A DNA stretch of 64,000 nucleotides from a phage, in sequence record PZ402305.1, one strand, 5' to 3'. The translations under genes and the position numbers were made by a program. Shown here in pieces: positions 1 through 64,000 of this stretch. The first letter of the stretch is position 1; the number at the start of each line of letters is the position of its first letter. The notes below the pieces were generated by a model. It was not told the origin of the DNA. It saw nothing but the letters and a program-made list of their open reading frames with translations, and did not search any database.

Positions 1-2076
1 GTGGCAAAGAAAAAGGCAGCAGGTAGTTTAGCTGGAGTAGATATTGAAGTAAAGGCTCAACCAGGTAAACAGACTCTTGCAATGGATTTAATGCCAGAAG
101 TTATGATTTATGGTGGTGCCGCTGGATGTGTTTCGGCTGAAACGGAATATCTTACAAAAGATGGTTGGAGGCAGATTAGTGAATATTCGGGAGAGGATAT
201 TTACCAATACAATCCTAAGAATAAGCGTTTAGAATTGGTAACACCTTATTTTGTAGAATATGATTTAAATGGAGATAACCTATACAGAATAACAAATGGT
301 GTAGGATTGTTCCAAGAACTTAGTATGGAACACCGTTTTGTATTCTATAAGAAAAAGAAATCAAAGAAACATTTCGAGATTCTTGTAGGAGATCTTATTG
401 CATTACAGCAAATAGGAAAACCCCTGCAAGGTTATGTAGAAAATCCATTCGGTAAACGTGTTCCTTTTAACATACCTGGTAAAAAGAGCACTTACTTAAA
501 AATACACGAGGTTATTTCAACAGATGATAAGAAATATTGTTTTGAGACTCCAAGCAGCTATATTGTCTTTAGACGTGGCGATCACTGCTTCGTTACTGGG
601 AATAGCGGCAAGTCTCGTCTGCTATTGCTGAAAGCTTTAAAATACGCCTATAAAGACCCTTTGTTTGGTGGAATACTTTTCCGTAAGAACACCACTGCTC
701 ACCGTAAACCAGGTGGTCTGTTTACAGAAGCAAAACGTTTGTATCTTCCTTTACAACCACACGTAAAAGAAAGTACAATGGATATCATTTTTGAAGCCAC
801 TGGTGGTGGAACCCTCAAATTTGACCATTTGGAAAATGATAACGTAACAGCAGAAACAAACCATCAGGGTACACAGTATTCAATGGTAGGTTTTGACGAG
901 TTAACCCACTTCACACAATATGAAATGCTCTATCTTCTGGGACGTATGCGTTCAGAGTCAGAAACAAGTTTCATGTTGTGCACATGTAACCCTGACGCAG
1001 ATAGTTGGGTTTTGAATTGGGTGTTACCTTATCTTGATGAGGGTGGTTATCCTAGAGAAGATATGTGTGGTAAACAAAAATATTTCATCATTGTTAACGA
1101 TGAACCTGTTTTTGCTGACACACCTGAAGAACTGAAAGAAAAATATCCAGAAAACTGTTTCATGGAAAACCCTAATACAGGGGAGACAGTTGTTATTGAA
1201 CCACAAACTTTCGTATTTATTGGTGGGACAATATTTGATAACCCAGAACTCATTAGGCTTAACCCTAATTACTTAGCACAGCTTAAATCACAAACAGCGA
1301 TCAAAAGAGCACAGCTTCTGGACGGTTGTTGGTTTGCACGTATCCAGAAAGAATCTTTCTTTCAACGTGAATGGTTACATAAAATATCTTATAAAGATGT
1401 TCCTAACAATCTTAAACTAATGCGAGCATGGGATAAAGCGGTTTCAGTTCCTACAGAAACTTACCGTTATCCAGACTATACAACATCTGTCAAAATGGGT
1501 AAAGACCAAGATGGAAATATCTACATCTTTGGCGACTATGATTATGATGCTGTGGATGAGAAAAGTAAAATTTTCGGAAGGTTTCGAAGACTACCTGGGG
1601 AAAGGGATAACCTGATTCTAAATCAATGTAAGATTGATGGACCAGAAGTTACAGTAGTGCTTCCTAAAGACCCATCTGGTGCTGGGACAATAGAATACAC
1701 AGAGTCTGCAAAGAAACTTATTCTAGAGGGTTTTGTTGTTAAACCAGATGCTATGCCAGGTAACAAGAAAAAGCTTCAGCGTTTTATGCCTTTTAGTAGT
1801 GCGTGTCAAAACGGCTTTGTTTATATTGTTGAAGATTCTTTCCCTAATGTGGAAACTTTAACCCACTTTTATAAAGAATTGGAATCTTTCAATGGTGAAA
1901 GATCTACAGCCACTATTAAAGATGACATTCCCGATGCTGCTGCCTCTTGTTTTAATACTCTGTCAAAAGAGAATACTTTCAAAGCAGTAGCAATCCCTAC
2001 AACAACAAATGCTCCTACAGGATACAGTAGAATGAACAGCGGATTTCATCAACCGTATAGTGTCCGTAAAAGATAA
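1..2076 (+). CDS. terL: Large terminase subunit, interrupted by a mini-intein; 5' end may lie upstream of the window
   Basis: 691-aa ORF directly upstream of the portal gene; removing residues 43-201 rebuilds a Walker A P-loop GGAAG|SGKS; ORF begins at window position 1 with GTG. Confidence 0.75.
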   Translation: MAKKKAAGSLAGVDIEVKAQPGKQTLAMDLMPEVMIYGGAAGCVSAETEYLTKDGWRQISEYSGEDIYQYNPKNKRLELVTPYFVEYDLNGDNLYRITNGVGLFQELSMEHRFVFYKKKKSKKHFEILVGDLIALQQIGKPLQGYVENPFGKRVPFNIPGKKSTYLKIHEVISTDDKKYCFETPSSYIVFRRGDHCFVTGNSGKSRLLLLKALKYAYKDPLFGGILFRKNTTAHRKPGGLFTEAKRLYLPLQPHVKESTMDIIFEATGGGTLKFDHLENDNVTAETNHQGTQYSMVGFDELTHFTQYEMLYLLGRMRSESETSFMLCTCNPDADSWVLNWVLPYLDEGGYPREDMCGKQKYFIIVNDEPVFADTPEELKEKYPENCFMENPNTGETVVIEPQTFVFIGGTIFDNPELIRLNPNYLAQLKSQTAIKRAQLLDGCWFARIQKESFFQREWLHKISYKDVPNNLKLMRAWDKAVSVPTETYRYPDYTTSVKMGKDQDGNIYIFGDYDYDAVDEKSKIFGRFRRLPGERDNLILNQCKIDGPEVTVVLPKDPSGAGTIEYTESAKKLILEGFVVKPDAMPGNKKKLQRFMPFSSACQNGFVYIVEDSFPNVETLTHFYKELESFNGERSTATIKDDIPDAAASCFNTLSKENTFKAVAIPTTTNAPTGYSRMNSGFHQPYSVRKR
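127..603 (+). other. Mini-intein (159 aa) inserted in the terminase P-loop
   Basis: Insertion starts with Cys (CVSAETEY) right after GGAAG and ends ...HCFVTGN followed by Ser of SGKS; too small for a homing endonuclease domain; SxxH block-B-like motif. Confidence 0.6.
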
Positions 2077-2079
2077 TTG

Positions 2080-2108
2080 TTGACAAAAGTCACTTTAAAG
2101 TGTATTAT
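2080..2108 (+). promoter_or_regulatory. Sigma70-like promoter (TTGACA-N17-TATTAT) upstream of portal gene
   Basis: Consensus -35 hexamer at 2080-2085, 17-nt spacer, -10 at 2103-2108, in the 101-nt gap after the terminase stop. Confidence 0.5.
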
Positions 2109-2177
2109 AACTAGATAGGTGAGGTTGTATATAATACAGCCTTGCCTTAACGATTTTATACCTGACTGGAGGAACAA

Positions 2178-3743
2178 GTGTCAACAGGAAAAAGAACGTA
2201 CACTAAAAAGTCAGAATACTGGGACAAAGGTGCTGCAAATAAAGCTGCTCTCTCTCCAACAAAAGAGGCAGAGAAAGAGAAAACGTTACTCCTGTCACCT
2301 GAAATAGGAACGATCGGATTAAACTCAATCAAAGCATTTACGAATTTCATGCAACCTTATGAGACTCGTTTCCCAGAATGTATTCGCACTTTTAAAGAGA
2401 TGGGTGAAGACCCTGATGTAGCTACTGCTCTTGACGCTACATATATCTTTGTAGATAGAGCATTCTTTGATTTCAAGATAAAATACAATGTAAACTCGGC
2501 AAAGTCAAGAAAAGCTGCTAAGTTTATTGATTACATGCTGCGCAATATGCAAGCCCCTCTACGTCAATATGTTAGATCACTTTTGACATATAAGCAATAT
2601 GGTTTTGCATTTGCAGAGAAAGTTTATGAGTTGGATGAAGATCCTAAAAGTCCTTACTTTGGGTATTGGCGATTAACCAAACTGGCTTTTAGACCACAAG
2701 ACACTCTTTACATGGCTCAACCTTTTACATATTCGGCAGACGGACGTTCTATTCTATCTGTTAACCAGAATATCACCAATACGATGTTAGCTCCAGGCAA
2801 TACAACTTTAGAAACTGGTATTAAAGAAATTCCTTTCAGTAAAGTTTTATTTGTTGGTAGCAACATTACAGAGAATAACCCACTAGGAGTTAGTCCGCTT
2901 TTAGCTGTATATCGTAGCTGGCGTGAAAAATCTCTTATTCAGGAATTTGAGGTTATTGGGGTATCTAAAGATTTAGGTGGTATGCCAGTTCTTAAGGTTC
3001 CAAGTGACATTCTAAACAGGGCATCTTTAGATCCTGCTGGGGATGAAGCACAATCTCTTCGAGTTCTCCAAGCCAACATCGCTAACCTGCACTCTGGTGA
3101 GCAAGCCTACATGGTATTGCCTTCAGACGTTTATGAAGGCACAGTGATGCGTCAATACGATCTTGTATTCCAAGGTGTTGATGGCACGGGTAAACAGTTT
3201 GACACTCAAGCACTAATCAAACAACGCAAACTGGACATTTATAACCGCTTTGGTGCGGGTGTGTTGATTATGGGTGATGGTGATGCAGGAAGTTTTGCGC
3301 TTTCTGACAACAAACAAACACTATTGTCTCATTTTATTGAGCGAGATGTAGATATTGTTGTAGAAGCTATAAACTCTCAACTGATCCCTCAAACACTACG
3401 ACTAAACAATATCTTCCTTTCTGATGAAGATATGCCTAAGTTTGTCAGTGGTGAAATGGGTGATCCTGATATTGAAGTAAATGCTAAAGCTATTCAGCAG
3501 TTGGTAGCCTCTGGTGCAATACCTTTAACCCCAGAAGTTATTAACGAGTTCCTTGAAAAAATTGGTTTTGAATATCGCATCCCTGACGATATTGTTGCCA
3601 ATAAAGAGAAATTCTTTGAATTCATGGATAACTATATGCCTGACAAAACTTCACGATCAGGAGATGGTTTAGCTACAGCGGGAACTGGAACATCTGACAC
3701 TGTTTCTGCTTTAGATCCTTCAGCACAAAACCTGTCGAATTAA
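2178..3743 (+). CDS. Portal protein (putative)
   Basis: 521-aa ORF immediately downstream of terminase; GTG start preceded by GGAGG RBS; size and position typical of portal. Confidence 0.65.
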   Translation: MSTGKRTYTKKSEYWDKGAANKAALSPTKEAEKEKTLLLSPEIGTIGLNSIKAFTNFMQPYETRFPECIRTFKEMGEDPDVATALDATYIFVDRAFFDFKIKYNVNSAKSRKAAKFIDYMLRNMQAPLRQYVRSLLTYKQYGFAFAEKVYELDEDPKSPYFGYWRLTKLAFRPQDTLYMAQPFTYSADGRSILSVNQNITNTMLAPGNTTLETGIKEIPFSKVLFVGSNITENNPLGVSPLLAVYRSWREKSLIQEFEVIGVSKDLGGMPVLKVPSDILNRASLDPAGDEAQSLRVLQANIANLHSGEQAYMVLPSDVYEGTVMRQYDLVFQGVDGTGKQFDTQALIKQRKLDIYNRFGAGVLIMGDGDAGSFALSDNKQTLLSHFIERDVDIVVEAINSQLIPQTLRLNNIFLSDEDMPKFVSGEMGDPDIEVNAKAIQQLVASGAIPLTPEVINEFLEKIGFEYRIPDDIVANKEKFFEFMDNYMPDKTSRSGDGLATAGTGTSDTVSALDPSAQNLSN

Positions 3744-3771
3744 AAATATTTAATATTTTTTAATTTTTCTA

Positions 3772-3800
3772 TTGACAAAACAACAAATATCCTGTAGACT
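3772..3800 (+). promoter_or_regulatory. Sigma70-like promoter (TTGACA-N17-TAGACT) with AT-rich upstream element
   Basis: -35 at 3772-3777, -10 at 3795-3800 preceded by TG; AT-rich tract 3744-3771. Confidence 0.45.
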
Positions 3801-3836
3801 AAGATTTATGGGATATCTGTTTTTAAGAGGTTTCAA

Positions 3837-4316
3837 ATGGAACTCAATAAAGATACACTGTGGGAACTCTTCAAAACCTTCGCTGGTTTTAAAGAGAATT
3901 CTGAATCCCAACAAGATTCTATACCATCTCAAAAACCTGAAACTCTAGTCAAACAAAATAAATTTGATGAAGAAAAGATGCAGGTTATTGAGGTCTTGTA
4001 TTGTCCACCTGAAGAAGACGATCTCCACGGAGAGCGCATGTCTGATTTGGAAATCAGGAAGATGGTTGACAACTTCAATGAGAATATTACCAACATTAGT
4101 GGTAATCTTGGTCACATGAAGAACACCGATAAGTTTTCTCCAATTAAAGCTTGGGTAAATGAAGTCGATTGTTACATTGGTGACGAACTCGTTGTGGAAG
4201 GAACTCCCCTCGTTAAAATCCAATTCAACGACCCTGAATTATATCAAGCTCGTAAAGACGGCGTTCTTAAAGGTTTGAGTATAGGCGCAATGGGCGTTAA
4301 AGTCAAGAAGGACTAA
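3837..4316 (+). CDS. Hypothetical head-morphogenesis protein
   Basis: 159-aa ORF with AGAGG RBS between portal and scaffold-like gene. Confidence 0.6.
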   Translation: MELNKDTLWELFKTFAGFKENSESQQDSIPSQKPETLVKQNKFDEEKMQVIEVLYCPPEEDDLHGERMSDLEIRKMVDNFNENITNISGNLGHMKNTDKFSPIKAWVNEVDCYIGDELVVEGTPLVKIQFNDPELYQARKDGVLKGLSIGAMGVKVKKD

Positions 4317-4318
4317 TC

Positions 4319-5434
4319 GTGGCAAATACATATTTAACTAACGTAGACTTTTCTGGAAAAGCTACGGAAGAGTCACTAGGTGCTCATATTGCTTACACTT
4401 TTGATTTTCAAGGTGGAGCGGCATCTGGTTACAATACCCCCCTTTTATTTAAGTCAGACGGATCTCCAGACATAACTTTTGAAAAGTTAGAAGCTCTCAC
4501 TAAAATGGGAGAAGATGTTACAGAGTTACGTAAAAGCTATATTCAACAAGTGATGGATCGCATTTCTGAAAAAGTGCGTGAAAAATTTGAAGCTGGTTGG
4601 GATTGGGTTTACGTTATTGATGCTGACTTCGATGCGAACGTTGCAATTTTCTGTTCAGATAACGGTATGTTCTCTGTTGGCTTTAAAGTTGACGGACTGA
4701 ATGTTGAAGTTGAAGAGGTTGCTAAACCTGTTGTTCGTGTTACTGATTATCAAGTTGTTGATGGTGATGTAATGATCTCCATTGATTTCTTTGAGGACGT
4801 TTTAGACGATGCTTTGAGTAATCTCGTTAAGAGTTCCTTGAAACAAAGTCAAGTTAAAGATTATTTAGTGAAAGCTCACGCTAAAGCTAATACAAACTCT
4901 GTGGATGCAGAGGCTAACCCCGCAGGTGATAAATCTGCAAACACAACTGGAATCAATAAAGGAGAAACCCCTTTGGAAAATATCAACAAAGAAGAATTCC
5001 TGAAATCTGCTGAATTCCAAGAACTGATGAAAGCACAGATCGCTGAAGCTGTAGAAAAAGCAGCCGCAGATGCACGTGCAGCCGCAGAACTTGAAGCACA
5101 GGAAAAAATCGCTAAGGCAGAACAGGAAGCAGAAGAACTTCGTAAAGCTGAACAAGCTCGTATCGAAGAAGAATATACAACTGTTGTTAAATCCTATTCT
5201 TTCGTAGAAGAAGACAAAGTTGAAGCTCTCGTTAAATATCTGGTAGACAATAAAGATATCGCTGAAACTATCGTCAAAGCATTCGAAAAAGCACGTGCAG
5301 AAGTGGACGCAGTTAAGAAAGAATTTGGAACAGAACGTGGTGTTGACGTGATCAATACTCAACCTGTAGCTAAATCTTCTTCTGAACTGATTAGTCAGAA
5401 AGCTGCTGAACTTAAAAAAGCCCAGAAACAATAA
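4319..5434 (+). CDS. Scaffolding-like protein (putative)
   Basis: 371-aa acidic ORF with long Ala/Glu/Lys-rich coiled-coil-like C-terminal half (AEELRKAEQARIEEE); GTG start 2 nt after upstream stop; lies between portal and capsid genes. Confidence 0.5.
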   Translation: MANTYLTNVDFSGKATEESLGAHIAYTFDFQGGAASGYNTPLLFKSDGSPDITFEKLEALTKMGEDVTELRKSYIQQVMDRISEKVREKFEAGWDWVYVIDADFDANVAIFCSDNGMFSVGFKVDGLNVEVEEVAKPVVRVTDYQVVDGDVMISIDFFEDVLDDALSNLVKSSLKQSQVKDYLVKAHAKANTNSVDAEANPAGDKSANTTGINKGETPLENINKEEFLKSAEFQELMKAQIAEAVEKAAADARAAAELEAQEKIAKAEQEAEELRKAEQARIEEEYTTVVKSYSFVEEDKVEALVKYLVDNKDIAETIVKAFEKARAEVDAVKKEFGTERGVDVINTQPVAKSSSELISQKAAELKKAQKQ

Positions 5435-5453
5435 TCTTAGGAGATTAAATTAA

Positions 5454-5852
5454 ATGGCTAAAGGAATTACTTTATCTAACTCTCGCCAGGAATTCGGACA
5501 CCTGGTTCTGGGTGGAGTGTTTAGCTCTGACCTTGGACACTGTGTACGTGAAGTTAACCTGGTTAAAACAGCAACCATGAAAATTGGTTCTATCCTGAAA
5601 GCTGACAACACTGAAGCTGCTAAAGCTGAAGCTGCCGATGCTGCTAAAGTTCTGATTTGGACTGATGCTCTGTTCGGTATTGACGATGTAGCAGTAGGTG
5701 ACACTTTCACCGCAGTTGTTGGCGTACGTGATCTTACTCTGAACCGCTTTGCAGTATACTACAAAGATGGCTCCCTGGTAGATGACGCTGGCGTAGCAGC
5801 ACTGGAAACACATGATCTGAAACTGACCGAAAAAGTCGTTTTCACTTCTTAA
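5454..5852 (+). CDS. Head decoration-like / minor capsid protein (putative)
   Basis: 132-aa ORF immediately upstream of the major capsid gene; shares the RBS context TAGGAGATTAA with the capsid gene. Confidence 0.4.
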   Translation: MAKGITLSNSRQEFGHLVLGGVFSSDLGHCVREVNLVKTATMKIGSILKADNTEAAKAEAADAAKVLIWTDALFGIDDVAVGDTFTAVVGVRDLTLNRFAVYYKDGSLVDDAGVAALETHDLKLTEKVVFTS

Positions 5853-5873
5853 TTTTAATAGGAGATTAATATA

Positions 5874-6875
5874 ATGCCAGCAGTAATTTTAGATCAGGTT
5901 GTAGATTTCAGCCCTATGATCGAACTTCAGGATTCCCCTGATACACTGATTGCCAGCCTGAATCTGTTCAGTGTTGACTATCATTCAACTACCGCTATTG
6001 AAATCGGTAAAGAAAAAGCTGAAGATGCTCTGATCTCCGCTCGTGAGCGTGGTGGTGAGCGTAACTTCCTGACCATGAAAAATCCAGAACTGAAAGCGTT
6101 CCGCATTCCGTTCTTCCCTCTGGATAAAAACATCAAAGCCCAAGATATTCAATCTTTCCGTAGCTTTGCAATGGCAGGAATCAATGACTCTCTGCGCACA
6201 GACGCTGAAGTTGTTAACCGCTATATGTCCCAGATTCTGCGTGACGTAGCAAAAACCAAAGAGAAAATCTTTGCAGAAGCAGTTATGGGTCGTGCCTATA
6301 ACGGCGTAGGTGGTGCAGCTAACTCTGCATACAACTGGTATACCGAATGGGGTGCTACCCAGAAATCTGTTGCTGTAGACTTTGCTTCTACCACTGTTTC
6401 TCCAGCAGCCACTATCGAACAAGAAGCTCGTGCTTACATCATCGATACTAAACAAGATGGCTCTACCGCTACCCGTATCGTAGCTCTGTGTTCTCGTGAG
6501 TTTTTCGCATCTCTGGTTAACTCTCCATTTGTTCGCCAGGCATATCAGTATTTCCAGGGAACTCCTAACCTTCTGCGTGACCGCCTTAGCGGTAACATGG
6601 ATGTTCAGGTGTTCGAATGGAACGGTGTAACTTACATTGAAGATATCCACGGTAACATCCCTGCTGGTGAAGCATATGTTCTGCCTATGGGTATCGAAGG
6701 TATGTTCCAGGCGCACTACGCTCCTGCGGATACTCCAGAACTGGCTAACACCCAGGCTCGTGAACTGTATACCTTCATGATCAGCCAGCACCGCACTATT
6801 CAGCTTCAGTCTGAATTCTCGCTGCTCGCAGTTAACACCCGTCCAGAACTGGTAGTTAAACTGACTACGGCTTAA
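5874..6875 (+). CDS. Major capsid protein (lambda gpE-like)
   Basis: 333-aa ORF; C-terminal ...NTQAR... segment resembles lambda gpE family; strong RBS; followed by a strong intrinsic terminator. Confidence 0.7.
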   Translation: MPAVILDQVVDFSPMIELQDSPDTLIASLNLFSVDYHSTTAIEIGKEKAEDALISARERGGERNFLTMKNPELKAFRIPFFPLDKNIKAQDIQSFRSFAMAGINDSLRTDAEVVNRYMSQILRDVAKTKEKIFAEAVMGRAYNGVGGAANSAYNWYTEWGATQKSVAVDFASTTVSPAATIEQEARAYIIDTKQDGSTATRIVALCSREFFASLVNSPFVRQAYQYFQGTPNLLRDRLSGNMDVQVFEWNGVTYIEDIHGNIPAGEAYVLPMGIEGMFQAHYAPADTPELANTQARELYTFMISQHRTIQLQSEFSLLAVNTRPELVVKLTTA

Positions 6876-6895
6876 TAGAACTCTGTTAATATTAG

Positions 6896-6929
6896 AGGCT
6901 CGTCCGTGATGGGCGAGCCTTTTCTGTTT
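6896..6929 (+). terminator. Rho-independent terminator after major capsid gene
   Basis: 10-bp GC-rich stem (aggctcgtcc / gggcgagcct), 5-nt loop, then tttctgttt. Confidence 0.7.
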
Positions 6930-6959
6930 ACAATAAGAGTTTACAATGAGGAGATTGAT

Positions 6960-7304
6960 ATGTCAAACCCAGAATTGAAACGTTACTTTAGTTATCACGA
7001 AATGATTCGTGATTTCGAATCGCTTTCACCACTGATTGATGCTGATAAAACATTAGTATCTGCGCCACCAATGTCTTTCTATCTGAAAGATGGTCGTATT
7101 GCATTAGGTGGAAACTTCATTCACTTCCTCACACGTTTGAGAGAAGAAACAGGTATTCTTGTGCATCCTTTTGCAAGTGAAGAACACATGGGTTACTATC
7201 TTGTAAGTTACGAAGACTATTCGCCTGTAAAAATCAAAGAAGAAGTTTTAAAAGTAGAAGTGGTAGACACTCCAGCTAAAAAACGTTCCCTTCGTAAAAA
7301 ATAA
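6960..7304 (+). CDS. Hypothetical head-tail joining protein (start revised to ATG 6960)
   Basis: Track ORF 6906..7304 starts inside the terminator stem; in-frame ATG at 6960 has a GAGGAG RBS. Confidence 0.55.
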   Translation: MSNPELKRYFSYHEMIRDFESLSPLIDADKTLVSAPPMSFYLKDGRIALGGNFIHFLTRLREETGILVHPFASEEHMGYYLVSYEDYSPVKIKEEVLKVEVVDTPAKKRSLRKK

Positions 7305-7313
7305 GGTGGGCTT

Positions 7314-7862
7314 ATGCTGAATGCGGTAGAGTTGGCACCACTGATCCGAATTCTTGTTTATAACCCTTCTCAAGAAGTATTGCCAGATGCAATGCTGATT
7401 CAGATCATCCAAACTTGGATTGATATCATAGGGAATGAAGATAAGGATAAGTGTGCAGTATTGTGGAACAGCTTGATTTCTGTTTTAGAGTATTTATGGA
7501 ACAACGATGTTCTTAACAACAGTACTCAAACAGGAGGAGCTATGTCCCGCAGAGAAAAGATGGGTGAAGTCGAAGTTGAAGTTAAATTTAACAACGGTCA
7601 AGTCACTTATAAATCTCCGTGGGAAGATATCTATCATAACTATTTAAATGGTCTTATGGTGATCCCTGGGTGCACGGCAGGACGAGGAGCAACTAGCAAA
7701 GTTCTTATTGGCGGTGTGGATGCTCGTGAGATTGATCGAGTAAACAGCGATCCTAACTCTGTAAATGGTCTTGGTAATGTTGCAAGTGTTGATCGTAATA
7801 CACGCAACGTTAATTATTTGCGAAATTACGGACCTGTTTCTTTTTATCGTAGGGACAAATAA
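7314..7862 (+). CDS. Hypothetical neck/adaptor protein
   Basis: 182-aa ORF with AAGGTGG RBS in the head-tail connector region. Confidence 0.55.
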   Translation: MLNAVELAPLIRILVYNPSQEVLPDAMLIQIIQTWIDIIGNEDKDKCAVLWNSLISVLEYLWNNDVLNNSTQTGGAMSRREKMGEVEVEVKFNNGQVTYKSPWEDIYHNYLNGLMVIPGCTAGRGATSKVLIGGVDAREIDRVNSDPNSVNGLGNVASVDRNTRNVNYLRNYGPVSFYRRDK

Positions 7863-8350
7863 TGGAAAGTGAGATCTTACCAGGTGACGATACAGATTGG
7901 GAAACCATTATCAAAAAGATGATGGACCTTGAACAAGTTCAAATCGAAGCTGGTTTTTTAACAAACAAAAGGCATCCTGAATCAGATCTCACTATTCCTG
8001 CAATAGCAGCTATTCAACAATATGGTAATGAAACAAATAACATACCTGCTCGCCCTTTTATAACAGATGGTGCTGTTATCTCACAGAACAATATCGCTAA
8101 AAAGATGAAGCAGGTGTTTGCAAATTACTTAATGAATAATGTCGGGTTAGCTGTTTTTGAGCCTATAGCGAGAGCCTCTAGAGAAGGAATAGCTCAAGCG
8201 ATTGCAATGCAACGTTATCGTCCTTTATCTCCTGTGACAATTAAGATACGACAAGATAAAGGCAACTATTCTAATCATATCTTAATAGATACGGCACACA
8301 TGATAAATGCAATCGAAACAAAAATCACAAAAAGCAAGTCTAAAAAATAA
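7862..8350 (+). CDS. Hypothetical neck protein
   Basis: 162-aa ORF; TAATG start/stop overlap with upstream gene. Confidence 0.55.
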   Translation: MESEILPGDDTDWETIIKKMMDLEQVQIEAGFLTNKRHPESDLTIPAIAAIQQYGNETNNIPARPFITDGAVISQNNIAKKMKQVFANYLMNNVGLAVFEPIARASREGIAQAIAMQRYRPLSPVTIKIRQDKGNYSNHILIDTAHMINAIETKITKSKSKK

Positions 8351-8351
8351 C

Positions 8352-8380
8352 TTGCATAAACTTTGTTTTTGATGTATACT
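8352..8380 (+). promoter_or_regulatory. Sigma70-like promoter (TTGCAT-N17-TATACT)
   Basis: -35 at 8352-8357, -10 at 8375-8380 preceded by TG, followed by AGGAG RBS and GTG at 8396. Confidence 0.5.
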
Positions 8381-8395
8381 AAAAAGGAGATACAA

Positions 8396-8812
8396 GTGTT
8401 ACTAGATCAATTTACTCTCCTTGATCTAACTGAATACCAAGGTCGTAGACGAGTCTACAAAGAGGCCGTTGGTTCAGTTATTGCTAACTTAGAAAGTAGT
8501 GTAGAATATGAACCATTTACTATTGAAGCGGCAAGCTTACAACCGATATCTGGTAAAACACTGAATGCACTACCCGAAGGTTACAGATCTAAGGCTCAAT
8601 ATAGTTTCTGGACTAAAACAGAAATGAAGGGGTTACAACAAGGAACAGAACAGTTATCAGATCAAATATTGATAGATGGTAAATGGTATTCTGTTTATTC
8701 CCTTAAAGATTGGACCAGAACATCTTTCTTAGTCCATCATCATTGTGTTGCAATATTAGACGATCAAAACAACTCCTGGTCTTATGGAACAGAAGGAGGA
8801 AACTTTGGCTAA
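8396..8812 (+). CDS. Hypothetical tail-completion/neck protein (start revised to GTG 8396)
   Basis: Track ORF start 8363 lies inside the predicted promoter; in-frame GTG at 8396 has an AAGGAG RBS. Confidence 0.5.
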   Translation: MLLDQFTLLDLTEYQGRRRVYKEAVGSVIANLESSVEYEPFTIEAASLQPISGKTLNALPEGYRSKAQYSFWTKTEMKGLQQGTEQLSDQILIDGKWYSVYSLKDWTRTSFLVHHHCVAILDDQNNSWSYGTEGGNFG

Positions 8813-9443
8813 TATTTACCAACAAATAGAAGCATACGAAAATGCCATCTACTTAAATATAGGTGGCTTCCTTCAAGAATTAGTGGGGTTGCCAGTCTAT
8901 GTTATGGATAAGCCATTCATTAAACCGGATACTCCTTACCTAGCACTACGTATTATCACTTCCAGCGATTCTGGAGGTTGGTCTTACCGAAGCTCTATTC
9001 AAAATGATATGTATTCCTACGAGATGGATAATACCTACGAGATTGAACTTGTAGCCTATCGTGGAAGACCTACCACTTTGATGAGCTATGTTCTGGCTGC
9101 TCTCCGTGGTGCAGAGGAATTAAAATACAAACATCTCTATTCTAAAGGTCTTGGTTTTTTAGGAGCCTCCAATATAGCTCAAGCCAATACTATTGTAGAC
9201 GGAGATAAGACTGAATTAAGAGCGCGTATGGTTATGACGTTCAACACTCGTATGAGTATTGAAGATATTGCTACTACACCAATAGAAGCAATCAACATGC
9301 ACATCCGTTCATTCAGAGATAGTTACAATGATCCTATCCCTTTAGATTTAATTCTAAACAGGGTTTATGCAATTACTTTGGTTCCAGGCGAATACTCGTC
9401 AGTCAATCAAAATGGATCATTATTTAACAACCCTACCGAATAA
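8784..9443 (+). CDS. Hypothetical tail/neck protein
   Basis: 219-aa ORF overlapping upstream gene end by 29 nt; precedes sheath gene. Confidence 0.5.
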   Translation: MEQKEETLANIYQQIEAYENAIYLNIGGFLQELVGLPVYVMDKPFIKPDTPYLALRIITSSDSGGWSYRSSIQNDMYSYEMDNTYEIELVAYRGRPTTLMSYVLAALRGAEELKYKHLYSKGLGFLGASNIAQANTIVDGDKTELRARMVMTFNTRMSIEDIATTPIEAINMHIRSFRDSYNDPIPLDLILNRVYAITLVPGEYSSVNQNGSLFNNPTE

Positions 9444-9477
9444 ACTCATTGGAATTAAGTTTCTAACAGGAGCATAA

Positions 9478-10851
9478 ATGGCAACTTTTCGTGAAAAGGT
9501 AGCAACCGTAACTTTACTGTATGGTGCTACATCAATTCGTGAAACCCAGTTCGATATTCCCCTGATCCTTACAGGTCAGAACGTAACTGGCGAAGCGATT
9601 CAATATTACTCTTCTTCCGATGCACTTTTGGAAGCAGGTTATGGATTAAATGATCCAGCGTATATTATGGCAGTCAAACTGTTTAACGGTTTGTTCCCAC
9701 CAGATCAAGTTATGGTTGGTAAGCGTGAAGTTACAAACTTTACTCTAACTCCAATCGTAGAAGATAGTGCAACTTACACAATTACCATCAAAAATGGTAC
9801 CAAGAAAAAAGAATTTAAATTCATTGCTGATGACACTGCAACTGCACAAGAGATTGTAGTTGGTCTGACTGAAATGATCAATGCAGATCTTGTTTATGGC
9901 CCACTGTTTACAGTAGCTAACAACGGCGCTGCAATGACTTTCACTCCAGTAGAAGGTAAGTTTGGTTCTATTGACAGCACAGGTTTCACTCAAGAAACTG
10001 TCTATGCTAATGCTATTACGGAAGATATTGCTGCTCTGCATGATATTGATAGTAGCTGGTTCTGGACCCTTTCAGATTCCCATGAAACAGAAGATGTTCT
10101 AGCTTTGGCTGCATGGGTAGAAGAGAATGATAAAGTTTACTTCTTCTCTAGTTCTGAACCTGGAATTAAAACGAAAGCAGAAGATAACGTTCTGGAACGA
10201 CTGAATGACCTCGGTTATAATAACACTTGCTTTGCTTTGTGGATGACCGATGCAGATTCTGTATTCCCAGAAGCAGCAGTTGTTGGTGCAATCTGTTCTC
10301 GTCAACCTGGTTTAACTACTCTTCACGGTAAAACACTGGTAGGTGTAGAGATCGAGAAACTGGATCAGACTTCGGAAAACAATATTGTTCAACAGAACGG
10401 TAACATCTATCGTAAAGAGCATGGAACTCTGTTCTATCGTGATGGATTGATGGTTAGCGGTTTCTTTGTTGACTATGTTGTTCATGCTTTGTGGTTTAAA
10501 GCTCGCACAGAAGAATCACTGTTTACACTGTTTAAACAACAGTCTATGCTGGGTGGTGGTGTTCGTGCTACTTCAAACGGTCTGGCTTTGATTCGACAAG
10601 CTGTTCTGGCTAACCCGATCCAAGTAGGTATCCTCAACGGTTCCATCGCTAATGAAGTTGTTACTTCTGAAGAGACTGGTTTGCGTGTCGATCTGAAACC
10701 TATTGTTTATATTCCTTCTCGTGCCGATATGACTGATGCGCAAATCAATGCTCGTCTGGTCGATGGGATGAAGATTGAATATGTTTACGCTGGCTTCTTC
10801 CATTACGTTAAAGTTCAGGTCAACGTCCTGACTAACCGTACTGCAAACTAA
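9478..10851 (+). CDS. Tail sheath protein (putative)
   Basis: 457-aa ORF directly upstream of a ~160-aa tube-like gene, chaperone and tape measure; followed by a hairpin. Confidence 0.6.
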   Translation: MATFREKVATVTLLYGATSIRETQFDIPLILTGQNVTGEAIQYYSSSDALLEAGYGLNDPAYIMAVKLFNGLFPPDQVMVGKREVTNFTLTPIVEDSATYTITIKNGTKKKEFKFIADDTATAQEIVVGLTEMINADLVYGPLFTVANNGAAMTFTPVEGKFGSIDSTGFTQETVYANAITEDIAALHDIDSSWFWTLSDSHETEDVLALAAWVEENDKVYFFSSSEPGIKTKAEDNVLERLNDLGYNNTCFALWMTDADSVFPEAAVVGAICSRQPGLTTLHGKTLVGVEIEKLDQTSENNIVQQNGNIYRKEHGTLFYRDGLMVSGFFVDYVVHALWFKARTEESLFTLFKQQSMLGGGVRATSNGLALIRQAVLANPIQVGILNGSIANEVVTSEETGLRVDLKPIVYIPSRADMTDAQINARLVDGMKIEYVYAGFFHYVKVQVNVLTNRTAN

Positions 10852-10856
10852 TACGG

Positions 10857-10873
10857 CGGGGGTTAAGCCCCCG
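10857..10873 (+). terminator. GC hairpin after sheath gene (weak terminator or RNA-stability element)
   Basis: cggggg / cccccg stem with 5-nt loop; only a short U-tract follows. Confidence 0.3.
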
Positions 10874-10897
10874 TTATCAAAATAAAGAGGATCTATA

Positions 10898-11377
10898 ATG
10901 GATAAAATGCTTACTGGCGTAATGGCCTACGACCCATCTCAAGTTATCCTTTCATTAGGTGGTTGGGAACCGTGGGGTTTTGCGGCTGATACTAAAATCG
11001 TTATTGCTAAATCTAACGATATTATCAACCCTTATTCAGGGACTGATGGCGACGTTTCACTAGCTTTGAGTCGTAACCGTTTGGGAACACTCACAATGTC
11101 TTTGCAACGCACATCTCCAGCTAACGAAGTACTTGCAACATATGCACAAACAATGTATTCTACTCGTCAAGTAGCGTTCAGTGTTTATTTAGAAGACCCA
11201 CGTGGCTATTACATTAGCACGATTGGATGGATTCAAAGTCAGCCTGAAGATACTATTGGCGAAATGATTACAGAGAACCAATGGGTTATTGGTCTTAAAG
11301 ATGCAAGCCTTCTGCGTAATGAAGTTGGTGTAGGTTTGAGCACCCTTAACTCAATCTCTGCTCTGACAATTCAATAA
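10898..11377 (+). CDS. Tail tube protein (putative)
   Basis: 159-aa ORF between sheath and chaperone genes; followed by intrinsic terminator. Confidence 0.55.
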   Translation: MDKMLTGVMAYDPSQVILSLGGWEPWGFAADTKIVIAKSNDIINPYSGTDGDVSLALSRNRLGTLTMSLQRTSPANEVLATYAQTMYSTRQVAFSVYLEDPRGYYISTIGWIQSQPEDTIGEMITENQWVIGLKDASLLRNEVGVGLSTLNSISALTIQ

Positions 11378-11383
11378 TAAATA

Positions 11384-11404
11384 AAGGGCAGAAATGCCCT
11401 TTTT
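11384..11404 (+). terminator. Rho-independent terminator after tube gene
   Basis: aagggca-gaaa-tgccctt stem-loop followed by tttt. Confidence 0.65.
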
Positions 11405-11422
11405 ATCATTAGAGAGGAAAAT

Positions 11423-11905
11423 ATGTCACAAGAACAAGATAACACAATTCAAAAATATGCTCGACCAGAAGAAGTAGTTGAGATTCCGTTAGATGGAAAC
11501 AGATCTGTTACTTTCCGTATTATGAAGTGGAGTCCATCTAAAGTGTTTGACAGGATTCCAGAATTGGGTAGTGTTCTGGTTGTTCCTATGACTATGTATA
11601 GCACAGCAACAATGTCCGCAGACGAAGACCTTGAGTCACGTATTGCTATGGCACTGATCCAACTTTTTGCAGGTTTGGAAGAAAAGAATTTAACGGTCTT
11701 TTTGCGTAAAATTTTAGATGAGGTTTATACTCAAGACGGTTATAACGTTGCAGAAAATTTTGATGAATTATTTATGGCTCACCCAGAACTAGTGTTAGAT
11801 CTTACTGCTAAAGTTCTGGAGGTAAACTACGGCCCTTTTTTCAAACGAGGTTTCGGAAAACTGTTCACACAGCTTCAGGCGATGACGAGTTTAGCAGCAA
11901 ATTAA
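11423..11905 (+). CDS. Tail assembly chaperone (short, G-like product)
   Basis: 160-aa ORF immediately upstream of tape measure gene; contains slippery heptamer near 3' end. Confidence 0.6.
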   Translation: MSQEQDNTIQKYARPEEVVEIPLDGNRSVTFRIMKWSPSKVFDRIPELGSVLVVPMTMYSTATMSADEDLESRIAMALIQLFAGLEEKNLTVFLRKILDEVYTQDGYNVAENFDELFMAHPELVLDLTAKVLEVNYGPFFKRGFGKLFTQLQAMTSLAAN

Positions 11906-12171
11906 CACCTGCGATTGAACATGCTATCGACATAGCAACGAAAACCCTTACTTTGAAGTGGTATGAGGTTATTCTTTGCAAAGTCGTTAAAGATACCTCG
12001 GAAACACTGAAAACATTGGATAACTACGGTGTAGATTATCTTTTAAAACTATATGAGTATTTAACATACGAAGAGTATGTTGAAGCCATGTATGTTAAAG
12101 ACACTTCAATAAAGAGAAAACATCAAAACCAGACAAATAAAATGTCAGATTTGTTTAAGAAACTTGTTTAA
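11423..12171 (+). CDS. Tail assembly chaperone, -1 frameshifted long (GT-like) product; shift at 11836-11842
   Basis: The -1 frame is open from 11764 to 12171 and overlaps the 3' end of the zero frame; slippery T_TTT_TTC in the overlap; predicted fusion about 249 aa. Confidence 0.5.
11836..11842 (+). other. Programmed -1 ribosomal frameshift slippery heptamer T_TTT_TTC
   Basis: X_XXY_YYZ heptamer in the zero frame of the chaperone gene (codons TTT TTC = Phe139-Phe140). Confidence 0.5.
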
Positions 12172-12191
12172 TCCAACACGAGGAACATACT

Positions 12192-14180
12192 TTGTTAGAA
12201 ATTAACGCCTCCAAAATTAGTAACGTGGTTACGTTTAAGGTGGACAAGAACAGTCTCAAGGAAGCAAAAGATGCCGTGTTGAGTGTTCAGAAGTTTGCAA
12301 ATAAAATGCAACCCACTATGAACATGACCAAGTTTAGACAACAAATGAAAGAGATTGAGCGTGAACTTAAGAAAGCTCAAACTCAAAGTCAAAAACCTAT
12401 GCGAGCACCTACTCCCGCTGGAGCGGGTGCTCCTGTAGGCGGATCTGGTAGACCTAGAACTCCTAAAACCCCGCAAGGAAGAGAAGAAGAAAAAGCTCGT
12501 AAAGCTGCTGAACGCGAAGCTAAAGCAGCAGCACGTAGGGAAGATTTAGGTAATCTTCGTTTGCAGAACTTTAACTATCGAGCAAGAGCATTTAGTAAAG
12601 CTAGTCCTGGCGCTATGCAAGAAGCTAGAGACGTTATGGGTAAAGCTGTAGAGCAATACAAAAAGGGTGAAATAACTCTTCAACGTATGAACCAAGCTCT
12701 TGCTCACCAGTTGGATGCTTTACGCAGATCTCATCGTGAAAAGAATGCTGAAATAGAAGACGAGGTTCGCGGTCGTCGCCGTATTCGTAGAGAGTTAGAA
12801 GCAGAAGCTAAAATGCGTATACGTATGCGAAATCGTGAACTTAGGGATATAGAACGAAATCGTAAGCGTGAATTAGCACAACAAAAACGTGATCGTGACC
12901 GTAGATATGGACAATTAAAAGAAGGTGCAGCAGGTCTTAATCCACGTATGATTGCATCCTCTTTGATAGGTGCTGGGCTGTTTGCAGGTGGTTCTGTAGT
13001 TGGTAACACGTTGATGAATACTAACGAAAGAATTAAACTTGTAAGCCGTGGTGCTGAAAACGTTCAGACAAACGCCAACGCTATTTTGGCAATGACAGCT
13101 TGGGGTGAACAGAACGGTGTAGACTCTGCAAATATTATTAAATCAATAGATAATATTAAAGACGTTCGTGAACGTCTTGGTAATACAGTTTTAGCTGCAA
13201 AGTGGAATGAGAAAGAAGGGAAGTGGAAAGGCGGTGATAATGGCATAACTGACATTATGAACTTGTTTGGATGGAATCCAGAACAGCTTAAACCTTTACA
13301 GAACGATCCTTTAGCTTTTATTCAGGCTACTGTTAATGAAGGTGAGCGTCGAGGTATGAACTCTGCTCAAATCGGGCGACTTCTTGAAAACCTTGGTGAT
13401 GACCTTATGCACTACCAACGTATGTTTAGTAAAAACGGCGAAGGGTATAATGAAGTATTGAAAATGCTTCAAAGAACAGGTGCAACATTAACTCAAGAAC
13501 AAATAGATGCTTCTAAAGAGTTTACTCGTTTTGCTGCAACAGTTCAGCTTGTAGGTCAAGGTATGCAGAACCATTTCTTAGAGGGTTTTGTAAAAGCTTT
13601 ACCTAAAGATGATTCTTGGTTGGATAACGTTAAAGTGCTAGATCAGTTCGCCAAAGATTTAGGTGAAGAACTTGGTAAAACAACAGTTCAACTTGGTGGT
13701 TTTGCTAAAGAATTAGGAGATGGTTTCGGATCTTTTACCAATTGGCTTAAAGAAACATTCCCAGATACCTTCGGAGACAACACAGATCCTAATAAATCTT
13801 TGGCACAAAAAGCATACGAGGCAACGCAAAGTGGAGACAGCAATCCTGTAGCAGATTGGTTGTACAATTTAACAGGTATTGATACACAAGATATTGGTCG
13901 TATGTGGAGAGGAGAACAAACAAGGACACGTGCTTTTGGATTTGGTAATCCTCTTGAAGATTTACGTGAATCAGCCTATACACCTAACGTAAGTTTGGCT
14001 CGTAATCAACCTGTTGTTGAGAATACGGTAGCAATACCAAGTGATCTTATCAAAGTTACGATCAGCCCTTCTTCCGAGTTTGGAAATATTCTTGATGCAA
14101 GAATTCAAAATAGCGGAAATAGTATTTTCCAACGTTTGTCTCTTTCAACTCTAAGTGGACAATCTAACACTGGTGGTTAA
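12192..14180 (+). CDS. Tail tape measure protein
   Basis: 662-aa ORF after chaperone pair; Arg/Glu-rich coiled-coil N-terminal half and hydrophobic glycine-rich segment (IGAGLFAGGSVVG); TTG start with GAGGAA RBS. Confidence 0.7.
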   Translation: MLEINASKISNVVTFKVDKNSLKEAKDAVLSVQKFANKMQPTMNMTKFRQQMKEIERELKKAQTQSQKPMRAPTPAGAGAPVGGSGRPRTPKTPQGREEEKARKAAEREAKAAARREDLGNLRLQNFNYRARAFSKASPGAMQEARDVMGKAVEQYKKGEITLQRMNQALAHQLDALRRSHREKNAEIEDEVRGRRRIRRELEAEAKMRIRMRNRELRDIERNRKRELAQQKRDRDRRYGQLKEGAAGLNPRMIASSLIGAGLFAGGSVVGNTLMNTNERIKLVSRGAENVQTNANAILAMTAWGEQNGVDSANIIKSIDNIKDVRERLGNTVLAAKWNEKEGKWKGGDNGITDIMNLFGWNPEQLKPLQNDPLAFIQATVNEGERRGMNSAQIGRLLENLGDDLMHYQRMFSKNGEGYNEVLKMLQRTGATLTQEQIDASKEFTRFAATVQLVGQGMQNHFLEGFVKALPKDDSWLDNVKVLDQFAKDLGEELGKTTVQLGGFAKELGDGFGSFTNWLKETFPDTFGDNTDPNKSLAQKAYEATQSGDSNPVADWLYNLTGIDTQDIGRMWRGEQTRTRAFGFGNPLEDLRESAYTPNVSLARNQPVVENTVAIPSDLIKVTISPSSEFGNILDARIQNSGNSIFQRLSLSTLSGQSNTGG

Positions 14181-14187
14181 TAAAATA

Positions 14188-14209
14188 CCTCGCTTCGGCG
14201 GGGTTTTTT
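14188..14209 (+). terminator. Rho-independent terminator after tape measure gene
   Basis: cctcgc-ttcg-gcgggg stem-loop (UUCG tetraloop) followed by tttttt. Confidence 0.7.
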
Positions 14210-14217
14210 CGTTTCCC

Positions 14218-14247
14218 TTGACACGAAGTTTCTATATGTGTTACAAT
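14218..14247 (+). promoter_or_regulatory. Sigma70-like promoter with extended -10 (TTGACA-N18-TGtTACAAT)
   Basis: -35 at 14218-14223, TG at 14239-14240, -10 at 14242-14247; 60-nt leader before ATG 14307. Confidence 0.6.
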
Positions 14248-14257
14248 AATCAATATG

Positions 14258-14280
14258 GGAAGATCTTGCATCTTCCTTTT
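14258..14280 (+). promoter_or_regulatory. Leader stem-loop followed by U-run, just after the predicted transcription start
   Basis: ggaagat-cttgc-atcttcc hairpin followed by tttt, about 10 nt downstream of the -10 element. Confidence 0.3.
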
Positions 14281-14306
14281 GGCATTATCATTACTACGAG
14301 GTTATC

Positions 14307-15008
14307 ATGGCAGCAATGACTCCACAACAGTCGGTGAGAGCCGTCTATAAGGCAGAACAGGAAATCAACTCTACCGAGAATAAAAATACCTCGGCATCTA
14401 CTGTAAAGGGTGATAATGGTTTCTGCATTTTAGCAAGTGTTTATAATAGTTCAAGTGATCAATACATTCAAAACTTTAAAGCAATTACTTTCGATTCGGT
14501 CCCTGAAGTAGGTGTAACTCGTGAGGCAGATGTTACAAGTTTTCCAGTAGAATCAGGATCGGATGTAAGTGATCACGTTCAAATAAAAAACAACAGATTT
14601 AAACTTTCAGGTATAATTACCGAAACACCAATTCGGCTTATGCGAGATCAATTATACAGTGCAGGTGTAAATGGGGCAAGGATTTCTCAAGCAATAGAAT
14701 ATCTAGATCAAATATTTGAGTCAAGACAACCAATAGTTCTTTTGACAGAACATAGGACTTTTGAAAATGTTATTCTCAAAGGCTACTCTTATGATTATAA
14801 ATCTGAATTTGCTATGCAATTTGATTTAGAGTTCGAACAAATCCGTCTAGTCTCTAAAGCCACTACTAACGCTATTGCTGTAAAAACAGCACCAAATAAG
14901 TCAACTGGTGGTGATGTGAAAGGTCAAGTTGCTTCCAATGGTCCTAAGTCAGATATTACAGTAAGAACTGCTGAAGCTACTAATACCCCAACAAACAACG
15001 GAGGTTAA
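14307..15008 (+). CDS. Hypothetical tail/baseplate protein
   Basis: 233-aa ORF with own promoter and RBS, downstream of tape measure. Confidence 0.55.
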   Translation: MAAMTPQQSVRAVYKAEQEINSTENKNTSASTVKGDNGFCILASVYNSSSDQYIQNFKAITFDSVPEVGVTREADVTSFPVESGSDVSDHVQIKNNRFKLSGIITETPIRLMRDQLYSAGVNGARISQAIEYLDQIFESRQPIVLLTEHRTFENVILKGYSYDYKSEFAMQFDLEFEQIRLVSKATTNAIAVKTAPNKSTGGDVKGQVASNGPKSDITVRTAEATNTPTNNGG

Positions 15009-15010
15009 TA

Positions 15011-15424
15011 GTGACAACTTATTCTAAAACAACAAGGTCTACAAGTAATACAGGCTACAGTGCAGTTTATCTAGAGGACCATTCTACTTATTTTGCATGG
15101 TATCTGAAAACTGAAGAGTATCCTGATCAAACATATACAGTTACATTGGATGGAGTTGATTATGACATTCGTTTAAGGTGGAACACTAGGGACGAGTCTT
15201 GGCAATGTCAGATTGGATTATCTGGAGATGATCCAAGTATAAGTTTCAAAGTTACAAATGGTTTAGATCTTCTTAAACCTTATAAATATCTTGAAAGTGT
15301 GCCAGATGGTCAATTGTATATAGTAGATACAGTTAAGATTAATGGTCGTCCTGGGTATACAACTACAGGTCGAGATAAACGTTTTGTATTGGTTTATATT
15401 GATAACAAACCTAATCAGGCGTAA
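15011..15424 (+). CDS. Hypothetical tail protein
   Basis: 137-aa ORF, GTG start with GGAGG RBS. Confidence 0.55.
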   Translation: MTTYSKTTRSTSNTGYSAVYLEDHSTYFAWYLKTEEYPDQTYTVTLDGVDYDIRLRWNTRDESWQCQIGLSGDDPSISFKVTNGLDLLKPYKYLESVPDGQLYIVDTVKINGRPGYTTTGRDKRFVLVYIDNKPNQA

Positions 15425-15433
15425 GGAGATAAT

Positions 15434-16444
15434 ATGGCAGAAAGAGAGTATACAAAAGCTCCTGCCCCTAATTTAAACAGGGCATACAAATTATTAATTG
15501 GTTCTGCCACAAATACAATACAGAAGAGAACTAAGAACTCGGCATTTAAATCTACAGTAGATTTGGATACCAAGTTAGGAACAACAGAAAAATCCTCTTC
15601 TAATTTGTATTTGTTGCAAGACCATCAAATAACCTTCAGTATTAAGAAAGATAATAACAAAGATCCTAACCAAGCAGAGATTGTAGTTTATAACCTTTCG
15701 GATGATACTGTTAACTATATAAACCGTGGTATCCGAAATAACTTGGCTGTTGCTTTAGCGGTAGGATACGAAGGTGAAGAGTTGGTTATGGTCTTCAAAG
15801 GAACTATCCAGTGGGTTAGTGATACTTTTGACTCGGTAGACAGGAAAACCACTTTACACTGTTTGGATGGCGGTATTAACATTGCAGAAGCAAGAACAAG
15901 TCGCAGTTATCCAAAAGGAACTAAAATCAAACGTGTTGTGACAGATTTGGTAAAGGATTTAGGAACTACAGAAGGTAATATACACGTAGATAATGATCAA
16001 ACCTTATCTTCAGCAACAGCTATGTGTGGAAACACTTCACATTACCTAGAACATATTTGTAAAAGTATTGATCACAATGTGTCAATACAAGATGGATCTG
16101 TTTATGTCACTCCTCGTTCACAAATGTCTAGTGCACGTAGCGCCTATATTAGCCCTGAAACTGGTCTGATAGGAAGTCCAGAACCATTCCACAACGATAT
16201 AAAACCTACTAAAAAAGTTACCAAGTCATCTAAGAAGGCAAAGAAACCTACAGATGGTGTTAAATTCAAATGCCAAATGAATGGTGCAATATTACCAGAA
16301 AAAACAATCTGGTTAAAAAGCCGAGATTATGATGGCCCATTTAAAGTTGTTTCTGTTTCTCACAATGGTGATAAAGAGGGTAAAGAGTGGGTTACTGAAG
16401 TGGAGTGTGTATCCGTGTCTGAAATAATGACTAAGGAGAAATAA
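15434..16444 (+). CDS. Baseplate hub-like protein (putative)
   Basis: 336-aa ORF between tape measure and spike-like gene; call is by position only. Confidence 0.4.
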   Translation: MAEREYTKAPAPNLNRAYKLLIGSATNTIQKRTKNSAFKSTVDLDTKLGTTEKSSSNLYLLQDHQITFSIKKDNNKDPNQAEIVVYNLSDDTVNYINRGIRNNLAVALAVGYEGEELVMVFKGTIQWVSDTFDSVDRKTTLHCLDGGINIAEARTSRSYPKGTKIKRVVTDLVKDLGTTEGNIHVDNDQTLSSATAMCGNTSHYLEHICKSIDHNVSIQDGSVYVTPRSQMSSARSAYISPETGLIGSPEPFHNDIKPTKKVTKSSKKAKKPTDGVKFKCQMNGAILPEKTIWLKSRDYDGPFKVVSVSHNGDKEGKEWVTEVECVSVSEIMTKEK

Positions 16445-17178
16445 TGGATGCATTGAATTTTGTCACAGCAATGCGTGGCTTAATGACAGAACAATTAGCA
16501 GAAGTCCATACAGCCTTGCCAGTCCGTGTGACTGGCGTTAATTATGGTGCTAAGACTGTCACCTTAGAATCTATTGTTAAAAACACACGATCTAGTGAAG
16601 ATGAAATAGATTATCCTACTTTTGAAGATGTTCCTTTTATGGTTAATGGGGGTGGGACAGGAAGAATCTCATTCCCTATTAAAGCTGGCGATTTAGGAAC
16701 TGTTATATTTTCTGAAAGAGATCCTTCTAATGCACTGCAAACTAGTGGAGAAACCTCTTCATCATCCACTTTTATGCAGCCTTGTGGATTATACCCTATT
16801 TGTTTTATTCCCAAAATAGCTACAGGAACAGATTCAACAGAAGCTGTAGATTCTGAAAAGGTAGTTATTTCTAATAACAAAAACACGTACGCTTCTTTCG
16901 ACCCTACAGGTAATATTTCAATATGGAATAGTCAAGGGATGAAAATAGATATTACTACCTCTGGTATTACTATTACAGATGGCACAGGGACTTTGGATCT
17001 AAAAGGTGGTAATTTAACTTTCAAAGGCGGCGTAGCAGATATTAATGGTCTTAAAATAGATCAGAACGGTTTGATGACAGATGGTAATGGCATCGGATTC
17101 CATACTCACACGCACACGGTTCGTAACATTCAGAGCGGTAGCTCAAGTGCCGAGTCCTTAAAACCAACAGGAGCCTAA
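16444..17178 (+). CDS. Baseplate central spike protein (gpV-like), His-rich apex
   Basis: 244-aa ORF; C-terminal Gly-rich segment (GGNLTFKGG) then HTHTHT motif, like the metal-binding HxH apex of contractile-tail spikes. Confidence 0.5.
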   Translation: MDALNFVTAMRGLMTEQLAEVHTALPVRVTGVNYGAKTVTLESIVKNTRSSEDEIDYPTFEDVPFMVNGGGTGRISFPIKAGDLGTVIFSERDPSNALQTSGETSSSSTFMQPCGLYPICFIPKIATGTDSTEAVDSEKVVISNNKNTYASFDPTGNISIWNSQGMKIDITTSGITITDGTGTLDLKGGNLTFKGGVADINGLKIDQNGLMTDGNGIGFHTHTHTVRNIQSGSSSAESLKPTGA

Positions 17179-17179
17179 C

Positions 17180-17806
17180 ATGGGAATCCCTTTTGACTTA
17201 AAGCTTGGACCAAACAACGACCTCATCATGGACGATGGGGATTTGGTCCTCACCACAACCAGAACAGAAATTGCAGCACAAACTCTTGGGATAACTCTGA
17301 ACACGTATCGTGGAGAGTGGTTTTTAAATACTAACTTCGGTGTTCCTTACTTACAAGAGATTATTGGTGTTGCTAGAAAGAAAGATATTGTAGACAGAAT
17401 ATTTTTAGCGGAGATTGCCAAAAACGTTTACATAGATACAATAAACAGTTATAAATCTGCTTATGACATGGACCAACGTTATTACTCAATGACAGTTATG
17501 GTGACAGTTGGAGCAGATACAGTAACATCCATATTCAATACTCAACCTTCTGAAGAGTTTATTTACCCTGAAGCTGGTGAAGACAATGCAGCGATCATTT
17601 GTGAAGCTTACAGTATTGTTGAGAATTCGAATAGACTTTATCGCTTTATCAACTTTGTTGGTTTGCCACGTGATACCTACTCTACTTGGTGGAATGAATG
17701 GTCTACAGAGTCAGCAGGGGAAAGAATCATGGTTAACGAAAAAGGTGATGCATTAGCTACAAACAATAATTTCGGTATAACAGCTATGACAGGAGTAGAA
17801 GAATAA
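17180..17806 (+). CDS. Baseplate protein (putative)
   Basis: 208-aa ORF directly after spike gene with AGGAG RBS. Confidence 0.4.
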   Translation: MGIPFDLKLGPNNDLIMDDGDLVLTTTRTEIAAQTLGITLNTYRGEWFLNTNFGVPYLQEIIGVARKKDIVDRIFLAEIAKNVYIDTINSYKSAYDMDQRYYSMTVMVTVGADTVTSIFNTQPSEEFIYPEAGEDNAAIICEAYSIVENSNRLYRFINFVGLPRDTYSTWWNEWSTESAGERIMVNEKGDALATNNNFGITAMTGVEE

Positions 17807-18279
17807 TGGCAGATTTAACTACGATCAAAGTTTCTGATCTTACACAAACAACCTCTGTATCTGATACAGATTTCTTTGTAACAGATCAGGCTGGAATAAC
17901 AAAGAAGACTTCTTTGAAAGTGCTGTTGATTGGTGCAGGGGTAACTAGAAACCGTTTAAATGCACGTGGAACAGTAACTAGCACCTTGGCATTAGATATT
18001 AGTTCAGCAGAATATTTTTCGGCAACTTTATCTTCTGCAACATGCACAATTAGTTTTACTAATATTCCAGTAGCAACGAATGCAGTTTTAAACTTTACTT
18101 TAGCTTTGCGTCAAGGAAGTGGCGCAAATAAAGTCGTATGGCCTTCTTCTGTAAAATGGAGTTTTGGTCGTTCCCCAGTTTTGAGTTATCGTCAAGGTGC
18201 AACAGACACTTTTGAGTTTATCAGTTATGATAATGGTGCAACTTGGACAGGTAGCTTAGTTTTAGCAGGAGTTATTTAA
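17806..18279 (+). CDS. Hypothetical baseplate/tail protein
   Basis: 157-aa ORF, TAATG coupling with neighbours. Confidence 0.5.
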   Translation: MADLTTIKVSDLTQTTSVSDTDFFVTDQAGITKKTSLKVLLIGAGVTRNRLNARGTVTSTLALDISSAEYFSATLSSATCTISFTNIPVATNAVLNFTLALRQGSGANKVVWPSSVKWSFGRSPVLSYRQGATDTFEFISYDNGATWTGSLVLAGVI

Positions 18280-21155
18280 TGTCAAGAGTTAAGCACAATA
18301 TTGACAACACGTTTCAGTTGATTGAAGGGTTGGTTCAGTTTTTGGAAAGAAATACTGGGCTTACCATAGATCCTACGGTTCAGCATTACATTATCAACCC
18401 ACAAAACGTATTGGCGAACAACAGACACTTTATTAACTGGACAGCGCAGGAAGGGCAACCAAACGGTGACGCTACTACCGAAGGTCAATCTGTACTTATC
18501 ACTGGTTTTGCTTATGCATATTTGGCTACAGGGGATAAAAAATATCTTGAATCTGCCGAGAAGTATTGGCAAGCCTATATAGATCACTTCTTCGGGGGCC
18601 AACCTATTCCTGATCCTCCGGCTAAGTATCGTCCCAACTGGATCATCAATGGTAAAGAACCACGTTTAGCACATTACCCTCTCACAGATGATGGGTATCC
18701 TACGCACGGTGGGTTCAAAGGTAGCATGATGACTTGGATTAACGGAAGGACTGTTATTCCTAAAGGTGCACCGCATTGGGGGGAATACTTAGATAAAGCT
18801 TGGTTTGCTTTCAATGGCAATCTTGGTTGGAACTCCGTTAACGCAACAGTTTATGCAACTAATCCAGATGGTTCAACCAACTGGAAAGAATATGGAGATC
18901 AGTGGGACGTTGAATGGATTATAGATCGTCTAGGACGTAAAGTTGATTGGGATGGTAACATTTTATCTACAGGTCACAGCTTCGCAGAATATGGAACAGT
19001 GCAACTTAAAAATGCTTCTGTGAACGGTGATTATAAATTCAACTACGCTACATGCAACCCTGTAGAACACGGTGGATATCTGCTTAAGCGTAATGAGATG
19101 TGGCATAACCGTCCTGTAAACGTTCCGGTAGAGTTAGGTTATCAAGATAATGCTTCCGATGCTGAAACGTGGTGGTGTGATGCAAACTACTTGATGTATC
19201 AGATCACAGGAGAGAGAAAATACTGGCTTTGCTGGCAATCTTCTTTATTGTTGTGTCAAGACTACTCAAACATCGATATGTTTGATAAATTCTTCCGTAG
19301 ATCTACGACAGCAATAATTCCTTTTACAGATGGTATCTCGTATGATTACTCATACCCATCTACAGCAATACCTAAATATTCTCGTGACGAATTAGGATAC
19401 ACAGTAATTCGCCAAGATGTTTCAGCACAAACAACTCTAGAACAACAGGCAGTTTGGTTCAGAGTAGATCAGAATTCAAAACTGCGTATTGAGTTTCAAG
19501 GTGTAGATGATGCAGGGGAAGGTGTTCTTTTCCGTCCAGAGCTAGAATTAAGCAAAACTAAGAGTGAAACAGACACAGTGACATATCGTTGTGGCTTACC
19601 TCTTGGTGCAGCTAATATGACTAAGATGGATATACCTTTATCTAGTTTTATGCGCACAGAACCTCCTGGAGGTGGTGTATATATTATTGCTGAACCCAGA
19701 ATTATTGTTGACTGGGGAAGCAATACTGTGATACAATATAAATATGCAACTGGTATTGCTGGGACAAATAGTGATCAGATAGTTTCTGCTAATATGGATT
19801 CAGATGGTGGTTTTACTGTTGGGTTTTGGTTAACACCAACTAAAACAGCCAATTTAAAATCTATTACGTATCGTTCATACGCAGATGATTTTAACATCAC
19901 TATTACGGATTCCGCAGGTTGGAGATGGTGGGCCATGTTAGAAAAAACAAATTCTGCATGGGTTACTAAAGCTTTAAGTCCTGCCGATTTCAAATTAAGT
20001 ACTTGGCAACCTAATCACGAAGACACAGAGGCAAAACCTTCGTCAATAAACCTGACTGCTGTTGATCAGATCAATATTGCATTGGATTCTGAACCTGCAA
20101 ATGGCTTGACAGGGGCAATCGATTTTTATTGCGTTAACGATATCCCATCTTTGTATTCTTCAGCCACTGGTGATGATTACACAATGTATTTCAGGGTTAC
20201 AGTTTCATCTGAAAATCCTTATACAGCAAAACTTGGAGATTGTACAATACTGGACTACAAACTTAACAGTTTGAATTATACTCCAGGAATCATTCCATTT
20301 TCCAATATCAGTGATCCTAACACAGCCTTATATGACGGTTGGCGTGGTATTCCTTACCCAGGTTATCAATACCCATCCTTATATTGTTTTAAAGGGAGAG
20401 ATATTGATTGGGTTCGTATGAACAACAGTATAGACTTTTTATATGATTCACAAATGTGGTTTTATAATAAGTTTGCTCCTGTGATGCCTGGACCAATGGC
20501 ACAAGCTTATGTTTGGGATCGTTGGGATGCTCATAAATACGGAAACAAGAATGAGTTCACAATGTATCATTGGAACGATAAAGCTTGGGATGGTTATGAA
20601 GCACGAGCATTCTTCTGTGCGTGTCATACAGTATACGAACTGAAACAACGAGGAGCAGAAGTTCCTGAAAAACTTTTAACAGTTTGTAAAAACTGGATCA
20701 ACTATCTAAAGTGGTTCCAAGACAACAACGAAGGAAGAACACCAACAATATTTTATCCCAACGGAGAAGTGGCAGCACCTGTAGATGACTTTACAAGTCA
20801 CATGTCTGCGCTCTTTATGGCAGGATGTGCTATAATGGGGATGGCTGGGTATGATTCAGAAATTCCTAACATTAAAATAGTAGCAGACCGCTGTTTTGAA
20901 CTTATTCAGGAAAATTATATTGTTCTTGGTCCTAATCATGTTATGAATGGCTGTTGGAGTTCCGCTCCTAGACCAGATAGTGATAACGGAGTCTTCTTTG
21001 GCTTCCACGCTGGAGAGTTGTTACGTGGTTTTGGGTTGTATGCTTTATACAAAAAACTTAATCCCCAAAATGCATTACCTGTTTTGGATTCGAGCAATAT
21101 TCCTGCACTTACTGTTTTGACAATGGCAAACATTAGTGTGGACGTTACCGAGTAA
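18279..21155 (+). CDS. Large virion structural protein (tail fiber or baseplate-associated, putative)
   Basis: 958-aa ORF in tail module, Trp/Tyr/Asn-rich, TAATG-coupled start. Confidence 0.45.
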   Translation: MSRVKHNIDNTFQLIEGLVQFLERNTGLTIDPTVQHYIINPQNVLANNRHFINWTAQEGQPNGDATTEGQSVLITGFAYAYLATGDKKYLESAEKYWQAYIDHFFGGQPIPDPPAKYRPNWIINGKEPRLAHYPLTDDGYPTHGGFKGSMMTWINGRTVIPKGAPHWGEYLDKAWFAFNGNLGWNSVNATVYATNPDGSTNWKEYGDQWDVEWIIDRLGRKVDWDGNILSTGHSFAEYGTVQLKNASVNGDYKFNYATCNPVEHGGYLLKRNEMWHNRPVNVPVELGYQDNASDAETWWCDANYLMYQITGERKYWLCWQSSLLLCQDYSNIDMFDKFFRRSTTAIIPFTDGISYDYSYPSTAIPKYSRDELGYTVIRQDVSAQTTLEQQAVWFRVDQNSKLRIEFQGVDDAGEGVLFRPELELSKTKSETDTVTYRCGLPLGAANMTKMDIPLSSFMRTEPPGGGVYIIAEPRIIVDWGSNTVIQYKYATGIAGTNSDQIVSANMDSDGGFTVGFWLTPTKTANLKSITYRSYADDFNITITDSAGWRWWAMLEKTNSAWVTKALSPADFKLSTWQPNHEDTEAKPSSINLTAVDQINIALDSEPANGLTGAIDFYCVNDIPSLYSSATGDDYTMYFRVTVSSENPYTAKLGDCTILDYKLNSLNYTPGIIPFSNISDPNTALYDGWRGIPYPGYQYPSLYCFKGRDIDWVRMNNSIDFLYDSQMWFYNKFAPVMPGPMAQAYVWDRWDAHKYGNKNEFTMYHWNDKAWDGYEARAFFCACHTVYELKQRGAEVPEKLLTVCKNWINYLKWFQDNNEGRTPTIFYPNGEVAAPVDDFTSHMSALFMAGCAIMGMAGYDSEIPNIKIVADRCFELIQENYIVLGPNHVMNGCWSSAPRPDSDNGVFFGFHAGELLRGFGLYALYKKLNPQNALPVLDSSNIPALTVLTMANISVDVTE

Positions 21156-21163
21156 GGGGTAAA

Positions 21164-23317
21164 ATGAAACAAGCTATATTTACTGTCACGCGAGACAAGA
21201 GAGTAAATGCGAGTTCATTTAACTACACGACTGTTGATGGAACAGCAGTCGCTGGTAGAGATTATATTGCAAAATCGGGAACACTTGTGTTCCCTGATGA
21301 TGCTGATTCTGCTACCATTGTGGTTGAAGTATTTGAACGACCAAAGAACTCAATAGATCTTAACTTCTCCCTCCAAGTTTCAGGGATTAGTCAAAATAAT
21401 ATGATGGTTGAAACAACCATCAATTGTATTATAACTACTATCCAAGAAAATACCACTCCAATAACTTGGACTACAAAAGACGTTAAAATGTTCTCTCCTA
21501 TGTATTGGACAATAGATTCTCAAGCAACGGAAAGTTGTTCTATTGTATCTCATGGAGACTCTTTTACTGCAAGATTTGTAAACAGAACAACAGCAGGTTT
21601 GGCAGGGGTTATCTGGAGCACAGTTGACAAATATGACCATAAAGGTGTTGGGTATTTACCCCACACAGATTTAAGTTCAGAGAAACTTTGGTTTAAAATG
21701 GAAATTAGTCAAAACATGCCAGGTTTTAAAGAAGAACCTTTGGTGCCGACTTTGACTGTAACTCTCCTGGATAAAAGTGTTCATTATGTCAGTTTAGGAT
21801 TCTACGCTTCAGATATTTCAGAAGATGGTAAAACAGCTACAATCAAGTTAGATTTTGGTAATATCTTTTCTGGCCCTAACAATGATATTCCTTTAGATAT
21901 GAGTGCTGTAGATAATATTTTCTTCTCTTTGATTACAGCAAGGTATGAAGAAATAGAAGAGATTGTACCTATTGCCAGTCAAGAGGCTTGGTTTACTTTC
22001 ACTCTTCTTGAACCTACTTCTGGTTACAGTATGATGAAAGTCAGCAACCTTGTCCAGCCTGAACATGATATTCGCATGTGCACATCTTATGATGATATGT
22101 ATAACCTGACCCCAGAGAGAGTTATTTACAATACATATGCACTAGGTTATCGTGGAATGATTAACCATTACAACGGAATGTCTCACTATTATGAATTCTC
22201 ATGGAACGGAACATCTTGGGCTTTAAATAGATCTGTTTTCCTGAATCCGGCTACAGAAGCTTGGCTTAACAGTTTCCATTCTATAGCTAATGAAAATGGC
22301 TACACAATAATGAACTCTTTGAGTTTTGAGTTGATGAGCACAGTTTGTCCTGTAGAATGGGTTCAACATGATTGGAACGATGCTCTTGCAGCAACAGGTT
22401 ATGAGCCGCCTAGTTATGTATTATCTCCAACAATTGATGAAGGTATGGAATATTTGCAAAATGTTATTAACAAAATAGCATCTATTTCTCAAGCTAACAA
22501 TATTCCAGTCGTCATTCAAATTGGTGAACCTTGGTGGTGGTATAATACAGCAAGTAAAATGCCTTGTATATATGATTACACTACCAAACTGGCATTCAAT
22601 ACAGAAACAGGCTTATTTGCACAAGATGCAGGAACAATAGATAATTATAAAACAGGAACGCCATTTGACGAATACTATGCATTTTTGTCTCGTAAACTAG
22701 GGTTAAGAGTTACAAAGTTTGCAACAGACACCAGAGCAACTTATCCTGGAGCTAAAGTAACATTGCTTCCGTTCTTACCATCAATTATCGGCAACGGTTT
22801 GATGGAGAAAGTTAACTTTCCGTCTGATTACTACATTCCTGAAGCTTTTGATTTTTATTGTTCAGAGTGTTACGACTGGCTTCTGGAAGGTAAAATGATG
22901 AAAGCATTTGATGCAATTACCATACCACATGAAAAATTAGGCTTTGAATATTCTGATATTCACTACCTTTCAGGTTTTGTTCCAGATGCTACTCTTGCAC
23001 CTTTGTATGGCTTTGTTCCTGAATCAAACTACCGCACATATCTTTGGAAGATGATTATAGGTAATATAGTGTTGAACGCCAATAAGTTCAATGGGCTTAC
23101 ACAATATATATGGGCCTATCCTCAAATAATGCATGATTCCATCACGGTAGTTAATTCTCAATCCCAAGTTTTCTATATGGGTAATGTGCCTTTGAATTGT
23201 TATTTGCAAGATATCACTCTTAAACAAGCAAATGTTGAGATTGCTACCATAAGTGGAATTACATTAGCTACTAAATCTGGAGAAGATTTAGTAACAACAC
23301 AAAAATTTTATATATAG
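21164..23317 (+). CDS. Tail fiber/structural protein (putative)
   Basis: 717-aa ORF with AAGGGG RBS in tail fiber region. Confidence 0.45.
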   Translation: MKQAIFTVTRDKRVNASSFNYTTVDGTAVAGRDYIAKSGTLVFPDDADSATIVVEVFERPKNSIDLNFSLQVSGISQNNMMVETTINCIITTIQENTTPITWTTKDVKMFSPMYWTIDSQATESCSIVSHGDSFTARFVNRTTAGLAGVIWSTVDKYDHKGVGYLPHTDLSSEKLWFKMEISQNMPGFKEEPLVPTLTVTLLDKSVHYVSLGFYASDISEDGKTATIKLDFGNIFSGPNNDIPLDMSAVDNIFFSLITARYEEIEEIVPIASQEAWFTFTLLEPTSGYSMMKVSNLVQPEHDIRMCTSYDDMYNLTPERVIYNTYALGYRGMINHYNGMSHYYEFSWNGTSWALNRSVFLNPATEAWLNSFHSIANENGYTIMNSLSFELMSTVCPVEWVQHDWNDALAATGYEPPSYVLSPTIDEGMEYLQNVINKIASISQANNIPVVIQIGEPWWWYNTASKMPCIYDYTTKLAFNTETGLFAQDAGTIDNYKTGTPFDEYYAFLSRKLGLRVTKFATDTRATYPGAKVTLLPFLPSIIGNGLMEKVNFPSDYYIPEAFDFYCSECYDWLLEGKMMKAFDAITIPHEKLGFEYSDIHYLSGFVPDATLAPLYGFVPESNYRTYLWKMIIGNIVLNANKFNGLTQYIWAYPQIMHDSITVVNSQSQVFYMGNVPLNCYLQDITLKQANVEIATISGITLATKSGEDLVTTQKFYI

Positions 23318-23325
23318 GAGTAAAA

Positions 23326-25392
23326 ATGTCAACTACAATTACTAATTTACCCGAAACATCAAAAGTTAATGATTCTGATTACCTGGTTTTAGACCAACCT
23401 GATAAGACTGTTAAAAGCACAGTTTCCAACTTTCTTACTGATACTGGGGTGGTTTTAGCCACCCAGTTGAAAGATACAAATGGAGCAGATTTAATACAAT
23501 CCTCAAATGGTAATACTGTTCAGGAAGAGTTGAATAACAATCTTCTTAATGATCGTGAACAGTGGCGTCGTAGTCTTGCCGAGGCTGGGTTAACTCTTGT
23601 TGATGGTAGTTTTGAAGAAGGGGCTACAGTGGGCAGTGTAACTGATGCTGTTTGGCACATTGCTGGTGGACAGTGTTATACATGGGACGGTGCTCTCCCT
23701 AAAACTGTTCCTGCTGACTCAACCCCTGAATCATCTGGTGGGGTTGGTGGCCGGAAGTGGGTTAGTGTTGGTGATGCGTCTTTAAAGACCATGCTTTATG
23801 GGTGGCAGGGCTATTCATTCATTGACGGTGGCAACTTATCATTATACAAAAAGAAAGGTATCTTTGGTGATTCAGGAACAATTCAAGATAAATACGAAGT
23901 AATTAAATATTCTGATGGGTTCTGGTATAAATATAACAACTCATTGCCATTCTCTTATGGTTCAGCCCCTGATTCCACTTGGACTAACGTAGGTAAGCTG
24001 AATGGTTTTGACGAGAATACCCCAGAGAATTTCGGGGCGGTTGTAAATAATAGTACGTATGACTGCCTGGATGCCATCAACAAGGCAATGGCGACTGGAT
24101 TTTTACGACTCACTGCTGGTGCTACTTATTTTGTTAGCGATGAAGTTGTTATCCCATCGAATTTAGTGATGGAAACAAACGGCGCAACCATTAAAGCGAT
24201 GAGTGGATATTCATGGGGCGGAAAGGCTGTAGTTCGAGCCAGCAAAAAACCAGTAGGAACATCCCCGGATCTTTCATTGCCTGAACAACAAGTTCGTGGA
24301 ATTAGGCACATTGGTACATTAAATATTGATGCTAACAATGTTGCGCCTTACGGTTTTTATGGTTTTGGTGTAGTTGCAGAATCTACCACAGACATTATAT
24401 ATGCTTATAATGCCACAGAAGTTGGAATTGTACTTCTTGGGAGTTGGTATCATAAAGTAAATCAATATATGGCAATTGATTGTGCACGAGGTGTATCTTT
24501 GGCACATGGTTTCTCCGGTGAAACCGGAGACGTAAACGTTAATGGTGTTGAATTTGGTGTCGTCGCTGCGTATAACACATCAAAATCTTTGTCCTATGGG
24601 TATGATCCGTATTCATCATCTTTAACCCCACAGCTCATAGGTGCTGGTGTCACTCTCGGGCAAGGATTGGCATCAAGAATAGGAACATTAATAGCTGAAA
24701 CCACAGCAGGCGCTGGTTTAGCTACTGTTAACGCTGTTAGTTGGTCTGTTGGTTCTATGTACTTCGAAAAATGCAGTGAAGCGCTTGAAGATAGTGCAGA
24801 GCCTGATATTGCGATATTATCAACTACAGGAAATGTCGAGGACCACGTATTTGACATTGGTAATATCCATTTTGGTATAGGGACTGGTATACTGCAAAGA
24901 GCAACGGCAAGTGAGTTTCTCAACATCCAATCCATATACCGTATAGACAATAAAAAAACATGGCATAGTTCTTCAAAGGCATCTTCAAGTTTTGTAAATT
25001 TCGTAAACTATTACGTTCTCAATCCTTATGATTACGTTAAACCTGCCCAACTAACTACTGACGTTGGCAAAGAGGTTGTCAGTTCATCGTCAATGCTTAA
25101 CTTTAAGGATTTTTCAAATACACCAAGTATACCTTTTGTATACACTGGAGGTGAGATAGCGATTCACGTTTCCATCTCTTCCGGTAGTGTAGTATCTACT
25201 GAATTCCAGGTGACTTCTGATTCAGGAATAGAATACATCACATGCACTGGCTCGCCTTTTCAGTTTAACCTTACGCAGCCGAGGACGGTAGGTAATACCT
25301 ATACCGTGACTCTAGCAACTGCGCAATCGGCAGCTTCCGGTCAAGGGGCGATACATATACTGAAACAAAAACCAAGCCAATGGCTTAGGTAA
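23326..25392 (+). CDS. Tailspike-like protein (putative beta-helix)
   Basis: 688-aa ORF; conserved-looking N-terminal anchor segment then Gly/Val/Asn-rich repeats suggestive of a beta-helix; followed by hairpins. Confidence 0.45.
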   Translation: MSTTITNLPETSKVNDSDYLVLDQPDKTVKSTVSNFLTDTGVVLATQLKDTNGADLIQSSNGNTVQEELNNNLLNDREQWRRSLAEAGLTLVDGSFEEGATVGSVTDAVWHIAGGQCYTWDGALPKTVPADSTPESSGGVGGRKWVSVGDASLKTMLYGWQGYSFIDGGNLSLYKKKGIFGDSGTIQDKYEVIKYSDGFWYKYNNSLPFSYGSAPDSTWTNVGKLNGFDENTPENFGAVVNNSTYDCLDAINKAMATGFLRLTAGATYFVSDEVVIPSNLVMETNGATIKAMSGYSWGGKAVVRASKKPVGTSPDLSLPEQQVRGIRHIGTLNIDANNVAPYGFYGFGVVAESTTDIIYAYNATEVGIVLLGSWYHKVNQYMAIDCARGVSLAHGFSGETGDVNVNGVEFGVVAAYNTSKSLSYGYDPYSSSLTPQLIGAGVTLGQGLASRIGTLIAETTAGAGLATVNAVSWSVGSMYFEKCSEALEDSAEPDIAILSTTGNVEDHVFDIGNIHFGIGTGILQRATASEFLNIQSIYRIDNKKTWHSSSKASSSFVNFVNYYVLNPYDYVKPAQLTTDVGKEVVSSSSMLNFKDFSNTPSIPFVYTGGEIAIHVSISSGSVVSTEFQVTSDSGIEYITCTGSPFQFNLTQPRTVGNTYTVTLATAQSAASGQGAIHILKQKPSQWLR

Positions 25393-25399
25393 AACAAAA

Positions 25400-25415
25400 C
25401 CCCGCTTCAGCGGGG
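25400..25415 (-). terminator. GC hairpin, terminator-like in minus orientation
   Basis: ccccgc-ttca-gcgggg stem-loop preceded by an A-run on the plus strand, so the U-tract is on the minus strand. Confidence 0.3.
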
Positions 25416-25505
25416 AATTATAAAGGTACTATCATGGTCTTCATTACGATTCACACAAACTATGTCCTGCAAGCGCATGTCATCGCCATGTGATAAAATG
25501 ATGAA

Positions 25506-25604
25506 AACATATCGTAGCAGGGTTAATCTTGTCTTTAGTTACTATCGTACTAACTCAAAATGTTGTCACTACCACTGCAAGCCCCTCCAAAGAGGGGTTT
25601 ACTT
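25506..25604 (+). ncRNA. Candidate small RNA (about 100 nt) between tailspike gene and next operon
   Basis: Extended -10-like element TGaTAAAAT at 25491-25499, no convincing RBS-led ORF, and an intrinsic terminator at 25582-25604. Confidence 0.2.
25582..25604 (+). terminator. Rho-independent terminator (plus strand)
   Basis: cccctc-caaa-gagggg stem-loop followed by tttactt. Confidence 0.5.
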
Positions 25605-25624
25605 AGAAAAACAAAGAGGTTGTT

Positions 25625-25933
25625 ATGAACGAAATGTTCTCCCAAGGTGGTAAAGGTTCAACCGGAATCTTAACCAATAAACAAGCAGTAGCCCGTCACT
25701 TTGGAGTTAAACAATCTGAGGTTGTTTACTTCTCAGTTGGTGTGGATTTGGGTGGGTATAAGGTTATCTATGATAAGGAGACGCAAAGGGCGTATTCCCT
25801 ACCTGCTGATATTGCCCTAGGTACTACTGCCATTAGTCTTAGTGCTGCTGTACTTGTGCATTCAGCGGGTTCTGTAGACCTTGGGGAATTAGCTGTATCT
25901 CGTGATTTAAAAAGTAAGGAGAACGCACCATGA
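25625..25933 (+). CDS. Hypothetical protein
   Basis: 102-aa ORF with AAGAGG RBS. Confidence 0.55.
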   Translation: MNEMFSQGGKGSTGILTNKQAVARHFGVKQSEVVYFSVGVDLGGYKVIYDKETQRAYSLPADIALGTTAISLSAAVLVHSAGSVDLGELAVSRDLKSKENAP

Positions 25934-26172
25934 GAAAGTTTTTAATCGGAATGTTTTGTACTTATCCAAACAACAAAATCAGTTCTACTAAAGTGTGGAA
26001 CGCACTGGGAATGCTAACCATGACAGGCATGTTTATCTTTTTAGGAATAGAAAAAGAAATTCCTGAATGGATGGGTTGGGCTTTTGTTTTCATGATAACC
26101 CCTTCTCGCCTCATGAAAAATCTTATTGATTTACGTTGGGGCAGATCACAATCTACCAAAGAGGATGACTAA
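25930..26172 (+). CDS. Small membrane protein (two predicted TM helices, charged C-terminus)
   Basis: 80-aa ORF with hydrophobic segments (MLTMTGMFIFLGI; WMGWAFVFMITP) and AAGGAG RBS; start overlaps upstream stop. Confidence 0.5.
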   Translation: MRKFLIGMFCTYPNNKISSTKVWNALGMLTMTGMFIFLGIEKEIPEWMGWAFVFMITPSRLMKNLIDLRWGRSQSTKEDD

Positions 26173-27659
26173 TGGACGAATATGGTTTGACAGATGCGGG
26201 ATTTGTAATCCCGACTTTTGACGATGTTCTAAACAATTATATGACAGCAGTAAAAAACACATTTGGTGCAGATGCAGCCACTTCGGAAGATACTGTGATC
26301 GGACAACTGTTTAGAATAATTGCATACACAGATTACACATTGTGGGAAGGTATGCAAGGTGTTTATAATACTCAAACACTGGATGGTGCAGAAGGTATTT
26401 ATCTTGACGAAATCTTTTCTAAACGCGGTTTCTATCGAGCAGGGGCAGCAGCAAGTACAGGTTATGCCTATGTTAAGAGTAATAACAAAGCAGCTTGGAC
26501 TTATGAGTTAGGCACGGATATTTACTTCAACTCTGATAGTGATATGAACTACTATGTTAGCACACCAACTATGTTGAATGCTAAGATTGCAGCTTATCAA
26601 ATCTCTCGTGCTAATGCAACTGCTACAGGTGTTCCAAATATTACTTTTTATGCACAAAGTGCGGTAGACGGAGGACTAAACAGTAAAACACTTGCACCTG
26701 GTTCTTCTACATTTATAACAGATCTTGAAACCTTTATCAAGGCGAATTTAACAGAAGCTGATCGTAGTCTTGTATTTTCTGATTCAGGTAACTTATCAAT
26801 TGGTTTTACTTCTTTAACCAGTGATACTCCAGTGGGACTGGTAACTCCTATTAAATTTTATGCTAGTGTTCCGGTTGGAACCAAGTGGAGTGAGATTCCG
26901 GTAGTTGCAGCAGAGAAAGGATACAATCCTGTTGGTGTGGAGTCTATTACAGGAATATCTTCTACCTTTACAGGTTATCTTGACAGCGGTAACTTCTATT
27001 CATTTTCTCCTGGTCGAGATGTTGAGACAGACGCAGAATTCCGCTCTCGTTTCAATGACAATGTTGATGAAGCTAACGCAGGGACACGAGCAGCCATTGT
27101 GAAAGCTCTGCTACTTACAGATGGTGTTACTAAGGTGAAGATTTATGATAACCCTACGTTACATGATCAAGAACACGCTCCAGCTATGACTTTCCAGACT
27201 ATAGTTTATGGAGGGAGTGCTGAAGAAGTTGCTGAAGTTATTTACAAAACTAAACCAATCAACAGTTTGACACATGGAACAACCAACATAACTGTTACAA
27301 CAGAAGACGGAGGACAAGAAATTATTCGTTTTTCTCCTGGTGCTTCTGCTACGTATTCCGTAAAACTTGTTTATCAAACTGTCAACGGAACAACTTTAAG
27401 TGGAACAGAAAAACAAAACATTGTAGAAGCTTTACAAAACCTGCAAGCTTACTTTGAATTAGGTTCTTCAGTAACGAACGATCAAATCAAAGGTGTTATT
27501 TATGCAGCACTTGCTTTTGGACGCTTGACTTCTCTTCGTGTTTATGTTAAACTTAATACTGAGGATGACAGTAAATATACAGAGAATAATATAGTTCCTG
27601 CTTATAATGTTGTCCCTTCTTTTGACCTTGATAACATTTCTTACGAGTACGGAGTGTAA
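26172..27659 (+). CDS. Baseplate wedge (J-like) protein (putative)
   Basis: 495-aa ORF upstream of I-like protein, tail fiber and fiber-assembly genes, a P2-like J-I-H-G gene order. Confidence 0.4.
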   Translation: MDEYGLTDAGFVIPTFDDVLNNYMTAVKNTFGADAATSEDTVIGQLFRIIAYTDYTLWEGMQGVYNTQTLDGAEGIYLDEIFSKRGFYRAGAAASTGYAYVKSNNKAAWTYELGTDIYFNSDSDMNYYVSTPTMLNAKIAAYQISRANATATGVPNITFYAQSAVDGGLNSKTLAPGSSTFITDLETFIKANLTEADRSLVFSDSGNLSIGFTSLTSDTPVGLVTPIKFYASVPVGTKWSEIPVVAAEKGYNPVGVESITGISSTFTGYLDSGNFYSFSPGRDVETDAEFRSRFNDNVDEANAGTRAAIVKALLLTDGVTKVKIYDNPTLHDQEHAPAMTFQTIVYGGSAEEVAEVIYKTKPINSLTHGTTNITVTTEDGGQEIIRFSPGASATYSVKLVYQTVNGTTLSGTEKQNIVEALQNLQAYFELGSSVTNDQIKGVIYAALAFGRLTSLRVYVKLNTEDDSKYTENNIVPAYNVVPSFDLDNISYEYGV

Positions 27660-27661
27660 AA

Positions 27662-28291
27662 ATGGCAGTGAGTGTTGACCATGTAACTACTTGGGCCAGT
27701 ATCAATGAAGACGTTAAAAACCTTCTGATTGAAGATTTTAAATCTTCTCCTAACATTGTCAAGCTCCTCTACATCGTATCCAGTGAAAAGCAAAAGATAG
27801 ATCAGGCAATGATCTATCTTGCTAAACACCGCTTGATCTCCACAGCCACAGGCAAATACCTAGATATCTTAGGAGAAGAAATGGGGATCGAACGTAATGG
27901 CTCTGATGATGAAGAGTATAGAACAATATTAAAAATCAGGGCTTACCGCGTAGCCTCCTCTGGGACTCGTGGTGACATAATTGATATCTTCGCCCGTTTC
28001 ACAGGAACAGAGCGTGAAACGCTTAATACTTACGTAGGTTTGAATAAAACCTTTGATGTGTTTTTCTACAACCTGTGTCTTCAATCTGATCAAGCTTTAG
28101 AGCAGTTGCTAAGTGTTTTCCCTATTATTAGTAGCTACCGTCTTGGAGCAAAAGCAGGATCAGCTTTTGGTTTTAGTTCTTATTATGCTACCAAACCGCC
28201 TCATGGTATTGGTGGTTTAGGTTCCCTGTACATGGAATCTACTGGGGATGAAACAGGACGCATGTGTACGCTTCTCAAGCAAATAGATTAA
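27662..28291 (+). CDS. Baseplate/tail protein (I-like, putative)
   Basis: 209-aa ORF between J-like and tail fiber genes. Confidence 0.4.
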   Translation: MAVSVDHVTTWASINEDVKNLLIEDFKSSPNIVKLLYIVSSEKQKIDQAMIYLAKHRLISTATGKYLDILGEEMGIERNGSDDEEYRTILKIRAYRVASSGTRGDIIDIFARFTGTERETLNTYVGLNKTFDVFFYNLCLQSDQALEQLLSVFPIISSYRLGAKAGSAFGFSSYYATKPPHGIGGLGSLYMESTGDETGRMCTLLKQID

Positions 28292-28300
28292 GGAGTTTAA

Positions 28301-29362
28301 ATGGCGAAGCCAATATATTATCCTGACTGGGCTACACAAACTGTAACGCTCCCAGGAACTTTAAACACAAACAAAATTAGACCTAAAGAAACCATCCGCA
28401 CAGTTGGGATGGATTATGGTCAAATCATGACTTGCGAAGAAATGAACTGGATTCTTAATAATATCGGTTTATGGATTCGCTATTTGGTGGATGACTTTCT
28501 TCCAACTTTACCTGATACTTACTTGCCTTTAGTTGGAACTAAGATTACAATGGCAGGTGATGCTACTGGTGAGGCTACTTGGAATGGTAATAAAGAAGTT
28601 ACTTTATCTATCCAAGTTCAAGATAACAGTCATAATCACTTGTCGGCAAACATTACAGATGCCACTAGTTCAACAGTAACACCAAACGTGTTGGTAAAAC
28701 GTGATGCGGGTGGTGCTATTTATGGTGGTGATGTTTATGTTAACGGTACTTCCACAACAGATCCTGCGACACTGTTTTTCAAAAACTTTGCAGGACAAAC
28801 TAATGGTGAGATTTCTGCCGAATACCAAAGTGGAGGTCAGCTTTATATTTATCGTAGAAATCCTAGCACAGGTAGTGTATCAGCAGGTGTTCGTTTATAT
28901 GATGCAGGTTATGTTCTAATAGACAGTCCAAGATCAAACAGTGGACAAGATACTTCTAACGGAAACGCTTTAGTTCGCTTAGATTATCTGAATTCTCGTT
29001 TGACTTCTCTTCAGAACACATTGCAGACGAATATTAACACTGTTCAAAACAACCTGAATAGTGTTAACAGCAACCTCTCTTCCCGTATAAACAATGTAGA
29101 AAGTAATCATCAAAGTCAGATTACAAACAACTACAATTATGCTAACGGAACCTTTGTAAGAGATATTCGTTACACTAGCCAAGGTGTGTATTATCCACCA
29201 GGGAACGAAGTTTCTTGGACTTATATCTGTTCTTCTGGTTATGTTCTTTCTGGTATTATTGTCCAGGAAACAGGGCGTAGTTCTGCGGATAACATCGGTG
29301 GGGTTTATTTCAAACGCCTCCAGCGCAACGTTAACGGAAACTGGTACGATATCGGAGGCTAA
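28301..29362 (+). CDS. Tail fiber protein
   Basis: 353-aa ORF, Asn/Ser/Thr/Gly-rich with short repeats (NTLQTNINTVQNNLNSVNSNLSSRINNV), followed by a tail-fiber-assembly-like gene. Confidence 0.5.
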   Translation: MAKPIYYPDWATQTVTLPGTLNTNKIRPKETIRTVGMDYGQIMTCEEMNWILNNIGLWIRYLVDDFLPTLPDTYLPLVGTKITMAGDATGEATWNGNKEVTLSIQVQDNSHNHLSANITDATSSTVTPNVLVKRDAGGAIYGGDVYVNGTSTTDPATLFFKNFAGQTNGEISAEYQSGGQLYIYRRNPSTGSVSAGVRLYDAGYVLIDSPRSNSGQDTSNGNALVRLDYLNSRLTSLQNTLQTNINTVQNNLNSVNSNLSSRINNVESNHQSQITNNYNYANGTFVRDIRYTSQGVYYPPGNEVSWTYICSSGYVLSGIIVQETGRSSADNIGGVYFKRLQRNVNGNWYDIGG

Positions 29363-29908
29363 ATGATATTTACAAATTTTAAAAGATATACTCCCGAAGA
29401 TCCCGAACTAAAAGAATTGGTAGAAGTAGAGAACATTCTTTTTCTTCGTTGCGATCAAGGTTACGATTGGTATGATTTACGTAGCACAGAATTCAATAAC
29501 GATAAAATGAAAGTCGTTTTTGACGATCAAAATCGTATTGTGTTTTGGAACACTGATCCTACATTACTTTGCCCTGAAGATCTTTCTATAGCACAAGTGG
29601 ACTTTAATATAGACACTTTTGAGGATATTAGAAACAAGGTTCTGGATTTAGAAACTTTGACTCTTAAGGATAAAGAGTATTCCCGTGAAGAGTTGATGAC
29701 ACAAGCTAGTGCAAAAATTCGCTCTTTACAAGAAACAGCGGTAGCACTTATAACACCTTTACAGTATGCTAAAGATTTAGAAATGGCTACTGAAGATGAA
29801 TTAGCTTATCTTAAAAATCTTCAAGTTTATGTGGTTAAACTAAACCGTGTTCCGCTTCAAAAAGACTATCCTTACACTATAGATTGGCCTACATTACCAA
29901 CGGAATAA
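29363..29908 (+). CDS. Tail fiber assembly protein (Tfa-like chaperone, putative)
   Basis: 181-aa ORF immediately downstream of a tail fiber gene; start overlaps fiber stop (TAAATG). Confidence 0.45.
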   Translation: MIFTNFKRYTPEDPELKELVEVENILFLRCDQGYDWYDLRSTEFNNDKMKVVFDDQNRIVFWNTDPTLLCPEDLSIAQVDFNIDTFEDIRNKVLDLETLTLKDKEYSREELMTQASAKIRSLQETAVALITPLQYAKDLEMATEDELAYLKNLQVYVVKLNRVPLQKDYPYTIDWPTLPTE

Positions 29909-29917
29909 GGGATCATT

Positions 29918-30253
29918 ATGGAATTTCAAGAAGCATGGGGACTTGCAAAGGATGCAATCATCCCTTTAATCGGAGTCATCTGGTTCTTTTTCAAACAAAA
30001 AATGGATAAATTCGGCTCTGATCTTGAGGAAATGGAGGAGAAAAGTCGAGAGCTAGAGAAGAAGTTGGTCTTTGTTGAATCAACCTATGCAACTAAAGCC
30101 GAACTTACCCAGATGCTAAATCAAATTAACTCTACATTAATGGCAAATAATAACACTCTTGAGCAAAAAATTGAAAAGATTATGGACCTCAAGAATGCGA
30201 CTATTCAAATGATGCTAGATGACATAGTTAAACGTACACAGAATAAGGGGTAA
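29918..30253 (+). CDS. Small protein with N-terminal TM helix and coiled-coil tail
   Basis: 111-aa ORF; hydrophobic segment IIPLIGVIWFFF then heptad-like charged region. Confidence 0.5.
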   Translation: MEFQEAWGLAKDAIIPLIGVIWFFFKQKMDKFGSDLEEMEEKSRELEKKLVFVESTYATKAELTQMLNQINSTLMANNNTLEQKIEKIMDLKNATIQMMLDDIVKRTQNKG

Positions 30254-30256
30254 TTA

Positions 30257-33200
30257 ATGGCAACATTCCCAACGTATCCAGCAACGTCTCTTGAACAGGG
30301 CGTAGATCTGGTTATTTTCTCGTCCAATCAACTTCATGATGTTATTAATGGAAGTGCGACAGAAAGTATTGAGACAGAATCAGGGTTGATACCAACCCTG
30401 AGAAAAGCCCTTGTTGATAACTTTTTCTTTAAAAGCCCATTGGATTGGGCGCAAGGCACAAATGAAACGGTTTTTAACCAACTACGTTATTTTCAGAATG
30501 GGGTATTGAGCGGTTATTATTATGCTCCTAATGCTACATTGGTAAACCCAATCCCTATGCAAGGTACTCCAGTAGGAGATAACAACTGGGTATTGTGGGG
30601 ATTGAAGACAGAACAATTGGCAACAGAAGTCACACCTTGGGTATATTCTGGTGCAACTGGTTATGAAACAGTAATCAGTCCTCCTTACATCTTTGATAGT
30701 GCTATTGTTACGATCAATGGTGTTATTCAGGTTCTGGGGGAAGCTTTCCGTATAGAAGATAGTAAGATCATCTTATCTGAACCTTTGGGACACGATCCTG
30801 CAACAGGACTGCCAAACAAGCTTTTTGCTTATATTGGTAAAATCGTAGCTTCAGCAGATACAGATCCTAATCTAGAGAACCGTCTTGTTAGTTTAGAAAC
30901 AAAAACGGAAGAACTAACAGAAAGCATGGATAAAGTCCCTCTGCAAACTATTGCTCGTAAGTATGGTTTGTTAGATGATGAGGTGGCTTACGCAACAGCA
31001 GGTCAATCGTTAACAGGGATTAAAGCTCTGTATGATCCGGTAGCACAGTCTTCCTACACATTACCTCCTAACATCACAGGAACTTTAACATCCTTATCTG
31101 TTTCTGGAGTAATGACTTATTCTGGAGGATCTGTAGACCTTTCTGCACTGGCTGTTGAGCGTGGACAGTTTGTTCATTTACCTACAAGCTTTGGTAATAA
31201 CGTAACTCTGACAGCTAAAAATCAGACGATTGGACGTGGTGCTGGTCGTTATCGTTGGGCTGGAAGTTTACCAAAAAGTATTTTGGCCTCTGATACATTG
31301 GAGACAAGCGGAGGATTAGGTCCAAATGCATGGGTTCTGACTAATACAGAAGGACTGTTAACCCCTCGTGGTGGAACATACAACGATCTATTCGATGTTG
31401 TCTACTTGTCAGAATTTGCTAACAATACAACTACCTATACCACACCAGAAGCAGCTTTCCAGGCGGCACTGTTAGCAGCAAAAGCTTCGAAAAGCAAGAT
31501 TCTCGATGCTTACGGTTGCGATATGACTTTCACGACAAGCTCTTTTGATATTCAAGATATCACTTTGCGTGGTGGTGTGTTCCGTGGTCAACGTGACTAT
31601 CGTGTGCAGAATGCTACAGTAGAAGGCACAACTTTCCGTAACTCTCGTGTTATGTATTGGGGTGGTGCTGTGCGCATGTTCGATTGTTTGTGGGACGGTG
31701 CTCCTCGCCCAGGTCAAGTTGGTAGCTTGGTATTCCAAGGCAACCCAATATCAGGTACTTTTGAAATTGATAATTGTACTTTTAAAAACGGGTTGTATGG
31801 CATCCTTCAACAAGGGACAGGGGAACCAGTAACACGCGGTGTCTTCCGTAACCTTACCTTCATGGACATGCAAGGTGATGCAATAGAACTGAACGTCATC
31901 AATAAACATTATGACGATGGTTGTGTGATTGAGAATATTTACCTGTCTAATATCGATGGGACTAACGCTCCTATTCCTCTGTCCAACTGGGGTATCGGTA
32001 TCGGTGTAGCTGGTAAAGGACCATATGGTTACGGAATCCCTGATGATCAATATTGCAAGAATATTACAATTCGTAACGTTTTTGCAAAACGTTGTCGTCA
32101 GATTGTCCACGTAGAAGTTGGTCGTAATATCTCTATCGAAAACATTCATGGCGATCCAGACCAGACCGTATCTGTTGGGACAGGTTTGGCAACTGGCGCA
32201 GTTGTAATGTATGGAAGTAAAGATTTTACGATTGACGGTGTTTACGGAGAGCCTAAAACAGACGGTAGCACACTTGCAAGTAATATCCGTATGATTTATT
32301 TGGAGTGGGGAACTAACGCAGTTCTGGACGAAGAGGGTAATCCGGTAGTTCCGGCACAGGGTAGACCTTCAAACCCATGCTTTAACTATTCTGTTCGTAA
32401 CATTCACACCAAAACTGGGCGTGTTTTTGCGGGAGTTTCCGCTGGGCCAGGTTATGAAAACAGAGTTAGCTTTGAAAATATTCGTTGCGCTGCATTGCAG
32501 TTGTTCGGTATAGCTTCTTGGCTTTCAATGTCTAACATCACCTGTAATATCTTCGATTGTGTTGGTCAACCTGAATCTGGTCCAGGGACATTTTATGATG
32601 GATTCTTCCGTAGAGAAAAATCTGTTCTTGAAATGGTTAACGTAAACTGTTACCCAGATGGCAAGACGATGGTTACTGGTCGTCCACAGTGGAGCCGTTG
32701 CCGTTACTCGGATATTCATCGTGTCAACTGTAATGTTGAAGCTAATATGTATACCAATATCGCAGGTGGTATTGGAGCTATTGTAGGGACAACGGGCAAA
32801 GTTTATTACTTAGAGCCTAATCCTAGTCGAAACATTGATGGAATGCATTTCCCAACAGGGAAAGAGTTTGACAAAGGTGATATGATAGTCAAGGCGGATA
32901 ATACGTTCTTCCTTGTAACAACAAGTGGGGCATATATTCCAGATATCCCAGCTTTCGGTATTCGAGCTACACAGGCAGGAGATACCTTCCTGACACAGAA
33001 CTTGACTCCTAACGGGACAGCAACAAATGCTTCTTGGTTGTATCATTACCCTCTGTCAGCAGGGACACGTATTCGTATTCCTGGTGCTGGCGTAGGTGGA
33101 GCAGATTTGGACACAGTTATTACTCGTGCACCTTATCAAGATAATGATACGTGGACTAACCCAGTTAAAATAGACATTGCAGATCCAATTGTAACGCCTA

Positions 33201-33310
33201 CAAGTGCTGGAGTTAGAATTAAAACCATACCTAATGATTCCAGTAATGTTTCTGTAGGTAATACTGCGGTTATTCGCCCAACGCCAGTAGTAGATGTGCC
33301 AACAACCTAA
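30257..33310 (+). CDS. Tailspike/tail fiber with predicted right-handed beta-helix (depolymerase-like)
   Basis: 1017-aa ORF; central region with repeated N-x-x-I/V-x-N ladders (NITIRNVFAKRC..NISIENIHGD) typical of pectate-lyase-like beta-helices. Confidence 0.5.
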   Translation: MATFPTYPATSLEQGVDLVIFSSNQLHDVINGSATESIETESGLIPTLRKALVDNFFFKSPLDWAQGTNETVFNQLRYFQNGVLSGYYYAPNATLVNPIPMQGTPVGDNNWVLWGLKTEQLATEVTPWVYSGATGYETVISPPYIFDSAIVTINGVIQVLGEAFRIEDSKIILSEPLGHDPATGLPNKLFAYIGKIVASADTDPNLENRLVSLETKTEELTESMDKVPLQTIARKYGLLDDEVAYATAGQSLTGIKALYDPVAQSSYTLPPNITGTLTSLSVSGVMTYSGGSVDLSALAVERGQFVHLPTSFGNNVTLTAKNQTIGRGAGRYRWAGSLPKSILASDTLETSGGLGPNAWVLTNTEGLLTPRGGTYNDLFDVVYLSEFANNTTTYTTPEAAFQAALLAAKASKSKILDAYGCDMTFTTSSFDIQDITLRGGVFRGQRDYRVQNATVEGTTFRNSRVMYWGGAVRMFDCLWDGAPRPGQVGSLVFQGNPISGTFEIDNCTFKNGLYGILQQGTGEPVTRGVFRNLTFMDMQGDAIELNVINKHYDDGCVIENIYLSNIDGTNAPIPLSNWGIGIGVAGKGPYGYGIPDDQYCKNITIRNVFAKRCRQIVHVEVGRNISIENIHGDPDQTVSVGTGLATGAVVMYGSKDFTIDGVYGEPKTDGSTLASNIRMIYLEWGTNAVLDEEGNPVVPAQGRPSNPCFNYSVRNIHTKTGRVFAGVSAGPGYENRVSFENIRCAALQLFGIASWLSMSNITCNIFDCVGQPESGPGTFYDGFFRREKSVLEMVNVNCYPDGKTMVTGRPQWSRCRYSDIHRVNCNVEANMYTNIAGGIGAIVGTTGKVYYLEPNPSRNIDGMHFPTGKEFDKGDMIVKADNTFFLVTTSGAYIPDIPAFGIRATQAGDTFLTQNLTPNGTATNASWLYHYPLSAGTRIRIPGAGVGGADLDTVITRAPYQDNDTWTNPVKIDIADPIVTPTSAGVRIKTIPNDSSNVSVGNTAVIRPTPVVDVPTT

Positions 33311-33316
33311 TGGAAT

Positions 33317-33340
33317 AGAGGGGGAATCCCCCTCTTCTTC
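33317..33340 (+). terminator. Rho-independent terminator
   Basis: gagggggaatccccctc hairpin followed by ttcttcc. Confidence 0.6.
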
Positions 33341-33371
33341 CAATAGAATGGTCTAATGATAGGAGAGATAA

Positions 33372-35396
33372 ATGAATTTAACAAGACCTAATAGTGCGAT
33401 AGCCGATCTGGTAGAAGCTACTTATCGAAAACGTCGCAGCTTTGAGGCAGGTTTTACATTACGTAATTCCCGTGAAGTTTTGCTGTTAGCAGCAGAAGGG
33501 AATTATTACCAATGGAAAGGAACTTTTCCTAAAGTAGTTCCAGCAAACTCTACGCCAGCCACCACAGGTGGTATTTCTTCCCTTGCATGGCAAAGTGTTG
33601 GGACCGCTGATGATATAGCAATTATCAATGCCAAGTTTACGGCAATGCAGCAACAAATTGATGATCTGTCGGAAACAATACCTGAAGCTGGTAAATCGGC
33701 TTATCAGATCGCACTTGATAATGGTTTTGTTGGAACAGAAGCACAATGGCTTGCCTCTTTGAAAGGGGATACTGGTGCTCAACTCAATATTAAAGGATCA
33801 TTAGCAAGCACTAGTGAACTACCATCCACAGGTAACGTTGCAGGGGATGGTTATATCGTAGGCGATGTAATCTACGCTTGGGATGGTTCTGTTTGGAAAC
33901 TTATTTCTTCTCTTGGACCAGAAGGTAAATCAGCTTACGAGGTATGGTTGGCAGATGGTAATACAGGATCTGTTTATGATTTTCTTACCTCTATAAAAGG
34001 TGATAAAGGCGATGTTGGTCCTACAGGGCCACAGGGAGCACCTGGTGTTAACGCCAACGGTTTTGATTATCGTGGAGATTTGCCTTCTACAAGTAACTTA
34101 CCACAACCTAACTCTGAAAACGTAAGCCAAGCTTATTCTATCAGTGGTAATCTTTATGTCTCTAATGGGACAGCTTGGGTCAACATGGGTAATATTGTTG
34201 GTCCTCAAGGTCCACAAGGTGAGGCAGGTAAAGACGGTCTAGATGGAACAGATGGAGATGAAGGGAAATCTGCATATCAAAGTTGGCTGGATGCTGGTAA
34301 TGAAGGGACAGAAGTAGATTTTATTGCCTCGCTTAAAGGTCCAAAAGGAGACAAGGGTGATCAAGGAGAGCGAGGTCCACAAGGCGAATTAGGTCCACAA
34401 GGACCAGTAGGCGCAACAGGATCAGGCTTAGAGATTATCGGGGTTCTGAACAGCGAAGCTGAACTTCCTCCGACTGGAGAAGTAGGTGATGCATATAAAA
34501 TTAATAATGATTTGTATGTTTGGGTCCAAGATGCTACGGAATGGATGAATGTTGGCAGTCTCGGAGGAACATCAATTACAGCTAAAGGTCATGTTCCGAA
34601 CAGTGAAGCTCTCCCTGTTTACAATAACTATGGTGATGCTTACTTAACTGAAGACACTAGTAATCTTTACATCTATACCTACGATCAAGACACCAATTCC
34701 GCATCTTTTGTTGACATGGGAAGTATTAAAGGCGACAAAGGTGAAAAAGGGGATAAAGGAGATAAGGGTGATCCTGGAACAAACGGAACCAACGGTACTG
34801 ATGGGACCAACGGTAAGGACGGCGCACAGTGGTTTGTAGCAACAACTAATCCAGTCGCAGGAGACGGTGTTATCAATGATTACGCCTTCAATACTACCAC
34901 TGGAGCAGTGTTTAAGAAAACAGATTCTTCTACGTGGACACTTATAGGAACTCTTCCTAGTATACCAGAAGCCCCTCAAGACGGCTTGACGTATGGTCGT
35001 TCTGATGGAAACTGGATCGAAATATCAGGATCAGATCCTACGGAAGCTATAACACCAACTAGAGTTACAGCAGGTTTCATGGAACTTGAAACAACTACTG
35101 CCAACTCTGGAGCATCTTGGACTCCTTCTGGAACTTCCAATATGTATGTTGTTACAGTAACTGACGCTCTGACAGTTGGAGCATGGCCTGGTGTCACTGG
35201 CTCTACAAAACCTAAAGCGTTTTCAGCAATGATTTATTTGATTCAAGATACAACGGGACACACGGTTACACTAGATGCGTCTTATGGAGCACTAAATGAT
35301 ACAGAAATAGCAACTACTGCTAACGCAGTAACAATTTTGCAATTAACGTATCCTGGTGTGGGTGATATCGTGGACATGGTTGTTGTAACACGATAA
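33372..35396 (+). CDS. Tail fiber protein with collagen-like Gly-X-Y repeats
   Basis: 674-aa ORF with runs of GPQGPQGEAGKDGLDGTDG and GDKGEKGDKGDKGDPGTNGTNGTDGTNGKDG. Confidence 0.7.
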   Translation: MNLTRPNSAIADLVEATYRKRRSFEAGFTLRNSREVLLLAAEGNYYQWKGTFPKVVPANSTPATTGGISSLAWQSVGTADDIAIINAKFTAMQQQIDDLSETIPEAGKSAYQIALDNGFVGTEAQWLASLKGDTGAQLNIKGSLASTSELPSTGNVAGDGYIVGDVIYAWDGSVWKLISSLGPEGKSAYEVWLADGNTGSVYDFLTSIKGDKGDVGPTGPQGAPGVNANGFDYRGDLPSTSNLPQPNSENVSQAYSISGNLYVSNGTAWVNMGNIVGPQGPQGEAGKDGLDGTDGDEGKSAYQSWLDAGNEGTEVDFIASLKGPKGDKGDQGERGPQGELGPQGPVGATGSGLEIIGVLNSEAELPPTGEVGDAYKINNDLYVWVQDATEWMNVGSLGGTSITAKGHVPNSEALPVYNNYGDAYLTEDTSNLYIYTYDQDTNSASFVDMGSIKGDKGEKGDKGDKGDPGTNGTNGTDGTNGKDGAQWFVATTNPVAGDGVINDYAFNTTTGAVFKKTDSSTWTLIGTLPSIPEAPQDGLTYGRSDGNWIEISGSDPTEAITPTRVTAGFMELETTTANSGASWTPSGTSNMYVVTVTDALTVGAWPGVTGSTKPKAFSAMIYLIQDTTGHTVTLDASYGALNDTEIATTANAVTILQLTYPGVGDIVDMVVVTR

Positions 35397-35400
35397 CAGA

Positions 35401-35425
35401 AGCCCCGAAAGGGGCTTTCTTTTTA
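35401..35425 (+). terminator. Rho-independent terminator
   Basis: agcccc-gaaa-ggggct stem-loop followed by ttcttttt. Confidence 0.7.
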
Positions 35426-35437
35426 TGGAGGGTTTAA

Positions 35438-38113
35438 ATGTTTCCAATTCCAATATTTACTATTATGACCAGCACTGGTGTTGTTCCTCTGCCAGCAGGT
35501 ATTGTTAAAAAAGTAATCACTTTAGATTACCCAGATAATGCTGGTAATTCTAACAGCAGTTTAGCAATTTTGCTTAATGATGGTAGATTGTTTACTCAAG
35601 GCGCAAACCTTTTTGGTGAGATTGCAGATGGAACTCGTAGTGCACGATTCAATAATTTCCATTTAGCTTCTACTGTAGTAGCGGATGTGTTTACCGCAGA
35701 TCGTTGTTTTGTTATTAAAACTAACAGTGGGGGATGGCAATATTCAGGATTGACAGCAGGGTTGGTAGGATCTATAGCAGCAGGTGGTACGGACGCATGT
35801 GTAACTACTTGGACCAGCTTTCCATCTGTAATAACAGGGACTATCTCTTTAGCTAATCTTAAAGAGGTTAAGGGAGGATATAACAACACTCTCTGGTTAA
35901 TGAATAGTGGTGTTCTTTATGGATCAGGTCAAAACACAGTAGGCAGTTTAGGTGCAAGTACTACTAACGAAGTTTCTACTCCTCGTCAGATAACAAGTGC
36001 AGCAGTTGCTTTTGATGCAGGTTACAACCAATGCTCTTATGTCAACAATGTGGGAACCTTGCGTGTTTGTGGAGCTAGTAAAGGTTTAGCAGGTAATAAT
36101 AACACAACAACAGCTTTTGTCAATGCTAAGATATCCGCTACTGAAACAGTGTATGTCAAAGATTACATCAATACAGTTTCCCAGACAATAGTTGTAGGAG
36201 ATACCTCCGGTGGCACGGGTACAGTAAACTACTTATATGTTAGGTCTAATACAGAAACAACCTACACTAAACTGGATACCTTTGCAGCAGGTTTCTCAAC
36301 ATGGAAGTTTCCACCAAGCCGCCACTCTTTTTTCGTTGGGATCAATAATTCCTTGTGGGCTATTGGTAAGAACTACACTGCAAACTTAGGTTTGGGGTAT
36401 GATTCTGCGAGCGGAGATCCACTCCAAGTGGGAAAACCAGTTAAACCTGAAGGAGTGGGTTCTTGGGATATAAACAAGCTCACAAGCGTTCATACGCTGA
36501 ATATGGATGTTACTAACCAATTAGGTTATCAAGGAACCTTTTTCGTTTATAATGGAGATATGTATTATTCCGGTATTTGGAAAGATGGGAAAGCCTCGTA
36601 TCTGTTCAATAGCGGTCTAAACTATAATAAATTCACACCAATAGCAAGCTCCGTGATTACGGGTGATATTCTGGCAACTGGCTTAACTACAGATTCTTTA
36701 GGAATTTGTATTGTAGGTGGAACTAAACAGTTGACACATTCTGTTAGCCCAGAAGGAGGTAAACTTTTCAATATTAAATACACTTCTTCTGCCCCTGCAA
36801 ACATGACAATATCATCTACTGGTTTAATGACTTTCCATGCAGAAGGTGGTTTTGATGCAGGTATGACAGCCTTAAACGCCGAAGGAACAACTTTATCAGA
36901 TACCTCTGGAGGATATGCTTCAACATTGAGTGTTTACACCCCTAGCTTATCTGCGATGGATGTAGGAACAACACAAACAATGGTAGCAGAAATAACGCCA
37001 ACAGGAGCAGCAAGCTTACCTGGTATGGTTGTTGAGTATTTCTCTAATGACCCTACGGTAGCAACAGTTGACCCTGTTACAGGCGTTATTACAGCGGTTG
37101 CTGATGGAGGTTGTCGTATCGGTTGTAGAGCAACTTATCAAGGTGTGGTAACTGCCGAAGATAGTTCTTATCTCACAGTGAATGCTGTGGTGATTGTGAT
37201 GGATTATGATTTGACGCAAGAAACTATTCCGGCGGATGTAAAGGTCAACAGGAGTAACCGTTATGCCAGGGCTTCTGGAGATATCCTTGTACCTACAGAG
37301 AGTTCTGCTCCCGTAGCACCTTTAGAATATGTTGGTACAACTCCACAAGGTAGACGTGTTGTAGCAGCCAACCGTACACATATCTTTATCAACAATAACT
37401 TGACAACAGCTTCCCCGTGGTTGAAGACGAACTTGACAGTCACAGCATCAACAATCAACTCTCCGGTTGGAACTACGGCTAACACTTACAAGTTAACACC
37501 TTCTACAACTTCAGGACAACATATTTTATCAGCAGTGAATACAGCTTCTGATATTACAGCAGGTAAGCACTGGGCGGCATCCGTATTCTTGAAGCCAGAT
37601 GGGATCACTAAAGTGAAACTCAAATTGACTTCAGGAGATGAGATTAACGAAGGGACTTATGATCTTGTAGCTGGAACATTTACAGGTGCAGATGCAAACA
37701 TAATCGATATGGGGAATGGTTGGTATCGTGTAATTCTACACAAAGTGACAGTTGCCAAACAAGCATCTATAACCTATGAGATTATAGCTTTGAATGCAAG
37801 TGGATCAGACACTTTCGCAGGAGATGGTACGGCAGGTCTTATTGCTTGGGTTCCACAGCTTGAGATGGGTGATATGACAAATCCAGTTTGGGCGGGGACA
37901 CCATTTGTTTGTTCTTATGCACGAGACACTACCAGTGCTGTTACCTTCACTATTCCTAAGAATGGACATACTGGCGTGGACATTTACCACACTGATGGTA
38001 CTGTGCAACGAGAGGTCTTCACTGGTACAGCTACAACTTGGATGTTGACGTTCACCGCCGCAAGTGCGGATTGGGGATCGAAGTTCATTACAGGTTTGAA
38101 ATATTACGACTAA
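35438..38113 (+). CDS. Tail fiber / receptor-binding protein (putative)
   Basis: 891-aa Thr/Gly/Ser/Ala-rich ORF, last gene of plus-strand arm. Confidence 0.45.
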   Translation: MFPIPIFTIMTSTGVVPLPAGIVKKVITLDYPDNAGNSNSSLAILLNDGRLFTQGANLFGEIADGTRSARFNNFHLASTVVADVFTADRCFVIKTNSGGWQYSGLTAGLVGSIAAGGTDACVTTWTSFPSVITGTISLANLKEVKGGYNNTLWLMNSGVLYGSGQNTVGSLGASTTNEVSTPRQITSAAVAFDAGYNQCSYVNNVGTLRVCGASKGLAGNNNTTTAFVNAKISATETVYVKDYINTVSQTIVVGDTSGGTGTVNYLYVRSNTETTYTKLDTFAAGFSTWKFPPSRHSFFVGINNSLWAIGKNYTANLGLGYDSASGDPLQVGKPVKPEGVGSWDINKLTSVHTLNMDVTNQLGYQGTFFVYNGDMYYSGIWKDGKASYLFNSGLNYNKFTPIASSVITGDILATGLTTDSLGICIVGGTKQLTHSVSPEGGKLFNIKYTSSAPANMTISSTGLMTFHAEGGFDAGMTALNAEGTTLSDTSGGYASTLSVYTPSLSAMDVGTTQTMVAEITPTGAASLPGMVVEYFSNDPTVATVDPVTGVITAVADGGCRIGCRATYQGVVTAEDSSYLTVNAVVIVMDYDLTQETIPADVKVNRSNRYARASGDILVPTESSAPVAPLEYVGTTPQGRRVVAANRTHIFINNNLTTASPWLKTNLTVTASTINSPVGTTANTYKLTPSTTSGQHILSAVNTASDITAGKHWAASVFLKPDGITKVKLKLTSGDEINEGTYDLVAGTFTGADANIIDMGNGWYRVILHKVTVAKQASITYEIIALNASGSDTFAGDGTAGLIAWVPQLEMGDMTNPVWAGTPFVCSYARDTTSAVTFTIPKNGHTGVDIYHTDGTVQREVFTGTATTWMLTFTAASADWGSKFITGLKYYD

Positions 38114-38120
38114 TAAAAAA

Positions 38121-38149
38121 GGGAACCCGCAAAGGTTCCCTTTTCTTTT
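38121..38149. terminator. Bidirectional rho-independent terminator at the convergence of the two arms
   Basis: gggaacc-cgcaaa-ggttccc stem-loop flanked by an A-run (38114-38120) and T-run (38141-38149), between convergent stop codons at 38113 and 38177. Confidence 0.75.
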
Positions 38150-38176
38150 ATAAAAACTCTTTATAAATCAATAAGA

Positions 38177-39064
38177 TCAGAATGGAATATCATCGTCGAA
38201 GTCCATTGGAGGTTCTTCTTGATTACTTGGAGTTGGTTCTGGTTGTGGTTCAGGTTTCTTAACTTCTTTCTTCTCTTCTTTCTTAGGCTGTTCTGCGGAA
38301 CCACGAATGGCAGCAGCAACTTTATCAGACAGAGCCAGAACTTTACGAGCAGAATCAATCAGATCTTCTACAGAGACAGTCTTAATGGTATGGTCTTTAC
38401 AAGCATTGAGAATAGCGTGACCAACAGATGCCCCAAGATCATAATCATTAATATCAACGCCACGAGATTCAGCAATTTCAGATTTCAGCGTGACAGTTGC
38501 AGATTGAACAACCCCAGCGATATCGAAAGCATCGCCTTTAACACCATTACGAATCAGTTCCAGTGCACCATTTACTGCGTGACCAGTTTCCAGACCTACA
38601 GTATCACGTTTTTTATAGGACTGCTTAGGAGCAGCATCGTTGGAACCTTTATTGCCAGAAGATTTGTTAGACTTCTGAACACCATCGGTAGACAATACTG
38701 TAATACGAGATTTTTTAGTATTGTAGTAAGTTTTACCGCCTTTATTGTCAACGCGATCAATATCAATACTTACTTCTACACCTTTTTCAATAGTGATCCA
38801 ATTATCACCTTCTTTGACTTGCAGGTTTTCATAACCTTCTTTCAGTTCAATGTCACCAAGAGAAATCCAAACACCTTTCTCATCTGGTTTAGCACCTTTC
38901 TCTTTCAGAACAAGAGAAGCTCGGTGAGTTGAAACAATCGTTTTTCCTTCCCAATGGAAAGTTTTAGGTTCAGCGAATTTATCCAGTTTAACGTAGTCTA
39001 CGATACCAGTTGCATAAGTTACGGTTTTGCCTTTACGATCAGTTTCAGTATTAATTACGGACAT
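38177..39064 (-). CDS. ssb: Single-stranded DNA-binding protein with acidic C-terminal tail
   Basis: 295-aa ORF; Pro/Glu/Lys-rich linker and C-terminal ...MDFDDDIPF, the hallmark acidic tail of bacterial-type SSBs. Confidence 0.65.
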   Translation of the reverse strand: MSVINTETDRKGKTVTYATGIVDYVKLDKFAEPKTFHWEGKTIVSTHRASLVLKEKGAKPDEKGVWISLGDIELKEGYENLQVKEGDNWITIEKGVEVSIDIDRVDNKGGKTYYNTKKSRITVLSTDGVQKSNKSSGNKGSNDAAPKQSYKKRDTVGLETGHAVNGALELIRNGVKGDAFDIAGVVQSATVTLKSEIAESRGVDINDYDLGASVGHAILNACKDHTIKTVSVEDLIDSARKVLALSDKVAAAIRGSAEQPKKEEKKEVKKPEPQPEPTPSNQEEPPMDFDDDIPF

Positions 39065-39080
39065 TATTATCTCCTCTACA

Positions 39081-39473
39081 TTACATTAATTTTGCACAGA
39101 AAGAGCGGAGTCTTTCCATATCATCTTGCTCTAACAGGTATTTACCTTTACCTATTCCAACTCCAATTTCACCATTAGGAAAATGAACTATTTGCACTGG
39201 GAAACCTCCGAGTTTAATTGTGGCAGCTTTGCCTTCTTCGTCTATAACGTTTCGGATTGTATCTTGTAGTGAAATGAATTCTTTGTTTGTAACAGTGGTT
39301 TCAATTATTTCAGATGTTTCGACACGAGCAGTTAGCTTCTTGTTTCCACCTTGAATAACCAAAATTTGAAAATAAAAAGAGTTGTCAAGACCTACAACAT
39401 TTTTCTCAACTAGTGTCAAACTGGTATAGTTTCCATAAACAGTTTCAACAGCTATCTTAGAACGTTCAGTCAT
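39081..39473 (-). CDS. Hypothetical protein
   Basis: 130-aa ORF with AGGA RBS. Confidence 0.55.
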   Translation of the reverse strand: MTERSKIAVETVYGNYTSLTLVEKNVVGLDNSFYFQILVIQGGNKKLTARVETSEIIETTVTNKEFISLQDTIRNVIDEEGKAATIKLGGFPVQIVHFPNGEIGVGIGKGKYLLEQDDMERLRSFCAKLM

Positions 39474-39518
39474 TGAATGCTATCCTATCATAAAATGTTT
39501 AATATTGTCAAGCTTTAA

Positions 39519-40112
39519 TTACCAAGGAATATCATCTTCTTCCAATCTGGTATCTACTTGAGGTGGACGTGGAACCTTAACCTCTTTCACAAAACGAAGA
39601 TATGGGAAACGTGTAGCAATTTTAATAACATGTTTGGCATCTTCTCTAACATCTTTGTGCAAGAAGCAGATCCCTGTTTCCAAGGTTGTTTCAAAATCTT
39701 TAGAATAATAACAGTCCTTCCCATCAAATGCAGCCTGGCAGATGGACAGATCGAACTCATTTAGAAAGGTTGTCATTACGCTTGGTTCCATAATCATAAG
39801 GTTGCAAAGCTGACCATCACGTTCAAACTCAAAAACGTGTTTAAGACCAGTAACACCTTCATAATTGTCAGAAGCCTCTTTGTTTCCTAGTTTACGAATA
39901 TTGGTTCCCATTAAAGCAGATGCAATTAATCCTTGTATTTGTTCTTCAGTCCGATGTGCAGGAAGGGATGTATAGAAATCCAGATCACGTCCAGCAATAT
40001 CAAGAATACGCCAATCACGAACAGCACCGCCAGCCAAGACAGAATTAGGATCAGCGATCTTTAGTATGGTAAGAATTTCTTTGGCAATATTGATTTGTTT
40101 TGATTTAGTCAT
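39519..40112 (-). CDS. Pol-beta-superfamily nucleotidyltransferase (CCA-adding/poly(A) polymerase head-domain-like, putative)
   Basis: 197-aa ORF containing GGAVRDWRILDIAGRDLDF, matching the GG-x-VRD ... D-x-D signature of tRNA nucleotidyltransferase head domains. Confidence 0.4.
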   Translation of the reverse strand: MTKSKQINIAKEILTILKIADPNSVLAGGAVRDWRILDIAGRDLDFYTSLPAHRTEEQIQGLIASALMGTNIRKLGNKEASDNYEGVTGLKHVFEFERDGQLCNLMIMEPSVMTTFLNEFDLSICQAAFDGKDCYYSKDFETTLETGICFLHKDVREDAKHVIKIATRFPYLRFVKEVKVPRPPQVDTRLEEDDIPW

Positions 40113-40323
40113 TGATACGCTCCACAGTTACTTTTACAACATCGTCCATATTAATCTCATCCCCCAAGACCTCAATAACACCTTCCTCATAAAGTCGAGC
40201 GCATTCTTCCCACACTTCAGCTTCCGTCATTCCACCTGCAATCTTATTTGCAAGACCTTTAATAACATCTTCATTTTGTTCATCAACAAGAATTGAAACA
40301 TTAAAGCTCACTAATTTACGCAT
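40105..40323 (-). CDS. Hypothetical small protein
   Basis: 72-aa acidic ORF with AAGGAG RBS. Confidence 0.5.
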   Translation of the reverse strand: MRKLVSFNVSILVDEQNEDVIKGLANKIAGGMTEAEVWEECARLYEEGVIEVLGDEINMDDVVKVTVERIND

Positions 40324-40333
40324 TGTTTTCTCC

Positions 40334-40501
40334 TTATACTTCTAAACGGAAAGTTTCTTTAGATACAAAATCGTATCCACCTTTTTCAAGCCAGTCATTG
40401 TAAACCTCATCGGCTTGAGACTCTATCATAAAATACCGAGTGGTAACTTCGTCTCCGACAATACGCACAATTTTATAGCAAATCATGATACCATTTCCCA
40501 T
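40334..40501 (-). CDS. Hypothetical small protein (55 aa; shorter than the ORF track's 60-aa cut-off)
   Basis: ATG overlaps upstream stop (TAATG) and is preceded by a GGAGGAAG RBS; fills an otherwise empty gap. Confidence 0.4.
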   Translation of the reverse strand: MGNGIMICYKIVRIVGDEVTTRYFMIESQADEVYNDWLEKGGYDFVSKETFRLEV

Positions 40502-40797
40502 TAATCTTCCTCCAGATCAATTTCATTATAACAATGTATGCAGAAACCATCATTGTGCATATGTTGTTCATAAGACATATCTTTACCACAAGACCAACAA
40601 CGGATATCCCCATCGTCCCATTCACGTTCTTCTTCACCTTCAAATTCATCTGGTAGGTAAGGCATACCAAGACAATCTAAATCGTAACTCATATCTTCTC
40701 CTATAAAGGGGCAGAAGCCCCTTATAAAACAATACGTTAGATCAGTGACAACTGGCCCAGGAATTCCCCACATCATATCCAGCAGTAAGCTGAACAT
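40501..40797 (-). CDS. Small zinc-ribbon protein
   Basis: 98-aa ORF with CWSCGKD ... CIHCYN Cys pairs. Confidence 0.5.
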   Translation of the reverse strand: MFSLLLDMMWGIPGPVVTDLTYCFIRGFCPFIGEDMSYDLDCLGMPYLPDEFEGEEEREWDDGDIRCWSCGKDMSYEQHMHNDGFCIHCYNEIDLEED

Positions 40798-43339
40798 TAA
40801 GATTGTAAAATTCTCCAGCCTTAGTAACAGCTAAGGCAGCAAGTTCACCTGCCCGACTATAGGCTGTAAACCATCCACCTTTGGGAGATTCATGAATGTT
40901 AGCCCAAATTTGTCCCGTCTCTTTTTCCTTATTATGCTTCCATTCTTCAACTTTAGCAAGGCATTCTTTATCAATTTTCTTTTGTTCTTCAGGATCGTCT
41001 ACTTTCTTCCAACCTAATGATTCAGGTGAAAACCATTTAAATTCTACAAGGTTACGAGAAACTTCAAGCTGGGCTTCATCGTGATATGCAATCATTTGTT
41101 GCACGAAGTCTTTATTCTTCCAGTCATCTTTAAAGAAGTCAACACTTAGTCCTTCTTCTTCGATCATGTCGTCATAAATAACCATTGCACGTTTAGCACA
41201 GATAACCCCACCACTTTGGAACAGAGAGTTAAGAATCGCGTGAGCAGAACGAGTAGGAACCTTACGACCGTCAATACCCAAAACATATTGTTTACCAGTC
41301 TTAACCCAGAAATCGTTTAAACGTTCTTTAAGACGCGCCAATGGGAATGCAGCTTCCCAGAAAGCATCAAACACTAATTGACCTGTAAACTTATCGCTAC
41401 CAATTGTTTTAGCAACCTTGTCGGCTTGTGCACCATAGGTAATACCATACTTAACAGCTTTAGCAGGACTACGTTCAAATTTACGTCCAATAGTTTCAGT
41501 GATACGTTTTGCCATCATTGTGTGAACATCGTTAGGTTTCTCTAACAACAGAGCGTTACAATATTCGTGTGGCTCCGGCTCGTACCGCCAACAGTAGTGT
41601 GATTCAATTTTTGCTTCCAAAGAGTCGAAGTCGTAGCCGATCTGGAAGTATTTAGGAACCTCTACACCAAACAAGTTACGCATCTCCCATCCAAACAAAG
41701 ATGTGACACGAGGAATATTAGCTACAGATCTATGCTTCATACGAGAGGTTGCAGCATCACATGTAGCGGCTGGGGTAGGAATACGCCCATCCGCCCTTAC
41801 TGCGGCTAAGAAACCTTTATCGTATTCTTGATCTTCTTCATCTTCTTCCCAATCAGCACCGCCACCTAAAATAGAGTTCCTACGATGCTTATACGTTAAG
41901 TATTCTACAATCTGTGTAGCATAAGGAAACTTCTCACCCAAAGCTTGCAGGTTAGGACAAATTTCTTTTTCCTGACCTTTGGTAAAACATGGGTTAGTCA
42001 ATACTTTAAGACCGCGACCTTTACCTTTTGCTATACGCTCTTGAATCTTCCTTTCCAGGGTTTCCGGTGTGCACTCCAGATGATCACAACGATCCTGACA
42101 AAAATTAGAAGATAGAGTTTGCTCAACGTAAGCTCGAATACCTTTCTGAAGTTCTTCCTCGCTCTTTTTAATCTTGGTGCCAGATTTAAGAGTCAAGTCT
42201 TTATCTTTATATTCAGACGGTACCCAACCTAATCCTACAAGCCAGTTTTTAATATGGGTTGTATCGTTCAATGTTGCAGGAATGTTAGGATCACATAGAG
42301 GTTCATCTGCTGCAACTGGCAGTTTCCACTCTTTCCCCAACATAACTAACCACCAATCGCCATCCCTCTCTTCCAAATGACCATCATGTTTCTTAGCAAA
42401 ATTGATCATATGGTTAGTTGGCTCTAAGTTCTTTTTAATTTGCAACTTAGGTGGAATAAAAGCCTTAAGATAACCTTTTGTTGCTGGTTTAGGTGGCAAA
42501 ATAGGCTCAACGAGTAAACGAAGACGCTCCATTTCTGCATCCAAAAAAGCAAGGTTCTCTTCTGCTTGTTTCATGTTAAAAGCAAACCCACGGTGCTCCT
42601 GGCGTGTAATAATGTCTGCTACACGTTGTTCAAGTTCAAATGGACCTTCCCATTTATCATAATCACCCCATTCTTCCATAAGGTAATTATATACGCTCGT
42701 ATTGGCTTTGTTGTCATAGATACAGTAATAAAGCATATCAGCAGCAAAAGTCTTAAATCGATCTTCTTCTGGAATCTCTTTACGGAAATCTATTTTTACA
42801 TCACCACCTGCCTTTCGAGAAAGTGCTGCCAAACTATGTCCTGATTTGCCCTCAATCTTTCGATCTGGGTTTAACACTTTACTCAAAATCAAGGAGTCAA
42901 TAAGTTTTACCTTATTTTTGCCCCACGTATTATATTTAACACTGTAATCTAATCCATAAAACAGTTTTGTAGCCAACCAGTCGTAGTTGATACCGTTGTG
43001 AGCCACAGCCATTTCAACCAGATATTCAGGCTTGTCTTTAAAATAACCTTCATGATTAATAAAATCTGGGAAATCTTTTAGTTGAAAATGTGTGTAATCT
43101 TGCGCCACATACTCTTTAAGAACATATGTGTATTTACCATCTGACTCTTCATAAGGACGCCCATCAAAGATGTATTTAGGGCCATCGTGGAAAGCTACTA
43201 TTTCTCCTGTTTCATGGTTCTCTAAGACAATACAGTGCATTTGAAATGTGTCTTTGAGACGATAAGGACTAGCTAAATAATCAATAGTGTCATTATTCAA
43301 CAATCCGTTTGCTTCAATATCCCATGTAAACTTACTCAC
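40742..43339 (-). CDS. DNA polymerase, family A (T7-like, with 3'-5' exonuclease domain)
   Basis: 865-aa ORF; exo motif DIEANGL near N-terminus; polymerase motif A (GYDFDSLEAKIE), motif B (RSPAKAVKYGITYG) and motif C (YHDEAQLE). Confidence 0.85.
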   Translation of the reverse strand: MSKFTWDIEANGLLNNDTIDYLASPYRLKDTFQMHCIVLENHETGEIVAFHDGPKYIFDGRPYEESDGKYTYVLKEYVAQDYTHFQLKDFPDFINHEGYFKDKPEYLVEMAVAHNGINYDWLATKLFYGLDYSVKYNTWGKNKVKLIDSLILSKVLNPDRKIEGKSGHSLAALSRKAGGDVKIDFRKEIPEEDRFKTFAADMLYYCIYDNKANTSVYNYLMEEWGDYDKWEGPFELEQRVADIITRQEHRGFAFNMKQAEENLAFLDAEMERLRLLVEPILPPKPATKGYLKAFIPPKLQIKKNLEPTNHMINFAKKHDGHLEERDGDWWLVMLGKEWKLPVAADEPLCDPNIPATLNDTTHIKNWLVGLGWVPSEYKDKDLTLKSGTKIKKSEEELQKGIRAYVEQTLSSNFCQDRCDHLECTPETLERKIQERIAKGKGRGLKVLTNPCFTKGQEKEICPNLQALGEKFPYATQIVEYLTYKHRRNSILGGGADWEEDEEDQEYDKGFLAAVRADGRIPTPAATCDAATSRMKHRSVANIPRVTSLFGWEMRNLFGVEVPKYFQIGYDFDSLEAKIESHYCWRYEPEPHEYCNALLLEKPNDVHTMMAKRITETIGRKFERSPAKAVKYGITYGAQADKVAKTIGSDKFTGQLVFDAFWEAAFPLARLKERLNDFWVKTGKQYVLGIDGRKVPTRSAHAILNSLFQSGGVICAKRAMVIYDDMIEEEGLSVDFFKDDWKNKDFVQQMIAYHDEAQLEVSRNLVEFKWFSPESLGWKKVDDPEEQKKIDKECLAKVEEWKHNKEKETGQIWANIHESPKGGWFTAYSRAGELAALAVTKAGEFYNLNVQLTAGYDVGNSWASCH

Positions 43340-44133
43340 TATTCCTCCTTTCTAATGTTCTCCAGAACCCACTGAAGTTCTTTTAAACTTAAACTTCTTA
43401 CTCCCGCAGTTTTACTAGCTTCAGCTTTAAGTAACGGGTAAGCCTCAATGATACGTGTTTTAAGATCAGAAGTCAAGGCTTTTAAAAAGTAGGTAGAGGC
43501 TTCAGATAAAGAATCCTCTTCTGATAACACTTTACCTGCACTTGCTCCCGCTCTCCTAACGGCTATGTCGTAGTCTTTACTGTTGCCTAATACGAATAGT
43601 CGATTTTCTCCTAAAACAACGGGAGAACGCTTCTCGTTGCGTTTAATCCATATCTGGAATACACAAGGAACATCCCAAGGTTCTCCATGAAGAATAAAAG
43701 ATCCTTTTGGACATTCTTCTTCGTAAAGAAGATGCATGTGGGGATTTAGTTTGTGTGCAAAAAAGATTTTTTGAAATGTGCGAGGCAAGATAAAACAAAT
43801 ACCACCTTCGTTATCCAGCATTTCAGCACAATGGTTAAAGAATTTAATGGCAAGACTAGCATTTTTTCCAAACGGAGGATTACCGACAAAAGCAGTTACA
43901 CTGCCAACAGACTCAACAGATTGAGCTAAAAAATCTGCCTCAATACAATCTTCAAACTTAGGGTCAATATCAAAAGAAGTTATGTTTTTAAAACAAGAAG
44001 AGAAAGCTCCTTCTCCCGCAGATGGTTCTACGTAGTTAGCTTCCTCTCCAAAAATTTCTTTGATCTTATCACATAAGAACCCCGCATAAGCGGGGTTAGT
44101 GTAATATTGATCAAGTGTGTTCAACTTGCTCAA
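43339..44133 (-). CDS. DNA N6-adenine methyltransferase (gamma-class amino-MTase, putative)
   Basis: 264-aa ORF with DQYYTNP (Q-Y/F-F/Y-T-P-like motif X), EPSAGEGAF (AdoMet motif I) and NPPFG (motif IV). Confidence 0.6.
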   Translation of the reverse strand: MSKLNTLDQYYTNPAYAGFLCDKIKEIFGEEANYVEPSAGEGAFSSCFKNITSFDIDPKFEDCIEADFLAQSVESVGSVTAFVGNPPFGKNASLAIKFFNHCAEMLDNEGGICFILPRTFQKIFFAHKLNPHMHLLYEEECPKGSFILHGEPWDVPCVFQIWIKRNEKRSPVVLGENRLFVLGNSKDYDIAVRRAGASAGKVLSEEDSLSEASTYFLKALTSDLKTRIIEAYPLLKAEASKTAGVRSLSLKELQWVLENIRKEE

Positions 44134-44142
44134 TAGTCCTCC

Positions 44143-44574
44143 TTAGTTGTTAGCGAACTCAATAGTGAGGTCAACTTTACCATCGTCAGAAATAACCATG
44201 TTTTTGGTATTTTTAAAGATGATATCTACTTTACCTTCACTTACACGACAGAATGCAACACCATCTGCAACTTTATCGATATAATATTTGTAAGAAAGAA
44301 TACCCACTTTACTACGACCAGCACCTTTTGTGAAAGAAGGGCTTACATCGAAACGGAAACCTTTAGAAGAAACAACACGGTAAGAACGTCCAGTTGGAAG
44401 ATGTTCAATAACAGAGACATTGTTCTCAACAACTTTTACAGCAAACTCTTCAGGATGATCCTCAACAATCATATGTGGGATGGCAAATGCCAACGCTTGT
44501 TTGTGTTTAATAACACCAGCACCCAGAGCACCAGCAGCTTTAACTTTTGCATTCAGATCGATTGTCATACGCAT
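44143..44574 (-). CDS. Hypothetical protein (own promoter)
   Basis: 143-aa ORF with GAGGAG RBS downstream of a predicted sigma70 promoter. Confidence 0.55.
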   Translation of the reverse strand: MRMTIDLNAKVKAAGALGAGVIKHKQALAFAIPHMIVEDHPEEFAVKVVENNVSVIEHLPTGRSYRVVSSKGFRFDVSPSFTKGAGRSKVGILSYKYYIDKVADGVAFCRVSEGKVDIIFKNTKNMVISDDGKVDLTIEFANN

Positions 44575-44607
44575 TTTTACTTCTCCTCTTGTTTGGTTGA
44601 TGAGACA

Positions 44608-44636
44608 AGTATAAGTCCCTTCCGTAAAGTTGTCAA
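44608..44636 (-). promoter_or_regulatory. Sigma70-like promoter (TTGACA-N17-TATACT) on minus strand
   Basis: -35 at 44631-44636 and -10 at 44608-44613 (minus-strand reading), about 27-nt leader with RBS before ATG at 44574. Confidence 0.55.
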
Positions 44637-44640
44637 CAGG

Positions 44641-44668
44641 TATTTTTAATAAAAGGGCCGAAGCCCTT
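44641..44668 (-). terminator. Rho-independent terminator after primase-helicase gene
   Basis: Minus-strand aagggc-uucg-gcccuu stem-loop followed by UUUUAUU; overlaps the stop codon. Confidence 0.6.
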
Positions 44669-46445
44669 AATAGTTGCTATCCGTAGGCAAATTAGCAGGA
44701 TTGTTGAAATACTGCTCTTTGTCATGCAGAGTTGCAGTTCTAATGTCATAGTAAAACTGCCCTGCCGGACCAGTTTCCGAGAACTCACGGTTTTTTAGGA
44801 TAAAGCAATGAGTCGTATTGCGTTCTACAGGGTCTTCAGCGGCTTTATCTCGTTCCAAAGCCAAGGTAATACCAGCACCTTTAGCCAAGAAACTACTACC
44901 CATTGCATCGTCCTCTGTTAAGTGTTCATTGCCACCATTAGCCGACTTCTTAACGTGTGAGATGACGATAATGGTTATAGCATACTCTTTCATGATGCGC
45001 TTCAACCATGTTGCTAACTCTTCCTGGGCTTGAACATCCATACCAGAAAGCAAATCAGAATAAGGGTCGATAACAAGAATTGTTACTCCAAAATAGATGA
45101 TCATCTCCAAAACTTTTTCTTTGATAGACTCCACATCTGCTCCACGATCATCACACACATAAAAACGTGGTGATCCATCTTCTCTTTCGTAAAAATCTAG
45201 GATTTTTTCTTTATTCTCTTCCAAGATTTGAAATTTCTCTTCCGGTGTTTTCCTGTGTAGAGGAATATGCAGGAACGAGGACAACAGGTTACGAGAATAT
45301 TTCTTATAAGTTGCTTCCAAGGACAGAATACCTAGGGTATGTTCTGGGTGTGCAACAATAATATGTTTGGTGATCTCATTCACCATCAAAGTTTTACCGA
45401 TACTGGTCTTTGCCAGGATGACTGTAATCTCTTCCTCTACTAAACCACCACCCAGCATATTTGCAGCAACACGCATAAAAGGAGGCAAGGTAATCATCTT
45501 GGATTCCAAGCATTCTAATGCAGCTTCATACAAGACATTAGAAGCATAAACACCTGCTGGGGTGTATAGACGAGCACTCCAAAAAGCTTTTACGAAATCT
45601 TTTGCACGACCTTCTTCCAGATACTGATTGGCATCCTTAAGATCCATCTGCATACGGTAGACTTTGTTACGAGGCAGCACCTTAACAATATTTTCAAATG
45701 CCTCATTACCTGCTTTGTCATTATCCATGCAAACAATAATCTTCTTAAATTTTTCAAAGAAAGGATATTGTGCCTGAACTTGTTTATACATACTGGTTTC
45801 ACCAGTTGTGCCACTAACTACTGCTGGAAGTTCATATTTGTTGTCCAAGTTTTCAGACAGCATTTGATAAGCTGCCAGAGCATCGTGTTCACCACCTGTA
45901 ATTACCACAGTATGAGAACGGTCTGCAAAACGAATTTGTCCAAAAAGATCTACATCTTTACCTACTTGACCAATAGGTTTGCTGAAATCTTTAGGATGAA
46001 TACGACGCTTAAAACCAACCAACTCTTTACCGATAGTAGTTGGATATAAACAACTTTCTACTACCATCTGATCCCCTTCCTGACGGTATTCATAACGAAC
46101 ACCATAGAAAGATGAAACTTTTTCTTTAATGCCTCGATAACCACGTGGGTTGGTTGATGTTTCTTGAACAATTTTACGATGAATCTGTTTATTAAATTCC
46201 GAACCCACAATCTCCTCCTCTTCTTCTAAAACTTCACCATTTTCTCGTAACCATTCTACGCTAGGAATAGTGTATTCACACGCAAAGCACTTAGCACCCT
46301 TATGCTCTCCATTAGAATCTAATCCATAAACCATCAGGTTATTACGAGAGCGATCCTTGCCATTTTTCATGCAGCGCGGACAACCTGTATGCCCTTCCTT
46401 GCTAAGATCAACATCAAATCCATATTTAGTTATAATGTGCGACAC
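44667..46445 (-). CDS. Bifunctional DNA primase-helicase (T7 gp4-like)
   Basis: 592-aa ORF; N-terminal zinc ribbon (CPRC ... CFAC), TOPRIM-like acidic motifs (GGEHD, CMDNDKAG), C-terminal DnaB-type Walker A (AKTSIGKT) and Walker B (ILVIDP). Confidence 0.85.
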   Translation of the reverse strand: MSHIITKYGFDVDLSKEGHTGCPRCMKNGKDRSRNNLMVYGLDSNGEHKGAKCFACEYTIPSVEWLRENGEVLEEEEEIVGSEFNKQIHRKIVQETSTNPRGYRGIKEKVSSFYGVRYEYRQEGDQMVVESCLYPTTIGKELVGFKRRIHPKDFSKPIGQVGKDVDLFGQIRFADRSHTVVITGGEHDALAAYQMLSENLDNKYELPAVVSGTTGETSMYKQVQAQYPFFEKFKKIIVCMDNDKAGNEAFENIVKVLPRNKVYRMQMDLKDANQYLEEGRAKDFVKAFWSARLYTPAGVYASNVLYEAALECLESKMITLPPFMRVAANMLGGGLVEEEITVILAKTSIGKTLMVNEITKHIIVAHPEHTLGILSLEATYKKYSRNLLSSFLHIPLHRKTPEEKFQILEENKEKILDFYEREDGSPRFYVCDDRGADVESIKEKVLEMIIYFGVTILVIDPYSDLLSGMDVQAQEELATWLKRIMKEYAITIIVISHVKKSANGGNEHLTEDDAMGSSFLAKGAGITLALERDKAAEDPVERNTTHCFILKNREFSETGPAGQFYYDIRTATLHDKEQYFNNPANLPTDSNY

Positions 46446-46457
46446 TTTGTTCTCCTG

Positions 46458-46736
46458 TTAAAATGGTTCGTTAGTCTCCATCATATATTCTGCTTCTAGT
46501 TCTTCCATGTGCTTTCTAAATTGGAAAGCAATTTCTGCTACAGTTACATTTAAATCTTTTTCAAAAACTTCTGTAGAGCCTTCATAAAAACGAATACCGT
46601 CAATTAAAAGCCCTCCGTGGTAATCCCAATCACTTTCACGAGAAAGCGGGTTAGGCTCTTCATAATAGTAATCCACCTCCACGACTAAGGCTTTCCCGTT
46701 ACGAGTGGTGTATTCAAAATCAAAAGTGTTAATCAT
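46458..46736 (-). CDS. Hypothetical protein
   Basis: 92-aa acidic ORF between helicase and glycosyltransferase genes. Confidence 0.5.
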   Translation of the reverse strand: MINTFDFEYTTRNGKALVVEVDYYYEEPNPLSRESDWDYHGGLLIDGIRFYEGSTEVFEKDLNVTVAEIAFQFRKHMEELEAEYMMETNEPF

Positions 46737-47680
46737 TATAGCTCCTCAAATAAAAGTCTACGACGCTCATTCAACACATCAATGTGATAATGAGTCCTGA
46801 CATACTTAGCTAATGCTAATCCTTTCTCCATGCAAACATCGGGAGCACTTAATAAGTATTCCGTAATATCTTTCCACTCGGAAGGTGTTTCAGCAAAGAA
46901 TAACAAATCTTTAAACTCTTGTGTATGATAATTCTCACGAGGAGAACAGATCAAAGGTAAACCCTTAGCACCTGCCTCAAGAATTTTAAGATTGCTTTTT
47001 GCATTATTAAACACGTTATCAAGCAATGGCGCAAGACTGATTTGATGACCATCGTAAGATTCCATGTAGTTGGCATATGGTCTTACACCTTCATAAACAC
47101 AAGTTGGTGCTACATTTTCTCTGATCACAGACCATTCACGACTACTTAAAACTTCAGAATCCCTACGAAAACCACATATTGTAAGATCTTTACCAAAATC
47201 GGGCAAGATAGCCAAATCTTGTTTATGTGTTTCACTTCCAGCCCAGACTAATGGAGTTTTGGAGTAGCGATCACGGGTCAACACAAATTGACCTTCATCG
47301 TAAGGAAGACCATTAGGGATTATGTGCACATTATCATTGTATTGTGAAAGTTCAACTTGCAAAGCAGGTGTCGTAGTTGTAACAAGATCGCTGTGCTCTA
47401 AAAACCATTTTAAATGTTCACGAATACCTGATTCAAAAATACCTTCTAACATGTGTCCTTTTGGAATAACTAAAGAGTCATCCAAATCCATAACCATTTT
47501 AAAGCCTAGGTTTTTAAGGGCTAAAAAGCCCTCTTTACCTTTTGTTGGCACTCCGTTAAAAACGAAAACGTTGTGTTTAGGTTGTGAAGAGAACTGCCTT
47601 GAGTAAGGCAGCACTACCCTATGGAAATCGCAGACACTATAATTGATTCCGTTACGATTGTCAAGAATTATTTGTCCCAT
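46736..47680 (-). CDS. Glycosyltransferase, GT-B-fold-like (paralog 2 of tandem pair)
   Basis: 314-aa ORF; paralogous to 47688..48635 (shared FNNAKSNLKILEAGAKGLP, VRTHY); the KILEAGAKG-P-hh motif resembles GT4-type donor-binding region. Confidence 0.45.
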   Translation of the reverse strand: MGQIILDNRNGINYSVCDFHRVVLPYSRQFSSQPKHNVFVFNGVPTKGKEGFLALKNLGFKMVMDLDDSLVIPKGHMLEGIFESGIREHLKWFLEHSDLVTTTTPALQVELSQYNDNVHIIPNGLPYDEGQFVLTRDRYSKTPLVWAGSETHKQDLAILPDFGKDLTICGFRRDSEVLSSREWSVIRENVAPTCVYEGVRPYANYMESYDGHQISLAPLLDNVFNNAKSNLKILEAGAKGLPLICSPRENYHTQEFKDLLFFAETPSEWKDITEYLLSAPDVCMEKGLALAKYVRTHYHIDVLNERRRLLFEEL

Positions 47681-47687
47681 ACTTCAC

Positions 47688-48635
47688 CTACAAACTTTCA
47701 ATAACCTGGCGTCGCAACTCGTTTGCATCTGCCAGATTATAATGTGTTCGAACATGTTCAGCCAAGAACAAGCCACGATCTTCCCGATAGTTTGGATTGC
47801 GAAGAAGCTTAACAATTTCGTAATGCCATTCTGCTTTATTCTCTGCGTAAGCAACAGCGCGAGCATCTACAGGGTTAAAATAAGGTAATACCTTAGAACA
47901 AACAATTGGAATACCTTTTGCTCCAGCTTCCAGGATTTTGAGATTACTTTTACAATTATTAAAATCATTATCTACCAAAGGAGCTATAGCAATAGCATGA
48001 CTTTCGTAAACACTCATGTAATTATCTAAATCTTTTACAGCGGCTTTATATTTGGCATTTGGTAAATTTCTGCGAATCTTAATCCACTCTTGTCCCGTGA
48101 TGCTTTGTGATGCTTCATATCCCGCAATAGTAAGAAGTTCATCATCGAAAGTATTAGAGACTAGTCGTAAGTCTGGTTCGTGACTAGCACCGCCAGCCCA
48201 TACAACAGGGGTACCGGATGAACGATCATTTGACAAAGTGAATTGTCCGCTATCAAAAGGAAGTGCATTTCGGATCACAACAACATTCCTATTTAAGTGA
48301 CGGATCTTATATGCCAAATATTCCGTAGTCACAATAACCACATCAGCAAGCTTAACCATAGCTACAATAGCATGAGTGTTTGACTCGTATAGACTTGCTA
48401 AATAATGTTCTGGATTAAGTTGGTAAAAATCATCTAAGTCTACAACAACCTTAACACCTTGACGTTTCAAAGATAAAACGTATTCTGCACCTTTAGAGTG
48501 GATACGGTTAAACACAACAACATCTTTCTTAGGTTGAATATTATTGTTGTTAAATGGTATAACAATACGATGATAGTCACAACCGCTGTGAGGTTTTGCA
48601 TCAATTTTTAGTTTAGACCATTTTTTATTTGACAT
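47688..48635 (-). CDS. Glycosyltransferase, GT-B-fold-like (paralog 1 of tandem pair)
   Basis: 315-aa ORF; clear collinear similarity to 46736..47680. Confidence 0.45.
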   Translation of the reverse strand: MSNKKWSKLKIDAKPHSGCDYHRIVIPFNNNNIQPKKDVVVFNRIHSKGAEYVLSLKRQGVKVVVDLDDFYQLNPEHYLASLYESNTHAIVAMVKLADVVIVTTEYLAYKIRHLNRNVVVIRNALPFDSGQFTLSNDRSSGTPVVWAGGASHEPDLRLVSNTFDDELLTIAGYEASQSITGQEWIKIRRNLPNAKYKAAVKDLDNYMSVYESHAIAIAPLVDNDFNNCKSNLKILEAGAKGIPIVCSKVLPYFNPVDARAVAYAENKAEWHYEIVKLLRNPNYREDRGLFLAEHVRTHYNLADANELRRQVIESL

Positions 48636-49308
48636 GTGCTAGTGCCTCCTCATAGGAAATTCGGATTTTCCCATTTTTAATATCCTCTAAAGATGCTTTA
48701 TATTCTTCCCAGTTAATCCCAATAGCAGCCTCTTTCTCTTCTTTTGTCAGGTTAGCAAAAGGCATAGGATTGTTTCCAAAAACATCGTCTGGGTGGATAT
48801 AAGCCATGATACGAAGTGGACAAGGTGTTGCCTGAATACCATGATTCAAACCAGCAGCTTGCAAACGGTGTCCCCATTCAGCATCTTCAAAACCATAACC
48901 GTGAGTGTAAGGACGGAAATAACCCATCTTCTCAACAACGGCACGAGAATACATTGCAAATTGACACATTGCAAGTTCCCAGAGAATAACTTCTCCTTTG
49001 CTTCCAACAACTTTATCTTTGAAATACTCCGGCATACCAAAGAAATCCCATCCTCCAGAGACAGCTTGATCTACAAAGTATGTTTCCCATCCCTCCATGA
49101 CTGGGTAGCAATCATCGTCAAAAATAAACCAATAATCATAACCTTCTTCATAAAACTGGTGCATAAGTTCATTCCTGGCATAAGCTACACCTTTACGATC
49201 TGGATCGTTGAATACTCGAAAATCTGCACGTGGATCTGTTACAAGGTAGTCTTTAAGTGGACGGACACCTACAGTGATAACACCCACTCCGATTTTAATA
49301 TTTTCCAT
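48625..49308 (-). CDS. Glycosyltransferase, GT-A fold (family-2-like)
   Basis: 227-aa ORF with N-terminal GVGVITVGVRP, acidic DxD-type motif YWFIFDDDCYP, and GYGFEDAEWGHRL resembling the GT2 signature. Confidence 0.55.
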   Translation of the reverse strand: MENIKIGVGVITVGVRPLKDYLVTDPRADFRVFNDPDRKGVAYARNELMHQFYEEGYDYWFIFDDDCYPVMEGWETYFVDQAVSGGWDFFGMPEYFKDKVVGSKGEVILWELAMCQFAMYSRAVVEKMGYFRPYTHGYGFEDAEWGHRLQAAGLNHGIQATPCPLRIMAYIHPDDVFGNNPMPFANLTKEEKEAAIGINWEEYKASLEDIKNGKIRISYEEALAHVK

Positions 49309-49316
49309 TTTCTCTC

Positions 49317-49880
49317 CTAAATAGTTTTACTGTGATCATGACAGTGTAATAAATGATGTATAGACCGTTGAGGATTTGTTTGACCTAATCTGTAAATGTG
49401 AAACAGATACATTCCCCGCATCAATCCTAACCTCTTTCCTTTTTCATGTAAAGTGCGAGAGAAAATTAAGTCGAATTGGATAGATTTTTCTTCGAAAGGA
49501 ATTTCATTCCACAATGATTTTCTAAAAAGCAAAAAGAAACCTGCCAGAGGTGTTCCGAAAGGAACTTCTTCAACACTTACTTTATGATATTCTCTTGCAA
49601 TCTTAGCATATTCTATATGGTTTAGAATATCGGGATCATCGTTAATTTGGTTAGAGAAAAGCTGATAACCACTACCTAACCTGTTACAAGTTGCACCTAT
49701 TACATCAAAAGGCGGGTTTGACATAACAAGCTCTTCAAGCATAGAGGGTTGATCAGGTAGGAGGAACATTGTATCGGTATCTCTTAAACACACCCAACTA
49801 TCATCTGGAAGAACGGCAATGGCTTCATTGATAGCCTTGCCGATATTTCCTGTCAGATAGGGAGTAATATAATAAATCAT
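49317..49880 (-). CDS. Glycosyltransferase-like protein (GT-A-like, putative)
   Basis: 187-aa ORF with LRDTDTMF (DxD-like) motif; adjacent to three other glycosyltransferase-like genes. Confidence 0.35.
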   Translation of the reverse strand: MIYYITPYLTGNIGKAINEAIAVLPDDSWVCLRDTDTMFLLPDQPSMLEELVMSNPPFDVIGATCNRLGSGYQLFSNQINDDPDILNHIEYAKIAREYHKVSVEEVPFGTPLAGFFLLFRKSLWNEIPFEEKSIQFDLIFSRTLHEKGKRLGLMRGMYLFHIYRLGQTNPQRSIHHLLHCHDHSKTI

Positions 49881-49896
49881 TCTCCCCTCCGTTATA

Positions 49897-50088
49897 TTAA
49901 CTGTCAGCTACAATCCCACGTTTAATCATTTCTTGTTGGATCTGAATCACACGATCTCGTGCTTCCATATATTCTTTAAAAGATTCTTGGAGATGGTCAC
50001 GGGCTACGTCCCGTAGTTTAATCAGTTTGTCGTTTGTCACTTCTTGAAGACAGATCTCGCCAGTTTCATTGGTCCCAAGCGTTTTCAT
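49897..50088 (-). CDS. Hypothetical small protein
   Basis: 63-aa ORF. Confidence 0.4.
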   Translation of the reverse strand: MKTLGTNETGEICLQEVTNDKLIKLRDVARDHLQESFKEYMEARDRVIQIQQEMIKRGIVADS

Positions 50089-50344
50089 TTACAACCTCCT
50101 TAATAGCTACTGCACAGTTCTTACAAATACATTGACCTTTGTTCTTAGAAATTTCAATGTAAGGTTCATTTTCGTTTTCTCCGCGTCGTGAGTCATATAT
50201 TACTGTATTGAAGCAGACAACGCAAATGTTTTTAATAACGACATATTTTTGCACTTTCTGTTTAGTGCGAAAATTGACTTCAATGACTTCTCCCATCAAT
50301 GAATCTCCCCTAAAATGTTGTTTTGAGACATTACTGCGGAGCAT
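50066..50344 (-). CDS. Small Cys-rich (zinc-finger-like) protein
   Basis: 92-aa ORF with CVVC ... CICKNC. Confidence 0.45.
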   Translation of the reverse strand: MLRSNVSKQHFRGDSLMGEVIEVNFRTKQKVQKYVVIKNICVVCFNTVIYDSRRGENENEPYIEISKNKGQCICKNCAVAIKEVVNENAWDQ

Positions 50345-50580
50345 TCTACAGCATCATGAGTCCTTGCAAAACGCTCCCACAACACAGCATCTACTTTAAG
50401 AACCATACAAGGATAAATACTGTCGTTGATCATGTCAATGCTATATTTATCTACATCCTTTTCATCTTCCATAAACAAAGTAGCGTATGCTTCTAAATGC
50501 TTACGGGTGTAGTATACATCCTCTTCAGTAAGACCGACAACCAGGTAACTTGCTACAACAACAGTATTATCTTCTTGCAT
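50296..50580 (-). CDS. Hypothetical protein (start revised to ATG 50580)
   Basis: Internal ATG preceded by GGGGAG RBS lies just after the hydrolase stop; the track start 50643 would overlap the hydrolase by 62 nt. Confidence 0.5.
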   Translation of the reverse strand: MQEDNTVVVASYLVVGLTEEDVYYTRKHLEAYATLFMEDEKDVDKYSIDMINDSIYPCMVLKVDAVLWERFARTHDAVECSAVMSQNNILGEIH

Positions 50581-50581
50581 T

Positions 50582-51103
50582 TTAACTCCCCTTTGGTAGA
50601 TAGAAACCATGCACTTTATCTCGATAAACAAGACGCATATCACGTTCCCAGTGTGTCCTTATATTCCGTTTCTTGAAGTATAGAGCACCTTTAGTAACAT
50701 CTAAAACAGACCGCAATTCAGGAAAATGTTTCTCTAAATAAAGTAAACGCTCCGCTATTGCTTTTGCTTCCTGCCACTTATCTTTCTCTGTTACGTTAAA
50801 AGTTTTCGCATATGAGAATTGCCCTTTCTGGAACAAGACTTCTCTGACTGTGTTAGGGAAGTAGGTATCATTTCTTCTGTTGATTACCACATTCCCAACG
50901 GCATTCATTCCTTTTTTACCCAGACCGCGACCTTCTGCGTAAATTGCACAAGCTAATAGAATTTTATCATTATATTGCTTTGTACATTTGTGAACTACTT
51001 TAGCGGTTTTTACGTTTGCAGCTTCGGCTTTCGCCACAACAGGTGTAAATGTAAAAGCAGTTAAGGATAGTAACGCAACTGTTACAAAGTTTTTTATCAG
51101 CAA
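50582..51103 (-). CDS. Secreted cell-wall hydrolase (SleB/Hydrolase_2-like), candidate endolysin
   Basis: 173-aa ORF; N-terminal signal peptide (MLIKNFVTVALLSLTAFTFTPVVAKA); CAIYAEGRG motif resembling SleB-type hydrolases; TTG start with AAGGAGG RBS and own promoter. Confidence 0.5.
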   Translation of the reverse strand: MLIKNFVTVALLSLTAFTFTPVVAKAEAANVKTAKVVHKCTKQYNDKILLACAIYAEGRGLGKKGMNAVGNVVINRRNDTYFPNTVREVLFQKGQFSYAKTFNVTEKDKWQEAKAIAERLLYLEKHFPELRSVLDVTKGALYFKKRNIRTHWERDMRLVYRDKVHGFYLPKGS

Positions 51104-51135
51104 ATTTTGCCTCCTTTTTAAGTTAACGAATTTCT

Positions 51136-51164
51136 AGTATAACACGATAGAGGCTTTATTGCAA
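51136..51164 (-). promoter_or_regulatory. Sigma70-like promoter (TTGCAA-N17-TATACT, TG-extended) for the hydrolase gene
   Basis: -35 at 51159-51164 and -10 at 51136-51141 on minus strand; about 25-nt leader with RBS. Confidence 0.55.
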
Positions 51165-51184
51165 GAGGGGGATTTCTCCCCCTC
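51165..51184 (-). terminator. Terminator-like hairpin after TerD gene
   Basis: Minus-strand gaggggg-agaaau-cccccuc stem-loop 20 nt after the TerD stop; U-tract weak. Confidence 0.4.
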
Positions 51185-51202
51185 AAAATCATTTGTTAAT
51201 TA

Positions 51203-51805
51203 TTATGGACATTCATACCATTCTTTTTTACCACCGAAGGCCATCACCACATCACAAATATCCAGACCAGCTTTGCCTACACCATATGCTTTCAGCTTCC
51301 ATTCCCCATCTTCACGAACCAAGGAAGCCACGTGGCAGATTGTGTTGCCAGCTACTTCAGGAGCCAGGAAGTCAAAATCCAGAATTTCCACATTGCGCTC
51401 GGAGTCGAAGATTTTAAGCATACCTTCAGAAGCATGACCAAAACGTTTCAGACCTGTATCATCATCAATGGTCAGAACAAAGGCAATCTCTTGTGCATCA
51501 GGAGAGATTTTAGCCAGAGTAATATCAATCTGCTCCATGCTGCCAGTTCCATCACGAACATCGTCACCAGCGAAGGTAGAACGTTCAGGATCAAACTTGT
51601 TAGCATAGCAAACCAGATGACGTGCAGACAGCATTTCAGGATTGCCAGCGGCATTGTGACGACAAACCAGTGCACTTACATCCAGATCCAGTTTAGAATC
51701 AGATTTCCAAGAGAATTCCAGGCGCAGTTCTTTCAGAGCCGGAGCAACCTTCTTCAGGGAAATTTTTTCGCTAGAGCCTTTTTTCAGGGAAATTTTATCA
51801 GTCAT
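51203..51805 (-). CDS. terD: TerD-family protein (tellurite-resistance/stress response TerD domain)
   Basis: 200-aa ORF; collinear with TerD proteins: N-terminal ISLKK repeats, LDLDVSALV, FVLTIDDD and C-terminal GEWKLKAYGVGKAGL. Confidence 0.8.
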   Translation of the reverse strand: MTDKISLKKGSSEKISLKKVAPALKELRLEFSWKSDSKLDLDVSALVCRHNAAGNPEMLSARHLVCYANKFDPERSTFAGDDVRDGTGSMEQIDITLAKISPDAQEIAFVLTIDDDTGLKRFGHASEGMLKIFDSERNVEILDFDFLAPEVAGNTICHVASLVREDGEWKLKAYGVGKAGLDICDVVMAFGGKKEWYECP

Positions 51806-51820
51806 CTTTTGTCTCCTCTA

Positions 51821-52090
51821 TTATTTAAGTGTAATACCAGTTACAGTCAATTCTACTTCCAAAAGCTTAGATGTGTTTTGGATTGATACTAATTGTGCAT
51901 GATGGTTTAGTTCTACAGCAGAATAATCATTTTCCCCATCATCTACTTTTAAATAAACAATAATTTCACTAAGGTCTAAACCATTTTCGTCAAATGCATT
52001 TTCATAGACGAAAGTATCTCCTACATCCAAATCTTTAATAGTAAGGCATCGTTTATTTACTTTTTGCTCATCAATTTCGAAGTTTAACAC
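51821..52090 (-). CDS. Small protein, paralog B of a duplicated ~90-aa family
   Basis: 89-aa ORF, GTG start with AGGAGG RBS; shares DLDVGxTF ... GLD ... TxTGITLK with 53112..53390. Confidence 0.55.
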   Translation of the reverse strand: MLNFEIDEQKVNKRCLTIKDLDVGDTFVYENAFDENGLDLSEIIVYLKVDDGENDYSAVELNHHAQLVSIQNTSKLLEVELTVTGITLK

Positions 52091-52319
52091 TTCTTCCTCC
52101 TAATGTTATCTCCGGTTTGTATATACGAAGAATTATAGCATTTTCATTTTCTTTGTCAACCCATTCTTCATAATCAGGCCATACATGAATCTCTACTCTA
52201 CTTACAATATCTTCCATTCGCACAGTCCCAATGAAATACTCTTTGAGACTGCGCATAATGAAAGCTTCTCTCTCACGCCAATAATTTTCTATGACTTGAG
52301 AGGCAAGCTCGTCGATCAT
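52071..52319 (-). CDS. Hypothetical small protein
   Basis: 82-aa ORF; start overlaps vWA stop (ATGA). Confidence 0.45.
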   Translation of the reverse strand: MIDELASQVIENYWREREAFIMRSLKEYFIGTVRMEDIVSRVEIHVWPDYEEWVDKENENAIILRIYKPEITLGGRSVKLRN

Positions 52320-53110
52320 TTTTTAGCACCTACTTTAACAACCCACTCTCCGAACTCTTCAGATAAGAGTTTGTCATAAAGCTCTGAATCTGTCAAGTCT
52401 AAATCTTTAATGCCAATAAAACCAACATTATCATAAGCATTTGCCAGTTCTTTCAGGAAGCCAAACTTCTCATTACCAACGCCAACCATGAACCAATAAA
52501 TAGGTTTATTCTTATTCTCTTCGATAAGACGACGAACAGCACTAGGATCACCATTCTCACCATCAGTCTGGAAGAATACAACACCAGGGGTAACGTCAGA
52601 ACCTGGTTCAGATACAGCTACAACTTTTTCACGCTCTACAGACACTGTTTCAGTTTTACCAAGCAGACGATTAAAGAAGCCTTTCTTTGGAGCCTCCTCT
52701 TGTACCACTTGTTTAGTGGTAATATATTTAGTAACAGTGCCAAAATACTCATCGTAGATATCCGCCATTACAGGGGCGTAATTTGTTCCACCTCCGATAC
52801 GAACATTACGCATACATTTACCAACATAGTCATCGTAAACATCTGCTGTTGCTGGAGTAAGCTCTTGGGAACTCGTATTGAAGGCCCACATATCAATTTG
52901 TTGATTATCGTCGAACAGCATACCAAAAGGAAGCAGTTTACCTACAAAATCACTCACTACCCCACTAGAATATAGACCATGCATACTACCAGAAATATCT
53001 AGAGCACATGCTACACGAAGAACAATCTTACCTTCATTCAGGTTCTTATTCTTTTTCAGAGAGAAAGCAAGGTTTTCTTGACGTTTTTTCAGGCTGATTT
53101 TCTCGGACAT
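52316..53110 (-). CDS. vWA-domain protein (TerY/TerF-like) with TerD-like N-terminal ISLKK motif
   Basis: 264-aa ORF; MIDAS motif DISGSM at start of a vWA-like domain; N-terminus MSEKISLKK mirrors the TerD N-terminus; AAGGAG RBS. Confidence 0.65.
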   Translation of the reverse strand: MSEKISLKKRQENLAFSLKKNKNLNEGKIVLRVACALDISGSMHGLYSSGVVSDFVGKLLPFGMLFDDNQQIDMWAFNTSSQELTPATADVYDDYVGKCMRNVRIGGGTNYAPVMADIYDEYFGTVTKYITTKQVVQEEAPKKGFFNRLLGKTETVSVEREKVVAVSEPGSDVTPGVVFFQTDGENGDPSAVRRLIEENKNKPIYWFMVGVGNEKFGFLKELANAYDNVGFIGIKDLDLTDSELYDKLLSEEFGEWVVKVGAKK

Positions 53111-53111
53111 A

Positions 53112-53390
53112 TTATTTCTCCTTCTTAAGTGTAATATTGGTAACTTCTAAATCTACTTCCACCATATTTGTATCTGGTGGGATGCAATGAGTATAGCCTC
53201 GTTGTGCTAGTGATCCATTAATACAGATCGCACTGTTTGTGGAATTTTTAATGAACACCAAGTTACGGTAGGTATCCAACCCTGCGTCTTCATAGGCATC
53301 ATAATACATGAATGTGGCCCCTACGTCAAGATCTTCGAAAGCAATAGGTAAATCCTGACTTTTTTCTTCTTGAATATTGAATCTAAACAC
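53112..53390 (-). CDS. Small protein, paralog A of duplicated family (start revised to internal GTG)
   Basis: Internal GTG at 53390 has a GAGGAGG RBS and aligns with the start of paralog B; track start 53456 lacks an RBS. Confidence 0.5.
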   Translation of the reverse strand: MFRFNIQEEKSQDLPIAFEDLDVGATFMYYDAYEDAGLDTYRNLVFIKNSTNSAICINGSLAQRGYTHCIPPDTNMVEVDLEVTNITLKKEK

Positions 53391-53946
53391 GCATACCTCC
53401 TCTACCAATTTTGAAGCCCAAATCGTAAGCTTCCTTAGTGATCTTTTGTAACTCACTTATAGGAAGTGTTACAAGAGGATCATCTTCTTCAATTTCCATC
53501 TTGTCATCTTCTGTTTCAATGAGAGTATTATGCACTTTGTGATAAGGGTTGTCAACACGTTTAAACTTATTCTTTTCTGTGCTGAAAAAACAATCTGGAT
53601 CTTCTTCACCATCACCCCAACCTTGGTTAGGATCTCCGTCAGATTGTTCTGTAGGGATTTCACCTGTAAAGTACTCTTCCAGCACCATAGCGATACCGTC
53701 CCTTGGATTTGAGGAATGCATCAAATCACAAACCTTACTCCAATCCATAGCCCATTCGAACCGTTCACGAACGCCGTTTTCATCCTCCTTTCCAGAGAAA
53801 ACACAACCATAACTATCATAGTTGCCATACATCTCTTCAATAACAACACCGTCCTTCAAAAGAAAGAGATAACAAGGCGATCCGTCGAAAGAAGTAGAAA
53901 GGGCAGCTTTGCCCGATTCTTTGCACAAAAAGCTAAAACAACCCAT
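53383..53946 (-). CDS. Hypothetical acidic protein
   Basis: 187-aa ORF within the Ter-like block; start overlaps upstream stop. Confidence 0.5.
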   Translation of the reverse strand: MGCFSFLCKESGKAALSTSFDGSPCYLFLLKDGVVIEEMYGNYDSYGCVFSGKEDENGVRERFEWAMDWSKVCDLMHSSNPRDGIAMVLEEYFTGEIPTEQSDGDPNQGWGDGEEDPDCFFSTEKNKFKRVDNPYHKVHNTLIETEDDKMEIEEDDPLVTLPISELQKITKEAYDLGFKIGRGGMRV

Positions 53947-54149
53947 TACAAACCCTCCTTCAGATTATCAAGAGCTACAGTGGTTTCACAAAAGTCTCCA
54001 TAAGTTTTATGATGTTCCAGAAAAGCTTCGGGTCCACCCCAGTCATTATCTTGTGTATTCCAGCCATCAATAAAAGCATCTTCAATGATTGTGATCAGTT
54101 CTTGTCGGGTTAACTGGATAATATTAGGATCGTTATCGTAGTTAAACAT
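53946..54149 (-). CDS. Hypothetical small protein
   Basis: 67-aa ORF; ATG overlaps the stop of the upstream micro-ORF. Confidence 0.45.
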   Translation of the reverse strand: MFNYDNDPNIIQLTRQELITIIEDAFIDGWNTQDNDWGGPEAFLEHHKTYGDFCETTVALDNLKEGL

Positions 54150-54315
54150 CCTCTTCCTCCTCTAAAATATGGAACCCGTAATTACAATAGTCCTGAAAGG
54201 TTTCGTGCGCAAGATCTTCTATATCCTCTTGAGACATATCATCTTCAATTTCGATATCCACAACCTCATTGCATCCACACCAAGCAGTTTCAATATTCAC
54301 TCGTAATATTTTCAT
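54142..54315 (-). CDS. Hypothetical small acidic protein (57 aa; shorter than the ORF track's 60-aa cut-off)
   Basis: ATG overlaps upstream stop (TAATG) and follows a GAGGAGGAG RBS; its stop overlaps the next start. Confidence 0.4.
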   Translation of the reverse strand: MKILRVNIETAWCGCNEVVDIEIEDDMSQEDIEDLAHETFQDYCNYGFHILEEEEDV

Positions 54316-54509
54316 TACTCCTCCTCATTGAAGTCAATATCTGCAAGGAGTTCGAATTTACGGAAGTTACGACAACCTTCATAAATATAACAATCACGAC
54401 AAACTGCTAGAACACTTGGGGGATATATGCCTCCCATCGGTGCGAATCGTTTTTCGTCATCATAACGGACACCAATGTCTTCATCAATTATATAGATACG
54501 GATTCTCAT
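54315..54509 (-). CDS. Hypothetical small protein
   Basis: 64-aa ORF; start overlaps TelA-like stop. Confidence 0.45.
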   Translation of the reverse strand: MRIRIYIIDEDIGVRYDDEKRFAPMGGIYPPSVLAVCRDCYIYEGCRNFRKFELLADIDFNEEE

Positions 54510-55618
54510 TTACCAAGCCCTCGTTTCACAGCAGCTACCATCCCGTCTTCCAGAGATTGAACTTCATTAATATAATCAACACGAGCAGCACGGGCTTCCG
54601 TATTGATGCGGTTAGTTTCTTCCAGCATCTTAACCAAGTTTTCCTGATCGTGACGCAGAGTTTCAATATCCAACACTTGACGGTTAGCCAGTGCTGCTGC
54701 TTCGATCTGATTCTGTGTGGCAAGATCGCTACCCAGTTTAATTGCCAGGTTAAATTCATCAAGAACGTTATTCTGCGTCTCTGCTGCTTTCATTTGACGT
54801 AAGCTCTCGATATACATTGAGAAGTTAGCAGAGTAAGCAGGAATAACATTATTTACTATGTTACGCGCAGATCGCATTAAGCTTGCAGAAACTTTTTGCA
54901 TACCTTGTACACGCGGTCCCATTTGGACACACAGTAGGCGCAATGCTTTTAAATCTGCAATACGAATCTCCAGAAGATCCAAAGTATCTCGGATCACTTG
55001 TCGCTGTTCTACTGCATCTTCTGGAAGAGCAGCCAAAGCTTGTTCTTCTTTTTCATAGGTTGCTGTTAGAAGCTGCATATCTCGGTTCAAACTTGCAGCA
55101 TATTGTCCAATAGCTTGATGTAGCTTTTCAAGATATACCAAGGAATCTTCTTCTTTGCGAATATCCATTTGAAGGTTCTTTACCAACTCTTCAATACGGT
55201 TATTAACATTATCAAACTCCCCAAACAGGTCTTCTTTCATACCCATAACTTTTTTAATGAGTTTAGTAATACCCTTGCTTTGTTTAATAGAGTTTGGATC
55301 AAGTTGTTTTGCCTGTTTAATCAAAGCTGTGAGTCGTTCACTCATCTGATCGCCTTGATTACTACGTTGATGTTTTAATACCTCGGCATTCAAGGAACGC
55401 AAGGTTGTTCCTGCCTCTGCCCCAATCTCTTCGATCTCTTGTCGGGTCATAGAAGGCAAAACTGGAACTTCTTGCGGTGCCGCTGGTGCATAAACAGGAC
55501 TGGCATCTAACACGCTTGGAGCGAATACAGATTTACTTGCATCTGTTGTTGCAGCAAATACGCTCATTTCAGGCTTCTTCTGACCACCAGTAGCTGCTTT
55601 TAAAAATGGACTTGTCAT
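54506..55618 (-). CDS. TelA-like (toxic anion resistance / KlaB-like) protein, putative
   Basis: 370-aa largely alpha-helical, Gln/Leu/Glu-rich ORF of TelA-typical size, between TerD/vWA and TerC genes; call rests mainly on context. Confidence 0.4.
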   Translation of the reverse strand: MTSPFLKAATGGQKKPEMSVFAATTDASKSVFAPSVLDASPVYAPAAPQEVPVLPSMTRQEIEEIGAEAGTTLRSLNAEVLKHQRSNQGDQMSERLTALIKQAKQLDPNSIKQSKGITKLIKKVMGMKEDLFGEFDNVNNRIEELVKNLQMDIRKEEDSLVYLEKLHQAIGQYAASLNRDMQLLTATYEKEEQALAALPEDAVEQRQVIRDTLDLLEIRIADLKALRLLCVQMGPRVQGMQKVSASLMRSARNIVNNVIPAYSANFSMYIESLRQMKAAETQNNVLDEFNLAIKLGSDLATQNQIEAAALANRQVLDIETLRHDQENLVKMLEETNRINTEARAARVDYINEVQSLEDGMVAAVKRGLGK

Positions 55619-56205
55619 TCTTCATTCTCCTCTTCTGCATCTCTTATATATGGTGAAACACCGTACTCTTTAGCTACTTTAACCCAATCGTCCCATTTAT
55701 ACAACCATAATTTTCCTTCGGTCCCTTCTTTATCTGATTTCAACCACATATTAGGTTGCTTACCTGGGTACATGCGATTAGGTTTACGATTATAACCTCT
55801 AACACATCTTGTCGCAAACCTATCTACCAGAACAAGAACATATTTATACTCGTGGTTCAACGGCTCTTTGGAAGTGGCTTTAGGATTAGCCCCTAATTCT
55901 GCTGCCAGTTTTTGCCAATGAGCACCGTGCCTACTAAACTTACCCATACAACCATCAATAGCATGAGCAATTTCGTGCTTCATTGTATCCACGATCATAT
56001 CTCTTGTGGAGTTCTTATGCAAGTGCCAATTTACAACAACAATTTTATCTCGGTAGTTGCACCAACCGAAAGAGTTATTCACTTTGTTTCTAACACAAGC
56101 TTTATATCCTGCTTCACGTAACATGTTGTAGTAAACAGGAAAATCTTCTTTTATTTCCTGCATCACTTCCCACCACAAGAGTTGCAAGTCTCTCTCGGTA
56201 TGCAT
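55615..56205 (-). CDS. SprT-like zinc metallopeptidase (putative)
   Basis: 196-aa ORF with HEIAH (HExxH) zinc-binding motif and a downstream His. Confidence 0.45.
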   Translation of the reverse strand: MHTERDLQLLWWEVMQEIKEDFPVYYNMLREAGYKACVRNKVNNSFGWCNYRDKIVVVNWHLHKNSTRDMIVDTMKHEIAHAIDGCMGKFSRHGAHWQKLAAELGANPKATSKEPLNHEYKYVLVLVDRFATRCVRGYNRKPNRMYPGKQPNMWLKSDKEGTEGKLWLYKWDDWVKVAKEYGVSPYIRDAEEENEE

Positions 56206-56208
56206 AAC

Positions 56209-56802
56209 TTACACCTTAAAAGTGAAATGCGTGGTCGTGGCTTCAAAATCAGGACCAGATAAACGTGCACTGAAATCTGAAATATTTGTAATTAAAAAGC
56301 TTTTATGCATACCTAACACAGCCACGCTTTCAATATCTTCTACTAACATTTCAATCATGTTAGAAACATGGCTGAACGTAGAGTTTTGTTTTTTGATGGT
56401 GTAGAAAGAAAGATTCCCACCTGCTGTATAAGATACCTCTTCAAAATCTTTAATCGTATATTGTGTGCCATCAGTAAAGAAAATGGTAGCTTTATTCGTA
56501 GCACGTTTCTTGTTTTTTGGTCCTTTTTTACGTTTACTGCGAGTAGGCAAACCGTTTGGGAACACCATAGCTACAAATTCTTCAGCAGAAACCTCCTTAC
56601 CGAAATCATAACCATAAGAGACAGCATCTATAAACTCGTCATCTTCATTTTTAAAATAATGGAAATAGGGCCAATTTGAAAGATTATCAAGCATCTTATG
56701 CTCGTCCACAGCAGAGAATGTATCCCTCAAAGCGCGTGTGATTTGCAAAGCATTAGGCAACCTTTTAACACCTACGATGGAAGTACGAATAGAAATTGTC
56801 AT
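56209..56802 (-). CDS. Hypothetical protein
   Basis: 197-aa ORF with AAGGAG RBS; Lys-rich central segment. Confidence 0.5.
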   Translation of the reverse strand: MTISIRTSIVGVKRLPNALQITRALRDTFSAVDEHKMLDNLSNWPYFHYFKNEDDEFIDAVSYGYDFGKEVSAEEFVAMVFPNGLPTRSKRKKGPKNKKRATNKATIFFTDGTQYTIKDFEEVSYTAGGNLSFYTIKKQNSTFSHVSNMIEMLVEDIESVAVLGMHKSFLITNISDFSARLSGPDFEATTTHFTFKV

Positions 56803-56816
56803 TGTTTTTCTCCTTA

Positions 56817-57254
56817 TTAACGTCGCTTGCTACGAGATGAACTCTTTTTACTTAAAGGGCTATTGTAAGATTTACGAGTTGTATAGCTACTATTTGTTTT
56901 AAAAGTTTGTCTCGGCTTTTCATAAGTTTTTATCTCTGGCTTAGGCTTACCATAAAAATTAGTTTTCGGTTTAGGTGTGTTATAATGTTTATTAATAATC
57001 GTTCTGTTATCGTTATAATCCCCGCTGCTACGATTACTACCGCCACTCATCATATGCCCTAACAACATACCTGTAGCAAACTCACCAACACCGCTACTAC
57101 TAGAACCGCCACCATTGTTGATAATAGTTGTATCTCCGTCAGATCCTTGTTGAGCGTATTGTTGAGGAGGTTGTTGGTATTGTGCAGGATTTGTTTCATC
57201 CTCGCAAGCTGTTAAAAAGATACAGCCAATTAAAATCAGGGCTAGTTTTTTCAT
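56817..57254 (-). CDS. Lipoprotein (start revised to ATG 57254)
   Basis: Signal peptide MKKLALILIGCIFLTAC with lipobox LTAC; internal ATG has GAGGA RBS; mature part Gln/Pro/Gly/Ser-rich. Confidence 0.5.
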   Translation of the reverse strand: MKKLALILIGCIFLTACEDETNPAQYQQPPQQYAQQGSDGDTTIINNGGGSSSSGVGEFATGMLLGHMMSGGSNRSSGDYNDNRTIINKHYNTPKPKTNFYGKPKPEIKTYEKPRQTFKTNSSYTTRKSYNSPLSKKSSSRSKRR

Positions 57255-57441
57255 ATTTGCTTTCCTCATTTTGACTATTAATACATCTGTGTTTGAAATC
57301 TCCAGAGAAGCAATAAAGTTGCTCTCCATCTCGGTATAAACTCACTTTACTGCCGTTGATTACGCTTGTCAATACAAAAATTACAACAAACAACCCTATT
57401 GCAAAACAAATATTTTCAAACACAATCAACAAGTATTTCAT
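57196..57441 (-). CDS. Small membrane protein (uncertain)
   Basis: 81-aa ORF with N-terminal hydrophobic helix; ATGA coupling to upstream gene; 3' end overlaps the lipoprotein start. Confidence 0.3.
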   Translation of the reverse strand: MKYLLIVFENICFAIGLFVVIFVLTSVINGSKVSLYRDGEQLYCFSGDFKHRCINSQNEESKYEKTSPDFNWLYLFNSLRG

Positions 57442-57788
57442 TTTAAAAATACCTCATCATCAGTTTCATTATCCCAGAAGAACAAATCCCAACCATTCGG
57501 ATCATTCCATTTGGCTGCTGGAGAAGTCCATATTTGTTCGATATCAATATTCAAAACTTCACCGTTTCGTTTTGAAACAGCTTTAGTTAATTCCCAACGA
57601 GATACAGGCTCTACTTCCCCTGAACCACTCCCACAACAAGCTACCACGTTAGGAGGCAAATTAATTGGATCTTTGGTCACGATCATAACGCTTACCCCAG
57701 GGTAAACTTTTGAAAGATAATCTAAAACGTAATCCACATCACCAGATAAATCCCAAACAAGTTCTTGAATTTCATCAAAATTATTCAT
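57438..57788 (-). CDS. Hypothetical acidic protein
   Basis: 116-aa ORF with AGGAGAG RBS just after the TerC terminator. Confidence 0.5.
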   Translation of the reverse strand: MNNFDEIQELVWDLSGDVDYVLDYLSKVYPGVSVMIVTKDPINLPPNVVACCGSGSGEVEPVSRWELTKAVSKRNGEVLNIDIEQIWTSPAAKWNDPNGWDLFFWDNETDDEVFLK

Positions 57789-57799
57789 AAGTCTCTCCT

Positions 57800-57824
57800 A
57801 TAAAATAGCCTCCCGAAGGAGGCT
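57800..57824 (-). terminator. Rho-independent terminator after TerC gene
   Basis: Minus-strand agccucc-uucg-ggaggcu stem-loop followed by AUUUUAU. Confidence 0.6.
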
Positions 57825-57830
57825 CATCTA

Positions 57831-58805
57831 TTAAACAGCAGCTTCTTCTTTTTCAGGGAAGATAAAGCTTGCAATAACACCAAGAGCTAATGTGCCTAGA
57901 ACAATCATCAGACTTACGTTAGGGGAAATATCATGCGGGAGGAATGACCACTTGGCATGAAGTGTTTCACCGAACGGGTGATACATAAGTTTAGCACCGA
58001 CAAATACCAGAACCACAGCAACAGCTTTCTCTAAGTGAACCAGATATTTCACAGCCACACTTAACACAAAGAAAAGTGCACGTAAACCAAGAACAGCCAT
58101 CAGCATTGCAGAATAAACTAGCAGAGGTTCTTGTGTCACACCGATCACAGCCGGAACTGAATCAAAAGAGAAGACAATATCTGTAAGCTCAATAACAAAC
58201 ACACAAAGAAGAGCAGGAGTTGCATATTTAATACCATTCTTAATGGTGATGAACTTTTCACCATCCAGTGCATTGTGCACAGGCAGAACTTTACCTACTA
58301 AACGAACAGCCCAATGCTTAGAGTAATCAATATCCTCTTCTTCGTCACCACCTTTGATGATAGCCACGGCAGACCAAGCTACAATCAAACCGAACAACAC
58401 TTGGACCGACCAATGAAGGTTAAACAAAGCGGTCCCTGCTGCAACAAAAATACCTCGGAAGACAATGGCTCCTGCAATTCCCCAAAGTAAAATCTTATGT
58501 TGGAGATGTGTGCTCTTAATTCCAAAGCTTGCAAAAATTGCCATGAACACCATCAGGTTATCTACAGAAAGACTCTTTTCCAACACATAGCCACTTAGGA
58601 AAAGCGCGGCAAACTCTTTACCATGTTCTACCCAAATGAATGCGTAATATCCTAAAGCTAAAGCAATCCAAAAAACAGACCAAAGCAAAGCAGATTTAAT
58701 TCCAATTTCTTTATTCTCTTTATGACCAAAGAAATCAATACCAATAGACAATGCTAAAATACCAACTAAAACAACTACATCAATAATGGGGAAACCAAGT
58801 TGCAT
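57831..58805 (-). CDS. terC: TerC-family integral membrane protein
   Basis: 324-aa ORF with multiple TM helices and the TerC-family signature EKSLSVDN. Confidence 0.75.
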   Translation of the reverse strand: MQLGFPIIDVVVLVGILALSIGIDFFGHKENKEIGIKSALLWSVFWIALALGYYAFIWVEHGKEFAALFLSGYVLEKSLSVDNLMVFMAIFASFGIKSTHLQHKILLWGIAGAIVFRGIFVAAGTALFNLHWSVQVLFGLIVAWSAVAIIKGGDEEEDIDYSKHWAVRLVGKVLPVHNALDGEKFITIKNGIKYATPALLCVFVIELTDIVFSFDSVPAVIGVTQEPLLVYSAMLMAVLGLRALFFVLSVAVKYLVHLEKAVAVVLVFVGAKLMYHPFGETLHAKWSFLPHDISPNVSLMIVLGTLALGVIASFIFPEKEEAAV

Positions 58806-58824
58806 TATTTTCTCCTTTCTCTTT

Positions 58825-58843
58825 GCGGGGAACCACTCCCCGC
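58825..58843 (-). promoter_or_regulatory. 5' leader stem-loop upstream of TerC start
   Basis: gcgggga-guggu-uccccgc hairpin between predicted -10 and the AAGGAG RBS. Confidence 0.3.
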
Positions 58844-58855
58844 CTCATGTGATAC

Positions 58856-58883
58856 ATCTTACTCTATTCTAAAACTTTGTCAA
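58856..58883 (-). promoter_or_regulatory. Sigma70-like promoter (TTGACA-N16-TAAGAT) dedicated to TerC
   Basis: -35 at 58878-58883 and -10 at 58856-58861 on minus strand, 50-nt leader to ATG at 58805. Confidence 0.5.
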
Positions 58884-58886
58884 CAC

Positions 58887-59108
58887 TTATTTTGAAGAAC
58901 TTGAGGAAAAGATCCCACGTAGTACAGCCATGATAAATGCCACACACACCACAGTCCAGAAGGTGACAGGAACAGTGATATCTGTGTGACCCATCATTTC
59001 AACAACGTAGTTATAAGCCAGCAGCAGAAGCCATGCTGGAATCATACTAATCAGAAAAGCAATAACAAACACAATAATCACTGCAAGAATACCTGCTAAA
59101 ACGTCCAT
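58887..59108 (-). CDS. Small membrane protein (two TM helices)
   Basis: 73-aa hydrophobic ORF (MDVLAGILAVIIVFVIAFLISMIPAWLLLLAY...). Confidence 0.5.
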   Translation of the reverse strand: MDVLAGILAVIIVFVIAFLISMIPAWLLLLAYNYVVEMMGHTDITVPVTFWTVVCVAFIMAVLRGIFSSSSSK

Positions 59109-59121
59109 AATATTTCTCCTC

Positions 59122-59595
59122 TTAAAGTTTATAAATAGTCACATCGTGACCTGTTTTTACTAAAGTTTCTTCAATCATCACTTCAATGATAGCCCAATTA
59201 CCTCCTGCCAACCCTGCTCCAATCATAGGTAAGCCGATCTTACATTTTTGGTCACGGAGAAGCAAATCGTTAGCCATAGCTATTAGTGCATCGTAAAGTG
59301 CATCATAGTCCAACTGACGACCTTTAGCATTGTATCCGTAACGGTATTGCCCGTATAGATTATATACCAAAGGGTCTGATTGTTCGTCTGGCACCCCTAA
59401 ACTAAAACAACCTAGTTTACTTTGATCACCAGCCATTGTGTCTAAGTCTGCTGCATATGCGTAAGGAAATGCTTGTTTGATTTGTGGGGCAATACCTGCC
59501 CCCATATTACACATACAGTTGCAACAATGAGCAATAACAGTTACTTCACCTGCTTTAGCGGCATCAATAAGATTACCTGTTTTCATTTTAAGCAT
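59122..59595 (-). CDS. Macro-domain protein (ADP-ribose binding/processing, putative; start revised to ATG 59595)
   Basis: Macro-like motifs VIAHCCNCMCNMGAGIA and GLPMIGAGLAGGNW; ATG at 59595 has AAGGAG RBS just after the PRTase stop. Confidence 0.45.
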   Translation of the reverse strand: MLKMKTGNLIDAAKAGEVTVIAHCCNCMCNMGAGIAPQIKQAFPYAYAADLDTMAGDQSKLGCFSLGVPDEQSDPLVYNLYGQYRYGYNAKGRQLDYDALYDALIAMANDLLLRDQKCKIGLPMIGAGLAGGNWAIIEVMIEETLVKTGHDVTIYKL

Positions 59596-59608
59596 TTTTA
59601 GCTCCTTA

Positions 59609-60436
59609 TTACAGAATGTGTTGTTTTGTGTAACGATCCAAGAATTCAAAGTTTTCAGCATACTTTGAAATTCGGTTGTAACCTTCTCCCAAGCATCCAA
59701 AGAAAAGTTGCTCTACATAGTAATGTGGCAATTGGCTAAGAATGATTTTGAAGTCTTCATGATTTTGGCCCATAAGATACTTAATAGGACGAACAAGACA
59801 CTGTGCATCACGTTCTTCATTAATCATTTTAACAAACGCTTCTGGTGTATTAATGTAGTTAAAATTCAGTTTAGCTTCGGTATCTGCTTGATTACCTTCA
59901 TATTTTGCAAAATACAGGAAGTAAACATCATTTTTAACTTGATTTTCATTAAGGATCTCAATCAGTTTGTCTTCATGCGTTCCAGTGATATTTACATCAT
60001 CAATGAATACAAGCTTCTTATCACCCCAGAATTCTTTGTTACAGTAGAATGTATCCCCATCAATAAGTTTCTTACGACTAGCTTTATCCAAGAAACCATA
60101 ATCGTTGATATAGCTAACTTTACGATGAATAATGTCCAGTTCTGCTGAACGACCTTGATCATATTGTGCTTGCAACATATTAAAGTAATTAATAAAATGA
60201 TCTGTCATCATTGTTGCAGCATTATGCACATGGTTGTAAGGAGAAGGAATGATAACAAATTGTTCCCCAATATGTTTCATTGCCACTTGAGCAAAAAACT
60301 GAAGTGCCAATTCTTTACCCATACGACGCGCAGCTTGGTTACTACCAAATTTCAATTTTGAATAATCTTGGATATCAAAAGTAGCAGTTTCCAGGTCATC
60401 AAATTTATTTGCAAAAATTTGAGTTTGATTACGCAT
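59609..60436 (-). CDS. Phosphoribosyltransferase (type I PRTase fold) domain protein
   Basis: 275-aa ORF with PRPP-binding signature KKLVFIDDVNITGTHEDKL. Confidence 0.55.
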   Translation of the reverse strand: MRNQTQIFANKFDDLETATFDIQDYSKLKFGSNQAARRMGKELALQFFAQVAMKHIGEQFVIIPSPYNHVHNAATMMTDHFINYFNMLQAQYDQGRSAELDIIHRKVSYINDYGFLDKASRKKLIDGDTFYCNKEFWGDKKLVFIDDVNITGTHEDKLIEILNENQVKNDVYFLYFAKYEGNQADTEAKLNFNYINTPEAFVKMINEERDAQCLVRPIKYLMGQNHEDFKIILSQLPHYYVEQLFFGCLGEGYNRISKYAENFEFLDRYTKQHIL

Positions 60437-61085
60437 TTACAATTTCTCCTCTTTTAAGTTTCTCTAGTAAGTCGTTAGGGTTCTTAATATGACAGAAGTT
60501 AAACCCTAAGTCAACACATTTTCCATCATATTCTTCACTATCGCCTACGTGCAACACTTCGTGCCCTAACAGAGGGATCGGAGAATACGTGAGCGTGCGA
60601 GCAAAGAATCGCGGATCTGGTTTACAAAGTAAAGCTTCATCCGAGAAATGGGTGAACTCAAAACAATTCCAACTATCAAACTTACAAGCACGACGCAGAA
60701 TATCCCCTGATATGAAGTTGGTATTGCTCTTAATACTCAAATCATAACGCCCAGAAAGATACAGCAAGTACATCGGCAGATCTACGGCTACGTGTGGTGG
60801 AAACTTAAGAAACCACTGTTCACACTCGAAACGAAGCTTTGCAGACTTCCAAGGCGTTATCCCAAGTTCAGAACCAAGTCTTTCCCAGGCGTATGCTGCA
60901 CACTCGGCTTTGCCTTGAAGTGCTGCATTATCCAGTTCCTTTTTGATCTTTTTATAAGCTGCTCTTGCTTCAACTTCCGTAATATCTCCATATTTTGCGA
61001 TAGTCCAGGCTCGCATGTCTGCGTAATTGGAGTTTGCTGTGATCAGTGTGTTCCATACATCAAAAGAGATATGTTTAATAGTCAT
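60429..61085 (-). CDS. HAD-superfamily hydrolase (phosphatase-like)
   Basis: 218-aa ORF with HAD motif I-like FDVWNTL, motif III-like KPDPRFF and motif IV-like VGDSEEYD. Confidence 0.55.
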   Translation of the reverse strand: MTIKHISFDVWNTLITANSNYADMRAWTIAKYGDITEVEARAAYKKIKKELDNAALQGKAECAAYAWERLGSELGITPWKSAKLRFECEQWFLKFPPHVAVDLPMYLLYLSGRYDLSIKSNTNFISGDILRRACKFDSWNCFEFTHFSDEALLCKPDPRFFARTLTYSPIPLLGHEVLHVGDSEEYDGKCVDLGFNFCHIKNPNDLLEKLKRGEIVNA

Positions 61086-61086
61086 A

Positions 61087-61692
61087 TTAAGCCCACCATG
61101 CGTCTAAGTTAAGATTACTGTCCACTACCACTTGTTCTATGTGGTAGCCTTTTATCTGTATCCCACTGTTCAAGAGCATATCATACGCTTCATTGAAACG
61201 CAACTTATCTTCTGCGGAATATAAGCGAGCATTATAAAATCGGTAATCAATTTCTTCAGCATTAGAAGAAATACGGAAGAAGTTTGTTTCTACTTCGGGA
61301 TCACTTGCTGAAGTCTTAATGTGAACTTCTCCATAATTTTCTTTACTTAGATCCATGAAAAGAACACAGGCAACATGTTTAAACATTCGTTCCAGTTTGT
61401 AACGAACAACATTGAAACCTGCATTCTCAAGTTTTTCTACACACTGCAACATTAAAGTAGTGTCGAGATCGCTTTGATACTTTGTTAACATACGATCACG
61501 TTGAGACTTTGTATCCCGATGTAAATCAATTGTTGTGCATTTGGCACCAATAATCTTAGCTGCTTTCATCAACTCTTCAGAACTAACGTTAGATAAAGTA
61601 AGATGAAAATGGGCTTTCCACACTTTTTTAGCAGGGACACCAAAAGATTTATCCCCACTATTCGGCATGTTGACTACTACACTATGTTGCAT
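61087..61692 (-). CDS. Hypothetical protein (one HLTL motif reminiscent of 2H phosphoesterases; unconfirmed)
   Basis: 201-aa ORF; only a single H-x-T-x motif seen, so the 2H assignment is not supported. Confidence 0.5.
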   Translation of the reverse strand: MQHSVVVNMPNSGDKSFGVPAKKVWKAHFHLTLSNVSSEELMKAAKIIGAKCTTIDLHRDTKSQRDRMLTKYQSDLDTTLMLQCVEKLENAGFNVVRYKLERMFKHVACVLFMDLSKENYGEVHIKTSASDPEVETNFFRISSNAEEIDYRFYNARLYSAEDKLRFNEAYDMLLNSGIQIKGYHIEQVVVDSNLNLDAWWA

Positions 61693-61707
61693 TACTTATC
61701 TCCTCAC

Positions 61708-61899
61708 TTAAAATGGAAGTCTTTGAAGTTCATCTCCTCCGATATCAAGTAATTTAGCAACATCTCGATCAGAAAGCAACTCTTTTCTTTGTAAAATATC
61801 CACAAGGGTTGCAAGAATGTCCTTAACGTCCCGATCACTGTTCTTCAAAAGTTCTCCTGCCGTCCCTACTCTATCTCCTACAGCAAAATATGTAACCAT
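61708..61899 (-). CDS. Hypothetical small protein (start revised to ATG 61899)
   Basis: Internal ATG preceded by AGGAGG RBS directly downstream of nrdG; the track start 61932 would overlap nrdG. Confidence 0.45.
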   Translation of the reverse strand: MVTYFAVGDRVGTAGELLKNSDRDVKDILATLVDILQRKELLSDRDVAKLLDIGGDELQRLPF

Positions 61900-61912
61900 G
61901 AAACCTCCTAAG

Positions 61913-62383
61913 TTAATCTGATTGCCAACCACTTGCCGTTTTGGTCCATAATCTTTGATTATCTGACCCTCTGAAAGGTTTTGTAGTTGGATTGTTTATT
62001 TCATACTTTCCGTCTACAATAATGTCAACAAGATTTTTAATATACAAAGGCACTTCCTCAAAAGTATATCCTGTATACACCATTATATCTTTGCTTGACC
62101 CATAAACATCTCTAACCTTTTCTATAAGGTTTTTAACATTGTAAATATTCTGCGGATCTAATGGCTCTCCTCCTAAAATTGTTAAACCTTTTACAAACGG
62201 TCTTGACAAATCTTTTAAAACTTGCTCTACATTTTCGTGAGTAAACGGTTTCCCATAAGAATAAGACCAGGCTTTTTGGTTAAAACAGCCACGACAACCG
62301 TGGCTACAACCACTAACCCAGAGTGAGCACCTAACTCCCTCGCCATTAATAAGATCTACAGGTTCATATCCTGCAAAATTCAA
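61913..62383 (-). CDS. nrdG: Anaerobic ribonucleotide reductase activating protein (radical SAM)
   Basis: 156-aa ORF with CxxxCxxC radical-SAM cluster motif (CSHGCRGC); ATGA-coupled to nrdD. Confidence 0.8.
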   Translation of the reverse strand: MNFAGYEPVDLINGEGVRCSLWVSGCSHGCRGCFNQKAWSYSYGKPFTHENVEQVLKDLSRPFVKGLTILGGEPLDPQNIYNVKNLIEKVRDVYGSSKDIMVYTGYTFEEVPLYIKNLVDIIVDGKYEINNPTTKPFRGSDNQRLWTKTASGWQSD

Positions 62384-64000
62384 AGATGTTTCTCCCTTTG
62401 CAAAACTTCCTGCATTTTACCTTTGTTGTAAGGGCGTGAATTAGGGGCAGAAAGATACCCTGACACACGTCTAACTACAGAAATAGTTTCTTCTTCATGG
62501 TTGCCACAATCAGGACACTCAAACCCTTTAGCCGTTGCCTTAAATTCTCCATGAAAACCACACTTAAAGCATTGATCCACGGGCTGATTAATACCAAAAT
62601 AGTGAATATGTTCATAAGCGTAGTCTACTAAAGTCTCCAAAGCTTCTAAGTTATTCTTTAAGTTTGGTGTTTCGACATAACTTATGTTACCACCATTACT
62701 AATCTGTGCAAAACCTGCTTCATAATCCCATTTTTCAAAAGGATTTGTTACCAGCCATACAGGTTGATGAAAAGAGTTAGTAAGATAGTCTCTTTCTACC
62801 AAACCTGGGTATTTTTCATTTAAAGCTGTTGCAAACTTATAGCACAAGGATTCTGCTGGAGTTCCATAGAGACTAAACGCCAGCTTAGATCGTTCTTTAA
62901 ACACAGCACACACATCTTTCATATGTTGCAGAATGCTTTTACCAAGTTCCTTTTTATCTTTTTCTTCTGGATAAAGGATTTCCAAAGCTTCGGCAAGACC
63001 TACATAACCAATACTAATAGAAGCATAACCACCTTCAAACAAAACACCAATTTCATCATTGGCATTTAAACGCGCTAAAGCCCCTTCCATGAAAAGAATA
63101 GGGTTTTCAGATGCTTTGGTATGTCTGATACGGTTTACACGTAGCATGTGAGCATCATAGGCTATCTCCATATGTTTATTAAGAAGATCGGTGAAAGATT
63201 CTCCTTTACTTCTCGCTTCCGCAGCGATCAGAGGTAAGTTGATAGAAACTACTCCAAGGTTGAATCGTCCATCGTATTTTTCTCCTTGTTCGGTGGCATA
63301 GTACGACAAAAAGGAACGACAACCCATACTCGTAACAGTACCATCTGCTGATCCCGTAACTTCTTTGTTCAAAGGAACAGAAATAAAATCTGGATAAATA
63401 CGATCAGCACAACATGCCAAAGCTTGTTGCTTAAGATCATAGTTAGGATCACTAGGTTTCATGTTAACACCTTCTTGTAAAAAGAAAATAACTTTAGGGA
63501 ATACAGGCGTTACATGATCTTTGCCTAGACCGTTACTATGCACTTTAAGATAGTTGGCTGTGATCATTCTGCCAAAAACAGAGGTATCCAGACCCATACT
63601 GATTGTAATAAAAGGAGATTGTCCATTAACACTCATTAAAGTATTAACCTGATACAAGAGAGTTTGCATAGCATCGTATACATCTTGTTCGGTCATTTCT
63701 AGGGCTTCTTTCCTTGCATAACAACCGTAGCGACGTTTGGTTATCTCCATGTTTTTAAGGAAACTAGCTTCAACATAAGGACTAAGACCTTTATCAATGT
63801 GCGCACACGTCTGACCTCCATACTGACTGGAGGCAACAGCTTGGATGATTTGAGTTAGCACTGTGGTAGCTACTCCAATAGATTTTGGTTTTTCTATCTG
63901 TGCAGCACCGATCTTAAAACCATTTTCTAACATATCTTGATAATTAACAAGACAACAGTTTGTAAGAGGAGAGAGCAGATAATCCAAGTCGTGAATATGT
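62380..64000 (-). CDS. nrdD: Anaerobic ribonucleoside-triphosphate reductase, C-terminal part (N-terminus beyond window end)
   Basis: Reading frame stays open to position 64000; C-terminal glycyl-radical motif RVSGYL and zinc ribbon CFKCGF ... CPDCGN. Confidence 0.8.
   Translation of the reverse strand, partial: HIHDLDYLLSPLTNCCLVNYQDMLENGFKIGAAQIEKPKSIGVATTVLTQIIQAVASSQYGGQTCAHIDKGLSPYVEASFLKNMEITKRRYGCYARKEALEMTEQDVYDAMQTLLYQVNTLMSVNGQSPFITISMGLDTSVFGRMITANYLKVHSNGLGKDHVTPVFPKVIFFLQEGVNMKPSDPNYDLKQQALACCADRIYPDFISVPLNKEVTGSADGTVTSMGCRSFLSYYATEQGEKYDGRFNLGVVSINLPLIAAEARSKGESFTDLLNKHMEIAYDAHMLRVNRIRHTKASENPILFMEGALARLNANDEIGVLFEGGYASISIGYVGLAEALEILYPEEKDKKELGKSILQHMKDVCAVFKERSKLAFSLYGTPAESLCYKFATALNEKYPGLVERDYLTNSFHQPVWLVTNPFEKWDYEAGFAQISNGGNISYVETPNLKNNLEALETLVDYAYEHIHYFGINQPVDQCFKCGFHGEFKATAKGFECPDCGNHEEETISVVRRVSGYLSAPNSRPYNKGKMQEVLQREKHL

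Follow-up and report, generated by a model that had tools for sequence, protein, structure and literature searches.

The TerC gene of a phAPEC8-like coliphage is preceded by a copy of a repeated, putative early-promoter cassette

The stem-loop in the leader of the TerC gene described here is, judging from comparisons of related loci, the phage's standard early-gene start signal and not an element specific to TerC. The window, i.e. the whole stretch of 64,000 nucleotides that was analysed (PZ402305.1), is 99% identical to phAPEC8 and comes from a phAPEC8-like coliphage (Phapecoctavirus, Stephanstirmvirinae). An earlier note on this DNA had described TerC as an insulated single-gene unit with its own promoter, leader hairpin and terminator, and had raised the possibility that the structured leader is a regulatory element of the TerC/Alx type. 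The individual parts of the unit are all present, and we consider the promoter, the leader hairpin and the terminator each to be real because they are conserved among relatives across Stephanstirmvirinae; taken alone, none of them beats chance. The regulatory proposal does not hold, given that the same hairpin precedes many unrelated small genes and that the leader is too small. For the comparisons with relatives, a metagenome scan supplied useful diversity and a related-locus search of viral contigs gave four loci.

The TerC gene (57831-58805) encodes a TerC/Alx-family membrane protein of 324 aa (Pfam TerC, 3e-40; NCBIfam TIGR03718 'R_switched_Alx', 2.6e-95) with 33% identity to E. coli Alx. 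The gene, its promoter, the leader hairpin and the terminator are all on the minus strand, as are the other features given below. TerC is part of a long minus-strand cluster that holds a phage Ter module comprising HAD, PRTase_3, Macro, TerC, SprT-like, TelA and vWA-TerF genes. The Ter-like character of the neighbours, as claimed in the earlier note, is borne out by Pfam matches for PRTase_3 (4.5e-42), TelA (3.2e-33), vWA-TerF-like (1.6e-37) and, weakly, HAD (4e-4), while TerD and TerB have no Pfam match among the ORFs scanned in this stretch. In GAP52, BUCT695, PhiImVa-1 and Arno162, which belong to other phage families, TerC sits amid TerD/TerB genes and lacks the promoter cassette, and the cassette architecture is therefore a property of the lineage and not of the TerC gene. 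In one public annotation the gene is assigned to 'moron, auxiliary metabolic gene and host takeover'.

The promoter is intergenic, between the stop codon of the upstream gene (ending at 58887) and TerC, and reads TTGACA-N16-TAAGAT, matching the consensus at 10 of 12 positions. Its upstream part (58878-58893) consists of an A-tract and TGTTGACA, with the A-tract (58893-58890) overlapping the TAA stop of the upstream gene (58889-58887) and the -35 hexamer TTGACA at 58883-58878. The -10 hexamer TAAGAT (58856-58861) follows 16 nt past the -35 hexamer. All relatives examined have TTGACA or TTGACT at -35, and they retain a TAnnnT pattern at -10 with a spacing of 16-17 nt. The dedicated sigma70-like promoter proposed at 58856-58883 is thus found in place, with conserved hexamers and spacing and a spacer sequence that drifts. 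A scan of the window for such promoters gave 46 sites vs. 38 expected by chance. The sequence also fits the Certrevirus early-promoter consensus AAAA(N4)TGTTGAC(N17)TATAAT (PMC7344957). Between the -10 hexamer and the hairpin lies a conserved initial-transcribed motif, TATCACAT (58847-58854), which recurs in paralogous cassettes and has the form (T)A(T/C)CAC(A/G)T in the cassettes of phAPEC8, phi92-like phages, CR9 and LTH01. Transcription of TerC probably starts within this motif, at A58850 or A58848; a literature search found no transcriptome or start-site studies for Phapecoctavirus or phAPEC8.

The leader stem-loop, GCGGGGA-GUGGU-UCCCCGC (58825-58843), is the 7-bp GC hairpin that the earlier note had pointed out, and belongs to a GCGG…CCGC early-cassette family. 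It folds with about -13 to -14 kcal/mol, which is thermodynamically not unusual (z = -1.05), and because of this weak fold statistic we relied on covariation as evidence for the hairpin. Across 12 distinct TerC leaders the stem is paired in 84 of 84 cells, with five of the seven pairs changed on both sides, compared with 51-73% pairing in slid controls; RNAalifold predicts the same helix, and the hairpin is also recognised by the family model R2 described below. Pairing has therefore been held by compensatory changes. One G.U pair in the stem of one leader (L003) and a G.U outer pair in another (L020) fit a hairpin that forms as RNA from the sense strand. Among TerC orthologues the stem can be almost wholly replaced (GCGGGGA vs. 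AAGAGGGAG), with the loop remaining AUAG(U/G). Past the hairpin and an A/G-rich spacer comes a strong Shine-Dalgarno sequence, AAGGAG (58812-58817), 6 nt 5' of the ATG, in agreement with the strong RBS reported before, and its GGAG does not vary among the relatives in alignments A1 and A3. As for leader size, the leader is structured as claimed, but its transcribed length is about 44 nt, the previously given 50 nt having been counted up to the ATG from where the -10 hexamer ends. With the usual -10 spacing, the predicted 5' overhang before the stem is 5-7 nt for the window copy, 0-3 nt for Klebsiella-type TerC leaders and about 3-5 nt for early paralogues with a GGG extension.

Two other roles for the leader were considered and dropped. 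Sequestration of the Shine-Dalgarno sequence by the pyrimidine-rich 3' arm of the hairpin could involve no more than 3-5 bp and would be far weaker than the main stem, and the minimum free energy structure leaves the Shine-Dalgarno sequence free of the hairpin. A leader peptide of about 22 codons from the ATG at 58848, out of frame and overlapping the TerC start, is not conserved, and phi92-type leaders have ATAG in place of this ATG. In addition, the promoter and hairpin are wholly absent from one relative with 86% TerC identity (L022) that keeps the terminator, so that TerC as such can do without the cassette.

The general nature of the leader becomes apparent from its other copies. The cassette has the layout AAAA-N4-TGTTGACA-N16-TAAGAT-gTATCACAT, followed by the GCGG…CCGC hairpin, an A/G-rich spacer, a Shine-Dalgarno sequence and ATG. 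About 15 further copies are present in phAPEC8 at the genome ends (record positions 238-3,207 and 143,676-147,547), all of them before small early or hypothetical ORFs, with the TerC copy as the exception in lying in a replication/metabolism cluster. A TerC-type model (R1), which found no second copy in the window, had suggested a TerC-specific element, which was overturned by blastn and by the family model R2. In the window, R2 has the TerC hairpin as its single match (48.5 bits, E 2e-13); in the rest of phAPEC8 it has at least 12 matches with E<0.02, all in the early region and none at 30-64 kb. Likewise, blastn with the 88-nt promoter plus leader hits each genome in 2-5 places, and the sites in alia, VEcB, CR9 and LTH01 include some that precede unrelated genes. 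Phi92-like contigs carry at least four cassette copies each, and rV5-like phages also have the cassette. In a pattern scan of viral contigs, which returned many unrelated GC hairpins and terminators, only phi92-like and phAPEC8-like contigs were informative. From the -10 end to GCGG there are 12 nt in most copies, and from the hairpin to the ATG 18-25 nt. The stem plus loop measures 16-20 nt, and such variation among copies is easier to reconcile with an RNA stem than with a fixed operator in the DNA. The apical loop RUNGK (AUGG, UAG, GUGGU, AUAGG) and the GCGG/CCGC base are conserved among paralogue hairpins and the inner stem varies. The parts themselves are not new to public records: the promoter is annotated in phAPEC8 and in vB_EcoM_ASO2A, both near-identical phages, and the ASO2A record also has the leader hairpin and the TerC 3' hairpin, each labelled as a terminator (the former by WebGeSTer). 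The stem-loop of the cassette is annotated inconsistently, as 'PHIRE promoter' in phAPEC8 and as 'terminator' in ASO2A, and we found no discussion of the transcribed stem-loop in those genome papers of these phages that we read.

This repeated occurrence bears directly on the idea that the hairpin leader is a TerC/Alx-specific, yybP-ykoY-like sensor of Mn2+, Ca2+ or pH, which we consider very improbable. In its favour, the protein falls within an NCBIfam subfamily named for a riboswitch, and E. coli alx and mntP are both under Mn riboswitch control (PMC10197570, PMC12153347). The comparison with yybP-ykoY proposed in the earlier note gave no RF00080 match in the whole window at the Rfam gathering score, none in 57700-59000 at E<=10 and none in the TerC loci of 15 other phages. 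Of two positive controls, mntP was detected (41.6 bits over 97 nt) and E. coli alx, a genuine riboswitch, was missed, so that the sensitivity of the Rfam model is imperfect and our rejection rests on size and on the shared cassette. The Mn aptamer has two stacked legs and a 3- or 4-way junction and spans about 110 nt (PMC12153347). The phage leader offers a single 7-bp hairpin in about 44 nt, less than half the length of the 97-nt mntP match, and therefore has no room for an aptamer of some 100 nt. The same type of hairpin, moreover, precedes many genes that have nothing to do with TerC.

At the other end of the gene, an intrinsic-terminator-like element (57800-57824) starts 6 nt past the TerC TAA, at the place where a UUCG-loop terminator had been proposed. 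It consists of the hairpin AGCCUCC-UUCG-GGAGGCU (57824-57807), with a 7-bp stem of which five pairs are GC and a UUCG loop, and of the tail AUUUUAU (57806-57800). All relatives retain the hairpin, in most cases with C(UUCG)G as its loop, and its stem is preserved through compensatory changes (77 of 77 cells paired and three of the seven pairs doubly changed, with 39-70% pairing in slid controls). A scan for terminators in the window gave 12 vs. 8.4 expected by chance. Several relatives have a weaker tail, such as UUCUAC or UUGUUGAGG. The next gene, of 116 aa, has its Shine-Dalgarno sequence AGGAG at 57799-57795, 8 nt past the terminator stem, and its ATG at 57788-57786 (start region 57786-57799); among the relatives examined, the distance from the stem to this Shine-Dalgarno sequence is 2-16 nt. 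Since this leaves no room for a promoter, expression of the next gene would require read-through of the terminator, probably to a substantial degree. No terminator lies between the TerC unit and the genes upstream, and, together with the dependence of the next gene on read-through, this makes the unit incompletely insulated. The description of TerC as an insulated single-gene unit is therefore right in that the gene has its own promoter, leader and terminator and behaves as a discrete evolutionary module, but the unit is open to transcription from upstream and probably leaks downstream.

The modular behaviour is most evident in the coding sequence. As far as can be judged from alignments, an internal core of TerC (57886-58780) is a swapped recombination module and occurs as two allele types whose DNA differs by about 30%. 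Compared with the window, tuntematon has 266 mismatches in the 895 nt of the core and flanks that are about 96-100% identical, while in phiWec190 the promoter and leader show no difference (0/81) and the 895-nt core has 291 mismatches. The reverse case is a locus (L018) with the other leader type and a window-type core (12/895 mismatches). All four combinations of leader type and core type exist, and the breakpoint lies at 58805-58781, just past the cassette. The phAPEC8 cassette copy at 145,940 resembles a chimera in which two hairpin types are joined. On this correlative evidence, the cassette appears to mark recombination seams such as that of the TerC allele exchange.

Our preferred explanation, to which we give somewhat better than even chances as a whole, is an early-promoter cassette with a generic 5' stem-loop, a partial 3' terminator and ends that act as homology anchors, and with no ligand sensing. 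Host sigma70 RNA polymerase would fire the TerC promoter right after infection, and early firing would bring TerC expression forward, or raise it, relative to the neighbouring genes. The presence of a cassette copy before TerC makes the gene look separately boosted within the Ter module, and TerC is probably an immediate-early gene of this kind. For the hairpin we infer the generic role of a 5' stem-loop, namely to stabilise or insulate the mRNA: it would hinder RppH/RNase E from entering at the 5' end and keep the Shine-Dalgarno region from pairing with upstream sequence, in primary transcripts as well as in read-through transcripts that have been cleaved 5' of the hairpin. In a passage of PMC3997798 that cites Emory 1992 and Bouvet & Belasco 1992, 5' stem-loops are treated as established stabilisers in E. 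coli. At the 3' end, the C(UUCG)G hairpin with its modest U-tract would act as a partial terminator and 3' stabiliser, giving a TerC mRNA of about 1.05 kb and passing some polymerase on to the next gene. The conserved ends may serve as homology anchors across which the TerC core is swapped between phages, and sensing of a ligand would play no part in any of these steps. Two features do not sit easily with a stabiliser. A start at A58850 or A58848 leaves 5-7 unpaired 5' nucleotides, more than would be ideal, and the apical loop RUNGK and the GCGG/CCGC base are conserved beyond the need of a pure stabiliser. This conservation of loop and base among paralogues hints at sequence-specific recognition.

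Such recognition is at the heart of an alternative that we regard as possible though unlikely, in which a trans-acting factor, either a phage early/middle protein or a host RNA-binding protein, binds the hairpin and acts on all early transcripts at once, serving shut-off, stabilisation or a nut/put-like function; in the last case the polymerase would be modified to pass following terminators. The sites of phage lambda nut and HK022 put are located just downstream of early promoters. The phage hairpin is placed in the same way, and terminators that need read-through do lie downstream. The GCGG…CCGC base, the RUNGK loop and the upstream CACAUAGG are kept in about 16 paralogues from two subfamilies in which the inner stem and the flanks vary, and the stem swap between TerC orthologues with retention of the loop points in the same direction. 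On the other hand, neither a candidate protein nor a boxA-like partner motif was found, the loops do differ between copies, and loop identity could reflect inheritance via cassette duplication and gene conversion. We put forward only tentatively, as something we rather doubt, that the hairpin with its RUNGK apex and CACAUAGG 5' flank is a dedicated RNA tag carried by each early transcript that the host polymerase makes from phAPEC8-, phi92- and rV5-like phages. If it were, a phage or host protein would handle the early mRNAs as one class (for shut-off, stabilisation or anti-termination), and TerC would have been recruited into the early regulon by gaining the tag.

Less probable still is that the stem-loop is the terminator or attenuator half of a PeSL-type (promoter-early stem-loop) terminator-promoter, damping upstream transcripts and thereby providing true 5' insulation. 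T4-type PeSL stem-loops cut lacZ as strongly as rrnB T1 (PMC2839356), WebGeSTer, as mentioned, called the TerC leader hairpin in ASO2A a terminator, and in Arno162 the TerC Shine-Dalgarno sequence comes directly after a genuine terminator made up of a hairpin and T5. The phage hairpin, however, lies downstream of the likely start and would stop transcripts of the cassette itself just as well; the sequence after it, AAAGAGAAAGG here and UCACAACAG in paralogues, contains no U-tract, and neither ARNold nor TransTermHP called the hairpin. We find it quite improbable that the inverted repeat works instead as DNA, as an operator at which a dimeric repressor turns early promoters off. In favour of such an operator, every early promoter has a near-perfect palindrome with its centre at about +15 to +20, the sequence recurs within one genome, and symmetric half-site co-evolution would mimic covariation. 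Yet the GCGG-to-CCGC length ranges over 16-20 bp in one genome, leaving the half-site spacing unfixed, G.U (G.T) pairs and bulged variants are tolerated, and the phi92 TerC copy is unlike the copies found elsewhere in genomes of this kind.

The early-promoter cassette that we favour makes the outcome for TerC mostly a clarifying one: there is no metal riboswitch, and the result bears on the timing with which host membrane and metal physiology would be changed. More generally, a compact, highly stereotyped early expression cassette is common to phAPEC8-, phi92- and rV5-like phages, coliphages in wide therapeutic and biocontrol use, and it is a ready object for studies of early mRNA handling and for phage engineering. 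What is new is a PeSL-like cassette family in another phage lineage, a modest addition. PeSLs are known from the T4-type phages RB49/phi1, PST and nt-1 (Arbiol 2010, PMC2839356; Comeau 2014, PMC4122927), and we compare them by working principle only. Both are repeated intergenic modules in which an AT-rich tract precedes a strong sigma70-like early promoter, with a stem-loop with G-run and C-run and a 3' Shine-Dalgarno sequence plus ATG, and both are clustered before small early genes without known function. PeSLs are associated with recombination breakpoints and module swapping, and the present cassette may be so as well. The phages, however, are of unrelated lineages and the stem consensus is another one, and we claim no sequence similarity. 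In addition, the stem-loop of the cassette is fixed about 12 nt past the -10 hexamer, and hence transcribed, with a conserved GCGG…CCGC, whereas that of PeSLs varies in position around or upstream of the promoter and has been assigned a terminator role. The TerC copy also lies in a core replication/metabolism cluster and not in a hyperplastic region.

The locus shares features with several other known systems. Like the morons of lambdoid phages, TerC is a single accessory gene that lies between a sigma70 promoter of its own and a terminator hairpin and is co-directional with its cluster; unlike them, it is found in every Stephanstirmvirinae locus fetched and within a multi-gene Ter module, which does not imply recent insertion, and its terminator must leak for expression of the next gene. 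The 5' UTRs of ompA and papA and the T7 gene 10 leader likewise combine a GC-rich hairpin near the 5' end with an unstructured A-rich spacer and a strong Shine-Dalgarno sequence, but the predicted 5-7 nt overhang of the TerC copy is long in comparison. With the yybP-ykoY riboswitch only the downstream gene family (TerC/Alx) is held in common, the phage leader having neither a junction nor L1/L3 loops and measuring about 44 nt vs. roughly 110 nt or more. Finally, the clustering of PRTase_3, HAD, TerC, TelA and vWA-TerF-like genes matches accounts of phage Ter systems in some jumbo and other tailed phages (Anantharaman 2012; Iyer 2021, PMC7824862), from which the present module differs in having no TerD/TerB by Pfam and in the interleaved Macro domain and SprT-like genes.

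The 1.9 kb around TerC shares 99.1-99.8% identity with Escherichia phages phAPEC8 and vB_Ec-G1 and matches 73 phage records. This makes the window part of a Phapecoctavirus genome (Stephanstirmvirinae), equivalent to ~62.65-126.65 kb of the phAPEC8 record. The TerC ORF (58805-57831, minus strand; 324 aa) encodes a protein that matches Pfam TerC (3e-40) and NCBIfam TIGR03718 'R_switched_Alx' (2.6e-95) and shares 33% of its residues with E. coli Alx. It is enclosed by a phage Ter module (52316-61085, minus strand) that includes vWA-TerF-like (52316-53110; 1.6e-37), TelA (54506-55618; 3.2e-33), SprT-like (55615-56205), Macro-domain (59122-59700, with a weak DarG-like N-terminus), PRTase_3/ComF-like (59609-60436; 4.5e-42) and HAD hydrolase (60429-61085) genes, all on the minus strand. 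Just upstream of the module lie nrdG and nrdD (61913-63987); neither TerD nor TerB was detected within it. Phage Ter systems have been reviewed (PMC7824862).

On the minus strand, TerC is preceded by a -35 hexamer TTGACA (58883-58878), a 16-nt spacer, a -10 hexamer TAAGAT (58861-58856), the leader hairpin GCGGGGA-GUGGU-UCCCCGC (58843-58825) and a Shine-Dalgarno sequence (SD) AAGGAG (58817-58812) 6 nt 5' of the ATG, and is followed, 6 bases after the stop codon, by the terminator hairpin AGCCUCC-UUCG-GGAGGCU (57824-57807) and then AUUUUAU. The promoter, leader hairpin, strong ribosome-binding site and terminator reported in an earlier note are thus all present, with exact coordinates; its 7-bp GC stem-loop stands, while the transcribed leader is ~44 nt rather than the 50 nt it gave. 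As stated, that finding is ordinary and was already annotated in public records: phAPEC8 carries the TerC promoter as a 'host dependent promoter determined with MEME', and in ASO2A the promoter and the downstream terminator are annotated along with the leader hairpin, there called a 'terminator' by WebGeSTer. Taken singly, none of the promoter, leader fold and terminator exceeds chance (46 promoter sites vs. 38 expected, 12 terminator sites vs. 8.4 expected, leader fold z = -1.05). An AUG at the extreme start of the predicted transcript (58846-58848, minus strand) begins a 22-codon ORF, which runs into the TerC start in another frame and is not conserved in phi92-type leaders.

TerC loci drawn from GenBank phages, IMG/VR and metagenomes gave 12 distinct leader sequences, in which the -35 (TTGACA/TTGACT), the -10 (TAnnnT) and their 16-17 nt spacing are kept while the spacer sequence drifts. 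All 84 cells of the leader helix are paired, and in five of its seven pairs both partners have changed (among the variants are GCGGGGA/UCCCCGC, GCGGAGG/CCUCCGC, AAGAGGGAG/CUCCCUCUU and AAGGGAGAG/CUCUCCCUU); when the structure is slid by 1-3 columns as a control, just 51-73% of cells pair and 0-1 pairs covary. RNAalifold recovers the identical helix. The terminator stem is likewise fully paired (77 cells), with covariation at three of seven pairs, including one C-G to G-C transversion, and its C(UUCG)G loop is nearly always kept. Full pairing together with covariation indicates that both hairpins are real structures under selection. At one locus (L022) promoter and hairpin are both absent and the terminator is still kept.

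With the 88-nt promoter and leader as query, blastn matched Phapecoctavirus records at 2-5 sites per genome. Intergenic matches ahead of small, unrelated genes also came from Justusliebigvirus (alia, VEcB) and Vequintavirinae (CR9, LTH01), for example TTGACA-N16-TAAGAT-gTATCACATag-GGCGGGAAA-UGG-UUUCCCGCC-aaatcaaagaaagg…ATG. Scanning viral contigs for the pattern revealed two phi92-like contigs with at least four cassette copies apiece. phAPEC8 holds ~15 further copies at both genome ends (record positions 238-3,207 and 143,676-147,547), all on the plus strand and before small hypothetical ORFs, typically as TTGACA-N16-TAATAT-ttaccacGUAGG-GCGGCA-AUGG-UGCCGC-UCAcaacagaagagag…ATG; its authors labelled these hairpin 20-mers 'putative promoter determined with PHIRE'. 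R2, a covariance model of the GCGG…CCGC hairpin family made from 12 cassette copies, matched the window once, at the TerC leader (48.5 bits, E 2e-13; runner-up 12 bits). The remaining 84.7 kb of phAPEC8 gave at least 12 matches with E<0.02, all in the early region, and none fell between 30 and 64 kb of that genome. The TerC leader hairpin is thus a generic component of the early-promoter cassette, and TerC is the sole gene to carry it outside the early region. The TerC promoter agrees with the Certrevirus early-promoter consensus AAAA(N4)TGTTGAC(N17)TATAAT, described with a few copies near replication/nucleotide-metabolism genes in a paper that makes no mention of a hairpin (PMC7344957); for rV5, 33 sigma70-type promoters are listed in the genome paper (PMC3606486). 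The stereotyped hairpin-bearing family, common to phAPEC8-, phi92- and rV5-like phages, is apparently undescribed.

One early cassette (L106 18941-18960; phAPEC8 record 145,940-145,959) has a chimeric hairpin, GCGGCGGAAUGGUUUCCCGC, that joins a 5' arm of the GCGGCGGA type to a 3' arm of the UUUCCCGC type, as would result from recombination between two cassette subtypes inside the loop. Outside the early region, sigma70-like promoters at ~45,650-45,695 and 51,140-51,180 of phAPEC8 (minus strand; L108) are followed by hairpins of other sequence, such as GGGAGGA-GGUGAG-UCCUCCC, and promoter-proximal hairpins may be a feature of the phage in general.

The earlier note had also proposed a riboswitch-type regulatory leader and a comparison with yybP-ykoY RNAs by Rfam or covariance model. 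Rfam gave no match at gathering score in the entire window, and the yybP-ykoY Mn2+ riboswitch model RF00080 gave none at E<=10 in 57700-59000, nor any in 15 other phage TerC loci. In controls, RF00080 found the mntP element of E. coli (a 97-nt match at 41.6 bits, just below the gathering score of 45). Even with the cut-off at E<=10 it missed the experimentally established Mn/pH riboswitch of E. coli K-12 alx (L038 1750-2150), an element with a 3-way in place of a 4-way junction (PMC12153347). This sensitivity gap is relevant to negative calls, and the Rfam result alone is therefore not decisive. The riboswitch reading is rejected because the leader, ~44 nt with one 7-bp stem, is too small for a Mn aptamer of two stacked legs, ~110 nt ahead of any expression platform (PMC12153347), and because the same hairpin stands 5' of many unrelated genes. 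The TerC unit thus lies outside the yybP-ykoY family.

From the observed cassette architecture, conservation and family membership we infer the rest of the mechanism. Host sigma70 polymerase would start probably at A58850 or A58848. TerC would then be an immediate-early member of the Ter module (PRTase_3, HAD, TelA, vWA-TerF-like), and the hairpin would lie 5-7 nt from the mRNA 5' end. There it would slow RppH/RNase E-dependent decay and leave the A/G-rich SD region unpaired, following the 5' stem-loop stabiliser principle (Emory 1992; Bouvet & Belasco 1992, as cited in PMC3997798), and the 3' hairpin would terminate and shield a ~1.05-kb mRNA. A fixed DNA operator is disfavoured, since stem-plus-loop length ranges over 16-20 nt among cassette copies and G.U pairs occur, which favours an RNA structure. 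The unusual conservation of the RUNGK apex and GCGG/CCGC base, both among paralogues and across subfamilies, speaks against a pure stabiliser, and a trans-acting reader of the hairpin is a serious, if less probable, alternative. Lower again in probability is an attenuator like that proposed for promoter-early stem-loop (PeSL) cassettes in T4-type phages: the hairpin is transcribed from its own promoter and is not followed by a U-tract.

The description of TerC as an insulated unit holds only partly. No terminator-like site was found between TerC and the upstream 73-aa, Macro, PRTase_3, HAD and nrdDG genes, so upstream transcripts should enter TerC. Downstream, the next gene's SD AGGAG (57799-57795, minus strand) starts 8 nt 3' of the terminator stem (2-16 nt in relatives examined), a space too short for a promoter, so that this gene depends on read-through; terminator U-tails are mediocre in several relatives. 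A GC hairpin, a few bases and the SD of a co-directional gene also follow one another at 40723-40706 (minus), 35399-35418 (plus) and 11383-11402 (plus); this arrangement is the usual punctuation of the phage. Rather than as an isolated unit, TerC is more aptly seen as one that is boosted 5' and damped 3'; the earlier interpretation is thus partly supported, and the observation behind it is confirmed.

Elsewhere on the minus strand, ORF 52071-52319 contains a perfect consensus sigma70 promoter (52132-52159; TTGACA-N16-TATAAT, its -10 preceded by TG), a short way upstream of the GTG-start ORF 51821-52090. This promoter is absent from the annotation of the phAPEC8 stretch examined. A hairpin without U-tract at 51165-51184 (GAGGGGGA-GAAA-UCCCCCUC), labelled a terminator in ASO2A, is directly followed by promoter-like TTGCAA-N17-TATACT (51136-51164), a putative terminator-then-promoter composite (51136-51184) in reversed order relative to the TerC cassette.

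Between the window and phage tuntematon both flanks are ~96-100% identical, whereas the TerC core (58780-57886) is 30% divergent (266/895); the last 55 nt of TerC (2/55 mismatches) and the terminator region (1/42) are conserved. phiWec190 has an identical promoter and leader (0/81) with a divergent core (291/895), and in a metagenomic contig (L018) the other leader type (13/81) goes with a window-type core (12/895). Two core alleles ~30% apart in DNA thus occur among otherwise near-identical phages (loci L004, L006, L018), and from these pairings all four combinations of leader and core type exist. Breakpoints at ~58805-58781 and 57885-57831 adjoin the regulatory elements, and the core alleles appear to have been reassorted with the two leader types. 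The added value of this analysis is to assign the leader hairpin to an early-cassette family, with TerC as both its lone outlier and a swapped module.

Unrelated phage families likewise have a GC hairpin just before the TerC SD: in Arno162 (L017 ~1110-1167) GGGGAGG-UUAACA-CCUCCCC is followed by U5 and is a real terminator, and PhiImVa-1 (L016 ~1150-1194) has UAGGGGA-GUAA-UCCCCUA. These may be chance occurrences, or the start of TerC may commonly require buffering. The TerC unit fits a 'moron' layout, and the closest analogue of its cassette is PeSL (PMC2839356, PMC4122927). Both have a repeated early promoter, a G/C stem-loop and an SD/ATG end, are enriched before small early genes and show a link to modular shuffling, which for the phAPEC8-type cassette is correlative. 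The phAPEC8-type cassette differs in that it belongs to another phage lineage and that its stem has a fixed, transcribed position and a conserved sequence.

Follow-up and report, generated by a model that had tools for sequence, protein, structure and literature searches.

We lean towards reading the gene block between TerC and NrdG/NrdD in this E. coli phage as a conserved two-gene cassette, consisting of a HAD-superfamily hydrolase and a PRTase_3 phosphoribosyltransferase, to which two independently moving accessory genes have been added, and not as one three-enzyme pathway. The DNA analyzed here (the window, 64,000 nucleotides of record PZ402305.1) comes from a Phapecoctavirus and shares 99% identity with phAPEC8 and vB_Ec-G1, placing it in the phAPEC8 group of E. 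coli phages, with the PRTase and HAD genes of a tellurite-resistance-type "Ter" set on board. Our observations concern gene content, family membership, folds and the conservation of motifs and neighbors, and by these the locus is a new example of already known kinds, the Ter PRTase-HAD pair and the phage macrodomain. The original prediction described a HAD-type hydrolase, a PRTase-fold protein and a macrodomain-like protein flanked by TerC and NrdG/NrdD. The three genes and both flanks were found as described, whereas a fourth gene in the same range, encoding a protein of 201 amino acids, had been left out.

Gene layout and Ter surroundings

The features of the region are, from the upstream to the downstream end:

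61913-63987: NrdG/NrdD, upstream of the block
61087..61692, minus strand: 201-aa protein of the phAPEC8 gp219 type (phrog_22504), function not assigned
60429..61085, minus strand: HAD-superfamily hydrolase (PDB 2om6, NCBIfam HAD-IA, motifs of 30 orthologs)
59609..60436, minus strand: type I phosphoribosyltransferase, PF15610 (PRTase_3, ComF-like), with intact PRPP-binding loop LVFIDDVNITGTHE
59122..59595, minus strand: stand-alone macrodomain of 157 aa, phrog_335 (PF01661, PDB relatives)
58887..59108, minus strand: predicted membrane protein of 73 aa (phrog_16065) between the macrodomain gene and TerC, kept across the phage clade
58856..58883, minus strand: sigma-70-like promoter match TTGACA-16-TAAGAT upstream of TerC, annotated as promoter at the same site in ASO2A
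~58825-58842, minus strand: GC hairpin in the TerC leader, after the promoter match
57831..58805, minus strand: TerC-family integral membrane protein (PF03741, E 3e-40)
57807..57824, minus strand: intrinsic-terminator-like hairpin AGCCTCC-TTCG-GGAGGCT with T-rich tail, after TerC and closing the block, annotated as terminator in ASO2A
55615..56205, minus strand: SprT-like zinc metallopeptidase domain protein (PF10263, E 4.2e-9)
54506..55618, minus strand: TelA-like protein (PF05816, E 3.2e-33)
52316..53110, minus strand: vWA domain protein of the TerF C-terminal type (PF10138, E 1.6e-37)
51203..51805, minus strand: TerD-domain protein (PF02342, E 3.2e-28)

On the minus strand, the block reads 201-aa gene, HAD, PRTase_3, macrodomain and TerC. 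Gaps between the first four genes do not exceed 13 nt, suggesting cotranscription; the 201-aa gene stops 1 nt before HAD starts, and HAD in turn overlaps the start of PRTase_3 by its final 8 nt. For the macrodomain gene, a TTG-initiated ORF of 192 aa was rejected in favor of the ATG at 59595, which is preceded by the ribosome-binding site TAAGGAG. The counts of promoter and terminator matches in our scan were near the level of shuffled sequence, and only sites matching independent annotations (ASO2A) were kept. TerC-family genes are often preceded by a yybP-ykoY Mn riboswitch, which motivated an Rfam scan of 50.5-62.5 kb; it returned no riboswitch or other RNA at E up to 0.1.

The adjacency to TerC on which the predicted Ter context was based is real, but the context is larger than proposed. 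TerD, TerC, TelA and a TerF/TerY-type vWA protein are all encoded on the same strand within 51.2-58.8 kb, together with the SprT-like gene, which shares a 4-nt overlap with the start of TelA. This arrangement of Ter genes is kept in related phages.

The HAD-PRTase_3 pair

The phosphoribosyltransferase matched PF15610 over profile positions 9-264 of 264 with 144.7 bits (cutoff 28.7, E 4.5e-42). It carries the motif VFIDDVNITGT. Within this motif, D146, D147, T151, G152 and T153 do not vary among 24 homologs with identities down to 45%, and the same holds for the PRPP loop and for other motifs. The protein thereby shows the acidic pair and the TG(T) PRPP-binding loop of a type I PRTase fold, and its AF2 model reached a pLDDT of 92.5. 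Sequence comparison with solved structures yielded chance matches alone (E up to 1), so a fold search was used, in which ComFC (H. pylori ComF, PDB 7p0h) was the top match at 9% sequence identity. The phage protein differs from ComFC in its N-terminal region and in an extra C-terminal helical domain (residues ~186-275), and the competence context of ComFC is absent at the phage locus. ComFC is known chiefly for its part in DNA uptake, and we know of no demonstrated PRTase activity for it. The N-terminal cysteines of ComFC form a zinc finger; in the alignment of 24 homologs, no zinc-finger cysteines of this type were conserved in the N-terminal region of the PRTase. The PF15610 family was reportedly defined in the Ter study of Anantharaman, Iyer and Aravind, and no published assay for any of its members was found in the searchable literature.

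The HAD protein itself scored 21.2 bits against PF00702, which is under the cutoff of 26.4, but it matched PDB 2om6 (E 7.6e-5), with which it has the FDVWNTL motif in common, and NCBIfam HAD-IA subfamilies, and homologs of it exceed the Pfam threshold. An alignment of 30 orthologs defined motif I as [FL]D[VFIA][WY]xT, motif II as SNT, motif III as KP and motif IV as GDxxxxD. The protein in the window contains FD8VWNT, SNT, CKP and GDSEEYD, and with these the nucleophilic Asp, the Ser/Thr, the Lys and the acidic residues of the superfamily. Canonical phosphomonoesterases have an Asp as general acid/base at the nucleophile+2 position, whereas the protein in the window has Trp there, as do the 30 orthologs apart from a single Tyr; Asp never occurs. 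Judged by these motifs, the protein is of the HAD fold but should not be classified among the canonical phosphatases. Since the Asp is lacking, a plain nucleotide 5'-phosphomonoesterase step is not assured, and the Trp makes the HAD partner a catalytically puzzling enzyme.

Each of the 31 related loci examined, from viruses and bacteria alike, encodes HAD directly upstream of PRTase_3, with PRTase identities down to 34%; the pairing also occurs in the isolates CcrColossus and Rhizobium phage RHph_TM21B. TerD, TelA, TerC, vWA-TerF or TerB are often found near the pair in phages. Genes for Ter domains lie within 10 kb of the pair in loci L003, L012, L015, L016, L018, L019 and L033 and in the whole phAPEC8-like clade, whereas 7 non-redundant loci (L005, L013, L017, L020, L021, L028 and a rhizobial group) have no Ter gene within this distance. 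TerB adjoins the pair in L012, and L033, from Haliea, has the order TerC/DUF475, TerD, TerY-vWA, PP2C, TerD, HAD and PRTase_3 of a classic bacterial Ter cluster. The link of PRTase and HAD to Ter genes therefore recurs across unrelated genomes, in agreement with the Ter-linked PRTase/HAD module that had been proposed for this locus, and this conservation of neighbors supports the Ter reading of the pair. NAD-salvage genes as neighbors of the pair were limited to two isolated cases; in the Rhizobium phage, a gene annotated as NMNAT/NUDIX directly follows the pair.

Iyer et al. (2021, PMC7824862) had already reported Ter systems in phages that include PRTase and HAD enzymes, to which they ascribed the synthesis of the Ter signal. 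The published examples, Acinetobacter phage vB_AbaM_ME3 and Caulobacter jumbo phages, have the same TerD, TerC, TelA, TerF-type vWA, PRTase and HAD components, but the present phage is a 150-kb E. coli myovirus and not a jumbo phage. Further differences from known Ter systems are the SprT-like peptidase interleaved in the Ter set, the lack of Asp at nucleophile+2 in the HAD protein, and a biosynthetic arm reduced to two genes; among the ORFs scanned in 48.6-61.7 kb, none was recognized as a further PRTase, an ATP-grasp enzyme or a TIM-barrel enzyme. The classical enterobacterial ter plasmids are without PF15610, no homolog having been found on them in our plasmid search.

The macrodomain and the 201-aa gene

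The macrodomain protein exceeded the PF01661 cutoff of 22 with 22.9 bits (E 8.7e-5), so that both it and the PRTase are above their Pfam cutoffs in profile searches. Its relatives of solved structure are SCO6735 (E 3e-13), BT1257 (E 1e-9), TARG1 (E 7e-7) and the DarG macrodomain (5m31, E 1.7e-5), and it matched the PADLOC model for DarG (E 3e-10). Fold and homology assign it to the ALC1/TARG1/DarG/SCO6735 class. The best solved-structure match, SCO6735 from S. coelicolor (PDB 5e3b), is a bacterial protein with a long mobile loop and ~30% identity to the phage macrodomain and acts as a DarT-reversing hydrolase, for which Q85 is essential (PMC9411070). Residues H23, N26, Q83, G126 and G128 of the phage protein correspond to H24, N27, Q85, G126 and G128 of SCO6735, indicating that catalytic residues of the SCO6735 type are present, whereas those of the Lys type (K84/D125 in TARG1, K80 in DarG) are absent.

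Among phage proteins, Tk.4 of a T4-like phage shares 38% identity (E 5e-20) with the macrodomain and likewise has Gln at the position of SCO6735 Q85. Tk.4 of T4 and gp104 of PhiKZ are the AdfM proteins, stand-alone phage macrodomains that counter DarTG2, and the T4 protein is needed against this system (bioRxiv 10.1101/2025.11.20.689424; PMC13309987). AdfM and the phage macrodomain are both stand-alone macrodomains of ~155 aa from the ALC1/DarG/SCO6735 class with the N + GxGxAGG loop; PhiKZ AdfM differs in having Lys (K78) in place of the Gln, and the phage macrodomain gene, unlike the AdfM genes, sits inside a Ter block. A second relative, 36% identical over the full length (E 6e-26), is the macrodomain in the Adps-Macro-Namat operon of Vibrio phage 184E37.1. 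In NARP1-AP, the macrodomain Adpp is an ADPR-1''-phosphate phosphatase that converts ADPR-1''P to ADPR (Osterman et al., bioRxiv 10.64898/2026.01.28.702374). The likeness to Adpp is drawn from the 184E37.1 macrodomain, which occupies the Adpp position in its operon, and not from the characterized protein of phage Gary; the 'phosphatase'/Poa1p-type annotation of phrog_335 is common to Adpp and the phage macrodomain. The Adps and Namat genes that define the operon context of Adpp, and beside a macrodomain would identify NARP1 or NARP1-AP, were absent around the phage macrodomain: the Adps-like and Namat-like proteins of 184E37.1, used as tblastn queries, gave no match in the window, phAPEC8 1-50 kb and EF1-1 111-140 kb, a span of ~130 kb that covers about 85% of the genome of this phage type. 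The suggested analogy to salvage of NAD or ADP-ribose metabolites has some basis in the macrodomain family, which participates in NAD reconstitution in Vibrio phages, but no Adps or Namat partner turned up in the span searched.

On this homology, we place the macrodomain in the phage Tk.4/AdfM-Adpp counter-defense family, a newly characterized family that sets its gene apart from the PRTase/HAD pathway, and we predict it to be an ADP-ribose-removing counter-defense enzyme. From this family membership, phAPEC8-like phages are predicted to be resistant to DarTG2, aRES or both. The macrodomain had originally been taken to indicate an ADP-ribose-derived product of the pair, which was not upheld: its closest characterized relatives are stand-alone counter-defense enzymes, the family is present in 2,988 phage records compared to 157 for PRTase_3 (~19x), including ~2,800 phage genomes without PRTase_3, and it adjoins PRTase_3 only in phAPEC8/phi92-like (Stephanstirmvirinae-like) contigs, even when profile searches are included.

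Loci L006 and L010 have the macrodomain, HAD and PRTase_3 genes but lack the 201-aa gene, which in Barba phages and other phage contexts is found on its own; the plasmid search revealed no homolog of it. By its distribution, it is a separate, mobile phage gene and represents a new conserved family. No known fold was recognized for the protein. Some homologs of its domain are fused to NUDIX or SpoT-like HD (alarmone-hydrolase) domains, and in other phages homologs are encoded close to genes resembling NadR and NMNAT; the protein is probably an enzyme directed at nucleotides or RNA ends. It did not qualify as a 2H phosphoesterase, as defined by two HxT/S motifs and a LigT-like fold. An identity as AbiEi antitoxin had its sole support in two PADLOC 'AbiEi' profiles (E 5e-13), without a Pfam match to AbiEi or HTH domains, and was rejected because no toxin partner was seen among remote homologs and in five genomic contexts, in none of which an AbiEii-like NTase was annotated beside the gene.

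Possible roles of the block

From the folds and neighbors of the pair we infer the catalytic activities, the product and the biological role as follows. The HAD and PRTase_3 genes are translationally coupled and would form the small-molecule arm of a phage Ter set that includes TerD, vWA-TerF, TelA, SprT and TerC. PRTase_3 may couple PRPP to a base-like nucleophile, yielding a ribonucleoside-5'-phosphate-like compound and pyrophosphate, and the Mg-dependent HAD protein may next remove or transfer a phosphoryl group. The product would presumably act with the membrane-associated Ter proteins; according to a published proposal, the Ter product is a signal for the exclusion of superinfecting phages or for stress resistance of the infected cell. 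A product of the Ter-linked PRTase/HAD enzymes is said to have been predicted by Anantharaman, Iyer and Aravind in 2012, and its identification was not found in the searchable literature. In the present phage, the Ter biosynthetic arm takes its smallest form, two overlapping genes, and the pair is housed beside a compact set of TerD, vWA, TelA and TerC genes in phAPEC8, phi92 and their many relatives, which are easy to propagate in E. coli; this makes the old question of the product directly testable.

The tight packing and apparent cotranscription of the four genes run counter to a two-gene cassette and would fit a functional link. They could belong to one pathway, in which the 201-aa protein, HAD, PRTase_3 and the macrodomain make, destroy or salvage a molecule derived from ADP-ribose, NAD or ribose phosphate, for example as a third way of reconstituting NAD, or of erasing a signal, in the face of defenses that deplete NAD or signal through ADPR. 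Consistent with this, the macrodomain family joins a salvage operon of the PRPP/ADPR type in Vibrio phages, the 201-aa domain has the nucleotide-related fusions and neighbors described above, an NMNAT/NUDIX-annotated gene follows the pair in the Rhizobium phage, and the synteny of the block is kept throughout the phAPEC8/phi92-like clade, in which PRTase identity falls to 62%. However, synteny inside a phage subfamily is expected for any neighbors, and outside this one subfamily the HAD-PRTase_3 pair occurs without the macrodomain or the 201-aa gene, also in profile searches. The abundance of the macrodomain in genomes without PRTase_3, the missing Adps and Namat genes, the type I ComF-like and not Nampt-type character of PRTase_3, and the recurrence of Ter proteins instead of NAD enzymes as partners of the pair all argue against a common pathway, which we regard as unlikely. 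We give a similarly small, slightly lower chance to a combined scenario, in which HAD(Trp)-PRTase_3 would make a new ribosylated molecule that gates the TerC/TelA/TerD/vWA membrane module, for instance in superinfection exclusion or envelope control of the infected cell, and the macrodomain and the 201-aa protein, as an HxHxT/ExHxK enzyme, would be recruited to the same ADP-ribose-like or phosphoribosyl metabolite, creating a four-enzyme nucleotide-signal or NAD-type counter-defense pathway.

Ordinary nucleotide salvage for phage DNA replication would group PRTase_3 and HAD with NrdD/NrdG rather than with Ter. This seems very unlikely, given that no solved nucleobase PRTase (E up to 1) and no NCBIfam model (E up to 0.01) matched the PRTase, whose best structural match is ComFC, that an obligate phosphatase-type partner would reverse salvage, and that in bacteria and unrelated phages the pair keeps to Ter genes and not to nrd genes. 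PRTase_3 might instead be non-biosynthetic, either as a ComFC-like nucleic-acid factor or as a toxin-like effector, comparable to the PRTase effectors of retrons and ShosTA, that is modulated by HAD and depletes PRPP or nucleotides while the phage takes over the host. We consider this highly improbable, because the ComFC-type cysteines are not conserved, no helicase or DprA-type partner adjoins the gene, and the invariant PRPP loop and many further invariant residues fit a dedicated enzyme. In addition, bacteria stably maintain the two-gene cassette, both chromosomally and on plasmids, and no obvious antitoxin accompanies it; the plasmid matches of PF15610 came from Rhizobium, Sinorhizobium and Hymenobacter only.

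Gene order around the flagged block

The 4.6 kb surrounding the gene block at 59122-61692 share 99% identity with Escherichia phages vB_Ec-G1 and phAPEC8; with dozens of further Phapecoctavirus genomes (Stephanstirmvirinae), identity is 90-98%. Every gene between approximately 38 kb and the window's end lies on the minus strand. A mechanical ORF list and Pfam scans gave the following order, read in the direction of transcription:

62380 onward, minus: NrdD
61913-62383, minus: NrdG
between NrdG and the 201-aa gene, minus: small ORF
61087-61692, minus: 201-aa protein, no family
60429-61085, minus: HAD hydrolase
59609-60436, minus: PRTase (PF15610 'PRTase_3, ComF-like', E 4.5e-42)
59122-59595, minus: macrodomain (PF01661, score barely over threshold)
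58887-59108, minus: 73-aa membrane protein
57831-58805, minus: TerC
between TerC and the SprT-like gene, minus: four uncharacterised genes, three of them 'hypothetical' in related phages
55615-56205, minus: SprT-like peptidase
54506-55618, minus: TelA
52316-53110, minus: vWA domain, TerF type
51203-51805, minus: TerD

Both sources confirmed that the HAD, PRTase and macrodomain genes named in the original prediction exist and that the PRTase motif quoted there is genuine. That list of genes was incomplete, however, because the gene for the 201-aa protein also lies within the range. TerC does adjoin the block, but the set of Ter (tellurite-resistance-type) genes is far larger than had been described and also comprises the SprT-like, TelA, vWA-TerF and TerD genes.

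The block is tightly packed in an operon-like manner: the HAD start is 1 nt from the stop of the 201-aa gene, the HAD and PRTase genes overlap by 8 nt, and downstream of the PRTase stop come TAAGGAG and then the macrodomain ATG at 59595. A terminator-like hairpin after TerC ends the block, and the annotation of phage ASO2A places a terminator at the same site. A second, GC-rich hairpin (GCGGGGA-GTGGT-TCCCCGC, 58825-58842) is located downstream of a promoter-like site and ahead of the ribosome-binding site of TerC; since it has no trailing T-run and no match in Rfam, it may represent a leader element. Further downstream, the 4-nt overlap of the SprT-like metallopeptidase gene with the start of TelA (55615-55618) suggests translational coupling of the protease to the Ter membrane module, and SprT is missing in some related loci (L006, L007 and L010). 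Four glycosyltransferase-like genes, one with a weak match to the TET-associated glycosyltransferase family PF20691, follow in a row immediately downstream of primase/helicase (46736-49880). Elsewhere in its genome, phAPEC8 (L042) carries a dTDP-rhamnose synthesis set (37131-40409) and a Sir2-like gene (24129-24929).

The HAD-PRTase_3 pair and its linkage to Ter genes

PF15610 was present in all 241 detected homologs of the PRTase. Among 24 aligned homologs with identity down to 45%, the PRPP-loop residues D146, D147, T151, G152, T153, H154 and E155 are invariant, as are an SPYN..NAA motif and an RKVSY..DYGFL loop. The AlphaFold model was confident (pLDDT 92.5), and a sequence search against solved structures gave no match. 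Taken together, these results characterise PRTase_3 as a predicted type I PRTase that looks catalytically intact and forms a distinct ComF-like family. Orthology to a characterised nucleobase PRTase was considered and rejected, as no solved structure was matched by sequence. Annotations of the genes in related phages mostly read 'hypothetical', 'hydrolase', 'phosphatase' or 'orotate PRTase'.

The HAD protein matches the uncharacterised PH0253 of P. horikoshii (2om6), with which it has the unusual motif FDVWNTL in common, and HAD-IA subfamilies weakly. Retention of all four HAD motifs in 30 orthologs from related loci (L003-L033) and of the acidic, Mg2+-binding residues of motif IV argues for a phosphoryl-transfer enzyme. 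In canonical HAD phosphomonoesterases, an Asp two positions after the nucleophile is the general acid/base. This position is occupied by Trp in the 30 orthologs, with a single Tyr and never Asp, which is why we do not file the protein as a standard phosphatase. The missing Asp hints that the reaction might use a good leaving group or an acid from the cap domain, and a non-canonical HAD step is a prediction of our analysis.

Conservation of the pair was assessed in a census that drew on PRTase_3 relatives from 16 viral and 12 bacterial loci and on further contigs retrieved by exact protein look-up. Window proteins were compared with the ORFs of these loci, neighbours were clustered all-against-all and the comparison was repeated with profile HMMs. 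HAD was directly upstream of PRTase_3 in every locus examined (31/31), with PRTase identity down to 34%, and the isolates Caulobacter phage CcrColossus and Rhizobium phage RHph_TM21B have the same order. Among 50,697 phage records, 157 contain the pair.

Linkage to Ter genes is recurrent. Ter-domain genes accompany the pair throughout the phAPEC8/phi92-like clade, are found near it in L015, L016, L018 and L019, and are represented by TerB in L012. A 350-kb jumbo-phage contig has the order TelA, vWA, TerC, x, HAD, PRTase_3, TerD, and a classic bacterial cluster from Haliea comprises TerC/DUF475, TerD, three TerY-type vWA genes with TerY_C, PP2C, TerD, HAD and PRTase_3. In seven non-redundant loci no Ter gene was located within 10 kb of the pair, and enterobacterial ter plasmids did not contain the pair. 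The linkage matches the published picture of a Ter signal-synthesis component that includes PRTases and HAD phosphoesterases (Iyer et al. 2021, PMC7824862). Experimental studies of the pair did not turn up in our literature search.

Other neighbours occur as well. Sinorhizobium, Ensifer and Rhizobium have a ClpP-like protease gene after the pair and lack Ter genes in its vicinity (L024 9061-11584; also L023, L025, L026, L029 and rhizobial plasmids H111-H121), an arrangement found on both chromosomes and large plasmids. Directly after the pair, a T4-like metagenomic contig encodes a protein of 138 aa that carries two classic motifs of 2H phosphoesterases, HISL and HITI (L005 10827-11243), as a third partner other than a macrodomain. 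RHph_TM21B has a metallophosphatase gene upstream of the pair and, approximately 250 nt downstream of it, a gene whose annotation reads NMN adenylyltransferase/NUDIX hydrolase (L044 5804-6367). The latter hints, as an isolated case, at a connection with NAD metabolism.

The macrodomain and its relation to the pair

The best solved relatives of the macrodomain are SCO6735 (E 3e-13), BT1257, TARG1 and the DarG macrodomain, and it also matches the PADLOC model for DarG. SCO6735 strips DarT-made ADP-ribose off thymidine in DNA and relies on Gln85, Asn27 and Gly128 in place of the Lys/Asp dyad of TARG1 (PMC9411070); the window protein has Q83, N26, H23, G126 and G128 at corresponding positions. The macro family is present in 2,988 phage records, including T4-like phages, in which the matching gene is tk.4; identity to Tk.4 of Shigella phage Shfl2 is 38% (E 5e-20). 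T4 Tk.4, for which the name AdfM was recently introduced, is required against DarTG2 (bioRxiv 10.1101/2025.11.20.689424), and the same role was reported for a PhiKZ macrodomain (PMC13309987). In Vibrio phage 184E37.1 (L041 3166-6107), PRPP-synthetase-like, macrodomain and Nampt-like genes form a contiguous operon with the NARP1-AP arrangement, and its macrodomain is 36% identical to that of the window over the full length (E 6e-26). Adpp, the NARP1-AP macrodomain, converts ADPR-1''-phosphate to ADPR and thereby defeats RES-type NAD+ phosphorylases (bioRxiv 10.64898/2026.01.28.702374). A search of the window, of phAPEC8 (1-50 kb) and of EF1-1 (111-140 kb) for homologs of the pathway proteins Adps and Namat found none. 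By its similarities, the macrodomain is a member of a family known to act on its own in counter-defence.

The original prediction had combined HAD, PRTase_3 and macrodomain into one single pathway and used the macrodomain as a pointer to the product of the pair. While the three genes are neighbours in the window, in the census a macrodomain gene came after PRTase_3 in phAPEC8/phi92-like contigs alone, in some of which 0.5-0.9 kb separates the two; one further locus has a macrodomain gene at a distance of 7 kb. The adjacency is thus a trait of one phage subfamily. Use of the macrodomain as a pointer is not supported, and we regard a single pathway as improbable. We rather favour, as the reading with somewhat better than even prospects, a composite in which a PRTase_3/HAD product acts with Ter proteins and the macrodomain acts independently. 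PRTase_3 would join PRPP to a nucleophile, HAD would remove or transfer a phosphoryl group, and the product would act together with the TerC, TelA, TerD and vWA proteins, while the macrodomain would separately strip ADP-ribose from DNA or dephosphorylate ADPR-1''P. Plain nucleotide salvage by PRTase_3 and HAD and a ComFC-like or toxin-like role of PRTase_3 both appear even less probable than the single pathway; the recurrent Ter linkage of the pair fits the composite reading.

Phage-borne Ter systems with a PRTase/HAD arm and orphan phage macrodomains as anti-defence genes are already known, and the window adds another such system, from a genus of E. coli phages that is well sequenced. We found no identification of the Ter metabolite in the searchable literature, and the pair offers a minimal two-gene version of the Ter biosynthetic arm in a tractable host. 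For the macrodomain gene, resistance to DarTG2 and/or aRES is predicted. In two phi92-like contigs (L006 and L010, 10722-11564 in both), the stop-to-stop frame containing the macrodomain has 281 codons and overlaps the PRTase end.

The 201-aa protein family

The 201-aa protein had no sequence match in Pfam, NCBIfam or PDB, and its confident AF2 model had no fold relative in PDB. Two PADLOC 'AbiEi' profiles matched, but an assignment as AbiEi was rejected for want of other support. Among 1.84 billion representatives, a profile search yielded 257 relatives. Close homologs are limited to related phages. Invariant in the family are H28, H30, T32, K51, D66, M68, T70, R97, K99, E101, E122, H124, K126, S142, N144, E186, D191, D197 and W200, with the motifs HxHxT, RxKxE and ExHxK. 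The invariant residues are located at alternating positions of predicted strands, suggesting that they form an active site.

Like that of the macrodomain, the adjacency of this gene to the pair is clade-restricted. L006 and L010 are without it, yet keep HAD, PRTase_3 and macrodomain; in Rheinheimera Barba phages it stands alone among early genes, and in T4-like or jumbo contigs it is found near NadR-like and NMNAT-like genes. Probably, the protein is an independent, nucleotide-directed enzyme. The gene defines a phage protein family of enzyme-like appearance, phrog_22504, which we predict to be a new enzyme-like family; some homologs are fused to a NUDIX, a SpoT-type HD_4 alarmone-hydrolase or an HTH domain.
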